DNA of 64,000 nt from Phaeosaccion multiseriatum (taxonomy: Eukaryota; Protista; Ochrophyta, other classes). Location of the stretch: the NCBI GenBank assembly GCA_965112735.1, contig OZ218952.1, forward strand, positions 5,580,001-5,644,000. The letters are read 5' to 3'. Shown in pieces: positions 1-64,000 of this stretch. The notes under the pieces are model-generated. The model was not told where the DNA came from and searched no databases. It worked only from the letters and a program-made list of their open reading frames with translations. Made by a program: the position numbers and the translations under genes. Position 1 is the stretch's first letter, and every line of letters starts with the position of its first letter.

Positions 1-600
1 GGGCTGCGAGCCTGTCCGACAAGTACCTCACAGGTAAGTGGTACGATAGCAGTGGTTTGCGCCGAAGCTAGACAAGGACGGGCTCAAGCTGGACGCAGAC
101 AAGCTTCGCACTGACAAAGTCCTCACTGAGGTCTTTGCCAGGGCTGTTTAGAATGCTGTCCTGGACAAGAACAGGGAGAGTGAGCAGGAGGAGAGCGGGC
201 GGTCTTTCAACAAGGACCTGGGGTGTAGCTCTGCTGGAAAAGCTCGTGGACTTGGGTGTCGTCTTCGAGAAGGCGGATCCTGGTGATGACGCCATTCGTG
301 CCGAAGTCTCCCCGCGCATGCCAGATCCGATGGTTGACAAGCAGGGGCAGAAACTATGAGATGCGGCACAGTCGGTCAGCGATTCTTTGAACGACAAGGA
401 GGTTAATTTTAAAGCAGCTGTGCCTCACGCTGGAGCGCCCCCCTTCGCTAGGCACGATTGCGAAACTGGCGGCGACTCTCTGTGGTGGTGGGCTGGAGGC
501 AAGGGGCGTGGTTTGCTGCTACCGAGGAGGCTACATGGCCTGTCGCAGCTGCGTGACCAGCGAGAAGATGTGTTTGCTTTTGCCATAAGAGTGGCCGGCA
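1..600 (+). pseudogene. Degenerate coding relic of unknown identity, possibly with a broken RING-like Cys cluster
   Basis: Donor cag|gtaagt at 34. Coding-like sequence (DKDGLKLDADKLRTDKVLTEVFARAV*NAVLDK; ALLEKLVDLGVVFEKAD...QKL*DAAQ) is interrupted by stops and frameshifts. CYRGGYMACRSCVTSEKMCL near 517-575. Confidence 0.3.
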
Positions 601-775
601 CAGTGAAAGATACGTTGATTTGTCACCATCCCGATACATGCAGATACGCAAGCATTCAAGTAAAGTTCAATCGTCACCCCAAGTTGGCGTACAGAAAAAG
701 TCGATTGTCGTATCCATTACTCAACCTTTAGGAGGGAAGAGATTCGTGTGGAACTCCCCCCCTTCCCCCTTGTTG

Positions 776-1990
776 ATGTGTCAATCATCGACACGGGATG
801 GATCTAGATACAGATAGAAGGGTGTCGCAGAACCCACAGTCCAGCCTACGACGACAATTGTCAATTAGACTACTACTAGACAAGTGGAGCGACTGGTACG
901 TGTATTAATACAGCTTAACCCGAGAGCAAGCCTGCTGGCTGCCCTGTCCTTACACAACCAGGCTCTGAGAGAGGAACCCAGGCTCCTGAGCGACGTGCGT
1001 CAGTACTTCGCATATCACAAATGGCATCGACCTACAAACATCCCCAATGCCTAACCCCAGCTTCTTGCTCCCCCCTCATTAGCACTATATACTACTGTAA
1101 CCCCCATACTGCCACACTAACTAACACTACTGCAACTGCATACTACCCCGCTAACTAATACTTAAACTACAAGGCCTAGAAGCCAAAATGCGAGGGATAA
1201 TACTGCAGCTCCAGGAAAGAGGGCAGCCCAGCACCACTCCCAATCGGCCTCCTCCTCTTTCTCCTTCTTATCTTATCACACATTTCAAGCACACCCTTTC
1301 ACTTCCCCCCCCCACCCTCCTGTTTGCTTTCCCTCTGTCTCTTGCTTTTCTACATATCCGCCAATCGCCGCTGGGCTTCCAAGCAAACTTGTTCGACCTC
1401 ACGCAGTTGTGTTTTCAGCATTCCCTCGTCTTCTGGGTGGATCTGTATCCATCGGCGCTCAAAGTCCGCGTATCGAAAAGGTCGATTGTCGTTCTCAACG
1501 TACGCGGTTCCATTCTCCATAAAGCTGTAGCGCTTCTTGTCTGGAAACCCCCCATCATCTCCCTTGTTGTAGTTGAGTCGATGATAGTTGGCGCAATCCA
1601 AGGGCTCAACAAGAGTGCGGTAGTTGTTGGCCCTAGTCAACCATGTGATGTGAGGTGCGTCTGTCCAGGGAAATCGAATGCTTGCATTCCACCACCTCTC
1701 TTCGTCCAAAGGCGGGTTTCCCTTGAGAGCCCCGTCCCAAAATGCAGCCAATTCTCGGCGTGCCTCCTCAGCCTCGGTCTTCCTCTGGTCATTTTCCCCG
1801 AGGCGATACACATGAACGTGCCACGGCACCTCCGAGCCCTCTTCTGTCAAGGCGGACGCCTCCAAGGACTCCTTAATGGACCCTAGTCTGGCCAAATTTC
1901 TTGTCATCCTTTCCTCCTCCTTATTGCGCTTGTTCTTGTCGATGGTGCCCATGATGTACTCCAAGGTAAAAAAAGCAACCAACCATCTCC
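776..1990. repeat. Segmental duplication, copy A (paralog of ~10389-11800)
   Basis: 776-847 matches 10389-10460. 1204-1223 matches 10512-10531. ~1220-1895 matches ~11030-11703 at very high identity, with ~225 bp identical from ~1313. Similarity decays through ~1990. Confidence 0.95.
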
Positions 1991-2018
1991 CACCTCCTCT
2001 ACTATCCTTCTCCGTCAT
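1350..2018 (-). CDS. Stand-alone EDS1-family EP-domain-like protein with short hydrophobic N-terminus (paralog A, 222 aa)
   Basis: Open, apparently intronless ORF. ARRELAAFWD...WLTRANNYRTLVEPLDCANYHR...AYVENDNRPFRY matches the EP-domain pattern recalled for EDS1 (KRAELAGVFD...WIKLATRYRRLVEPLDIANYHR...PYMKRGRPTRY). No lipase domain in the ORF. Confidence 0.8.
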   Translation of the reverse strand: MTEKDSRGGGRWLVAFFTLEYIMGTIDKNKRNKEEERMTRNLARLGSIKESLEASALTEEGSEVPWHVHVYRLGENDQRKTEAEEARRELAAFWDGALKGNPPLDEERWWNASIRFPWTDAPHITWLTRANNYRTLVEPLDCANYHRLNYNKGDDGGFPDKKRYSFMENGTAYVENDNRPFRYADFERRWIQIHPEDEGMLKTQLREVEQVCLEAQRRLADM

Positions 2019-2348
2019 ACCCTCCTACACAGGAGCTAAGTAAAGCTAAGGCTACGAACTCCCCTCTCCTTTTTTTGATGATTCCTTCTCGAAATGGCGT
2101 TTTCTTCCCTGCGTTCACCTCCCTCCCCTTTCCTGTGACTGCGATTACTGCGATGTGGCCCTGCTCCATCTCTCTCTCTCCTCATTTGTTGTTGCTTCTC
2201 GGTTTTGAGATGTTGCTAGTGAGAGAGGGGAAAAAAAAAAAATCAGTTTCACAGTTTCAGAAAAAAAAAGGGGGGAGAAGCCCTCATGTTCTCATATTCA
2301 GGTGTTCGTGCCCCCCCTTCTCACTCTTTCCTTTCCCTCTTCAACCCT

Positions 2349-2525
2349 CTGCTATCTGCTATCTGCTATCGCCGGCGCCAGCCGGCATGCTATCTTCTAT
2401 CACCAGCGCCAGCCGGCGTGCTATCTGCTGTCCGCTGGCGCCCCTTCCCCTCCCCTATTGAGCTATCGCTATCGCTAGTGCCGGGAGCTATATCGCCGGA
2501 GCCACCCGGCACGCTATTCGCCAAT
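2349..2525. repeat. Cluster of GCTATC and GCCGGC motifs (degenerate ~29-bp units)
   Basis: ctgctatc x3, gccggcgccagccggc, accagcgccagccggc, gctatcgctatcgcta. Confidence 0.6.
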
Positions 2526-2590
2526 GGTGATGCGGCCCGAAGGGTCGATAGCTGAGCTGACGGCGATACCTCAAAACCGTGTCAGGGGTC

Positions 2591-2682
2591 GCACGCACAC
2601 ACACACACACACACACACGCACGCACACAGACACACACGAACACACACACGCACGCACACACACACACACGCACACACGCAC

Positions 2683-2717
<35 letters not shown>

Positions 2718-2762
2718 CACGCACACGCACACACAGACACAAAAACAAACACACATATACGC
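2591..2762. repeat. (CA)n microsatellite
   Basis: Direct observation. Confidence 0.98.
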
Positions 2763-3556
2763 AGGCGTTCGGGGGGAGGCGGGAAGTCCGTACAGGATTC
2801 AAACTTGCGTGAATACCTCTGTTGGCGGTTGGGCGGGAGAGAGGAGCGGAGAGCAGAGCAGAGCAGAGACGACAGGAACGGGGTAGAGCGAGCGGCAACG
2901 GGGCAGAGCGGTGGTAGCCTACAGGGAGGAAACAAGACCCATGAATGTCGATGAATGGGAGGAGAGACCTTGAGCAGGCCGGCAGGAAAAAGTAGGAGGA
3001 GACAAAAGGACAGCACACGCCAACCTTCAACAAGCAAGGCCTAGACCACGCTGCTCCAGCCATCTGATTGCGACGGGAGGTGTAAAGCTCAGGAGCGAGA
3101 GGAGGAATTCCCGTGCTGATGCCACACGACTTTCTGCCGCAGCCAGCTGGCTGTTCCCTCGGATCTGAAGCAAGGGTGAAATGCGCCGTGTGTGAGGAGA
3201 CCTGGAATAAGGAGCTGGCAGCATCCAGGCGGGGTGGTGGGTGTGGCTGGTGCGTTCAATTGGCGACGATTGCAGCGCACGAGCCTCGGATGGTCGCCTC
3301 TTTATGTCTTATCGCTCCTCCAAGAGGCCGGACTTCCTCCTTCTGGCCCACTGGCTGCTATTCGCTCGCCGCAACAGCAGGCAGCACACCCCGCCCGCTC
3401 ACGGGTCACATCGGAGCCCCGTCTGTCGCGCCAGACCTTGCTTGCTTGGAGGAGACGATGCTTCTTCGCCTCCATGATCTGCTGTAGCTAACAAGCGAGC
3501 CTCGCCCCCCCACCCCGTAGCAAGGCACTTGCCACCCAGAGACACACCGAGGCCCT

Positions 3557-3567
3557 CTCTTCTCTCG

Positions 3568-3630
<63 letters not shown>

Positions 3631-3643
3631 CTCTCTCTCTCTC
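3557..3643. repeat. (CT)n microsatellite
   Basis: Direct observation. Confidence 0.98.
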
Positions 3644-4446
3644 GGCTGATGCTCTTACACCTGCGAGCAAGGCGCTTCACCCCTTTTGCGGCCCTGCGCT
3701 GGTGGCACCGAGGGAAAGGCGGCTCTTGACCATCTTGATAAGAACGGAATGACTGTGGCAGTGTGGCTGGTGGTATCGACTTGAGAAGGTGTAGCTAGGG
3801 CCTGCCTCAATCCTTCGGCTCGTGGCACTCTCGCTCGCTCACGCAGCACAGCACGCCTTGGTGGGAATGCGGCGGAGCGGTGGGGCTGTGAGGCTTGAAG
3901 GCCCCCAATCGCAGAGACGTGGCAAGCGTGAGTGGACTACAACTTGTACTCCGCTGACTGTTGATTTACAGTGATACATAGAAAGGGAAAGTTCAAAAGT
4001 ACAACACCACACACACCAACACCACACCAACACCAACACCATACTTCATACCACCACACAACAACTCACGCCACTTACACGGAAAACATCAAGCACAAAA
4101 TAAAACAAAAGAGAGGGTCCGTGCGTCAACCACTTCTCAGTTCACACCCACGAAAGGGAGAAGGTTTCGTTGCTTCACTGAGAGGAAGCGTCCCGAGCGA
4201 CTCACTGGCTGGGCCCGTCTCTCTGAGTGACGAGTCAGCGACTGCATTGGAGACAGACTTGCCAATAGGCACTGGCATGGTGATGTCGCGCCACTTCGCA
4301 TGGAGCGAGCCACTCACCCCGCGGGCCTCACTCGCAGAGCAGGAAGGGTAGAGTAGCGGTAGGGCAGGGCGGAGTAGCATGCTTTCCCTGCGCGTGCTTG
4401 TTTGCCTCTGGCTCAAAGCCGACTGGCGAGCAAGACGAAGAGAGGA

Positions 4447-7400
4447 TTATACTTGAGCCTCAGAGGTCCTCACCCGTCTCTTGCTTACGGCATAACCGAT
4501 ACCACCCAGCAGCAAGACGCCCGCTCCGGTAGCAGTGGCACCGATGATGATGGTTTCCTTGTTGATGCTGCTGCTGCCGTCGTCGTCGTCCGGCACCTCG
4601 GTGTCTCCCGTCGTGAGGTCGGTCAGCAGGAGACCATCGTCCGCGGTCCCCGTGTCGAAGCCCAGGGCATAGATGACGTTGTCTCCAAAGTCAAGGGAGG
4701 CCTCATCCCAGTTGCAGTACTCGCTGCTGGTGCAACCGGAGTCGGCTTGGGCGGCGAGGGTGAGTGTCTCCACAGCGGTTACGTTTCGACCGCCTAGCTC
4801 CACGATCTCTGTCAGGCTGCGGAGGTTGCGGCGGCGGCGGCGGCGGCGGCTGACGTCCTCGGCATCAGCATAGGCCGTGACAGTCGTCTCTGCTGCCGCA
4901 GAGTCTGAGTGAAGAGAGGGAGGATGGGTTGAGGAGTGGTGGACAGAATAGAGAGTGACGGGAGTGAGAGAGTGAGAGAGATTGTGTGTGTGTCGTCCCA
5001 CGGTGATGCGACGCGCATATCGCAGCGGTAGAGAGCGCGTAGGGAGGCAAAGTTAGGACGTAGGACGAGGGAGGACAATTCTAAAGTATTGAGCGAAACT
5101 GTAAGGTGCATCGGGCGAAACACTCTCCCCCCCCTTGAAAACCAACGCCCAGCGTCAGTGCTTTCCTCAGAAAGGGAGGCAAGGCAAGCAAGGCAATCAA
5201 GACAAACAAGACAAGGGAAGGAAGATAAGAGATAAGACAGACAAGTCAGCCAAGGCAAGGCGTTGCGAGTGGCTCGAAAGAGACGCCTACTTACAGTAAA
5301 AAGCCGCGCCGTTCTCGATGCCGGACTCGTACGTGACGTATGACTCGGGTTCGGTGAAGTGCATTGCACTGGTGGCGGCGTTAGGTGCATTGTCGAAGGC
5401 TACTTCGCCACCTGCGTCCGTGTCCACCACGCGGGTCACTCCCGAGCTAAAGGCCAGCCCCTCTGACTCAAGCAAGAGGTCCCCGAGCTCCACCGACTCA
5501 GTGGCGGTGGCGTTGCCGAGGGCCCCGGACAGGTCAATTACCTCCACCTCAGGGACGATCGCCACGGGTGGAGTGGTGGCTGCAGTCGGTGGCACAGTGG
5601 GGGCTGTATAGAGAGCGAGGTGGCGCGGTGAAGACGCCGAGAAGAAGGGGTGGCGTGAAGGTGGGGTAGGATGGGGTAGTCCGTTAGCTCGAAGTACAAT
5701 AGCGGGGAGGGAGAATGGATTCAAGGGCGCAGTGGCCCCCTTTCCGGAGCAGGCCGGCAGAAGGGAAACAGCAGCAGCGGTTCTCATAGCTATCCACTGA
5801 GCCTCAGTAAGTCACCTACTCAATGCATCACTCGATGCCTCGCTCAATGACTCAATCACTCACTTACTTCACCTTTCACTCATCCCCCCACCTATCCACT
5901 CAACCACGCAATGACCCACTCATTCACTCACCGGTGGTTGGGGCCACTGTAGGAGCCACAGTCGGCGCCGGAGTGGGTATTGGATGGAGAGCCGGGCGGG
6001 CCGTCGAGAAGCAGGCAGAGAAGAAGAGGAGGTGGGTGGCTGGTCAGTTAGCTCTTAAGAAAATAGTGGAGCCGGAGGAATGTGTCAGAGGCGCATTTGC
6101 TCTATTGCTGCAAAGGCCGGCAGAAGGAACCGAAGCAGCGGCTCTCGTGCTCACTGAGCGTAACTGAACCATTCAATCACTCATCCACTCACCCACTCCA
6201 CTCACTCACTCACTCACTCACTCACTCACTCACCCACTCACTCACTCCCTCACTCATTCACCCACTCATCACCCACACACTCACCCACCCACACACTCAC
6301 TCACCGACTCACTCACTCACTCACCCACTCACTCACTCACTCACTCACTCACTCACTCACTTCTCACCCACCCACTCCCTCTCACACTCACCCACCCACC
6401 CACTCACTCACTCACTCACTCACTCACTCACTCATTCGCTCGCTCGCTCACTCACTCACTCACCCACTCACTCACTCACTCACTCCCTCACTCACTCACT
6501 CACTCACTCACTCACTCACTTGTGGTGGGTGCGGCAGTTGGAGCCATGGTGGGTGCGGCAGTTGGAGCCAAAGTGGGTGCGGCAGTTGGAGCCATGGTGG
6601 GTGCCGCAGTTGGAGCCATGGTGGGTGCCGCAGTTGGAGCCATGGTGGGTGCGTGGTTGCACTCAGTCGTAAACATATCTGAGGTCAAGTCGAAGGGCTC
6701 GTTGCCACTTGTTGGCATGGATTGCAGCTGGGCGAGCAAGTGCCCGGAGATGGAGATGTTGAGCAGCCCATATTCGGTGTTGGTTGTGTACGCTTCAAAG
6801 CCTGTTTCGATGTCATCGAAGGTGTAGTTGCCGAAGGGAACGCAAATGACATCGCCTTCACCGGGGGAGAAGTCTTGGATTATGTCGTACGCTCCCTCCT
6901 GTCAGCAGTGATTACCCAGGCAGGGTGGTGGGCCCCGTGGAAAGGAGATTGCAGAAGTCAAAGTGGTGACAAGACGGAGGAAGAAGGAGAAGAAGAAGAA
7001 GCAGGAGAAGGTAGGTAGAAGGAACCACGAGCGAGGCAGAGGTCAGAGTGCAGCCATGGGCGGGGATGGTGGATCGGTGGGAATGGAGAGAGGACGGGGA
7101 CGGAGCTTGCTTCGTCACGCATGAGGCCGACGGATTTAATGGAGGAGTCGTTGCGTTTGTTCTGCACTATAAGGACTGCTCGTAGTAGCCGGGCTTACCT
7201 CGGTGTCATACAATGTGGTAAGGACGAATACGTCAGCGCCATCGCCACCCTCCAAAGTATTCTGGCCGCCTTGTCCCTGGAGAGTATCGCTGTTGTCACT
7301 CCCGTAGAGTTTGTCCGCGCCCGCCCCACCCCAAAGAATGTCGTTCCCTGTGGAACCTGCAAACAAGGAGAGAGGGGTGTTACGGTGGGCCAAAGTGAGA

Positions 7401-9364
7401 GCAGGCAGGGATACGCGCTCATAACCACCGGCCTTCCTGAGCGTACCGCTTGCTCACCATAAAGGTTGTCATTCCCGTGTCCACCGGAGAGCAAGTCTTG
7501 CCCGTCACCTCCCGAGAGAGTGTCTGTGGAGTTGCCGCCGTAGAGTCGGTCATCCCCATCCCCTCCCGACATCTCGTCCTGGCCATCACCGCCGAACAAG
7601 ACATCACTTCCTGACGATCCTTCCATGCGATCACTCCCCTCTCCCCCGACGAGCCTGTGCGGGTGGGGTGGATGTGGAACATGCATACACGGGTGTGTGT
7701 GTGTCGAGCGACTCTCAGCAAGCAAAGAAAGAATGCTCTTCTTGTTCCCACAGAATCAACCCTTCAGCCAGGCACTCACGTGTCATTCCCGTCACTTCCC
7801 GTCATTCTGTCGGACCCCGGCCCGCCATACAGCTTGTCGTTACCCGTGTTTCCTGACAAGGTGTCATCCCCTGCTCCGCCGAAAAGCACATCGTCGCCAG
7901 CGTCTCCATTCATTTCATCCGACCCACCACTCCCGTAAAGCATATCGTCGCCAGCGCCTCCAGAGAGTGTGTCCGTTCCGTCATTCCCGAACAAGACATC
8001 GTTTCCTTCGCTGCCATTTTGGTAATCGTTTCCATCACCGCCATAAATTTTGTCGTCGCCATCACTTCCACGGAGTTGATCCTCTCCTTCGCTCCCGTAA
8101 AGCACATCGTCGCCAGCACCTCCATAGATTGAGTCCGTTCCGGTGTTCCCGAACAAGACATCGTTTCCTTCGCTGCCATATAGGTAATCGCTTCCGTCAC
8201 CGCCATAAATTTTGTCGTGGCCATCATTTCCATAGAGAAAATCCTGTCCTTCGCTCCCGAACAAGACGTCGTTTCCTTCGCTGCCATATAGGTAATCGCT
8301 TCCAGCACCGCCATATATTTTGTCGTGGCCATCACTTCCAAAGAGTCGATCCTCTCCTTCGCTCCCGTAAAGCACATAGTTGCCGTCGTTACCCCTTAGG
8401 TAATCGCTTCCTTCCCCACCGTAGATCCTGTTCGGTGTGTTTCAATTTGTGGGGGTAGGTGACGGCGCGTGTGAGGAGCAAGTGGTCGAGTGAGGGGCGG
8501 AGTCGAGGGTGAGTTGCGGTGTGTAACAGCGTGTTCGTGTGTCAGCCAGGTGGCTGGTCGAGTGAGGGGAGTTTGTAAGTCGAGCCGATCCAGCGCCGAA
8601 CACCTGTCTGTCAACCACACACTCACTCACGTGTCATTCCCGGCATGGCCAGAGATTCTTTTGCAGAGCGGCAGCGCGCAGCAGTAATGCGGTCGGAGGA
8701 GAGATTCCGTCACAACGTCAGAGCCAAGGACGGGTGGGAGGAGCGCACACGGCGGAGAGGGAGGGCAGAACATGAACACGGGTAGGTCGGGCTTGGCTGG
8801 CTGACTGCAAGCAGAAAGGACGGCGGACCAGGCACCGCCCCCACTAGCTAGCCTATCGCCCCGTAGCTACCACTCCCTCTACATGTCTGACTACCCCCAA
8901 CACGACCTCTTCCCGCTCCTTACGTATCTGAAGTCCAGGTTTGTCATCCAGCCAACAGCATCGAGAGAGCATATGTGTTTGCAAGGCGAGGGGAAGCAAG
9001 AGGAAGGGCTTGGGAATAAGAACACACGTGCAGTTCGCATAGAGCGTAGAGGAAATAGCGAGAGAGGAGGAGGGGCAGCAAATATGTAATCTTTTTGGGG
9101 AAGGTTTTGGTTAGCTACTCTCAGCCAGCAGCATTGCTGACCATGAGAAGCTCTCCTTCCTACGGCTTACTTACCACTGCCTCCGAAGCCTCTGATCACG
9201 TCATTCCCTCTCCCTCCAGCAAGTGTGTCGCTAGTGCTACCACCAGACACCGTCAGATCTGCAGACGTATCTACTTCCGGAATTGCACCACCAAGGACAG
9301 TGGGCAGCGTTGTACCAAGAAGCAGCACCAGGAACAGGGCTTGCACTTCACTTCGGCCGATCAT
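4447..9364 (-). CDS. Type I membrane/surface protein: signal peptide, ~39 RTX (hemolysin-type Ca2+-binding) nonapeptides, RTX C-terminal cap, PTAAPT stalk, RRRRNLR site, TM helix
   Basis: Phase-consistent GT-AG exons: 9364-9175, [8927-8924], 8657-8631, 8427-7780, 7654-7458, 7356-7199, 6898-6520, exon ending 5932 (acceptor uncertain), 5603-5295, 4904-~4447. Signal [25 protein letters not shown]. Repeats DxLxGGxGx. Cap GADVFVL...[43 protein letters not shown]. The 3' end may extend to ~4126. Confidence 0.88.
6165..6519. repeat. (TCAC)n tetranucleotide, read as (GTGA)n from the donor of an RTX-gene intron
   Basis: Direct observation. Confidence 0.95.
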
Positions 9365-9699
9365 GTTCTTGTTGGCTTGTATGTTGCGGGGAGGAGTAGT
9401 GTGCTAGAAGAAGAGAGAGAAAAGAGGAGAGAGGAGGGAAGGAAGAAGAAACTGTAAAGTGAAACGCCAAGAAAACCGCCGTCATAAAGGGGGGAAATTA
9501 TTGACTTAAAAAGGCACGTAAATTCAAGCTCGTAATTGGCCCCTGAAATGCTTCTGAGGCGACCCTGCTTCCTGCTTCTGGCCGGCGCCAGCCGGCCAGG
9601 CAGGTTCCAGGCTCTGGGGGAAAGCCATGTAATAAGGCAATGATGAGGGCCAAGGTTGGTTCCTGGTTCTGGGCTGGCGTGTCTCAGAACCATGACAGG

Positions 9700-10090
9700 G
9701 GCCGATCGTAAGCTCATTCAAGCTCATAATATATGCCAATATGAAATGCTCACAACATGCATCTCGTCGCCTTCTCGGTCTGTGGAGGAGTGAGTAGTAG
9801 GATTATAAGTGTGATCAGTACGAGTGTGAGGGGGGTAGGATGAGGCAATGAACCGACCAACTGACCGACCTGCCCCTCACTCCCTCCCGCCCTCGCTCCC
9901 TCCCCTGCCTCTCTCCACCCCCCCCCCACCCCACCCCACCCTCTCCCTGCCCCCCCTCCTTCCCTCCTTCTCACCTGGCGAGTACCCAAGGTTGAGGGGC
10001 ACCCTAAGTCAGTGAGTTTGACCAGTCCGTCCTTGGTAGTGACTAAGTTAACGCCCTTGATATCTCTGTGCAGCACGTCCTCTCCAACAC
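9700..10090 (-). pseudogene. Decayed CDC15/MAP3K-epsilon-like Ser/Thr kinase fragment (subdomains VIb-VIII)
   Basis: Acceptor followed by VLE, then a frameshift to VLHRDIKGVNLVTTKDGLVKLTDLG (family: HRDIKGANILTTKxGLVKLADFG). The next exon EGDEMHVVSISYW resembles VVGTPYW and is followed by a stop. No N-lobe is seen. Confidence 0.75.
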
Positions 10091-10242
10091 CTGGAAAATG
10101 AATGTCCATACAGTGGACGAAAGATCGACATCGATATATAAGATCGACGTCGACAGGCCTGCCTGCCCGCTCCACACCCGTGAGCTTCACCTGCCGCCTT
10201 TCGCCTTACTCTTCTCTTTGGGGGCTTGCCGCCTTCAACAGC

Positions 10243-10284
<42 letters not shown>

Positions 10285-10388
10285 TGATACAGCCGCCGCC
10301 GCCTCGGGCTATCATCGTCCTCGCTCTCGCTTCCGCCCTTGCTGCTGCCCAGCCGATACTTTTGCTGATCTTCGCTTCCCGCCCTCAT

Positions 10389-11800
10389 ATGTGTCAATCA
10401 TGGACACAGGATGATAGATACAGAGAGAAGGTGTCGCAGAACCCACAGTCAGTCCAGCCTGGCACGCGGCCTTGCCTTTGTCAAGCCTTGTCATGGTCCG
10501 AAACGACCACGTGCAGCTCCAGGAAAGAGGGTACCCCTCGAATATCTTCCCACTGAGTCCACCAGTCCCCCGGGGCGGGTGGGTGGGAGAAGATTCACCG
10601 CGTTAGCTGCTTTCAGGGCAGCGACTCCTATCCTCACTTCCACTCCACCCCACCACACCACAGTCCTCTTATGCCACACCCTCAAGTTTCTAACCCCCGC
10701 CCTCCCTTGCCAGTCCGTGAAAAATCGTTTTCCCACCGGGGTACGAAAACTCTCCTTTCACGGACTTCCCGGTCGGATACCTCCCCCCCACACTCACAAA
10801 TGCCCACACAATAGTATTACAATTAGGTAAAAGGGGGTACTTGCCAGTCGGAAGAGGACGAGTCTTTGCGCACCCGGCACCGCCCCTATGACGGTGCCGC
10901 GCACACTCCAACTCAACTGGATTTCCAGTCCCTCAACTCGTCCCTCCGGCTCGCCTCTCCCCCCCCTCACCTTTCCCTCCCCACCCCACTACTCCATCAT
11001 ACTCCGCATCCCCAGTCTTTGTCTGCCCCAGGGCAGCTCAGCACCACTCCCAATGGGCCTCCTCCTCTTTCTCCTTCTTATCTTATCACACATTTCAAGC
11101 ACACCCTTTCACTTTTTTCCACCCTCCTGTTTGCTTTCCCTCTGTCTCTTGCTTTTCTACATATCCGCCAATCGCCGCTGGGCTTCCAAGCAAACTTGTT
11201 CGACCTCACGCAGTTGTGTTTTCAGCATTCCCTCGTCTTCTGGGTGGATCTGTATCCATCGGCGCTCAAAGTCCGCGTATCGAAAAGGTCGATTGTCGTT
11301 CTCAACGTACGCGGTTCCATTCTCCATAAAGCTGTAGCGCTTCTTATCTGGAAGCCCCCCATCTTCTCCCCTGTTGTAGTTGAGCCGATGATAGTTGGCA
11401 CAGTCCAAGGGCTCAACAAGAGTGCGGTAGTTATTGGCCCTAGTCAACCAAGTGGTGGCCTGTCGAGGTGCGTCTGTCCAGGGAAGGCGGGTCAGCATCC
11501 ACCCTCTCTCTTCGTCCAAAGGCGGGTTTCCCTTGAGAGCCCCTTCCCAAAATGCAGCCAATTCTCGGCGTGCCTCCTCAGCCTCGGTCTTCCTCTGGTC
11601 ATTTTCCCCGAGGCGATACACATGAACGCACCACGGCACCTCCGAGCCCTCTTCTGTCAAGGGGGACGCCTCCAAGGACTCCTTAATGGACCCTAGTCTG
11701 GCCATACATTTTTGAGTTGCCTTGTAGTTCTTCGTCAGATCCTCGGAGAATTCTCTCTTGTCCTTGCCGATGGTGTACACGAAGGTAGATACAGCAATCA
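10389..11800. repeat. Segmental duplication, copy B (paralog of 776-1990), interrupted by a ~0.5 kb insertion
   Basis: Direct alignment with copy A. Confidence 0.95.
10532..11029. mobile_element. 498-bp insertion relative to copy A, flanked by an AGGG direct repeat, with internal hairpin
   Basis: Copy A: ggaaag-aggg-cagccc (1220-1223). Copy B: ggaaag-aggg(10528-31)-[tacccc...ctgcccc]-aggg(11030-33)-cagctc. Hairpin agtccgtgaaa...tttcacggact at 10712-10766. Confidence 0.5.
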
Positions 11801-11855
11801 CCAGCCCCGCCACGCTCAGCGTCAACTCTATGCTTTGCTTTGTAATTTTCTTCAT
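11157..11855 (-). CDS. Stand-alone EDS1-family EP-domain-like protein with N-terminal TM helix (paralog B, 232 aa)
   Basis: Open intronless ORF. TM-like LTLSVAGLVIAVSTFVYTI followed by KDKR. ARRELAAFWE...WLTRANNYRTLVEPLDCANYHR...RPFRY. Only 262 bp separate it from the TRRAP ATG, leaving no room for an upstream lipase domain. Confidence 0.82.
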   Translation of the reverse strand: MKKITKQSIELTLSVAGLVIAVSTFVYTIGKDKREFSEDLTKNYKATQKCMARLGSIKESLEASPLTEEGSEVPWCVHVYRLGENDQRKTEAEEARRELAAFWEGALKGNPPLDEERGWMLTRLPWTDAPRQATTWLTRANNYRTLVEPLDCANYHRLNYNRGEDGGLPDKKRYSFMENGTAYVENDNRPFRYADFERRWIQIHPEDEGMLKTQLREVEQVCLEAQRRLADM

Positions 11856-12117
11856 TTTTCTCCTTCCTTTTTTGTTTGTTTGTTTGTTTGTATCTGTGAT
11901 TTCGGGATGAGCAACGGCGCAACCTCCCTTACGTAAGCTTCACGGTTATTGTTTTCACCGTCTAGAGTTCTCCTTGTTGTACAAGACCAGACAGCCGGCT
12001 AAGCAGCGAGGCTTTCTTCCGACCATTCGACTTGCTATGACCCTCTGAGGACTCTGCGCCGAGTTTGCTGCTCGGAGCCGGCTTTGCGAGGTCCAAACAA
12101 GACAGTTTGGGCTGACT
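11856..12117. promoter_or_regulatory. Probable compact bidirectional promoter (EP paralog B / TRRAP)
   Basis: Head-to-head ATGs at 11855 (-) and 12118 (+). Inference from geometry only. Confidence 0.5.
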
Positions 12118-15100
12118 ATGAACTTCGAGGTGGCCAAGGAAAAGCTCTTGTCACCCAACTTGACGGAGGCGCTCCAGGTGGGTGATAGGGGTTTGGTGCA
12201 CAGCCAGGTGGTGAGGGTGCTCCTGCAAAGGGTGCGCTCTCTTGCCGGTGGCGGTTCTTGGAGTGAAGAGAGCAAAAAGCATGGGAGGGGGGGGGGGGGC
12301 TAATCACAGGCCAACCGCTGGAAGTGTATCTAGTCTTTGACACTGCTCATTTGCCGCCACTCCACCGCATATTCCGCCTACCTCTCGCGACGCCACTACT
12401 GCTGTCTCTCCAGCGACTCACTCTCACTCTCTTCATCCACCCTTGGCCCCTGCTGCTGCTGCAATCCCTGGTAGGTCGCCACTGATCTTCGGGAGCGCAT
12501 CGAGATTGTGCACACAAATGTGTTTGGCAACTTCCTCAAGCACCTCCTACCGGCGTTTACGTAAGTGCGCAGGCCATTGCACCCGCCATTACAGCCCCCC
12601 TCTGGATGGCCCCTCTCACCCTCTGACTTGACGCCTCCTTGCAAACCTCTCGACCCCCTCCGTCGCCGCTCTGCTGTGCCGTACCACCGCGCCGGACTCT
12701 CCTCCTCGTCCTCGTGATCTATTCTCCCTCCTCTTCCTCTCCTCCATCACCCTCCTGATCCATCCCTCCACCTCCATCTCTACCCTCCTCATCCTCCTCT
12801 CTCCCCCCCCTATCTGCCCTGCTGCGCCCTCCCCCAAAAGGGAGCTGCTGCGCACACGTCTAGCGCCTCAGCAGCACTCCGACAACGAGACGCACCGCTT
12901 CAGGCACACCATCTTGGAGATATTGCACCGCCTGCCCAACAATGACCTGCTCAAGCCCTACAATAGGGACCTGCTGCTGCTCGTCATGGACGTGCTCAGG
13001 TAGAGTAAAAGCAAAAGTCGAATCAAGCACAAAGGGGTGGAGCACAGAGGGGTGGAGCACCACGACAGAGGGGGGGTGGCGCCGGGCTTGATCCAAGAAC
13101 GCAAGGCATATGGGGATAGGGCAAGACCTGCTGACCAAACCCCTTCCCCGGCCCGGGCCAACATGCCGACTGACCGTACTACGCATCATGGCGGTCTTCA
13201 CGGCTCTCTCTCGAATGTGCAATGTGCTGTGAATGACCTTGTCCCTTCTCCTTCCCCTCCCGCCTCGGCCCCGTATGCAGGAATGACAACGAGGAGAATG
13301 CCCTGACCTGCCTGCGCATCGTGTTCGACCTGCACAAGAACTACAGGCCCTCGCTGGAGGGGGAGGTGCAGCCCTTCCTAGACGTGAGCAAGCAAGCACG
13401 AGAGCCCCCTCTACCCTTCTTGTTCTGTTGTCTCGTCTCTGCCGCCTGCAAACACGCTCGCTCTCATCGTCCCCAACCTCTCTCCCCCTCCCTCCCCTCC
13501 CCGTGCGTACCACAGGTGGTGCGTCAAGTGTACTCCAACCTCAGCGCCTCTGTGCAGGACATCTTCAGCAAGGAGGGCATCGCCAACGCCACCAATGCGG
13601 CGGAGGCGGCCCGCCACAGAGCGAACGCAGCCTCGGCAGCGGCAGCGGCGGCAGCAGCCAATGCAGCGAATGCAGCCAATGCAGCGGCGGCAAACGCGAC
13701 CAACGCAGCTGCAGCAGCAGCAGCGGCTCCTGCTCCTGCCCCTGCGCCGGCGACCTCTGCTGAGGCCCCTACTACTCCGCAGAATGGGGCTGCCCCAATG
13801 GCGTCTGCTACCGCCCCTCCTGCTCCTGCCCCTGCTTCCGTCGGTGCCGAACCGATGACCACCGGCGCCTCCACGGCAGTCGCTGTCGCCCCGCCTGTAG
13901 CAGGAGGAGGAGGAGCTCCACCACCGGCACAGGCACAGCCCCCTTTGGCAGCACCACTAGGAGGGGCGGTCGCTGGTCAGCCCCAGGCAGGAGCGGCAGT
14001 AGCACCAGTGGCACCGGTGGTAGCAGCCCCTCCCGTGCAGCCGCCGGGCACTGGCACTGTGACCGGCACTGTGCTGCTCAAGAGCCTCATGTCCTTCCGG
14101 GTGCTGACAGAGTGCCCGCTCATCGTCATGCTGTTGTTCCAACTGTACCCCAAGTACATCAATCAGAACATACCCAACCTCATCCCCCTCATGATACAGG
14201 TGGGCAGAGGCTGATTGGACGGTCTGTGCCTGATATGACTGACAGACTGACTGACTGACTGACTCAATGATTGACTGACACCAGATACTGACCGACAGAT
14301 TGGTGGCGACCACGCTTCCTCTGCTTGCTTAAGTGTGCTATCCGCAGTGTGACACCATCGTTTCCCCCCCTTCCGTTCCTGGCCACCGTTCACCAGATGG
14401 CAATGAGTGGCATTATCGCGTTCTGTGCACAAACTCCTCCTGACCCGCTCGCTCCTGTCTTTCTCTGTATATATATATGTACGTTGTGTATCTCTCCCCC
14501 CCCCCCTCTCTCTATCTCCATCTCTCGTCTCTCTATCCACCTGCAGACGCTGAGCCTGGCCCCTCCTCTGGGTCCGCCGCCGGCAGTGCTGCACACGCGT
14601 TTCCGAGAGCTCGTGGCGTGCCAGGTCAAGACTCTCTCCTTCCTCACGTACCTGCTCAGGGGCTTTGCGGAGCACATGCGACCCTACGAAAAGGCCATCA
14701 GGTGCGTGTGTGTGTGTGTGGTGTGTGCGCGCGCGTGTCTGTGGACAGGTGGAATGAAAGTGTCTCTGTGTACCCTCACCATCTCTTTCATCTCTCTCAC
14801 TCGATCCGCCCTCTCTCCCTCTCCGCATACCCGACCAACAGCAATAGCGTGGTGGGACTGATGCGTAACTGCCCGCCGGACGCGCCCTCCACACGCAAGG
14901 AGCTGCTCGTGGCCACCCGGCACATCCTCGCCACTGACTTCAGAAAAGGTGCGCACTGCCTGCCCAGATGCCTGCCTCTGCCCATACGCCTGCCTTCTTG
15001 TGCTTGCTTAGGGCTAGGGTCGTCTGAGGTCAGCCTCTCCTGCCAGCCTCTAGTGCGTGCGTGTGTATCCGCCCTTCCCCCGTCAGTGTTGTGCCCTATC

Positions 15101-15622
15101 GGAGCATCAGAGAGCTTGCAGGGGTGAAGCGACGCGCCGTTGTATAGGAGGGCATGGATGTGCGGCTTCTGTCTTTCCCTTCCCCTTCCGCTATCATCCT
15201 CCGACCCTTCCTGACGGGCCCATGTACACCATCCACGCTTTCTGCTCGGCTCCTGCTGCTACCCGTGTGCCCTTCTCCTCCTCCTCCTCCTCCACCACCA
15301 CCACCACCACCACCACCACCACCACCACCACCACCACCTCGTCCTCCCCCTCCTCCTCCTCCCTCCTCCTCCCCCAAACCCCCTTCTCCTCCCCTTTTGC
15401 GTGTATGGTTAGGCTTCTTCACGGAGGTGGACACCCTGATGCAGGAGGGCATGCTCGTAGGCACAGGGCAGCAGGGGCAGGATGTGCTCCGTCCCTTGGC
15501 CTTCTCCACACTCGCTGACCTCGTGCACCACGTGCGGGCCTCTCTCACACTGGAGCAGGTTTCCGAGGTGGTGCGTGTGTTCTCCAAGAACATTCACGAC
15601 CCCTCACTGCCCATCTCCATTC

Positions 15623-15657
<35 letters not shown>

Positions 15658-17575
15658 TGTGTGTGTGCTTGTGTGTGTATGTGTCGGCGTGTGTGGTGTG
15701 TATTTATGTGCGTGTGTGGTGTGTATGTGTGCGTATGTGTGCCAACCACGATTCCAAAGACCTTAAATTTCTTCGGCTCTTGCTGGCTTTGCAGTAAGCG
15801 TGTACATTCTAAACATAGTCATCACTTTGTTGGTCTTGCTACCCTTCTTGCGACCTCCTCCCCCCCCCCACCCACCCCTGCAGATCACGAGTGTGCGCTT
15901 GCTGCTTAACCTCGTGGACTTCATCTTCCACAACAAGGACGAAGACGGCTCCAGGGGCAAGCTGCTCCTGCAGCGCATTCTCAAGGCACTCGTGTACAAG
16001 TTCGGCACCCTCAGACATGTGAGTGAGGAGGAGGGGAAGGGCTCTGGGGAGAAAGGCAGACAGAGACGGCGACAGAGGTGGAGAGAGAAAGGGAGAGAGG
16101 GACAAAGTACAACACAGGCCTTATCACACAGAGAAAGAGAGAGAGGAGGGATGGTATGTTTTGTATCTGTGTCACTCGCAGCGATCGACCTCCCCTCTCT
16201 GCTGACACTGATAGCGACAATGAACACCCCCCCCCATCCACTGCCATCCACTGCCATGCCCGCTGCGTAGCACATCCCGCGCGTACTCGAGGCGGAGAAG
16301 TTCCGTGAGCTTGACCACGCCCTACTGGAGAGGGGCGCCACCGCACAGCTATCCTTCGCCATGCAGCAGAGGAGGAGGATGATAGTCGACGGGCAGAGGA
16401 CAGGCGGAGGAGGAGGAGGAGGAGGAGGAGGATCCGGGGGGGGCAGCGACAGCACCGGCGGGCAGGCCGGCGCGGCTCCCTCTCCCGGGGGGGCAGGGGC
16501 AGCCCCGGGGGGGACGTCGTCGTCATCGTCTTCTTCGTCCTCGTCATCCACAACGCCCGAGTACATGGCAGAGGGGCCTGCTGCTGCGGTGCTGCTCATG
16601 CCGAGAGAGCTCGGACCTGTCGACCTTCGAGCCAAGGGCATGCCGAGGAAGAGTGCGTTGGGTGGGCCTCCGGATGTGGTGGACACGCCCAAAGACGTCA
16701 AGAGCCTTGTCAAGACGATGATTCTCGGGCTCAAGACAGTCATTTGGTGCTGCGGGAACTACAGGAGGAAGCAGCATCAGCAGGCGCACGCACTAAAGCT
16801 GCAACAGCAGCAGCAGCAGCTGGCACTCCAACAGCAGCAGCAACAGCAGCAGGGTCAGGTGCCACCACCGCCGATCCAGCTCCAGCAGCCGACGCCATCG
16901 ATTATGACGGGGGAGGAGAGGGATATGGTGGCAAAGTTCTTCAAGTGGGGCTTGACGGGCTGTCTGTGTATCTTCACGCAGGCGGAGGGGGCCACGCCGG
17001 CCGATTGGAAGGACGTGCTGGACCACTTTGCGGGTGCGTGCGTGTCTCGGATGATTGGGTTTGATTAGTGCATGCAGAGAGAGAAGGGAGAAGGGGGGGG
17101 GGAGGGATACGGGGGACGGGGAGAGAGAGGGAGTGGACAAGGAGGGAGGAGGAGGGAGAAGAGAGCGAAGGAGAAAGAGAGAGAGAAGGCCGAGGGAGGA
17201 GAGCAACAACGTGTGACCTCCATCTTGGTGGAGTGTGGCCTTGGGGGTTGCTGTGAGCACATAGCACCGTACCTTCACACACGGAAGGAGAGAGAGAGAG
17301 AGAGAGAGAGAGAAAACTTTGCACCCCACTCACTCGCCCGCCCCGTTCCGTTTACCGCCGCCCCCCCTCTCACTCACGGCTACTTTCCTGTTACAGGAGC
17401 CTTCACCGTGCTGGAGCCCTACAACTTGCGCACCACGGCCGGACGGCACATTCCGCAGCTCTTTGCCTGTGTGCTCTCCGACCCTGCCCTCCTGTCTGTC
17501 CCGCAGCACCTCCTGGCCAACAGCAACGCAAGCTGCGCCTTTGCTGATATGCTTCTCTCCTTCCTGGTGCAGCAG

Positions 17576-17609
<34 letters not shown>

Positions 17610-20600
17610 AAGCATCTCCCTCTTCTCTCGTCTCTGTCTGCGCCTGTTGAATAGCTGTGACACACGGGTTAGCAAATGAACTTGCCGCAGCTTGAGGATC
17701 AATGACCTACTTTATTGACTGACTCAGTGATGTCACACACCCCTCCCTCTCTCCCTTGCAGATGGACGACGTCGCTGGCTACGAGAGCAAGAGAGTGGGA
17801 CGCGCAGCCCGCGCAGCCCGTGGCGCTACCTCCTCCTCCGCCTCCACATCAACGGGGGGCGGGCAGAGGAGGGCGAGGAAGAGGCGGCGGCAAGCGAGTA
17901 AGCAGAGCTCCGCCGGGGTTGGGGACGGGGAGGGTGATGGAGCAGAGGAGTCCTCTGACTCTGACTCTGACGATGGGCAGAGAGATGTTTTGCTGACGGG
18001 GCCACGGCTGCGACCGAGTAGAGAACTTTGGGACAGTCACATCAAGACTCGCGCAAGGGACAAGAGGCACCTAGAGCGGGCTGGAGCAGCTGCGGCAGGA
18101 GAGGAGGCAGCAGCAACCACCACCAAGAGAAAGGGAGAGGGCGGGGCGGAGAAGAAGGATGATGATGATGACCCTGACCACGATCAGAGCTCAGTAGCGG
18201 CCCTGCTGGGCAGGGAGGACGAGGACGAGGAGGCGGAGAGGAAGAGAGAGGCAAAGGCCACCCTCCGCGCATCGGTGCTGCTCAGGCTCTTCAAAGTGGT
18301 GTTCGGCAGGTGTGTGCATATATGGGTGTGGCGGACTGTGTGCGCTGCTACCGGAGCTCTCTGTCTCTCCTCTCTCTCTCTACAGGTGGTGATGTTCACC
18401 GCATACTCTTCTCCCCCCCCCCTTCTCTCCCTCATCCCCTCTCCCTCTCTCCCTCCCTTTCCCAAGTGTCACTCTCTTCGCAGAGAACGAGGCCATCCTC
18501 CGTCCACACCTGCAGACAATCATTCGCTCCTGCCTCAGATACACCACCAGGTCAGGAGGGTCAGGACCAAGGTCGGGGTGCGGAGGGGCAGGGTCAGGGA
18601 GGGGGTCAGGGTCAGGGTGAAGTGCAGGGGTTGGGTGGTGAGGGAAGGAGGCTGGATGGTCCTGCGGTGAGGCGCCTTGGTGGGTTGAGAGAGTTGTTGG
18701 TTTCCAGCTCCGGGTGGAGGGCAAGAGAGAGAGAGAGAGAGAGTTCTTTATTGCAGCTCTCGTCCTGTCTGCCTTACGTGGTCTCTGAATGAGGTTAAGC
18801 CCCCCCCCCCTTCTCACGCCCCTCTCCCCTCCCCTTGAATTGCGCAGGGTGAGTAAGCCCACCAACTACTACCTCCTGCTGAGGGCGCTGTTCCGCAGCA
18901 TCTCGGGGGGCAAGTTTGAGCAGGTACAGTAAATCAGTCGTGCACACGGGATGGTGGAGGCAAAAGCTGTCTTCTTTGGTTTGTTTGAAACGAGCATATG
19001 CATCATTCGTGTTTGCTTGTTGAGGCCGAGGCGCTGGATTCCGCCTGCCTTCCTTGCGCCCCCCCCCCCCCACTCTCTCTCCCTCCATCTCCCCATGTCA
19101 TTCGCCTTCTCACCACCTCACCCCCTCCTCGTCCTCCCTCCTCCTCCTGCTCTCTCTCCCTCTCCTTCTCCCTCCCTCTCTCCCTCGCCCTCGCCCCTCT
19201 CCCTATCTCTCGCTCTGTCGCCCTTTCTCTTGGGGCGCAAACGCAAACCCAATCGCAAACCGAACGTCAACCACAACGCCCAACCCCACACATTCTCACC
19301 CGCAGAGCTATAAGGAGATGCTTCCCCTGCTGCCCCTCCTCCTCACCGAGCTAAGCAAGCTGCACGACCGCAGCCCCGAGCCCGCTGTGCAGAACATCCT
19401 CGTGGAGCTGTGCCTCACCGTGCCTGCTCGATTGGCCTCGCTCTTGCCCCACCTGCCCCTCATGATGCGGCTCATGGTGCATGCGCTAAGGAGTCGGGGT
19501 GGAGATTTGGACGGACTGGCGCTGAGGACGCTCGAGTTTTGGGTGGACAATCTCAACCCGGAGTACCTGTACAAGGTGTGTATGTGTGTAGTAGTAGTAT
19601 GTCAATGGGTGGGTCTAGTATGTCAGTGATTTATGTCAATGGGTGGATGTGTGGATGTGTGGCGGTTGGGGTGTGAGTGTTGGTGATACAGGGGTGTGGT
19701 GTGTGTGTGGTGGGTTGGGGGTGGGGCCTCCACAAGTTTACCTCCATCTGACGCAAGACCCCTCCCCTGCGCCCCACCCATGCGCCTCTACTTCTGCCTC
19801 TGCCCATATGCCTGCCCATACGCCTGCCCATATGCCTGCCCATATGCCCCCCCCTAGGTTATGTCCCACGACAGCACCGTGCTGGCGGACATCATGAGCG
19901 CGCTCTGCGACAACCTCCGCCCCGCACCCTTCCCCTACGGCACCATCGCTCTGCGGCTGCTCGGAAAGCTCGGGGGCAGGAACAGGTACCGCGTTGCTCT
20001 GTATCACCAACTGCTTCTGCTCCACGCCCATATTCCTCTCCTCTGCTCTTGTTTGGTACTCGGGGTATTGTCCTTCTTCTGTACGTACGCTTCCTGTTGA
20101 CGCTGTCTCCTCCTTCCCTCCTCTCCCTCCCCCCCTGCCTGCCTGCCTCCCTCTCGCATTGGCAGGTGCTTCATCAAGGAGCAGCGGCCCATCCCCCGCA
20201 AGGAGTTCGGCGGTTGGCAGACGGTGGACTCCTTCCAGGTAGAGATGAAGTGGTGGTACAAGCGGCAGCAGCAGCAAGACCAAGGCCAAGCCAACAGGCT
20301 GGCAGCCCCTGCCCTTGCCTCTTCCCCGGGCTCTACTCCAGCTCCTACTCCTGCCCCAGCTGGAGCCGTGGCCGGAGCCGGAGACGCGACCGCTGATGGC
20401 TCGGGTGTGGGGGCGATGGATGTGGACAATGGGGGGGTAGCAGGGGCAACACCAACAGCAGGTGGTGATACAGCAGCAGCAGTGGGTGATACAGCGGCAG
20501 CAGCAACGGCGGCGGCGGCCGAGGAGGCTCTCTTCTCCTTCACGCTGCCCCTCGACGGTACCGTGGAGAACGTTTGCGTGCTACTGGACCGCATCATGTC

Positions 20601-22676
20601 GGCACCCGTGGAGGGCGGGGCAGGCGTACGGAGGCAGCAGGGGTCCTCTTCCTCTTCCTCCTCTTCCTCCTCCTCCTCCTCTTCTGCCGCAAGTGGGGGT
20701 GCTTCGTCTTCCTCGCCCCCTTCTTCCTCTTCCTCCCGCACCGGACCCATGCTCACCACAGGGGAGATCAGCACCGTGGCAGGCAGCGCTGCCCCTCCGG
20801 TGCTGCCTCCCATCCCCTGCACACAGGGGGTACTCAAGGCCTCTGTCAAGCGTCACAAGCGCCTGGCCTTTGACTTTTTGTGCGCGGTGCTGAGTGACAT
20901 GGTGGCTCTCCATGCCTCACCGCTGGCGCCGGAGGACATTCGAACCGCCACGAGGCAGATGGAGCTCGACGCCGGCGGGCAAGAGGTGAGCCACAGGAAG
21001 GAAGGAAGGAAGGAAGGAAGGAGTACGGGCAAGGCAATGTAAGGGGGTAGAGTATTGGTTAAGAGAAGATTGGAGGGCACACACAGAGAGAGGCCCACAG
21101 AGGCCCACAGAGGCCCACGCTGACTTTCGTCTCTCCCGCGCTCTCTTCTTTTTGGGGGCCCGCGGCTCGTGTTTTTTCTTTCCTTTTTTGCTGTTACCCA
21201 ACCAAACCCTCCCTCTCTCCCTCTCTCCCTCCCTCCCTCCCTTTCTCTTTCCCTCTCTTCCTTCCTTCCTTCCTCATCCCACCTCGCACAGTGGCTCGAA
21301 GCGAAGCAAGGAGAGTCTCAGGCCCTCCCAGGCGTGGTGCGCTTCCAAAACCAATTTGCGTACAAGCGCCGTATGAACACCCGCCTGCTGCAGTCCCTCC
21401 TCGTCATGGGCGTCGACAAGGAACTAGGGGGAGAGGCACGCCAGCTCATGCGCGGTCTGGTGCTTCATGTTGTGAGGCTGACCACTCCCCTCCCTCCTTC
21501 TCAGCAGCAGCAGAAGCAGCAGCAGGGAGGGGGAGGGGAAGGGGCGATGGAGGTGGACAGCAGCCCTGCCCCAGGAAGTGGTGGTGATGGTGATGATGGA
21601 GATGGAGATGTCAAGATGGGGGGGCAGCAGGAGCAGTCGCAGGAGGAGGAGGAGGAGGGCAGGCAGTGGCTCCCTCCGGGGTTCGCAGACTTGAGCGTAC
21701 CACCACGCAGAAGGGCCAGGAGCAGCAGCGGTGGTGGCAGTAGCAGCAGCAGCAGTAAGTCAAGCAGCAAGCAGAGCCACGCCTTCAACACCGCTGCCAC
21801 GTGTGACTTCTCGCCCCTGCCTGCCACAGAGGCCCATCTGCACGGACTCAAATGTGTGACTCCGGCAGAGCTCACAGATGCCGTAGTGGAGGGATTGTGT
21901 GATCCGAGGGCGGCGGTGCAGAAGTCCTGCCTGGAGATGGTGGCCTTTATTGTACGCAGTTCGGCGGTGTGGGATGAGCCGCTGCTGGAGGAGCAGAAGG
22001 AGGAGGGTGAGGAGGACAAGGATGGCAAAGGTGGGGGTGGGGTTGCGACTGCCAAGGTCAAGGTGGAGAAGGAAAAGGAAAAGGAGAGAGAGGAGGAGGA
22101 GGAGGGGGAGGAGGAGAAAGAGAGTGGACCTGTGGCAAGTTCCATGTCCTCTGTGGCGGCGGCGGCGGCAGCAGCGGCAGCAGCGGCTGGCGGGCCCTCT
22201 CCCTCCGCCAGGAAGGAGGAGGAGAAGGAGGAGGAGGAGGTGGAGAAGACGAGGACGAGGGACCGCCTGCCATGGCACGGTGTCGTGTTGGTGCACAGTC
22301 TCGTCGCCAGCCTGTGTCGGTCGTGCTACGAGCAGCAGTGGCGGCGTAAGCTGCTTGCGTGCCGAGGCATGACGGTGTTGTGTCGCTTGCTGGACGCTAG
22401 GGCGGTGAGGGCCTTTGAACTGCCTCTCATGGCGGCCCTTCTCTTTGTGGTCAAGGTGAGTGATGACAGGAAATACGTGGGAGGAGAGTGGAGGGGGGTG
22501 GGTAGGGGAGGGGAGTGGTCTATCCATTGTTTCCTTCCCGCCCCCTCCCAACCCTCAAAGCCAAAAGACCAAGGCCTGACTCTGACTCGCCCCCCCCCCC
22601 CCCCACGCGTGCGCGCTTTTTTTCTGTGTGTGTGTGTGTCTCTGTCTCTGTCACTCTGTCGTTCTCTCTCTCTCTA

Positions 22677-22707
<31 letters not shown>

Positions 22708-22808
22708 CTCTGTCACTCTCTGTGTGTGTGTCTCTCTCTCTCTGTGTGTGTGTCTCTCTCTCTGTGTGTGTGTGTCTCTCTCTGTCACTCTCTGTCACTC
22801 TCTGTCGT

Positions 22809-22840
<32 letters not shown>

Positions 22841-25800
22841 CAGGACCACCCCCGCGAGGTGTCTCTGGCCACAGTGGAAGACGTGCACGCCGCGGTGTAC
22901 GCCCTCTTGGCCAAGCGGTATGGAGTGGAGAAAAGCACTCGCAACCAATGGCGACGATCCTCCACACAAGAGGGTGATACTGATGCTGCTGCTGCTGCTG
23001 CTGCTGGTGCTGGTGCTGCTGCTGCTGGTGCTGGTGCTGGTGCTGGTAGTGCAGGAGCTAAGGGCAGTGGGAAGGGGCAGCAGGCTCCGGCGGCAGAAGG
23101 GGCGGACGGGGGGGGAGACGTCACTATGGGTGAAGGTGAGTGGGGTAAGGACGGGGGCGGGGCTGGGGAGGCGATATATCTGTGAGTGGGCCTGGGGAGG
23201 GACAGGTAGCTCAGGTCTCTTAGAACGGAGCGTAAGGTCTGGTCTGTCTAGTTGTATGCAGCACCTTCCTTACGGCTTCCTTAACCGCTGCTTCCTTTCC
23301 CGTCTCATGCGCTACATACCACATATCTTCTTGCCCGTCTGCAGCTGGCGAGGGAGGCAGCGCAACACCAGCAGTTGGTGATACAGCAGACGCAGCCGCC
23401 ATGGCAGCCTTCGACGCTCTGGACATCGACCCCGCTGTGGTGGCGCAGCTTGCCTCCGAGCTCAGCCACTTCAAGCACGCCGTCCGGAGCACAGCCAAGA
23501 GGTGAGTTAAGCCACACGCACAACCACACGCACACGCACAGCGACACGCACAACCACACGCACAGCCACAGACACAGACACAGACACAGGCATAGGGGAG
23601 GCAAGAGGGAGGAAGAGCACACGCCAGCCACCGTCATCACACCTCTCTCCTCCCATGCATCCACCTCACGCCCTCTGCGTTCCCCCACCCCTCTCTCCCG
23701 TGCGTCCGTCCGTGCGTGCGTGCGTGCGTATGTGTGTCTATTTGAATGTTTGTGTGTGTGCGTGCGTGCGTATGTATATGTGTCTATTTGAATGTTTGTG
23801 TGTGTGCGTGCGTGCCTCCCTCCTTCAACAGGGCGCTGGAGCTCATTGCGGGTGCCAAGGACGTATCCGTGTCCGAGATCCTGGTACCCTCCAGGGAGAG
23901 CTTCTCTACCGCACTCTTCGCCAAACAGGTGGGTCAGGACACACACGCTCTCTCTCTATGCGTGTTTCTGACCTGAGGTCCTCTTCTCTCTCTCTCTCTC
24001 TGCCTGCATGTGTATGTTTATGTCCTGACACCCTCGTGTCTCTCTCTCTGTCTCTCTCTCTGTCTCTGTGTGTGTGTCTACACTCTCAGCTGCGCACCCT
24101 GCAGGCCAGTCACAAGATTGGCCTGCTCGAGGCCTGTGCATACGGTCTGCTGCTCAAGCCCCCCTCGGGAAAAGCCCCGTCAGGATCGACAGCAGCAGCA
24201 GCACCAGGAGGAGGAGGAGGAGAAGGAGGAGAAGGAGGAGCAGGAGAAGGAGGAGCAGGAGGAGAGGCAGCGCCGCCGAGTGATACCCCCGCGGGCGTGG
24301 ATGTGAAGCCGCCCGCTCCTGCTGCTCCTGCTGCTCCTGCTGCTCCTGCTACTACTGCTACTGCTGGTAGTGGTGGTGGTGATACGCAGGCTCCGGTTCC
24401 AGCTGTGAGTCCAGGCGGTGGGCTGCTGACTGTGACGGGCGAGGTGATCGGGTTGCTGCAGGACGTGCTGGCCCTGACGGAGGCGAGTGAGAACGACCCT
24501 TCCTCGGGTTTCTCTTACTCCTCTTCGTCCTCGTTGAGTTCATCGGCCTCTCCGGCCCTCTATGAAGCCTTGCCCGGGAGTAGATCCCCCCCCAGCCACT
24601 TCTCGTACCCCAGACGGTGAGAGAGGGAGGGAGAGAGGGTGTGGGGGGGCGAGGGGGGGGGGAGGGGGGGAGGAGAGGGACGGAGGGGAGGGGGGGGTAA
24701 AGGGGGAGAAAGAGGGTGGGAGAGAGAGGGAGGGAAGGAGAGAGGGAGGAATAGAGAGGGAGGGAGGAATAGAGGGAGGGAGGAATAGAGGGAGGGAGGA
24801 ATAGAGGGAGGGAGGAATAGAGGGAGGGTGGAAGAGAGAAAGGGGTGGAGAGGGACCTTCGCTTCTGCCTCGTGGCCTTACGCTCTTCCCTCCCTGTACC
24901 CCTGCACGCCTCGTCTCCTCCCCTGCAGGACCTCTATTCGGGACCTGCCCTCGCCGTCGGAGCTGCCCCATCAGGTGAGTGAGTGCTTGAGTGAGTGAGT
25001 GAGTGAGTGAGTGATTGATTGAGTGAGCATGTGAGTGAGTGAGTGAGTATGTGAGTATGTGAGTGAGTGAGTGAGTGAGTGAGTGAGGAAGTGAGTGGGG
25101 GAAGTGGGGGAGAGGTAGAGTGAGTGACTCAAGTTGACTCAAGCGAAGCGAGGGAAGAGAGACCCCTGCTGATGCTATTCACTACCATCCACTGCCATCC
25201 CTTGCCATCCGCTTGCCTCAGGTGCAACTGCGCATCAGCGCCATCCGCTTGATGCACGCCGTCATTGTGTGCAGCCCGGAGGACATGAGCATGCACGGCA
25301 AGCACAAGGTCCGTTGATCAGTACCTGGTGTTAATCAGTACCTGGTGTTAATCAGTACCTGGTGTCAGTCAACCAGTCCGTGTCTGTCAGTCCAGTCAGT
25401 CAGTCAGTGAGTTAGTGAAATCCGTACCTATGCCAGTCAGTCAGTCAGCGATACTCCTCCTCTTGACTCGTGCCACCACCCTTCTCATCCACTGCCATCC
25501 ACTCTACGCTCCCCCCCCCCCCCAGGAGCTTCGCAACCGCTGCATGGCTCTGTTCTTCAAGAGCCTCACAAGCCGCGCTGACCCGGTCGTGGAGGCCGCG
25601 CAGGCAGCGCTAGAGCAGGTGCGGGGTGTCAGGACCGGGCAGGACAGGGCAGGGCAGACGGTGTCAGGACAGTTTGTGTGGGTGCATGGGTCCATAGGGC
25701 AACTTGACAACTGGCAAAGGACAAATGCCAGCTGGCGACCACCTTCACTGTCCGTAAATGTCCAACTCACTCACTCATGACGTCAACCAACACACTACCA

Positions 25801-28800
25801 ACATCTATACGTACACACACAACCGTACGCACACACACGTACATGTACAGGTGATACACGCACCCAAGTCCAAGGAGAAGAACATCCCTAAGGAGCTTCT
25901 CCAGTCCTGCCTGAGGCCGGTGCTCAAGAACATGACCTCTCTGCACAAGCTCAGCCTGCCTCTGCTGCAGGGGCTCTCCAAGCTGCTCTGCCTGCTCTCC
26001 AACTGGTTTAGGTAAGGGGTCGCCAGGGCGGTGCGTTGGTGGGTGGGTGGGTGGCGGGATTTGTTTCAGATATACATTCATCGTGATATGACGGAGCCAT
26101 GCGATGACGAGAAAGTGTGAAATCGTACTATAGTGCAAACGCTTTTTGTTATCCTTCCTGTCTTTTCCTATCTGACCCCACCCCATCCACCCACCCCCAC
26201 TCCTGGTCATACCCTGGCCCGGTGTAGCCTGACGCTGGGGGAGAAACTGTACGAGTATCTCAAGCAGTGGACTGAGCCTGACGTTATTCAGGGCTACGCT
26301 GACCCCAAGGGTTGGCAGACAGGCGAAGGTGAGGGAGTGAGTGAGAGAAGGAGGGAGGGAGGGAGTGAGGGAGTGAGTGAGTGAGTGGGTGAGGTGGGCA
26401 ACTCGTGCCATTGAGTTGTACCTGTATACGAGTTGCTATGCTGTGGGGCAGTCAGGGAACCACCCCCCCCCTCTCCGTTGACTTTTATGTCATTAATTTC
26501 TGCCATCCACTGCCATCCACTTGTTGATGGTGCCTCCCGTGCCTCTCTGTGCCTTCCTCTTGCGTCTGTCTGTGCCTCCTGCCTGCTCTGCTCTCTTCAG
26601 AGCCCGAGGTAGCGGCGGCCATCATGGGTCTCTTCCACCTCCTCCCTCCTTCCCCCACCCCCAAGTTCCTGGGGCCTCTCGTGTCCCTGACCGTCCAGCT
26701 GGAGAGCGTGCTCTTCCGCTACAAAGGGTACTCCAGCCAGCCCACGAGCCCCTTCACAGTGCCGCTGACCCTCTACCTCAATAGATACGCGCAGGCGGCT
26801 GTGGAACACTTCCTCGCCCCTGAGCGCATCAATAACAAGGACCTGGCCAACCTCCTCGTGACCGTGTTGAGGCAGGATGAGCTTGGAGAGCCTCTGAGAA
26901 GGTTGCTCAGCGCCCCCGCCTGCGGTGATATGCTCATGCGCGCATGCTTTCAGGTGAGGAAGGGGTGAATTGAGTCTAGGATACTACTTGCGCGAACCTC
27001 TCTCTCTCTCTCTCTCTCTGTTTGTTTTTACTTCCCTCTCTGTGTACGTCACTCTCTCTCTGTGCGCTGCGCTTACCCTGACGGCACGTGTGTGTCCTTT
27101 GTCTCTCTCTCTCTCTCTCTCTCTCTCGCGATGTCTCATACCTCTCGACGTCCCTCTCCACATGTCTGTCCTATGCTCTACTCTACGCTCTACTCTGCGC
27201 TCTACCCTGTGATCTGCTCTACGCGCTCTACGTGTGCCTGCAGGAGGTCCTGGACGGTGCCGCCTCTGCCGTAGACCCCGTGTCTGCCAATGCCCTCCTC
27301 GTGGCCAGAGGGCAGAGCAGGGCCGCTATGGACAACCTTCGTAAGGTGAGGGCAGACGTGGAGGCCCAGGCTGGGGCCCTCAACGGGCTCCTGGCACAGA
27401 AGCAGCAGTTGGTGGTACAGCATCAGGAGCAGGTCCTTCAGGCGGCGACAGCGGTGCAGCACGCCAAGGGAGTCGTGGCGGCGGCGCAGCAGTTGGTGGT
27501 ACAACAGTCTACAGATACAGCAGCGGCAGGGGCTGGAGCAGGGACAGCGGCAGGGGGAGCAGCTGGTGATGCAGCAACGGGTGATGCAGCAGCGGTGGCA
27601 GGGGCTGCCGCTGCTGATGCAGCAGGGACAGGGGTAGCAGTTGGTGAGAGTGCAACGGGTGTAACAGATGCTGCTGCCGTGCCAGGTGCTGCTCCTGCTG
27701 CTCCTGCTGCTCCTGCTGCTCCTGCGGCTCCTGTGGGTGGTGTGGAAAGCGCGCTCCAGCAGCAACAAGTGGCGGAGGGACAGCAGCAGCAGTTGGCGGT
27801 TCGGCACCAGCAGGAGGTGCAGACTCTGTCCACCGCTGTGGAGGAGGCGAGAAGCAGACTCACCGCACTGCAGGCGGCACTGCAGACCGCGGAGGAGAGC
27901 GCGAGGGTAAGTGTGTAGATTGAGGCGTATGTGGGCGTGTGTGGGTGGGTCGGGGCGTGGGTGGGTACCAGCTCCTCGTCTTGGTCGATTGGTCGATGGT
28001 CGTTACGTCCGTTTCATGTGTATGTGTTTCCTTCACTCAACTTGAAACGTCTTTGTCCTAACGTGCGTTCTTGGGGTGCCTTTGCCTGACTTCTCTTCCC
28101 CATCCCTCCGTACGATGGCGCAAATGCACTGTACACAACACACACCCCCACACACACTCACACACTCACACAAACACACAATACACACGTACACATACAC
28201 GTCGACACACACAACGCAACTGCTGTGAAATTCGTCACCACGTGCACTGTGAATCACCAACAGCTGCAGCGCACGAAGCTGCCCGAGGTGCTGGCCCAGA
28301 CCAACAGCAGCCACCACCACCTCGCAGGCATAGCAGACGGGCACGACGGAGCCCCGTCTCCCTCCGCCACCCCCGCAAGCATTGACCCCATGGTCATGGA
28401 GAGGCAGTTCCAAGGGCTACGCATCGTGTATACGCTGTCTGTCCATCAGGGGCCGGACTACATGAGGGAGAACAGGGGTGCGGCGGAGATGGTGCGGTTG
28501 CTGTGGCGGACCATTTGCAGGCAGCACCAGCAGCATCAGGTCTTTCTGATGCGGCAGCAGCGGCTCCGACAGCAGCAGCAACACGCGCTCCACATGCAGC
28601 AAAGGCAACAGGGGATGGCACCAGACGCCATCGCCATGGCCAACGCCAATGTGGCCTCTGCCAATGCAAATGTGGCCGCTTCCAATGCGCAGCGCAGCCC
28701 CTACGAGAGGCACAGTGAGCAGAAAGCGCTGAGGGCCCAGCACGAAGCCAAGCTCATCATCAAGTGTATGATGCAGGTATGTATCGTGGGCAAAGGGGTA

Positions 28801-30327
28801 TGCGAGTACATGGGCCATGGGTATAGTTCTTGGTGTCAGTTAAGTAGTCCTTCCTGCTGGTGCTTCTTGGTGTCAAGTCCGTGCCTTGCCGCGTCCGTGC
28901 GTGCGTGCGTGCGTGCGTGCGTTTATTCATCATCCCTCCGCCCACCCGCGAAACGCACCTCCGCCTCCACCCCCCGCCCTCTGCCACCATCTGCCCTCCC
29001 TCAGTACTTCCGCGCCTTTCCTTCGGAAGTGACAGCGCTGTTCGACATGCTGCACGTCTTCCTGCTGAAGGACCAACACGTGGACTTTACGCTCCTGAAG
29101 GAATTCTACAGATACGAGGTGAGAGAGGCGGTAGTGAGCCGAGCAAGGCAGGCAAAGGTTTAGCTCTGAACAGGGCGATACTGAGGCAAGGATACTGAGG
29201 CAAGCAAGGCAAGGCAAGGCAAGGCCAAGCGCAAAGCAAGGCTTAGCAAAGAATCTATGCCAAGCTATCAAGAGAGCAAGGGAGGGCATCTCTCTGCCGG
29301 GGTGTCTAGTCCTACATACAGTACAGCAGTCGCCAGTGTCGATCATTTCTCTTTCTCCCCCTCTCTCTTCTCTCCCTGTCTCTCTCCAAAATGCGGTTAG
29401 TGTCTCTCCCTGCCTCTCTCCAAAATGCGGTTCATTGACATGTGTATCTATGCTCCCATCGCACTAGGTACCTCTCCTGACCAACAACGAGCAGAAGAGC
29501 CGTATCTTCAGCCTCGCACTGGCTCTCCTCCTCGACCGCCGTTACAACGAGGACCTCAAGATTCTCTCTCTACGCCTGTTGGTCATCCCTATGCTGGCGA
29601 CGACCTTTGAAGACCCCGGCTGCCAGAGAGCGCAGGTCATCGACGCCAACTTACTGCAGAGCTTCATCACTTCGGCCCTCGGCTCTGCCCCCGCCACACC
29701 ATCCTCTGCCTCCCACCCCTCCTCTTCTGCTCATTCAGGCATGGGCGGCACCCCGTCCTCCACTTCTGGTGCTGTGGGTAGTGTGGGTGTTGCTTCACCT
29801 CAAGGGGGGATGGTGAATGGGGTATACACCCCTGGAGCAGTGGGAGTAGCTGCTCCTCTCGCTGGACAACAGGCAGGGGCTGCTGTGGTCGCAGGAGGAG
29901 GAGGAGGAGGAGGAGGAGGAGGGGTGGGGGTGGGGCAGGAGGGGGAGCTGACCTTGTCGGAGGCCCTTCGCATCGAGCTGCTGCAGCTTGCAGCTCTGCT
30001 CATTGAGTTTCTCAGCAGAGAGCTCGTGGAGCATCGCAAGGTGAGTGAGTTGGTGATTCGGAGGGAGGGAGGGAGGGGAGGGATGGAGGGCCAGGGAGGA
30101 GGGAGGGAGGGAGGGGAGGGATGGAGGGGGAGGGGCAGCAGCGAGCAACGTCTTGTGAGCATGGGGGGCTCTATTGACCCTCACTCTGACCCCGATCCCT
30201 CACCTTCACCCTCACTCTGACCCCTGACTCTCATCCTAACCCAGACCCTTACCCTCACCTGACCTGGACCTTTTCTCGCTCGCCCCCTCGCCCTCCCTCT
30301 CTCTCCCGCTTCTCTCTCCCTCTCCCG

Positions 30328-30361
<34 letters not shown>

Positions 30362-31761
30362 CTTCCTTGGTTTTCTCTCTTTTATTCTCTCTTCCTCGAC
30401 AGGAGCTCATCAAGTTTGCTTGGAACCACCTCAAGGTGGAGGACGGCACTTCGAAGCACTGGGCCTACGTCAACGTGTGTCAATTCATCAGCGTGTACGA
30501 CACCCCCCCCAAGATCATCTTGCAGGCGAGTCACAACTGGCGAGGGAGGGGAGGAGAGTGAAGTGGTGGGGAAGGGGAAGGGGAAGGGGAGAGGAAAGGA
30601 GGGGACGGGACGGGACGGAAGGGGAGGGGAAGGTAGGGGGAGAGAGTGGGTTGTGATAGGGTAGTGCTGGGTAGGGATTGTGCTTCACCGTAATACCGTG
30701 TGTGTATTTATACCGTGCCGGTCTTTGTTCGCATCAATCGTCCAGCGCCTGCTTCGCTCACACCATACCCCTTCTTTGTGTGTGTCTTTCCTCCTCTCTC
30801 TCTCTCTCTGTGTGTCCCTCTCTCTCGTTTGTCCCCCCTCCCCCTCCGTATCACCAACAGGTGTACGTGGCCCTGCTGCGCACGTACCAAACAGAGGTCA
30901 AGCACCTTGTCCGCACGGCGCTCGACATCATCGTGCCCGCCCTCCCTCGCCGCCTTGCCCTCAATGACTTCATCAAGGCCATCAAGTGGACGAAGAAGAT
31001 CATGTATGAGGAGGGCCACCACCTGCCGCAGGTAAAATCTTGGGTTGAGCCAATTGTGATACCAGCTATGTCTATCTACCTTTCTTGTCTACTTGTGTAT
31101 CCGTTGTGTCTGTTGTGTGTCCGTCTGTCTAGTTGAGCCAGTTGTGATGTGAGCTGCCCTTAACACTGTCTGTCTATGCGTCTGTGTGTCTGGTGTGTAT
31201 GGTGTGTCTGTGAGTCTTTCTCTGTCTGTTTATCCCTATCCCTCTGTCTGTCTATCTATCTGTCTGTCTCCCTTGAGCTTCGAACTGTCTGTAGCCCGTT
31301 TGCCTTGCGCAGCGTGTGGCGTTTGGTTGAGCGTGCGTTTCCGTTCCGTCAATGTATTTCGCTCTGCACCTAAGCTCCCTCTGTCCCCCCCCCCCCCCCC
31401 CCGGCCTGCTGCTCTGTGTCCTCTCTCTCTCTCCCTCTCTCTCACTCTCTCTCTCTCTCGCACACACACACATACAGCTGATCCACATGTGGCAGTTGGT
31501 GGTACGACACCCCGTACTGTTTTACGGCTACCGCAGCCAATTCATCCCCCAAATGGTCAACTCACTCAACCGCCTCGGCCTTCCGCCCAACTGCCCGGTG
31601 GAGAACCGCCAACTCGCCATTGGGCTAGCAGATGTAATGGTGTCGTGGGAGATACATCGCCAGCAGCGCACGGCCTTCGCGCAAGAGACCGCGGCCAAGG
31701 CCCGTATGACTGCGGCTGCCACAGCTGCTAGTGCTGGTGCATCTACCGTACCACCAACTGG

Positions 31762-31799
<38 letters not shown>

Positions 31800-34700
31800 T
31801 GGCTCCAGCTGCTGGCAGTGCCGCCTCGCCTGCCGTGGGCGACAAGAGAGGTGCCCCAGAGGACGGCAGTCACACGGGCACGGACTCCAACAAGACGGCC
31901 AAGCTGGGGGCGGCCTCCTCTCCGGCGGCGGCTGCTGCTACTTCAGCAGGCAGTAGCCCCCCTGGGACAGGCGGTGTCCCCCCTGGGACGACGCAGCAGC
32001 CCCCACCCGGGGTGGGCCCTGGGGCTGTACCCCTGCCTGGCACCCCTGCTGCCGCTGCCCCTGCCCCTATGACTGGAGCCCCTGCCCCCGCCGCTGCCCC
32101 TGCTCCTGCGGTGCCTGCTGCAGCTCCAGCCTCATCCGCAGCCCCGCCAACTGTGAGGCACACGTCAGGCGAGGACGACTTTGTGCTGTCTCCCACTATG
32201 GTGGAGATGGTCAGCAACTTCCTTATGCGATTGAGTCTCCTCGCCGCCAGCAGCAAGGACGCGGCAGTCAGCAGGTCAGTTCAAGAGGGAGAGAGGAAGG
32301 AAGGAAGGAAGGAAGGGGAGGGAGGGAGGGAGGGAGGGAGAGAGAGACAGGGGGGGGGGGGGGAGGGAGGGAAAGGGGTCACGGGAACGAACCGAAGGGA
32401 CCAAAGGGCTTTTGGCTGTGCTTCTGTTGTGTTGTGCTTGTTCTCTTCCTCCACCACCCCCCCCAACACCACACTCACCCTCTCGTCCTCCCCCCGCCTT
32501 AGAATGTCGGCTCAGTGTGTGGAGCTCCTCCGCCGCTGCCTTGAGCTGTGGCCTTCCGCAGCTTTGAAGAGCGTATACTTTGACAAGCACGTGTCTGGAG
32601 CCATTGAAACCGCCAAGCAAGAAGCTGCCAAGGAGATGCACCAGGCCCAGGCTGGGGGGGCAGGGGCCAGGGGAGGAGGGAGCGAAGGCTACACCACGAC
32701 TACTGTGGCTCCTCACTTGCCCCTTGCCCTGCTCGAGACCACTGTAGATGTGCTCAACGCCTCCCTCGGACCTCACTCCAAGGCCTCTGCTGCTGCTGCC
32801 GCCGCCGCTGCCGCCAAGGCTACTGCCGAGGCGACTTCCCAGGCCACTGCCACTACCGCTGGTGCTGCTTCGGCGCCCGGGGGAGGGGGTGGGAATGAAA
32901 CGTTGTCCTCGACCTTCGCGTCCTCGTCCTTCTCGGCGTCGCCATTTGACCTGTCGAAGCGCGTGTTGGAGCAGCCCGTGGCGCCCTCCCTTGCCCCCCG
33001 ACCACCGAACAATCTGTTCAAGGAGCTTGTACCAAAGCTTCCGCAGCTCATTGCTCTTTGGTTCGCGGTGGAGGGTGGGGGCAAGAACGGTCTGTCGGTG
33101 AAGTTGTACGCCCTAGTGGCTCGGTTGGCTGAGCTGTACCCGCCTCAGGCGCCTCCGGATTCGTTCAGAGAGTGCGCTTTTTGGGACAAGCTCAGCCACG
33201 CGATGCAGCTACGCATTCAACAAGCTGCGCAAGACAAGGGCGGCTTAGCAGGAGGGGGCGGCTCAGCCTCAGCCTCTGCCTCCTCCTCCTCCTCGAAGCA
33301 GGGGCAGGGAGTGCAGGGGGTAAAGGCGGGGCAGAGGGACAGGGACAGAGAAGCCAACGACGTGAGCGCGTGCGTGGCGCAGCACACAGTGGCAATGGTG
33401 ACGGCGGTGACGGATGTGTGGCCGGCCTTCGCGGAGCAGCACGCAGTGGGCCTGGTGAAGCTCAGCAGGAAGCTCACCACAGACCATGTGGCGGTGCGTG
33501 GGGAGAGGGGCGTGGGTATGTGTGCAGTAGTGTAGAGAGGAACGACTTCTTTTGTGTCTGCCCATATCCCTGACTGACTGACTCACTGACTGACTGACTG
33601 ACTGACTGACTGACTGACTGACTGGCTTGTGGGCGCGGAAGCCGGACCTTTGCGCTGTGACTGCAGAGCTGTGGCTGTGGCTGTATGCCCAACTGCTGTG
33701 ACTGTGACTGGGATTAGAGCTGTGGCTGTGGCGTAGGCTTCCCTCCAGAGGGCCTCGTCTCTACACGCGCCACTGTTGCTTTACTGACCCCCTGCCCATA
33801 TGCCTGTCCATGTGCCTCCCTCTACAGCAAGCCATCCAGACGCGCACTGCGCACGGCGGGCATGTGCCTCAGGGGCTTGGAGAGACCATTGCCAACCTCG
33901 TCATGGGGCCCAGGGTGAGGGAGAGTGGGGGGCCTGACACCCAGTACTACCACGGCCTGACACCTGACACCTGCTACTGCCACTCCTTGATACCTGTAAC
34001 ACTCCAAACACACCTGAGACACACACCTGACACACGTGACGCACATGACACACCTGTACTGCCGCCACCTGCTACTACCTGCTACTGCCTGACACCTGAT
34101 AATTCCCCAGCGCCCAGCGCCTAATCCATACTGCCACTGCCTGCCACCTACTCACTGCCATCCCCTGCCATCCCCTACCATCCATCCATCCATCCATCCC
34201 CTGCCATCCCACCCCATCCCATCCCCGATCAGGTGCTGCCCACCCCCACCATGGGAGTGCTCCACTCTGCCCTGTCCCCTGACTCGTACGACCCCTCTGC
34301 CGATGCGGTTTCGCCCTCCATGAGCACTCTCGTCATGACCGTGCAGCTCCTGGGCAGGTGGGTGTAGTATGTCAATGGGTGGGTGGGTGAGTGGGCTTTG
34401 GGAGGAGGGGAGGGGAAGATGGTTATGAACTCCATCCCTGGTCGGTCTCTGGCGGACCGTCATTCACTGCCATCGTTCACTCACTGCCTTTGGACGGCCC
34501 CTCTACTGCCTTCTGATTCACTCACTTGCCTTGTGATTCACAACTGGCTTAGGGTGACCGCGGGCGGCAAGCTGCCTGATGTGCGAAAATCCTTCAACAC
34601 CGTCGTCAGCGTGTGTTTGGAGAAGAGCGACAGGTGAGTGCGAGAGAGGGAGGGAGTGTGAGGAGTGGATAAGAGGGAGTGTGGCTCCCCTCCTTCCATG

Positions 34701-35709
34701 GTCCGAGGAAGCGGATGGTCTCTGATGTGGCACATGGTCCCAGCAAAACTGAAACTGACAAACCCCTCTCCCCCTTCTCCCTCCCCCGCCCCCTCCCCCC
34801 CAGCGTGCTCCTCCTGACCACCATCATCGGCTTCATGTACGACTGGCTCGTCAACCCCAAGTCCGTGCTGAGCGCCAAGGAGAAGGCCATTCTCCTCACC
34901 AAGGTGTCCAACTTCGATCGGTTGCCCGAGGTGAGTAGGGTGCATTATGCAGAGGCGTATGGATATGTGTGTGGGTGTGTGGGTGTGGTTGTACTTCCCT
35001 TCCCTTCCCTCCCTCCCTCCCTCCCTCCCTCCCTCCCTCTCAATTCACCTCTTCATCCCCTCCCTCCCTCCCCATACGCCTCCAACCCCTCCCCCCCCCC
35101 CCCCTGTGAACCCACCAAATGATGAACAACCAACAGGCCAAGGCGGAGTACCTCACCTCCCAGTACCTCATGCTTGTGCAGCGACTCGCGCTGGTGCGGC
35201 CCCAAGACCCCGTGGGCTTGCAGTGGGTCACCCCGCACGAAACCGTCTTTGTCATGATTGCCCTCATGTCCTCTGACGAAACCAAGCGTGCGGTGAGTTC
35301 GCCCTTGTCGTTCTTGGTCCGTCTTGCTACCTTACTTCGCTGCTCTGCTGCACAAGTTGCTTTGTGTGGGGTCCTTCACGCCTCCCCTCTCTCCCTCCCC
35401 TCCCGTTCTCGTCTTGTGCCCGCCCTTCTTACCCTCCTCCCTCCCTTCCTCTTCTTTTTCTTCTCCACCCCCCCCCTCCTCCTCCTCCTCCTCCTCCTCC
35501 TCCTCCTCCTCCTCCTCCTGCAGGCCTTCTTCCCTCGCTTCCTCGCCAACAGCGGCACGAACCCCTCCCCTGCCGCTCGGCTGCAACACGCCTTCCGTCA
35601 AGACTGGTCCCTCCTGTCTCAGCGCTTCTGGCCAGTGCTCGTGGTGGAGGAGCTTATGAGCTGTATCGATGCCGGCAATGGGCACCGAATACACATTAAG
35701 GAGGGGCCT

Positions 35710-35740
<31 letters not shown>

Positions 35741-38700
35741 TGGTGGTACAGCAGCAACAGGCTCGGAGTGAGGTGCGTGTGAGAAGGGAGGAGGGAGGCG
35801 CCATGGCAGGGAGAAGGTGATACGGCGGGGGGGAAGGGAAGGGAAGGGAAGGGAAGGAAGCGCCCGCCCCTTAGTCCGTCTGTCAGTCCCACAACGAGCA
35901 CAGCAAGCAAGCCTCCCTCCCTCCCCCTCCCTAACTCTCTCTCTCTCCATCCCTTTCTCCCCCCCTCCCCTTTTGTACCACCAACCGCTGCAGGACGCTT
36001 CCTCCTCCTCCTTCCTCCGCCGAGCCTGTCGTGAGGGTGCCATACATCAAACCTTCGTGTCAAACATGTCGCGCCTCAGCTCCTCCGTCTCGAACCTCGT
36101 CACCCCCCTTCGAAGCCTTGCCCACGCCGACATGCAGCTGGCTGACGGCTTGCTGCTGCAGCTGCTGCCCCTCGCCTGGGCGACTTTCGGAGAGGCGGAT
36201 CGCAATGTGTTTGTGCCGGAGCTGGTGACGCTGCTGGCGAGGCCCTATCATAGGCAGTCCCTGCATCTTCCCCAGCAGCTGCAGCAGGTATGAGAGAGAG
36301 AGAGTGTGTGTATGTGTGTGCGTGTGTGCGTGTGTGCGTGTGTATATATGTGTGTATATGTGTGTATGTATTTACAGTTAAGTCAAGCGAGGGCATCTCG
36401 TCTCCCCGTATGCAGGCTCGGGCCATGACAGCACAATGCTCAAAGTCCTCCCCCATCCACTGCCATCCACCATCCTCTGCCATCCCCCCATCCTCTGCCA
36501 TCCCCCCTTCCACTGCCATCCCCCCAACCTCTATCCAATGCCACCCCCCATCCATGCACTGCCATCCCCCATCCACCCCCATCCCCCATCCACTGCCAAC
36601 CCCTATCCACTGCCATCCACCATCCACTGCCATCCCCCCGCCCCGCCAGCAGCCGCACCATGTCAACGTGGTGCAGTCGCTGCTGCGCTGTGTGGAGGCA
36701 CTACGGCCCCTCCCGGTGCTGCCCCTCGACCTCATGGGGGCCCTTGCCGTCAATTACAACGCCTGGCACGACGTGTTGCCAATCATGGAGCGCCAGGTAT
36801 GTATGTATGTATGTATGTATGTATGTATGTATGTATGTATGTATGTATGTATGTATGTAGGTACATAGGGGTATGTGTGTATGTATGTATGTATGTGGGT
36901 ACATAAGGGTATGTATGTGGGTATGTAAGGGTATGCAAGGGGAAACATGCCCACACACAGGCGCACGCACACACACACAACGCACACACACACACACACA
37001 CGCACTGCTCCTTTCTCCCCAAAGGTCCTGACGCTAACCCTGCGCGTCCGCCACTTAAGGCGCGGGGTGAGGGGGGGGGGCTCTACGTATCCCCATTCTT
37101 ATTCCGATTCCGATTCTGATTTTCGATTCTGATTCCGATGGCGATTGCTGTGCCCCTCTGTCTGCAGGTCCTGCGCGCAGCTCCCGAGGACCGCTCTGTG
37201 TACGTGCGCATGTTGGTGCTCATGTACAAACACATCGGAGAGGTGAGGGGAGGGGAGAGGCGACTCGTAGAGAAGATGGCAGTGGATGGGGGACGGGGGT
37301 GGGGGGTTGTGCCCTCATAAGTGTGAGGGCGAGAAGAAAGAGTGAATGCGCGAGATGAGGCAGGCAGAGTCATGAGATTGTATGGTACGGCTACTTGGCT
37401 GAATGTTGCTTTTTTGCCTTGGTGGTTGGTTCGTGGTGTCATTCATGTCACTCTCTCTCTCACTCACTCACTCCCTCACTCACGCACCCACTACCTCTCG
37501 CACCCACTCACTCACTCACTCACTCCCTCACACCCTCCCCCCCCCTCCCCTCCCCCCATTCCTCTCTCCCTCCCTCGCTCTCCTTCAACACCCCACAGGA
37601 GGACATTTGCTCGGGTCTGCGGCGGCGCTTCGCAGTGCACAGCGACACTAAATTGGGACTCTCTCTAGAGACCTTCGGCTTCGTACAGGAGGTGAGGGAT
37701 GGCAGTGGATGGGGGATGGATGGATGGCAGTGGATGGGGGTGGCTGGGACAGCGCTCCAGGTGCAAGACTTACCAGACAGAGACAAATGCAGACTGCATC
37801 TACTGCCGTCGATACCATGCCAGCCTTGACTGACTTAATGACTTACTGACTCACCACCTACTCTCATCGGGTCTTGTTGCGCCAACTGTGATGAACGATG
37901 CGATGCATCATCCGCAGGCCCAACAGGTGTACCTGGAGGCCATTCGGAAGGAGGATGGGCTCAACTCCGGCGTCGTCAGTGGGGGCGTCAGTGGGGGTGG
38001 CGGAGTGGGAGACCTCGGGACCGACGTGTCCATGATTGAGCTTGAAGTGTGGGAGGAGAGGTGAGTGAGGCGTGGGAGAGGTGTGAAAGAGGGAGAGGAG
38101 AGAGAGAGTGAGAGAGGGGGGAGGGCTGGAGGCGTGGGAGGAGAGGTCTTTATTGACTTAATAGGAATCACCTAAGAAACTGAAAGTGTGAAAGTGTGTG
38201 TGTGTGTGTGGGAGGAGAGGTGTAGGTGTGTGAGAGTGGGAGAGGGAGAGAGAGGGGGGGGGGGTGGAATAGTGGAGGTGTGAAGGAGAGAAGATGAGAG
38301 AGAAAGAGCGTGTATTCCGCCTGCCCACCACTCCACTCGGATAGAGGCCCGAGTACCGTGACTGTATCACCAACTCGTGCATCACGTCCTGCTGTATGAC
38401 CAATTGCTGCTGTGTCGCCAACTGCTACTCTGTATGACCAACAGGTGGATCGAGTGTGCCAAGCAGTTGAGCCAATGGTCCGTGCTTGAGGACTTCTCCA
38501 GCACGCTGCAGGTGCGTGTGTGCGTGTGTGTGTTTGTGCGTCTGTGCGTGCGTGGGTGGGTGGGTGGGTGCAAATGGGGCGGGCAAAAGGGTTACAGGAG
38601 GAGAAGGAGGGGGGAGGAGGAGGGTTTCTCCTGTGTGTTTTTCTCACGCACCCGCTCCCTCCCTCCATCCATCCATCCATCCACCCATCCATCCATCCAC

Positions 38701-41700
38701 CCATCCATCCATCCACTGCCATCCATCCATCCATCCATCCATCCACTGCCATCCCTCCTTTTCTTTTATGTCGATGGCAGTACCCCACGCTGCTGCTTGA
38801 GTCTGCGTGGAAGAGTCACGACTGGGAAACCATCCGAGGCGCCATGCAATCCTCCACCATGACTGCCGCCAATGCGCAAGGAAGGTGAGAGAAAGAGACG
38901 AGCCTATATAACCAACTCTTGTACTAATAGCAGCAGGAGAAGCCCAACTCTAAGCAGCACCACACCCCAAGTTGCAAAGGCTAAGCAACCCAAAAGCAAG
39001 AACCCAACCAGTCGAACCAGTTTCCTCTTGTCCTCTTGTCCTCTCCTCTGACCCTCTGCTGCCATCCCCTGCCATCCCCCCCACCCCCCCCTCTCTCTCT
39101 AGGCCGGAGTTCAAGCTGTACGAAATCTACCTGACCATCATGGAGAACAAGCTCGGGGAGGTAGAGCGCCTCTGCACTCAATGCGTGCAGGTGCGTACGT
39201 AAGGGGGATGGCAGTGGATGTACAGGGATGGCAGTGGATGGGGGGGGGGGGGGGGGGTGGAAGACATACATGCCGATTGATTTGTTTGGTGCTGCTCGAG
39301 TAGGCTCCTCTCCTCACCCCCTTGGCCCCTCTCCCTCTCCCTCTCCCTCTCCCCCTCCCCATCCACTACCATCCCCCACCCCTTGCCCCAACAACACCAC
39401 CAACAGCTGAGCCTACACAAGTGGCAGCTGCTGCCCCGCATGCACACGGCCTTGCGAGCGCACACCCCCCTGCTGCACCTGTTTCACCAACTCGTGGAGC
39501 TGAGGGAGGCAGGGCAGGTCATGATGGAGGTGAGTAGGCGGTCTGCCCCGCGCGCCATGTGCATGTCTGTCGATCGCGCTGCCCCCTCCCCCTCTCCCTT
39601 CCCCACCTCTCTCACTCTGCCTTACCCCATCCACTGCCATCCCCCATGACATGAACCTGACGGCCTGATGGCAACACATATTGGCAACACAGGTGGTGAC
39701 TTCCTCTCGCCAACACTCCCTGCCCGACTTCAAGACTGTGCTGGGCACGTGGAGGGAGCGCCTGCCCAACAAATGGGAGCCCATTCAGATGTGGGACGAC
39801 ATCTTCTGCTGGCGCAACGAGGTAGGGTAGGAGAGGGGAGGCTGGAGTCTGTAACAAGTAGCTCCATCCTGCTGCTGCTGCTATGAGTCGATCACTTTCC
39901 AGTGTCACTCTCCAGTTTGTATATATATGAGTACACAGTTCCCATCCACTGCCATCCATCCACTAACTCCTTTCCTTCCTTCCTTCCTTCCTTCCTTACA
40001 ATCTTGTAACAGGTGTTTGGAGCCATCACAAGCACCTTCAGCTGGGGAGATCCCGGCAGCCTCGCCTGTCTGCACGACAAGCCTTGGACCGTCATCAAGC
40101 TGGCGCACACCGCCAGGAAGCAGGTGTGAGGCTGTATGTTGACTTATGTGGGGCTGTATGGTGACTGGTGTGATGCGGTGTCGGTGTTCGTGTGTCTTTT
40201 CTGGCGACGTCTCTGCCTGTGTGTGTGTCTCTCTCTCCTCCTGTCTGCCACTCTTGCTTTTTTCCTTACTATCTTGTCTCTGTGCGGGTGATGTGAGACA
40301 CCACTATATGCATTGCTACCCCGCCCTTCTCCCTCGCCCACACCCTCTCCCCTCCCACTCTCCTTGACCTCCTCTCCCTCACCGCCCCACCCACGCCCCT
40401 CCCTCTCACCTTCCCCCACTCTCCCTCGCCCTCCCTCCCCCTCCCCCGCTCTCCTCCGTCCCCTCCCTCCCTCCCGCCCTCCCTCCACGTACCCACCACC
40501 CCTATCTAACAGCAACTGTACGAGGTGTGTCTAAACAGCCTCAGCAAGCTCTACCGAGTCGCCACCATGGACGTGCACGACGCCTTTGAGAAGCTTCGAG
40601 AGCAGATCATACTCTGCCACTCCAACCCCGACGAGCACCGCGGCGGGCTCAACATTATCAACAACACCAACCTCGACTACTTTAACTCGCAGCAAAAGGC
40701 TGAGCTCTTCCGCCTCAAGGGCATGTTCTTGTGTATCCTAGGGGCCAAGCAGGACGCCAATCAGGCCTACAGTCACTCCATGCAGATCTGCAGCAACTAC
40801 GGCAAGGGCTGGTTCAGTTGGGCTAAGTACTGCGACTCCATCTTCGCAGAGCAGGAGAAGGTACGGCTAGTGTGCTTGGGTTGGTATATCACCAACTGTT
40901 GTAGTGTGTGGTGTGGTGTAGGCGCGGGTGTGGTTCGGTGTATCACCAACTGCTGTGGTATGTGTTTGCGTGGTTAACCTGTATGGAGGTAGACATCCAT
41001 AAAGGCAGGCTTTCTTCCATCCCCGAGTTTGCTTGAGCCCCTTGCCCAGCTGCTGCAACTTGCCCCCACCCCCACACACATCTTCTCACCCCATCCCTCC
41101 GTCTCCCTCCCTCCCTCCCTCCCTCCCTCCCCGTGTCTCTCTCCCCACATCCCCCCCTCTCTCTCTTACCTTCCTCTTTGCCCGATCATCCGCCATTCCA
41201 TCCTGCCATCTTCCCATCCTCCTTCCTTTATCATCCCACTACCCGACACTGCACTCCACTTACACCCATATACTCTGCTACACTACAACACCAACACTTC
41301 AACATCAATATCAACACTTCACTCTCTCTTCCCAAAAGGTGCACTGTGCCGCCCAAGCCATGGCGTGCTATCTGCAGGCCGTCAAGTACAAATGCGACGG
41401 AGCACGAGTCATGCTCGCCAGAGTGCTCTGGATGCTCAATCAGGACGATGAGAAGGGTACCCTCGGTCGCACACTGGAGACGTACGGCAAGGCCCTTCCC
41501 GAGTGGGTGTGGATCCCGTGGATACCACAGCTGCTCACGGCCCTCACCCGCCCCGAGGCGCTGCATGTCAAGGCTCCCCTGCGGCAGGTGGGTGGGGGTA
41601 TGTATGTGTGCGCGTGCGTGTACATGTAGTAGTGCTGTATACCCTACGGTCCGACATGTAGTAGCCCTCTCTCTCTCTCTCTCTTCGTTTCTTTCGATGT

Positions 41701-44700
41701 GAGAACATTGAACTGAAGTTACTCACTTCCACCCTCCCTCTCTCTGTACTTCTCCTCCATATACTACCTCCAACTCACAGGTGGCGTCGAAGTACCCACA
41801 GGCCCTCTACTACACCATGCGCGCTTTCCTCCTCGAGCGGCGCGAGCTGCCCACAGATTCCAAACAGTTCCAGGCACAGAGGGCCAAGATGGCGGCCACG
41901 GCAGCGCAGACCGCACAGGCCAAGGCCACCGCCGGACAAGTGGACGCCAACGCGAATGAGACGCTCCAGCAGGCCACGTACATACGCGCGCCCACCGGGG
42001 ACACCATCTACGCCCCTGTCGGCACGCCCCTCCCGGCGGTGATGCAGTTCAAGGGCGGGCAGGTGGTGCCTCCGGCGGCGGGTTCGGAGGAGGCGGCCAA
42101 GGGCGGGCCTTATATTGTAACGGCGGCCACCCACACAGAGGAGCTGGTGGCCAATTTGAGGCGGGCACACGCGGGGCTCGGAGCCGAGGTGGAGACGGTG
42201 TTGGAGGAGATTATCGTACAGTTTAGGCCGGAGCCGGAGGAGGAGCTCTTGTCGGCGGTGCACGCGCTGCTCATCAAGTGCTTTCAGCTCGTGCATCTTG
42301 GGGCCGGGGACCCAATTCCGGCCAGCCTCAAGAGTACGTTGGTACGTGTATGCAACAAGTTCTTCAACGCCTCCGCCAAGGCCAAGTCGCCCAAGCACAA
42401 GGCGTTTGTGGAGGCGTACAAGCCGGCCTTTGAGAAGGACTTCTTGCAGGACCCGGCAACTGTAGCACCAACTGCTGGCGCTGCTGGTGCTGCTCCTGCT
42501 GCGGCTGCTGCTGCTGCTGGTGCGGCAGTTGGTGATACGGCTGCAGCAGGAGGGGCGGCGGCAGCGGGTGATGCGGCAGCAGCAGAAACGCCAACACCCG
42601 AGGCAGCAGCAGCGGCGGCGTCATCCGATGCCTCCGCAGCACCCGCCACTCCTCCGCCAGCGTCTGCGGCAGTTGGTGATACGGGCGAGGCAGCAACCCC
42701 GGCGGCCACACCAACTGCCGGTGCCGGTGCCGGTGCCGCTGCTGGTACTCCAGCAGCTGTTGATCCAGCGCCAGCAGCCCCCAGCAGCCAGAGCGAGAGC
42801 CAGAGCGGGTGCATGACGGACCAGACCACCGTTCCAGAGGTCGTCCGACGCCTCAAGAAGTGGAAGCTCAAGTTGCAGAGCATTGTGCATAGCGGACCCC
42901 CTGAGGTGCCCATGGAGCTATGCTCTCCCTACCTGGCGCAGGTCAACTGTGAGTTGGAGACGTGGAACAGTTGTAATCAGGCCTCCATTGAGGTGCCTGG
43001 GCAGTACAGTGACTGCAGCACGGAGCCGCGGCCCGACTTGCACGCCAAGATTCAGCGCTTCCACTCGAGAGTGTCGGTGCTGCATCGCTACGGTTTCAGT
43101 CAGAGGCGGCTGTGTGTACTTGGCAGCGACGGAAGGAAGTACCACTTCTTGATTCAGTTTGCCATTCCGCACGTGACGCGGACGGACGAGAGGGTCATGC
43201 AGCTGCACGCCATGCTGAGGAGGTTCATTGACAAGGACAGAGGTACGTATGTGTATCACCAACATGTGTGTGTGTGTGTGTGTGCGTGTGTGTGTGTGTG
43301 TGGCCGGCCAGTGGAGAGGGAGGGGAATAGACAGCGGCACAGAGGGCTGGAGGCGTCAGCCGAAGTGGGGTGGTGGTCGGTGTCAGTCAGGGTATGTAGC
43401 AGTCAGCAGTAGCCAGTGTCAGGTTAGGAACAGGCGAACGCAGAGGTGTATGGGTAGAAAGACGTGTGTGGCCAATGGAGGGGGAGGGAAAGGGTCAGCG
43501 GCATTGGTCAAGGCAGTCAGTGTCAAGGGTTTGTTTCTTTCTCCGCCCCCATCTGTAAAGCCCACACACGCACACCCGCACACACACACACACCCCTACA
43601 CCCACCCACCCACCCACTCACCTATACACTCACACACACACGCACGCACACTCACACCCGCCCACCCGCCCACCCCCTCACCCACACCCACCCCCTCTTC
43701 CGCCTCCCCCCCCCACAGGTACCCGACGCCGCGACTTGTCAGTGTCCGTGCCGGTGATTGTGCCCATCACACCTCGCATGCGCCTAATGGAAGACTCAGC
43801 CACCTTCACCAGCCTAGGGGAGGCCTACGAGGCGGACAGGCATAGGCAGGGTAAGGACCCCGACCTGCCAATCATGCTCACGAGAGACAGGGTCAGCGAG
43901 GCGGTGCACAAGGCGAAGGGGCAAGGGAAGGAGGCGACCTTGCAAGTAGAGGCAGCGGCCAAGCGAGCTGTGTACAGGGACATTTGCGGGGAGGGGACGA
44001 CGGCGGTGGTGGGGGGGGGGGGAGGGGATGGCGGCTCGACGAAGACTTCGACGAGGACGACGGCGGACGACTACACGGTGCCCTTCGACATTTTGTCGCG
44101 CTTTGTATACGGCACGATGAAGGACTCGCAGTCGGTGTGGGCCTTCCGACGCACTTTTGCGGTTCAGCTTGCCGTGTCGAGTCTCCTGTGCCACGCCTTC
44201 ACATGCGGAGAGCGCTTCCCGCACAAGCTCATCTTCGACGAGGTTGGTTGGTTGGTTGGTTGGTTGGTTGTGGGTGGGTGGTTGGTAGGTTGGGTGGTTG
44301 TTAGGTTGGTAGGTCGATTGGTGGGAGGGGAAGGCAGAACAGAGTAGAGAGAAAACGAGAGCAACGGTGTGGAGAGAGGGAGAGAGAGGGAGAGCCTACG
44401 CCCAGCCACCCGCCATTGATTGATTCGATTCATTGATTCCCCTCCCTCCCTCGCTCCCTCCCCGTCACCCTCCCTTCCTTCCTCCCTCCCTCCCTCCCTC
44501 CCTCCCTTCCTCCCTCCCTCCCTCCCTCCCTCCCTCCCTCCCTCCCTCCCTCCCTTCCTCCCTCCCTTCCTTCCTCCCTCCCTCCCTCCCTCCCTCCCTC
44601 CCTCCCCCCCCCGTGTTCTCTACCCCCTACCCCCAAAACACCCGCGGCACAGGAAACTGCCCGTGTGGTGAGCAACGAGTTCCGCCCCGGTTACACGCAG

Positions 44701-45907
44701 CAAGGGCTGCTGGACCAGACGGAAGAGGTGCCCTTCCGCCTCACCCGCAACTTGAGCACGCTGCTGTCCCCCTTCCTGGTGGACGGAGTGATGGCTCCCT
44801 CCATGGCGGCCATGGCCAACGCACTCATGAGCCGCAAGGAGATGCTCAAACCCTACCTCAGTAAGTCAATGAATGAATGGTCTTTTGGCTTTCTTGGCAT
44901 TGGCCTTGTATTGACGCTCTCAGCCACGTGCTGGTGGCTTGGTTTTTGTTTGCTTGGGTTTGTTTGTTGTTTGCCATCAGCCACACGTTTGTTCACCTGT
45001 CCACCGCCGCCTTGTGCGAGGTGAAGCATCCAAACGAAGCAGGCATATCCTCCCCCTCACCCTCCCCCCCTCCCCCCCTGCCCTTCCTTGGTCCTTCTCA
45101 TCCATTGGCACTCCCTCCCCTCTCCTTCTCTAGCGCTGATGCTCCGCGACGATCTGCTCTCATGGCACGCGAGCAAGACCCCGCCCAGAAGCGAGCGGGA
45201 TCAGAGGAACATCGAGCGACAACTGCAGGTGCGTGCGTGTGTGAGTGTGTGTGAGTGAGCGAGTGTGCGTGTGTGCGTGTGTGTGTGTGCGTGTGTGTGT
45301 GTGTGCGTGTGTGTGTGTGTGTGTGTGCGTTGGCACTGGGGCAGAGCAGTGGGTAGTGGGCAGTATCAAGTATCATTGGTGGTGACCCCCCCCCCCTGGC
45401 ATGTTCGAAGGCTCGCCCACGTCAGCGGTTACATGTTTGCCCGTTCTACCCGTGTATGGGTTGCTCTAACCCAAGAGTGAGCGGCACCGCACCGCACGCC
45501 GTTTCACCCACCCACACTGCCTGTATTGTATAATGTATATGTATGAAGCGCCTCCCTCATCCTGTTCTCCTCCCCCCCCCCCCCTCCTTCTCTCCTTACC
45601 TACCTACCCACTTCGCCCCCTCCGTCCCTCCCTTCCTCCCCTCCTTCCCTCCGTCCCTCCCTCCCTCCCTCCCTCCCTCCCTCCCTCCCTCCCTTATGCT
45701 GATACCCTGCCCCCTAAACAGGAGCGCGTGAATCGCAACGTGTCCCGCGTGATGGAGCGGTTTCACAAGCTGACCCCCGTGCGAGGGCTGAAGGATGGCA
45801 GCGGACGGCCCCTGCCCGTGGACAACGAAGTGCACGCCCTGCTCGCCGCTGCGCAGAACGAGGCAAACCTCTCCAAGCTCAACCCCACGTGGCAGGCCTA
45901 CCTCTAG
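12118..45907 (+). CDS. TRRAP: Transformation/transcription domain-associated protein (TRRAP/Tra1), PIKK pseudokinase of SAGA/NuA4; about 60 exons
   Basis: N-terminus [11 protein letters not shown] and [28 protein letters not shown]; [13 protein letters not shown]; [16 protein letters not shown]; [16 protein letters not shown]; [11 protein letters not shown]...[17 protein letters not shown]-region [15 protein letters not shown] and WIPWIPQLL. Kinase-like domain with GERFPHK/NEF in place of DRH/DF and [27 protein letters not shown]. Confidence 0.97.
25317..25366. repeat. 17-bp tandem repeat x3 (atcagtacctggtgtta) in TRRAP intron
   Basis: Direct observation. Confidence 0.85.
36450..36635. repeat. 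Degenerate array of the CCATCCACTGCCATCC motif upstream of an acceptor
   Basis: Direct observation. Confidence 0.85.
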
Positions 45908-46301
45908 CTTGTAGCTTAGCTAGGTGTGGGGTGGGCTGGTTATGGATGGCAATCAATGGATGGCTCTTCATGGGCAGAGTTGGTTGGGCTGTTCATGGGG
46001 ATGTAAGTGCCCCAAGGGTTGCTCGCCCATGTTCTCTGGACCGCTCACTCTCTGTATGTAATTAGTACCGTTACGTAATAGTAAATAAAAAGGGGAAGAA
46101 AAGAAAAATTCGGGGGGGTTTGCTCTGCAATGGTGAGAAGAAGCTTCAACTTCGTTCACCCCCCTCGATCCAAGCAACGCGTCTGCACGAAAAGCAGCAG
46201 CTGTACCACCAACTGCTGCTGACCTTTCCGACGACGGTGGCATCCGACGACGGGCGTTTCGACTTTGATCCGAGTTTGCCGCCCTTCACTGTGTATTGCC
46301 G

Positions 46302-46359
46302 CCATGGATTAACAGTACGGATGAGAAGCACCATGGATTAACAGTATGGATGAGAAGCA
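46302..46359. repeat. 29-bp tandem duplication in the TRRAP-FAM227 intergenic region
   Basis: ccatggattaacagta(c/t)ggatgagaagca x2. Confidence 0.9.
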
Positions 46360-46507
46360 CCAGCAGCAGCAAGGCCTTACAGCCCTTCTGGCTTCATCCG
46401 TGTTTTTTTTTTCGGTGATGTGTTGATGCTTGCGGAGGAAGGAAGGAGCGTCGCTTTCGTCCCTGCTCTCCTAGCACTTTAGCAGTGGAGGAGAGGCAAC
46501 GAGCAGG

Positions 46508-49500
46508 ATGGGAGGAGACAGCGTCAGCACGTCTTCTTCTCTGACCTTCATCACCGCCTTAAAGCAGCCTCAGGGCGCATCAGCACCAGTCGAGGCAGCG
46601 GCGGCGGCGAGTGCAAGAGCAGGAAATGGAGGGACCACACCTGCTGGTGGGGGGAAGGCAGGGAATGCTGCAGTTGTAGGGCGGGAAGGTGGCTCGGCCT
46701 CGCTTTCTCCGGCATCGCCTTCTCCGGGGCGGCCGCAGAGAACCGTAGCAAGCGCCTCCCTCAGCGGTGCTTCCACTGTCGACAATTTCTCCGCAGAGCA
46801 TGCAAAGGTGCGCGGCAGAGGCGGAAGAAGCACAGGTCGAGAGGGGCGGGGGGCGTGGAGTAGGGGCGGCTCAAAGAGCGGTCGAAGCGCTGACGGTCTT
46901 GTGCCTTCTTTCTTTCTCCCCTCCCATTTGGCCTTTCCCTCTGCAGCTCTTGCTCCCTGCAATGCCCCCCCCCCTCCCCCCCATCCCCCCCCCCAAAGAT
47001 TAACGTCCACTTCTTTGCCCTCTTTCCCTTCTTCCCCTTCTTCTCCTCCCCCCGCCCACCTGGCCTAACGAAGGTGGAGAACCACCCCGAAAACACACAG
47101 TCGCTGCCCGCTAACGTCAAGTTCAAGTCGGTCATCGAGAAGGTACGGTGTGCGAGTGTGGAAGGTGTGCCTTGGGTGTGGAGAGTCTCCTACCTGTCAC
47201 TGCCATTGACATTCACTGATGACTGCCTCACAGTCACGAAGGTGCAATCTATCTGTCTGTCTGCTTGTCTCAAGACTCCGTTGCTGCTGGTGGTCTCCCT
47301 TCCGGACTCACTTTCCATGCGTGTTTTCCCATCTTCATCATATTATTCGCCGGGCCAGCGCCGAGTGGCCGAGAGGAGAGCTCCAGAGTCCGTGCAGCCA
47401 GAAAGAGCATACACCCTTTTGCTCCTCAAAGCCCCAAACCCTCTCTCGACTCACCTCACTCACTCCCCCACCTCACTCACCTCACTCACCCGGCCCAACC
47501 CGCCCAACCCGCCCGACGTCTCGAATGAATGTCCCCAATCAATGGCGACTCCCCTTCGAATGAATGTCCCCAATCAATGGCGACTCCCCTTCGAATGAAT
47601 GTCCCCAATCAATGGCGACTCCCCTTAGGTGGTACGAGATGCACCCTTCGCTATGGGTAAGTACAATCGCCTTTGGAGGGCCTTCCTCGGCACCGCGGTG
47701 TATCACAAGGTACGAGAGAGAGAGGGGGGGAGGGAGGGAGAGGGAGACAGAGAGGGAGAGGGAGAGGGAGAGGGAGAGGGAGAGGGAGAGGGAGAGGGAG
47801 AGGGAGAGGGAGAGGGAGAGGGAGAGGGAGAGGGAGAGGGAGAGGGAGAGAGAGGGAGAGGGAGAGGAGGGAGAGGGAGAGGGAGAGGGAGAGGGAGAGG
47901 GAGAGGGAGAGGGAGAGGGAGAGAGAGAGAGAGAGGGAGAGGGAGAGGGAGAGGGAGAGGGAGAGGGAGAGGGAGAGGGAGAGGGAGAGGGAGAGGGAGA
48001 GGGAGAGGGAGAGGGAGAGGGAGAGGGAGAGGGGGAGGGAGAGGGGAGAGGGAGAGGGAGAGGGAGAGGGAGAGGGAGAGGGAGAGGGAGAGGGAGAGGG
48101 AGAGGGAGAGGGAGAGGGAGAGGGGGAGGGAGAGGGAGAGGGGGAGGGAGAGGGAGAGGGAGAGGGAGAGGGAGAGGGAGAGGGAGAGGGAGAGGGAGAG
48201 GGAGAGGGAGAGGGAGAGGGAGAGAGGGAGAGGGAGAGGGAGAGAGAGGGAGAGGGAGAGGGAGAGGGAGAGGGAGAGGGAGAGGGAGAGGGAGAGGGAG
48301 AGGGAGAGGGAGAGGGAGAGGGAGAGGGAGAGGGAGAGGGGGAGGGGGAGGGAGAGGGAGGGGGGGAGGGAGGGGGAGGGGGGGATGGAGAGGGAGAGGG
48401 AGAGGAGAGGGAGAGGGAGAGGGAGAGGGAGAGGGAGAGGGAGAGGGAGAGGGAGAGGGAGGGAGAGGGAGAGGGAGAGGGAGACAAGAGAAGGGTGTGT
48501 ATGTAGCATTGGCAATAGCACTGGCACTCTGAGTAGTGGCATCACCGATGAGACAGATGACGTCAGCCGTTGGTGATGCGCGTGCACACAAGGGAGGAAG
48601 GGGAGCATGGCAGACGGACGGGTCTGACCTCTTACCTTCTTGTGTCGGAGCTACGATACCTACCCAGCCGGGGCTACCTACGCAGTCATAGCTACCTACC
48701 GATTGCTACCTACCGAGCCAAGAAAGTGCCCAGCGGGTTGCGGAGGCTTAGCTTGCTTGGGCCTTTGGGACCATACGCTCGCTCGCACGCTCCGATCTCA
48801 CCTGATGTACCTCCCCTCCCCTTCTCCCTCCCCTTCCTCTCCCTTTGTCCTCATGTGCCCCCCCCCCTCTTCCTCCCTCCCCTTCCTCTCCCTTCGTCCT
48901 GATGTGTCTCCCCACGCCTTTCTCCCTCCCCCTCCCTTTGTCCTGACACTGGCACCCCCCCCCTACCGCCCCCTCATGCCCCTCTCAGCTTTGCTCCGAC
49001 AGCTTCTGGTGGGTGGTGTCTCACAACGTGCAGCAGACGCCTTTCAACCCCTTGGAAAGCCCCCAGTACTCACGCATGGGCCAGAGCTACGCACAGCTCT
49101 TCAACAAGGTTTCCCCTCAATACAAGGTGAGTAAGTCAGTGAGGGTGAGCGATGGTGGCCGATGGTGAACGGTGTTGGTGAGGGGCTGTGGGGTGGGATG
49201 TGTGGACGTGCTCTACAGAAAGGTGGGAGGGAAATGAGGTTAGGAAGTACGGTGGGGGGCAGTTCGGTGGGGGGCAGTTCGGTGGGGCCGGCTTGCCCTC
49301 CGGGATGGGGAAGGAGGGAGGGAGGGAGGGAGAGAGGGAGGGAGAGAGGGAGGAAGGGAGGGAGGGAGGGAGGGAGGGAGACAGAGAGAGCGAGCGAGTG
49401 AGAGAGCGAGCGAGTGAGTGTGTGAGCGGCTAAGCATGAGTATCGCATCGGAAAAGCCGTGGCGGCTGTGGATGAACATCGACCGGGGGGGTTGTGGGAG

Positions 49501-52500
49501 CTGTGGGTGGTGTAGCCAGGGGCACCGAGGAAAGTAGGCCTGTCCCTCCCTCCCCTTGCTTTGGTGTCGTTCCTCAAACCCCCCACCTTCATTCACTGTA
49601 ACGGCCTCCCCCTCCCCCGTGCACCCCGCTGCCCTACCCGCCGCTCTGCTTTGGTCTCATCAACTTGCTCTACTTTGCTCTGTATCACCAACTTCTCTGT
49701 ACCATCAACTGCTGTGTATAGGACGCCTTCTTCCACCACTTCCACGAGGCCTGGGCCTTCTCCTTACTGCTCTGCCTGCTCACGGGCTTCCCCAAGTCCA
49801 GAGCGAGGTGGGACGACCCTCTATTTCGCATGCACCTCATTGACTTATGCTCGGAGTGGTCCACAGGTACAGATGGAAAGGGGGGATGGCAGTGGATTGG
49901 AGTATTCATTTTGTCGGTACGGTCGCCACGAACGGCCTCTGCACATCGCACATCCCGGAACGTACACCCTCCCCCCCTCAAGTCGCTGCATGCCCATATG
50001 CCCGTATGCCCGTATGTCCGTATGCCCGTATGCCTGTATGCCTGTATGCCTGTATGCCTGTATGCCTGTATGCCTGTATGCCTGTATGCCTGTATGCCTG
50101 TATGCCTGTATGCCTGTATGCCTGTATGCCTGTATGCCTGTATGCCTGTATGCCTGTATGCCTGTATGCCTGTATGCCTGTATGCCCGTATGCCTGTATG
50201 CCTGTATGCCTGTATGCCTGTATGCCTGTATGCCCTTATGCCCTTATGCCCGTATGCCTGTATGCCCGTATGCCTGTATGCCCGTATGCCCGTATGCCTG
50301 TATGCCTGTATGCCTGTATGCCTGTATGCCTGTATACCTGTATGCCCTTATGCCCGTATGCCTGTATGCCTGTATGCCTTTTATGCCCGTATGCCCGTAT
50401 GCCTGTATGCCTGTATGCCTGTATGCCTGTATGCCTGTATGCCTGTATGCCTGTATGCCTGTATGCCTGTATGCCTGTATGCCTGTATGCCTGTATGCCC
50501 GTATGCCCGTATGCCTGTATGCCTGTATGCCTGTATGCCTGTATGCCTGTATGCCTGTATGCCTGTATGCCTGTATGCCTGTATACCTGTATGCCTGTAT
50601 GCCTGTATGCCTGATGCCCTTATGCCTGTATGCCTGTATGCCCGTATGCCCTTGCGCCCGTACGTCCGTATGTCCATATGCCCATATGCGCGTGTACACA
50701 CAGGCCTCCGCTCCAGCCAACCTGTGTTCGACCACTGGATCATGTCTTTTAACAAGCGCGCGCCCACCGAGCTGGAGCTGCTAAAGTCAAAGGCATTCGG
50801 CACGGGGCTCTCGGTCACCCTCACCAAGACGATGGCAGCAAATGGGGCGGCGGGGGCGGCCCCGGGGGGCGGGGGGGCGAGGGGCGGCGCCAAGATAGCA
50901 GCAAATGGTGAGAGAGAATGAGGGCCGAGCAAGAGAGAGAATGAGGGCCGAGCAAGAGAGAGAATGAGGGGAAGAATGAGAATGAGGGGGAGAAAGAGAG
51001 AGCGAGAGCGCTATAGAAAGAAGTGGTCCCCGAGAGGACGAGGGCGCTTCCGGTGCGCGCACATGCACACCCACACCATCTGTTGTCATCCGGTTGGGTG
51101 GTCGGTGGCGGGTGTCAGCACCTGACACAAAGAGGCTTGTGTCGCTGTGGAGCGTTGTGTGTGGGGGGGGGGGGTGGAGCGGTGAGTCGCCGTCTTGTTT
51201 GAGTTCCCTCTCTGTGCGGTGGCCTCGTTTGCCGCTGTTGTGTCTTCCGACTGATTCGGTTGACTCTCTCGATATTTCCTTCTGTCCCCCTCACCCGCCC
51301 CTCTCTGCCCCCCCCTTCCCTTCTCTTGTCTACCCTGCAGGAGGGGCTCACGAGTCAGGGCATGACCAGCTCAACGGCACAAAGGGAAGAACCGCGGTGG
51401 GCGGGATGGGGGGCGGCAGGCAGGTGAGTCAAGAGGGAGGAGCGACAGGGCGACAGGGGCGACAGGAGCGAGAGGAGCGAGAGGAGCGGTCGGTCCCGTG
51501 TTCTTTCTGTGGAGTCGTCGAGAGGTGGAGGAGAAAGGAAGGCGACGTACGCGAATACTTATCGCTTTGATTCTGCCGTACACCTCACACCTCACACGTC
51601 ACACCTGATGCCATTTGGGTATGTTGGTCCCTGGCATGCCTCCTCCCTCCTCCCTCCTCCCGTTGTATCACCAACTGCCGCAGCAGCAACAACCACAGCA
51701 ACAACAACAGCAACAGCAGCAACAGCAGCAAGGAGGGGACAATCCCAACACCTCGGAGGGCTTGAGTGAGGTCTCCCGGAGCAGATTGGGGGTGCGAGAG
51801 CAGCATTTGTTCGGACACTCTCCTCTGGTGCAGCGGTATGTTGGCTAACTAGTGCTCGTCACCAGTCAGGCAGTCAGTCAGTCAGTCAGTCAGTCAGTCA
51901 GTCAGTCAGTCAGTCAATCAGTCAGTCAGTCAAGCAGGCAGGCAGGCAGGCAGTCAGTGAGGCAGTCAGTCAGTCAGTCAGTCAGTCAGTCAGTCAGTCA
52001 GTCAGGCAGGCAGACTGTCAGTCAGTAAGCTCAGTCAGTCAGTCAGTCAGTCAGTCAGTCAGTCACTCAGCCGCTCAGTCGGCCTGTTCATAGGTCGGTT
52101 TGCCGTGCTGGAAGGGGCTTGCTGGACTTGCGCAGGGGCTACCACGTGGAGCGATGTCAATCCCTCACATTTCTTCATTGGCTTACATGCCGTACGGGCA
52201 TTTGATCATATTGACATAGACGGGGACGTACACTCACCGACCATCATCCATTGACTTACTTCCAACAGGTATCTGGAGGAGCGGCGGTTGGCGGACATGC
52301 CCACCACTGCCGTGAAGCTCTCCTTCACCTCCAACGCTCTACGCTGCTCCAGACCCTTCCAGCAGAGCGCTGACCACTTCCTCGCTGCGGTTTTCGGGTA
52401 GGTGGAGGGGGAGAAGATGAAGGAAGGAGGGAGGATGGCGGGTGGGAAGGGTACCAGGCGGGGCGGAGGCAGAGGAGGAGCAGGGGGGGGGGGAGAGGGT

Positions 52501-53952
52501 TTCGGAGGCAGAGGAGGAGGAGGGGGGGGGGGAGAGGGTTTCCGAGTGGTGGAGGAGGAGGAGGAGGAGGAGGAGCGCCGCGCTGCTGGATCTGATCTCT
52601 CTCACGCGTACGCCCACTCCTTGTGCTGCCATCGCGGCTAACGGACTGACTGACTGACTGACTGACTGACTGGCTGGTGCTCAGACTGACTGATTGACTG
52701 ACTGACTGACTGTCTGGTGCTCTGCCCTGCCCTGCTCTGCTTTGCTCTGCTCTGCCCTCTCAGGGAAGCTAAGGCTAAGGCAAAGGCGAAGGCTAAGGCC
52801 AAGGCAAGCAGCGCAGGAGAAGGAGGAAGAGACAATGGGCCACGCCCCGGTATCGGCAGTTCAGGCATGCGCGGGTGGAGAGCGGATGCGGCCATCGGGA
52901 GGGAGAAGGCGAGGCCAAAGACAACGGCGGTACGTACAATGGATGGATAGAAATCAATGGATGGCAGTCGATGGGTACAAATCAATGGATGGCAGTCGAT
53001 GGATCGATATCAATGGATGGCAGTTGATGAACCGAAATCGATGGATGGATGGATGGATGGATGGATGGATGGATGGATGGATGGATGGATGGATGGATGG
53101 ATGGATGGATGGATGGATGGATGGATGGATGGATGGATGGATGGATGGCAGTCGCTGGCAGGCACCGTACCTAGGAGTCAAGAGGAGCTAAAAGGAGTCA
53201 AAAGGCAGAGGGGCTGGGTTTGGGTTGGTTGGGAGCGAGCTCGGCGATTAGAGGGGGAGGATGCGCCGTCATATCAGTTTCAGTTTCGTGTGGGGTAGGG
53301 AAGTTCCCCGCAATTCTTCCCATCCACTGCCATCCGCCTTCTTGGGTGGGGTAGGGCAGTCCTTCTCACGCCTCTGTCGGGGCATGCACACGCGCGTGCC
53401 CCTACTAATTGGCATCATCCATACGCCTGCCTCCTGCCCATCCACTGCCATCCCACCCCCCTCGCAGGTGCTGCGGGAGGCACGAGTGCGGCGTAAAGAC
53501 ATCCTGGCCAAACACATGCAGGTGAGTGAGTGAGTGAGTGAGTGAGTGAGCTCACGTACACACACACGCCCATATTCAATTCATTCGAGCGTCACACCAC
53601 GCTATCTATATCTAGCACACAGATTCAACGCCATCCGAGTTGTCCTTCCCTTCCCTTCCTTCCCCTTCCCTTCCCTTCCACTCTCCTTCCCTTCCCCTTC
53701 CTATCTCCTCCCCTCCCCACCCATCAACCCCTCCCGTTCTCTCTCTCTCTCTCTGTGTGTCTCTCTCTCCCCCTCCCTCCCGCCCTCCCTCCCTCTCTCC
53801 CCCTCCCTCCCTCCCTCCCTCCCTCTCTCTCACTTTCTCTCTCACTCTCTCTCTCACTCTCTCCCTCCCTCCCTCCCTCCCTCTCCCTCTCTCCCCGTCT
53901 CTCCCTCCCTCTCCCTGTCTCTCTCCCCCTCTCCCCCCCCCGTCTCTCTCCC

Positions 53953-54021
<69 letters not shown>

Positions 54022-54470
54022 ATCGACGACAGGAAAACTCGGAGATGCACCGAGAGATCTCTGAGCTTCGAAAGTCGTGCTCCGGAGACTTGGAAGTGAT
54101 TCGCCACAAAAAGGAGGTCATCCTTGGCTCGGGGGACGTGCACGAGTACTCCAATCACCTCATGGGGCAAATACACAAGGTGAGTCAGGTGGGGCACGCG
54201 CGCACGTACGCACACACACACACGCACGTATACGTGTGCACGTACTCACATGCTCACTCACTCACTCACGCACGCACGCACGCACACATACACACATGCA
54301 CATACACGCGCACACACATTAAAGTCAGGCGCCAGTTTCCCTCGGGCCATGTGCTCAGTCTTTCCTTTGGGCCATTTCGTCTGATTTCCTGGCTCGATAC
54401 TATTGTTCATTGATTCATGTCTGTCCATGACTACCCTCGCTCCCTCACCCCTCCCTCCGTCCCGCACCCA

Positions 54471-54506
<36 letters not shown>

Positions 54507-54620
54507 CGTACGCACACGCAGGTGGGCAAGAAGCACCGCTCGACCCGGGGGGGCGAGCGCTCACACGTAGTTGCACGTGGAGGTAACGCCAGCGCCGCGG
54601 CGGCAGAGGCAGCGGCATAG
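46508..54620 (+). CDS. FAM227: FAM227 family (FWWh domain) protein, multi-exon
   Basis: Spliced [12 protein letters not shown]...[20 protein letters not shown]|[49 protein letters not shown]|[11 protein letters not shown] and FGHSPLVQR|YL follow the FAM227 pattern (DSFWW...Y..LF...KDAFF...FP.S...W..G...HW; G.SPL...YL). Exons start at 46508, 47074, 47629, 48989, 49722, 50704, 51341, ~51683, 52270, ~52763, 53468, 54033, 54522. Confidence 0.85.
47521..47625. repeat. Perfect 35-bp tandem repeat x3 abutting a 3' splice site
   Basis: tcgaatgaatgtccccaatcaatggcgactcccct x3, then tag|GTG. Confidence 0.97.
47713..48484. repeat. ~770-bp (GGGAGA)n polypurine tract in intron
   Basis: Direct observation. 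Confidence 0.98.
49990..50690. repeat. ~700-bp (TATGCCTG)n octamer satellite in intron
   Basis: Direct observation; variants TATGCCCG and TATGCCCT. Confidence 0.98.
52938..53152. repeat. GGATGGCAGTCGATGG-like units followed by (TGGA)n
   Basis: Direct observation. Confidence 0.9.
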
Positions 54621-54795
54621 GCAGATAGAGACATCCACCCGCCCAATCAGACACGTCGGGACACTACTCTTTGGACAAGACACTCATATTGTATTGAGGA
54701 TATTATGACCATATATATTCTAGAAAGATGGCGCTTGTATTGTAAACACGACAGGGAAATCTTGCGTCGACGAATTTACACATCATCCTCATCCC

Positions 54796-54897
54796 TCAAC
54801 CCCCTTCTCCACCCCCGAGACTGCTACTGTTTGTCTGTTGGCAAGGCAAGCACGAACTCCTACCACGACGTGTACCGCCACAATGCTACTACTACTT

Positions 54898-54930
<33 letters not shown>

Positions 54931-55641
54931 GTAGCACTAGTACGTTGGTAGTCTATTGGTAGGGGCCTGTGAGGCCCAACGTAGACCGAATCCCCTCCGT
55001 CGGCAACATGACCAGCCCTCCCCCTCCCCATCCACTGCCACCCCCCACCCCGCCATCAAGCCCCTGGCCCAACCCCCCCGCTCCCTGTGGGTGATCCGCT
55101 CCCTCCTCCTGCCCGCCCACCCCCAGGCCGAGGCCGACGCCCACCCCCACGGGCAAGAGGCTGACTTTGGTCATTCGGTGCTCCACCACTCGCAGGAATT
55201 GCGTGCTCTCAACGAAGCAGCTCTTGGTCAGAGCGAGCTCATCCTCAAGCTCTCGAAGCTCGATGGAGAGCAGGAAGGCAGGATCTGTCACCGGGGAAAC
55301 CGACACCGCCGCCGCCGCCGCCGCCGCCACGTTTGGCGGGGGGTTCGCGTGAATGTGTGGCTGCGCGTGCGAGTGAGACTGCTGCTGCGATAGGCTCTGG
55401 CCTTGCTGGGCGGCGTGCGGCGGGTGCTGTAGCACCAACGGCTGTGGTTGCTGCTGCTGCTGGCGCTGCTGCATCCCATCTTCACCTCTCATTCCCCGAG
55501 GCAGCGCCGCCCCTCTGTCCCTGTCTGGCCGGCCGTCCCTCTCTCTCTGATCGAAATCCCTGCTGCCGCCAGCCCTCCCTTCTCGCCACGCTCTGCTGTC
55601 CACCCTTTCCCTGTCTTCCCACGGCTGTTTATGCTGCTGGC

Positions 55642-55681
<40 letters not shown>

Positions 55682-58600
55682 ATGCTGCTGCTGACCTTGC
55701 TGTTGGCTCTGCTGCTGACCCTGCTGCGGCTGCTGCTGCTGCTGTGGTTGCTGCGGTCCGAACTTGTGCCCTGGCGCCGGTGACGAGTGGCGTGGCGGGG
55801 CTCCTCCCCCTAACCCTCCCCCTCCTCCCCTCCCCTCTCCGCTCCGCTCGCGAAGGCGTTCCAAGTGGCCTCGCTGCTGCTGCTGTACTACCAACTGTTG
55901 CTCTTGCGGTGAGTGCATGTGTGGGTGGCTGTGCGACCTCTCGTGGCGGCCGCCCCCCCCTCGCTCAGCTGTGCCCCATCCACTGCCATCCCCTCCCGAC
56001 TGGCGACCAGCCTCTCCGCCCCCCCCAGCCTGTGCACCTCCTCCTCCTCCTCCTCCTCCTCCTCCTCCTCGACCAAGCAGCACCTCTCTTTGAAGGCTTC
56101 CCCTCCCTGCACCGCCAGTCGGCGTGCCCCCCGTTGCCCCGCCTGGGGAAGATTGCCGGTAATTGGGGTATCCCTGCTGGCTCAGTCGCTCCTGGCTGCC
56201 CCCCGCCTTTTGCTGCTGGCGGAGTCTATGAGTAACATGGTGCTCGGGCAGTGCCGAAGCTTGGCCTAAATCCTTGGCCGAAGGCACTCCTCCTCCTCCC
56301 CCTCCTCCTCCTCCTCCTCCTTCTCCTCCTCCTCCTCCTCCTCGCTCCCCTCTCCCGTCTCGCTCGTCCCGCGGCGCAAAGCGACTCAACGTGTTGGTGC
56401 TGCTGCCCATCGCCTCCCCGCCTCTATCCCCAACCACGCTTTCTCCACCTTGCCCTTGCCCCCTTCGGTCAAAGCTGCCACCACCGAAGTCGGAGCCAAG
56501 TCCTCTCCTCTCTCCGCTCTGAAACGGCAGCCTCTCCCTCTCTCTGTCTCTTTCTCGTTCTCTCTCTGGCACCCTCGCTCTGTCCCTGTCCCTGCCGTAA
56601 GCAACTTCCCTCTCCCTCTCTCCTTGAAGAGTGGCGGTATCCCTGTATCTTCCTCCCTCCATGGACTCTCCTTCTTCTCTCCCTCTTGCCCCTCCTCCGC
56701 CTCCTCCTCCTCCTCCTCCTCCAAACGAACCTGGTGAGGAGCGTCGATCACGCTGCTGCTCCGGGGAAAATTCACCGTGTTGCTGCGGTAGCCTCGCACG
56801 CTCGTCTTCTCTCAGCACGGGGCCGCCCAACCCCGCTCTCTCTCGCCCTCCATCTCGCTCTCTCTCCCGGCCCCCTCCTCCCGCCAGTCTCTCCCGTTCT
56901 CGATCTCGCCCGTAGCGGAAGCCTCCACCTTCGGAGCCATCGCAGCGCTGCTCGCCCGCTCCGTCCCACATCCTGTCGTCTCTACCATCGCCCCTATTGT
57001 CGTCTCTTTCCCTTTGCTTCGCCTCCATGCCGCCTCCCCCCTCACCGCGAAAGCCCCTCCCCTCCCTCCCTCCGCCCCTCTCTCTGCTGTCTCTGCCCCA
57101 CTCTCGCTCTCTCTCCGGCGACCCTAGCCCAACGCCTCCTCTAAATCCTGCCCCCGCCCCCGCCCCCGCCGCCGCCCGAGGGCCGAAGCCGAAGCCCCTT
57201 TCTCTCTCTCTCTCCCGAGGATCACTAATCGCCGCACCAACAGTGCCGCCTCCTTGCCCCCTCCCTTCTCCCCCCCAAGCTTCGCCCCTCTCTCCCCTCT
57301 CGCCCCTGCTGTCCCTGTCCCTCTGCGGCTGCTGCCCTGCGGACGAAGACGAGGTAGCGGCACTGGCATTCCCAGCCCCGAAAGAGGGCTGATCCCTCGG
57401 AGACGACGGGGGCCTCGAAGCAGGAGCACCCCCTCCTCCCTGCCCACCAAACTCGGCAGTGGGAAGGCGTGGGTTATCACCCCACCTAGACCCCCCCATC
57501 GGGCGCCGATGTCCTCCTTTGGCTCCAGCTTCAGAGGCCCCGCCCATCGCCCCCTGCCCCCCCTGCCTTCTGCCATCCACGAGCCCTTTCTCCCCGCCGT
57601 CCCTGCCCGCCCCTCCCGGTGATTGTTCGGCGACCGTCGCGGCCCTTCTGTTGCTTCCCTCTCCTGGCGAGGCTTGGGGAGGGCCTCGCTCCAGGTGGGA
57701 AGACAGAGAATCTCTACCAGACCCTATCTCTTGTGCCCCCGCTGTGGCCACCACTCCTCTCTCCACCGCCGTGTCGGACCTTGCCGGGCCTGCAGTGGCT
57801 GCGTCTTTGGTGGGCAGCGATGTGGGCTCTCCTGTCCCACCTCCACCGCCAAAAGAAGTCCCAGCAGGACCGGGAGAAGCTGAACCTGTCATGACAGTCG
57901 CCGCTGAAGCACCGCCACCAGAAACCGCCGCCCCTACGCCTGCAATGAGAGTGAACAAAACAAGAAAGACAATGTAAGAGGAGGGGTGGGGTGAGGACGA
58001 TCTTGAGTCCTTGGGAAAACAGCGAGTCGCCCACCGCACATGCATCGCAATCCTGTGTGCTCAAGCCAAGGCCCCCCGCCCTCACCCTCTCGCCCTCTCT
58101 CTGTGTGTACCTACCCTACCTGGCTCCTCGCCCTCTCTCTCTGTGTACCTACCCTACCTGGCTCCTCGCCCTCTCTCTGTGTGTACCTACCCTACCTGGC
58201 TCCTCGCCCTCTCTCTCTGTGTACCTACACTACCTGGCTCCTCGCCCTCTCTCTCTGTGTTCCTACCCTACCTGGCTCCTCGCCCTCTCTCTCTGTGTAC
58301 CTACCCTACCTGGCTCCTCGCCCTCTCTCTGTGTGTACCTACCCTACCTGGCTCCTCGCCCTCTCTCTCTGTGTACCTACCCTACCTGGCTCCTCGCCCT
58401 CTCTCTCTGTGTACCTACCCTACCTGGCTCCTCACCTGTCTCTCCCCTTGCCCGCCCCGCTGCAGAGCTCGGAGAGTCGTCCGCTCTGCGTGGCTTCTTG
58501 CTCACCCCGCCCCCTCCTCCCGAGTGCTGTCCCTCCCCCCCTCCCGCCTCCCCCGCCTGCAATGGCCGCTTGCTGCCTCCCTCACGAAGGCCTTCCTCAC

Positions 58601-61244
58601 TGCGTCCACGCTGCTGCTGTATCACCAACGGCTGCTGCTGCTGCTGAAGGTGCGGTCTCCCGAATGCGTCATCCCCTCCCCCATCTCCTCTGCTGAGGCT
58701 ACCCCTTCCTCCCCTCGACAGCGCATCTCCCCCCCCGGCGCCTCCTCTTGACAGAGGATGGAGCGCTCTGTTGAAGCTCTTGTCCCTCTCATCTCCTCCT
58801 CCTCTCTCTCCGCTCCTGTCTCTGTCTCGTCCCATCAGATAGGCATCGCGTTCGCTGCCTCTGCCTCTGTCTCTGCCTCTGTCTGATCCGAACTCGCCCA
58901 CCACGTCTCTCTCCCTCTCCCTGCTATCCCGCTCCCGGCTGTCCCTTCCTTGACTTATTCTGCCAGCTCCGAAGGACGCTCTGTCTCGCTCTCTGGTGTC
59001 TCTACTGTCATGCCTCGCCGCTCCTCTCCCGTCCCCCCTCCCATCTGCCAGCAGGTCCTCTCCTCGTTCTCTCTCTCGGAACCCCGCCGACACTCCTCCT
59101 CTCCCGATCAACTCCTCCCGGACGCCCACATCTGCCTCTCTCTCCCTCTCCCCCCTTGTGTCCTTGTATCTCGCCCCGCCGGCCCTCCCAGCATCCCCGG
59201 GGGGGAAGGTACCCAACCTGCTCCCCCAAGGGTCGGCCTGATCTGAGGCAATGCGGGGCCCTCGGGATGTTGTGGGCATGGCGCGAGAGTGGGCGTTTCC
59301 CCTGTCAGACAGGAAGTGTCTATCTCTCTCTCTCTCCCTCTCTCGACTCCCCAGTACATCGCGCTCCCCCACGCCCCTCTCTCTTCTCATATCCCCATCT
59401 CTACCGAACCCCACGTTGCCCCCCCCTCCTCCCCCTCGTTGTTCTCCTCCAACGCCCCTCTCTCCCCCGCCTCGCTCGCTGCCGCCACGATCACTGCCAG
59501 CGTCCTTCTCCCTCCCGAACGCAGCGAATGACCCAAAGCCCACCCCTCCGAACATGTGCGCCTGCCGCTCTCGCTCATCCCTCTCGTGGTCTCTGCCCTT
59601 TGCAGGTTGCTGCTGCAGATGCCTATGCCTCGGTGACACAAAACCGTGTCGCTGGACCCTCCCAAACTCATCTCCGCCATCCACTCCCATTCCCCCAAAG
59701 TCGTCTCTGTTCGCCTCGAAGCGTCGCTCTCTGTCCCTGTCCCCCCCCCTCTCTCTGTCCCTGTCCCTCTCTCGGTCCCTCTCTCGGTCCCTCTCTCGGT
59801 CCCTGTCAATGTCTCTGTCCGCTCTCCCCATGTCTCTGCCATCTTCCCTGCCCATGTGCCTGCTGTACCCTTGCCCTTGCGGCGGCGACACCCCCACTCC
59901 AACCCCTTTCCCTCCTCTGTGAAAGTCTCTCTCCCTCTCCCTCTCCCTACCTCGAGGGTGCGCGTCTCCTACGGGTGGTCCTGGGCCGTCCAGCCGACCC
60001 CCTCCAAACTCAAACTCACCCCCTCCTCCTCCTCCTCCTCCTCCTCTCTCGTTACGTCCTCCTCTTACGAGAGAGGCATAGTCCTTCCCTCTTCTGCCAC
60101 CCGAGAAGCCCCCTCTGGACATATCCCCTCCCCCATGCCCAGCAGCCTTGTACCCTCCTCCTCCACCCCCCTGCGGAAAGGCTCCCCCTGACTCAGGAGG
60201 CCCGGCGGGTCCTCCAGTGTGTGGCGCTCCGAAGGCACCAGAAGTGCCGAAGCTTCCCCCGCCCCCACCACTCCCGGGGGAAGATAGAGCGGCCATTCGG
60301 TGATACTGTCCCTGCCCCTGCCCTTGCCCTTGCTGCTGAGGGGGCATCCTGCCGCCACCGCTGCTGCCGCCCGGTCCGGCTCCCAAACCCCCCGGGCCAC
60401 CCATCCCCCCCCCAAGGGGCCTCTCTCTTCCTCTTAGCCTCGCCCCACTGTCCGACGGATGGCCGAGACCCCGGCCCATTCCCGCATAGCCCTCGGGACC
60501 TCCCCCTCTCGCTCCTCCTCCTCCTCCACCACCACCACCACCACCTCCTCCGCCTCCCGCCCCCTCTCCTCGACCTCCTCCTCCTCTGCCGCCGCCGCCA
60601 CCACCGCGTGCCCATGGAGACCTGCTTCTCGACCTGGTGCTCCGAGAACGTCCGCGGTAACTGTTGGGGGGGGGGGAGACGAAGGGTGTGGCAGGGTGGT
60701 TGATGGCAGTGATGGCAGTGATGGCGGCCGAGATTAGAGAGCGCATAGAGAGGCAGGCCAGGATACCACCTTGGGGGGTGAGTAGCCTCGGTGGCGCATC
60801 AGACGCAAAGAAAGGCCCCAGAAAGGAAGGCTCCAGTACGTGTTGCGGTAGAGATGCATGGCAATGCCAATGGTTCTCTCTCTCCCTCCCTGTTCGATTG
60901 AGCGCCCCCCTGTTCGCACCACCCCTTCCCCAGGACGGAAGTGAGAGCCTACGAGAGGGCCTGCCTTCTATGATGTAGGGCACGATGAGTGGACGAGGCT
61001 CTATCTCTCTCTCTCTTTTAGTTTACCTGCGGCTCCTCTTTCCACTGCTACGGCTGTCGCTGCTGCTGCCGCTCCCGCTCCGGCTGCTGCTACTGCCGCT
61101 CCCGCTCCGGCTACTACTGCTGCTGGAGCTCCCGCTCCCGCTCCGGCTACTGCTACTGCTGCTCCGACTGCTGCGGCGTCTCCGAGAGCTTCGACTGCGT
61201 GAATGGTAACTGCGGCGGTCACTGGAGAGGCGGAGGGAGTCCAC
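54796..61244 (-). CDS. Large intrinsically disordered RS/RG/RE/RD- and Q-rich protein with short C-terminal predicted coiled coil (~1750 aa); function unknown
   Basis: Exons 61244-~61027 (RS-rich), 60660-58436 and 57939-55166 lie within the 868- and 1030-aa ORFs with phase-compatible GT-AG sites. C-terminal LSIELRELEDELALTKSCFVESTQFLRVVEHRMTK. Last exon (~54834-54796) is uncertain. Confidence 0.7.
58089..58433. repeat. 38-bp minisatellite x9 beginning at an intron donor
   Basis: ctggctcctcgccctctctctctgtgtacctaccctac; period 38 (58120, 58158 ... 58424). Confidence 0.97.
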
Positions 61245-61773
61245 GGGGAGGGGTGAGGGAAGGTGGGGAGGGGTGAGGGAAGAGCAGCGGTTCCAGCACC
61301 AAGCTTAACGACTAAGAGTATGGGGAATGGGCAGTGAGGAGGGAGGACTCCACCAGAGTCCATCTTCCCCCGCTACCCCACCCGTTAGACCACAAGCAAC
61401 CACAGCGCAGAGAGAGAATCCGGGCAAGCACGCAGCTGCAGCAACACTAACACCAGCACCAGAAGCGGCTCAGAACCTCTCTCCTGCCTCCTCCGTGCTG
61501 CTGCTGCTCCGCCTGGTAACCTCTTTGCCCGCCACTCGGTGAAGATTGAAATTCTCTCTCGATGCGTACCTTGCTTGCGTGGGCGCCGCGAGAGAGCTGT
61601 ATCCCCCAATGGGCCGATGGCGCGGACCACCCCCGCCCATCCCACCCCCCCCGTTGTTATAGGGGCCCGACATAGAAGGCCCACGAGCCCGGTGAGAGAG
61701 AGGTGAAGTGAGGAGGGAGGATCGTCGTGCTTAGGCCTGGGCCAAGATACGGCTTGAGGGGGGAGGGGGGGAA

Positions 61774-63057
61774 ATGATGATGTCGGCTGCTGCTGCTTCG
61801 CCTGCTGTTGCTTCTCCTGCTGGCCCTCCTCCTCCTCCTACTACTACTACTACTTCTACTACTTCTACTACTGTAGCTGGCTCCGAGGTTGATACAGTCA
61901 AGGCAGGAAGCGGGGAAGGTTATGAGGGACCATACGAGGAGGGATTTGTGAGGGATACCGCGCGCTTTGCAGCCAAGCTGACACCAGAGGTAAGACAGTA
62001 AGGCAGAGAAGGGGTCTTCGCATAGAGGAGCTCCACCTCCAACCTACCAAGTGTCTCATTGCCACTGTGCTCAGGCTCTCAAGGGCTTACAAGATGACGG
62101 GTATGCGATCATCGACGACTTTCTGGGCCGCGGATGGGCGTCTGCTCTGCGCCAAGAGATTGCCTGGCTGCACTCCAAAGGCAAGTACCTCTTTCCTCCT
62201 GAGGATAGAGACAATCGATATCCAGCGAAATGTGGAGCTGAGGCATTTGGAGAGTAATTAGCCTAGGCCTGCGCTGTTTCTGTCTCAGTCGCTGCTTACT
62301 CATGCTCTGCTTCCACCCACCCACCTACCGCCCCTCTGCCCTGCTCAGGGCTGATGCAGGCCAATCGCACTCGCTTCGCGCACCCCGACGGGCGAGTGTT
62401 TGCCTTCGTCAAACCGGGCATCAGTGAGGTGGATCTGCACGACGCCAAGGTATGCTTCGTGTCATCATATCAACACGATGTTGGGATATCATTTCGCACA
62501 TGTTATATCGATTTACCAATCAGTTCGACTGGCGCGTACCCTCGCCCCTTCCCTCCTTCCCCTCCATCTCCTCTTTCTCTCCACACACACACACGCACAC
62601 ACAAGATTCGCAGCCTCGTGCCTGAATTGGAGGCCCTCTTCTTCGAGGACGGTCTCGTGAGCGCCTTTGAGCAGGCCCTCCCTGGCACGGGGCCCGTGGG
62701 TACTAGGGAGGGGGGAATGTGCCTCAGGCACGGCCCCAATGGGAAAACCCTCAAGCTCCAGCGAAATAGTGGGGAGGGGGGATGTTTTCCCCTACACTAT
62801 GACAACCCTGGACTGCCCAACAAGCGGCGGTTGAGCTGCTTGCTCTATCTGAACCCGGACTGGCAAGAAGGGGACGGGGGAGAGATGTGCTTCACGCCCT
62901 TCCTGGGTGCTGAGGTTACCATCCCACCGCTGATGGACAGGTGAGGGAGGGCTGACGGAGCGACGCTCAGTGCTCCTCGAGGTGGATGGGCCTACCTACA
63001 GAAAGAAGAAGGGTGACAGTTCTCGGGAACACACATTCACATACACATACACGAACT

Positions 63058-63102
<45 letters not shown>

Positions 63103-64000
63103 GCCTCGGAGGTAGGCAACTCAGACAGCCCTTCCCCCTCCCATTCCCTCCTCAGGCTTGTCGTGTTCCTGAGCGACCGTGTGCTCCATCGAGTCATGCC
63201 TGCCTTGGCGGAGCGCTACTGCCTGACTGTGTGGCTGGATGCAGGGGAGGAAGAGGGGGGCGGGCTCACTGTCAACAGGCCCGAGGATCTCATGCTCAAG
63301 CTTACTAAGCAGCAGCTCGAGGACTGGTGAGTTGGGTTGCGCTGTTCCACACAACAGGGAGAGAGAGAGAGAGGGAGGGAGGGAGGGAGGGCGAGCGGGG
63401 AGATGACGCCCGCGTGATGAAAGGATGATTGAGGATCGAAGAAGAAGCAGAGATAAAAGGAGTCTTAGCACACCCCTAAGGATGTAAACCCCATGCCTGC
63501 GCCCCCCCCCCCTTCCCTCTCTCTCTCTGTATGTGTGTGTGTGGCTTTCAAGGCCCGCTCTGTGCGAGCACCTCGGCAAGTCTCCTGTGCAGAGGCTTCT
63601 ATCAAGGGGTGAGAAGTGAAGCGAGGGAGTAGGGGAGGCCAGGAGTGGAAGCATGTCCCTCCCTTCTCTCTCTTGTCTCTCCTCCTCCTCTCTCTCTCTC
63701 TGCCGCGCTTCTAATGCCGAGCCGATTGGATCCAACAACAGCGTTCTCTCCTTCTCAAACTTCTATCGGCCCTCTCTGCCTTTTCTTTAACCTCTGCGCT
63801 CTCTCTTGTCTTCCCTCTGCCCCTTCTACCTTGTCTACCTTCCCTCTGTCCTCTCTCCCCTCCCTCTCTCTACCCTCCCTACCTCCTCTCCTCCCTCATT
63901 CTGCCTTCTCTCTGCCCTTTCTACCCCTCCTCTCTACCCCTATACCCCACCCCCCTCTTTCTGCCTACCCCCCATGGCAGGCGTGTACTCTGAGGAGTAC
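61774..64000 (+). CDS. 2OG-Fe(II) oxygenase, prolyl-4-hydroxylase/EGLN-like fold; 3' end beyond window
   Basis: LQDDGYAIIDDFLG; CFPLHYDN (HxD); RRLSCLLYLNPDWQEGDGGE; PLMDR|LVVFLSDRVLHRV (distal H); RYCLTVW (2OG-binding R). One GC-AG intron at 62181-62348. Confidence 0.92.

Follow-up and report, generated by a model that had tools for sequence, protein, structure and literature searches.

An intact gene next to TRRAP encodes a shortened EP-type helical bundle behind a probable membrane anchor

An open reading frame of 232 codons, here called B, lies head-to-head with a predicted Tra1/TRRAP gene in the 64-kb window, by which we mean the whole stretch of DNA that was analysed. Its predicted product starts with a hydrophobic helix and continues into a region homologous to the EP domain of the seed-plant proteins EDS1, PAD4 and SAG101. 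A paralog, A, is found elsewhere in the window. The features are these:

11157..11855, minus strand: coding sequence of EP paralog B, an intact ORF with an ATG start and 232 amino acids, for which an intronless reading suffices
11769..11825, minus strand: candidate transmembrane or signal-anchor helix, residues 11-29, LTLSVAGLVIAVSTFVYTI, Kyte-Doolittle mean 2.01
11754..11765, minus strand: KDKR basic cluster, residues 31-34, directly after the helix and a glycine, as read from the sequence
11163..11699, minus strand: EP-core helical bundle, residues ~53-231, corresponding to ~AtEDS1 374-552 and ~AtPAD4 292-454 (VIA-align, Foldseek, and MAFFT with plant EP exons)
11385..11450, minus strand: signature stretch W..A..YR.LVEPLD.ANYHR, residues 136-157, aligned to AtEDS1 454-475
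11277..11291, minus strand: RPFRY, residues 189-193, in which residue mapping equates R189 with AtEDS1 R490 and R192 with the cavity arginine AtEDS1 R493
11030..11705, minus strand: block shared by A and B at ~95-100% identity, comprising codons 51-232 and ~125 nt of 3' flank (identity profile)
11856..12117, no strand: 262-bp interval separating the start codons of the divergent genes B and TRRAP, which might serve as a bidirectional promoter (from coordinates; DNA contigs cross it)
12118..12177, plus strand: predicted first coding exon of Tra1/TRRAP, an ATG followed by a GT donor, with Tra1_ring domains downstream on the same strand
1350..2018, minus strand: paralog A, 222 amino acids, 81% identical to B, with a degenerate copy of the helix (WLVAFFTLEYIMGTI, Kyte-Doolittle 0.89)

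The original prediction of a second EP paralog at this position holds. B is an intact ORF with a real EP-like region, which matches the Pfam family EDS1_EP (PF18117) at E 2.6e-9 and 37.4 bits, against a gathering cut-off of 23.1, over profile positions 26-91 of 211 only. The possibility of an intron within the loop of low confidence at residues 113-126 was rejected: the sole GT..AG pair there spans 29 nt, and indels between A and B come in multiples of three. The antisense ORF at 10866-11696 (plus strand) gave no match in a family search. A scan of the locus for bacterial promoters and terminators was discounted because the host is a eukaryote.

The distance of 262 bp between the start codons of B and TRRAP is exactly as predicted, the ATG of B reaching up to 11855 and the next plus-strand ATG lying at 12118. 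With a start codon so near on the other strand, there is no room for an upstream lipase exon. The spacer contains a (GTTT)n/(CAAA)n run. The first TRRAP exon is a prediction from the sequence; farther downstream, Tra1_ring is matched on the plus strand at 21169-22977 (E 1.8e-10) and 31352-33535 (E 6.9e-32). Contigs from public DNA runs of two studies contain the B locus and cross both the spacer and the TRRAP intron, and one contig specific to B (11675-12721) links the part of B that codes for the helix to TRRAP exon 1.

As originally described, the architecture is unlike that of soluble plant EDS1, in that a lipase-less EP-type protein carries an N-terminal hydrophobic helix. The lipase-like alpha/beta-hydrolase with its partner-binding helix (LLIF in EDS1) finds no match in B or A, and B starts only 10 residues before its hydrophobic helix. 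Also absent from B is the lipase-domain interface that, according to Wagner et al. in 2013, reportedly drives the dimers of plant EDS1. The further idea that the helix replaces the lipase domain is not supported. The ORFs upstream of paralog A read as low-complexity repeats and not lipase, and no lipase-like domain is present in any relative found outside seed plants, which suggests that the lipase-less state is normal for the family there.

The EP homology of B is real, as judged from Pfam, from a family profile run against the PDB, and from searches with AlphaFold models. EDS1_EP scores above the Pfam cut-off in B, in A and in all four database relatives. The family profile matches EDS1, PAD4 and SAG101 only (E 4e-7 to 1.6e-3), with PAD4 and EDS1 at E 4e-7 to 3e-6. 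When the AlphaFold model of B was compared with 48,161 chains by VIA-align, PAD4 (7xey_B) was found at Z 12.9, OsPAD4 at 12.5 and SAG101 at 10.8, with 142-155 residues aligned at an rmsd of 3.1-4.2, and the next unrelated chain at Z 7.0. The best 17 Foldseek matches are all members of the EDS1 family. Two AlphaFold models were made (pLDDT 67 and 78), and both may lean on plant EDS1-family structures used in training.

Homology to the plant EP domain thus extends over ~150 aligned residues in sequence and predicted fold, and includes the shared motifs R.ELA.FW[DE], LP, W..A..YR.LVEPLD.ANY[HY]R and RP.RY. Among 33 aligned sequences, of which 12 are algal-type and 21 from plants, five positions are invariant and eight nearly so. 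V147, E148, P149, D151 and R189 are the same in 33/33, and W136, A153, Y155 and R157 are nearly invariant. Unlike the plant domains, B occurs outside seed plants, bears the N-terminal hydrophobic segment, and covers only about the first two thirds of an EP domain. The structural alignment ends at ~EDS1 552-555, the last three helices (AtEDS1 ~555-623) are absent, and the plant sequences run ~70-80 residues longer. Among the AtEDS1 cavity residues, R493, whose role as cavity arginine has been described (10.1101/2022.05.02.490369), is kept as R192, whereas H476 and F419 are changed to L158 and T90. AtEDS1 K478 corresponds to R162, in a loop of uncertain alignment. In seed plants, heterodimers of the EDS1 family bind the TIR products pRib-AMP/ADP or ADPr-ATP and recruit ADR1 or NRG1.

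Relatives of B are few. They include short EP-like proteins of the trebouxiophyte algae Coccomyxa viridis (CAK0731504.1) and Trebouxia sp. C0006 (KAL0050610.1) and four from metagenomes (P0001-P0004). All have the same lipase-less, C-terminally short EP core, with lengths of 150-230 amino acids. Identity to B is only 26-42%; some of these relatives are soluble, and one branch appears to be fused to a TIR domain. A family profile recovers its members (P0001-P0012, Coccomyxa, Trebouxia) at E 2e-30 to 3e-59. B shares the features of this algal family, namely VEP[LI]D[CI]A and [DN].R..(R)Y within a stand-alone core of ~150-230 amino acids that has no lipase domain. A parallel in layout is P0003, a single green-algal-type ORF of 226 amino acids that aligns with B from the helix to the C-terminus (E 8e-13). 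The Trebouxia model P0009 matches at E 9e-15 and has no helix.

Searches with B alone were less productive. An exhaustive phmmer search of 1.84 billion representatives gave two matches only, at a database size where plant EDS1s fall under significance. A word-indexed protein search returned zero matches and did not return B itself either. A scan of bacterial and archaeal genomes found no relative of B. Matches to hypothetical phage proteins in the ESM Atlas (0.90, low recognition) were set aside as chance or helix-driven.

Algae and non-seed plants have TIRs and no EDS1, and how TIR enzymes signal there is a stated gap (bioRxiv 10.64898/2026.05.20.726525). Two metagenome contigs, L001 and L054, bear on this question. 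Both carry TIR-like and EP exons on one strand, separated by GT-AG introns that stay in frame. The two contigs have exons of conserved length (75-92% identity) and introns of differing length. The L054 upstream ORF matches TIR domains in 13 of 13 PDB hits. These contigs appear to encode a TIR-EP fusion, with TIR matches that each fall below the Pfam cut-off. The first TIR exon alone has no match in Pfam or the PDB, and the Trebouxia-type contigs L006 and L007 have no recognisable TIR or TM exon upstream.

B could nevertheless have a real EP fold and a function unrelated to TIR signalling, with its conserved motifs forming the core of a helical scaffold that serves some other role at the membrane. 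We regard this as a distinct possibility, if a tentative one. Conservation is concentrated in a single, plausibly structural helix-turn (VEPLD), two cavity residues are changed as noted, and no TIR gene was seen within the 64-kb window. Against this, the fusion apparent in two contigs and the conserved R493-equivalent arginine both point towards TIR signalling.

The hydrophobic segment of B agrees with the original description of ~19 hydrophobic residues followed by KDKR and then the EP-like region. Its 19-residue mean is the maximum in the protein, and it lies above the value of 1.6 usually taken to indicate a single-pass membrane segment of ~19 or more residues near an N-terminus. Its hydrophobicity is only moderate, and the summed Hessa-scale value is borderline at ~+0.5 kcal/mol. 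A helix at the conserved position reaches 1.89 in P0003 and 2.4-2.8 in the ORFs upstream of the EP ORFs in two Coccomyxa-type contigs (L002 and L055). AlphaFold draws the hydrophobic helix of B as continuous with the first EP helix.

The argument from the positive-inside rule for a cytosolic EP region is weak in B. The flanks of B itself carry +3/-1 in the 10 residues before the helix and +4/-4 in the 15 after it, the wider C-terminal flank having a net charge of zero, so B alone leaves topology undecided. In P0003 and L002/L055 the flanks are +0 before and +3 after, and these green-algal-type relatives favour a cytosolic EP bundle. Proteins with anchors of the P450 type in the ER and of the Tom20/OEP7 type in outer membranes resemble B in that a very short N-terminus leads into a single helix of moderate hydrophobicity, followed directly by a basic cluster and then by most of the protein. 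Unlike them, B has three lysines before the helix, which makes its orientation and target membrane unreadable from the sequence.

These lysines also leave room for a secretory signal peptide or a type II anchor, either of which would place the EP bundle in the ER lumen or outside the cell, where it could not meet cytosolic TIR products. The n-region of B, MKKITKQ, is positive (+3), as is usual in both classes, the charge difference including the N-terminal amine and the acidic residues favours a cytosolic N-terminus, and T-I-G before K31 agrees with the textbook -3/-1 cleavage rule. We consider this quite unlikely, given that an h-region of 19 residues is long for a cleaved signal, that the relatives combine an uncharged N flank with a basic C flank, and that the bundle of B has few cysteines. 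Moreover, no EP domain is known to be other than nucleo-cytosolic.

B might instead be a soluble EP core of ~180 amino acids, like A and the Trebouxia and Coccomyxa proteins, if translation starts at M51 or if the helix is dispensable. M51 (MARLGS...) coincides exactly with the start of the block conserved between A and B, which makes such a product possible, and the helix copy in A is degenerate. A helix-coding ORF homologous to that of B lies upstream of Coccomyxa-type EP ORFs, and in three of these contigs a conserved TAA separates it from the EP ORF; the NCBI model of C. viridis begins after this TAA, and the Trebouxia model lacks the helix. A 57-nt intron that would join the two ORFs in L002 was rejected, as its donor is missing in L055 and L056 and the stretch it would remove is conserved as coding sequence in P0003. 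Loss or truncation of the anchor in A and in the Coccomyxa genes shows it to be dispensable in the family. For B itself a soluble product seems improbable. Scanning ribosomes normally use the first ATG, which here has A at -3 and is followed by 50 in-frame, stop-free codons, the in-frame helix lies collinear with its counterpart in P0003, and A still retains a recognisable, in-frame copy.

The block shared by A and B is probably a gene-conversion tract. Depth over it is double the baseline, with loose ends that connect to locus A. Both ORFs are open, and pN/pS between them is 0.48 in the shared block, the values obtained spanning 0.48-0.61. A high-copy repeat adjoins the 3' end of B. It is very unlikely that B is a silent or decaying gene copy that conversion from A has kept looking intact. 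In favour of this reading, its 3' 675 bp, including 125 nt of non-coding flank, are nearly identical to A, the repeat lies alongside, and searches for sequencing runs found DNA runs only. Against it, the unconverted codons 1-50 remain open and encode a better helix than that of A, A/B indels keep the frame, and pN/pS is not 1.

We propose that B, if expressed, is a small single-pass protein in which a signal anchor (residues 11-29) would hold a truncated EP-type bundle (residues ~30-231) at the membrane, most likely facing the cytosol, and we judge the chances of this reading to be evenly balanced. The bundle, a homologue of the first two thirds of the EDS1/PAD4/SAG101 EP domain that keeps the LVEPLD.ANYHR helix and RP.RY with its R493-equivalent arginine, would belong to a rare family of lipase-less EP cores that includes those of trebouxiophyte algae, some with the same N-terminal helix and one branch apparently fused behind a TIR domain. 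B might then sit at a membrane and receive nucleotide signals made by TIR receptors, or serve as an adaptor for them, perhaps together with A. Since A has lost its hydrophobicity, an A:B pair would consist of one soluble and one anchored protein.

The EP domain is regarded in plant immunity research as a seed-plant invention that is always fused to a lipase-like domain. An intact gene with a probable membrane anchor and a shortened EP domain in the organism studied here suggests that the domain arose earlier, and is more modular, than has been thought. An intact EP core on a probable membrane anchor, its green-algal relatives and the apparent TIR-EP fusion would be concrete candidates for TIR signalling in algae. 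They would also suggest that EDS1 arose in seed plants when a lipase-like module for dimerisation was joined to an EP core that already existed. More speculatively, lipase-less EP-core proteins could be ancestral algal receivers of TIR-made nucleotide signals, in a partnership predating seed plants, as the apparent TIR-EP fusion genes of green algae would suggest, with anchored B and soluble A building a ligand cavity at the membrane downstream of TIR receptors; we find this broader scenario unlikely. In a tree of the family, A and B share a long branch of their own, outside every green-algal clade.

B, the EP paralog considered here, is an intact ORF that stands head to head with a gene for Tra1/TRRAP. 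Everything originally observed about B is confirmed, and its interpretation holds in part. The ORFs and exon concerned are these:

1350-2018, minus strand: paralog A, 222 aa, 81% identical to B; passes Pfam
11157-11855, minus strand: B, 232 codons, uninterrupted from ATG to stop
12118-12177, plus strand: predicted first exon of Tra1/TRRAP, ending at a GT donor

Exactly 262 bp lie between the ATG of B, which ends at 11855, and the next plus-strand ATG at 12118, the spacing originally predicted for B and TRRAP. Large downstream exons of the neighbor match Pfam Tra1_ring (E 1.8e-10 and 6.9e-32), and its predicted first exon presumably resembles plant TRA1 N-termini. Two studies have public DNA runs whose contigs contain the locus, and the run searches turned up no RNA run for the organism. 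A B-specific contig (11675-12721) physically connects TRRAP exon 1 with the helix-coding portion of B, and depth is doubled over the parts common to A and B, where loose ends run into locus A. A (GTTT)n/(CAAA)n microsatellite (11857-11901) lies directly upstream of the ATG of B, within the divergent spacer, which may serve as a shared promoter.

B carries an EP domain that is homologous to that of plants and shortened. Pfam EDS1_EP matches residues 86-166 (37.4 bits, cut-off 23.1; E 2.6e-9), spanning profile positions 26-91 of 211. Searched against PDB with phmmer, B finds PAD4 and EDS1 through the stretch W..A..YR.LVEPLD.ANYHR; a profile of its small family matches only EDS1, PAD4 and SAG101 there (OsPAD4 E 4e-7, EDS1 about 3e-6), with an alignment that reaches through RP.RY. 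AlphaFold2 models of B have pLDDT 67 with six family sequences, and pLDDT 78 and pTM 0.70 with 33 sequences (12 algal-type and 21 plant EP exons). In Foldseek, EDS1-family chains take all of the first 14-17 places with probability 0.85-1.0, yet E is only 0.02-0.6. VIA-align, run on 48,161 representative chains, ranks AtPAD4 (Z 12.9, 142 residues, 3.1 Å), OsPAD4 (Z 12.5) and AtSAG101 (Z 10.8) ahead of the next chain at 7.0. Model residues from about 27 to 228 correspond to AtEDS1 374-552, OsEDS1 395-553 and AtPAD4 292-454. Because B ends just after the helix that MAFFT aligns with the S.FWA.VEE helix of plant EP exons, it lacks the C-terminal 70-80 residues found in plants.

Five residues (V147, E148, P149, D151 and R189) are invariant in the 33 sequences, and P112, W136, A153, Y155, R157, P190 and Y193 are nearly so. 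Mapped through the Arabidopsis EDS1 exon on a metagenome contig (L043), AtEDS1 R490 corresponds to the invariant R189 and R493 to R192, which is also kept, whereas H476 and F419 are changed to L158 and T90; K478 is possibly kept as R162, in a loop where the alignment is uncertain. R493 and H476 have been discussed for ligand-dependent signaling by EDS1 (10.1101/2022.05.02.490369). Despite its EP homology, B lies outside the EDS1 family proper, because it has no lipase-like domain, its EP domain is incomplete, and two of the three tested cavity residues differ (H476 and F419, with R493 kept).

B instead belongs to a small algal EP-core family. Word-indexed search found no relatives; phmmer, run exhaustively over 1.84 billion cluster representatives, gave only two protein relatives, and a profile search added two. 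Cluster look-ups assign them to trebouxiophyte green algae, and two are named models:

Coccomyxa viridis CAK0731504.1: 161 aa
Trebouxia sp. C0006 KAL0050610.1: 230 aa, without the hydrophobic helix

All of the database relatives are short proteins with no lipase domain, and they share the C-terminal end point of B. We found no paper in which such proteins are anchored, fused to TIR or encoded by a non-green host. Scanning metagenomes with the pattern VEP[LI]D[CI]A gave 48 loci, nearly all seed-plant EDS1 or PAD4, the non-plant ones being L006, L007 and L014. The last, a 1-kb contig, holds a very divergent EP-core ORF of 160 aa (L014:186-665) that reaches past the B end point and forms the longest branch in the tree. 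In a maximum-likelihood tree, A and B occupy their own long branch outside every green-algal clade; support for the deep forks is weak, and long-branch artefacts may well affect them.

Its intact predicted anchor makes B a new architectural variant. The original prediction of a hydrophobic segment followed by KDKR and an EP-like region agrees with the intact ORF and its Pfam match: residues 11-29 (LTLSVAGLVIAVSTFVYTI) have the highest 19-residue Kyte-Doolittle (KD) mean of the protein, 2.01, and G-KDKR follows directly at residues 30-34. A simple Hessa-scale sum is borderline at about +0.5 kcal/mol. A helix (ALSITSFAISLATFLFSMI, KD 1.89) also lies at the N-terminus of the database relative P0003, which is encoded by one 226-aa ORF of a 22-kb contig and is collinear with B from helix to C-terminus (E 8e-13). 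Three Coccomyxa-type contigs (L002, L055 and L056) carry a homologous helix-coding ORF (KD 2.4-2.8) that immediately precedes the EP ORF, shares its frame and is separated from it by one conserved TAA. P0003 and these ORFs suggest that the anchored form recurs in the family, and that it was lost or cut off several times (paralog A, Coccomyxa and the soluble Trebouxia model).

The Coccomyxa-type pairs, whose helix ORF is homologous to the P0003 N-terminus, come from three samples (L002:679-1380, L055:1978-2715 and L056:~500-1290), and the NCBI model CAK0731504.1 begins downstream of the TAA. A 57-nt intron spanning the TAA was rejected, as its donor is absent from L055 and L056. The two ORFs could be joined by read-through, belong to a split gene or mark the decay of an anchor.

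The orientation of the predicted anchor is less clear. A cytosolic EP domain had been proposed from the positive-inside rule, an argument that the flanks of B do not bear out: they carry +3/-1 in the 10 residues before the helix versus +4/-4 in the 15 after it, and counting acidic residues and the N-terminal amine favors the opposite orientation. The EP domain could be lumenal or secreted, through a signal peptide or type II orientation. The flanks of P0003, L002 and L055 (+0 before, +3 after) are typical of an N-out, C-in anchor, and every EP domain and TIR product known so far is cytosolic. These two considerations favor a cytosolic EP domain in B, for which we judge the chances about even.

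DNA of the A and B loci is 95-100% identical from B codon 51 to about 125 nt beyond the stop (B 11030-11705; A side 1222-1895), codons 171-232 being identical, and only 50-78% identical 5' of this tract. This is consistent with an old duplication that was followed by gene conversion over a sharp-edged tract. At one of its edges the tract meets an internal ATG of B (M51), and a soluble product translated from M51 is an alternative to the anchored protein. B could also be a silent duplicate that conversion keeps intact. Comparison of A and B gives a pN/pS of 0.48 for the shared block and of 0.61 for the 5' part, and indels are all multiples of three. The diverged part of A retains an in-frame helix remnant (WLVAFFTLEYIMGTI) that is no longer membrane-competent, since it contains a glutamate and has a KD of 0.89. 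B adds a putatively anchored form beside A, which has no competent helix. The idea that the helix replaces a lipase domain is not supported in the A/B lineage, because upstream of A (2019-4446) there are only microsatellite-like, low-complexity ORFs, one of which was scanned and has no Pfam match.

An apparent TIR-EP gene occurs in a JGI metagenome contig (L001) and in a Logan contig from another sample (L054), with plant-type TIR-like exons before the EP exons:

L001:850-2592 and L054:1175-2966: TIR-like, linker and EP-core exons on one strand

The TIR-like motifs are YDVFLSHSG, VVVLS.DFVRG.WCMWEL with the usual glutamate, IV.PYFWDL, and W...IDKLCSL.G followed by E[ED]L..RIVAAL. Pfam scores for the upstream exons are all under cut-offs (TIR_2 E 0.003, TIR 0.006-0.017). 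The L054 upstream ORF has 13 PDB matches up to E = 1, every one of them a TIR domain (AbTIR, plant TIRs, L6, RPP1, RUN1, TRAM), with two collinear segments, and the nearest named ESM Atlas clusters are TIR. In both contigs, three GT-AG introns connect the exons for TIR, linker and EP without breaking the frame, and the junction peptides are the same. Exon lengths are kept (318/333, 126/126, 207/207 and 303/303 nt; 75-92% identity), whereas the introns (147/151, 156/142 and 135/125 nt; 67-71% identity) differ in length by amounts that are not multiples of three. These features point to one gene encoding a putative TIR-EP fusion in a green-alga-like organism. We found no report of such a fusion in the literature, and no TIR motif within the 64-kb window.

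If B is a membrane protein, its helix would be the anchor and its EP core would face the cytosol, where the conserved basic RP.RY face may help bind a phosphorylated nucleotide that TIR enzymes produce. To close a cavity like that of EDS1-PAD4, B would have to be complemented by the EP surface of a further molecule, either B again or soluble A. Wagner et al. 2013 are said to have found that plant EDS1-family dimers are held mainly by lipase-like domains, so co-anchoring or another interface would have to stand in for those contacts. Alternatively, B could be an EP-fold scaffold with no relation to TIR.

Further features of the window include the following:

54953-58045, minus strand: ORF of 1030 aa, no Pfam match, in a region of strong GC skew
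58377-60983, minus strand: ORF of 868 aa, no Pfam match, in the same region
9750-10190, minus strand: kinase-like ORF with a partial Pkinase match (E 1.4e-4, profile positions 117-150 only), then low-complexity sequence
10497-10981: high-copy repeat just past the 3' end of B

In each of the four runs, k-mer depth over the repeat is 10-45 times that of single-copy sequence, and the repeat shows several variant junctions as well as a skip of 65 nt (10630-10696).
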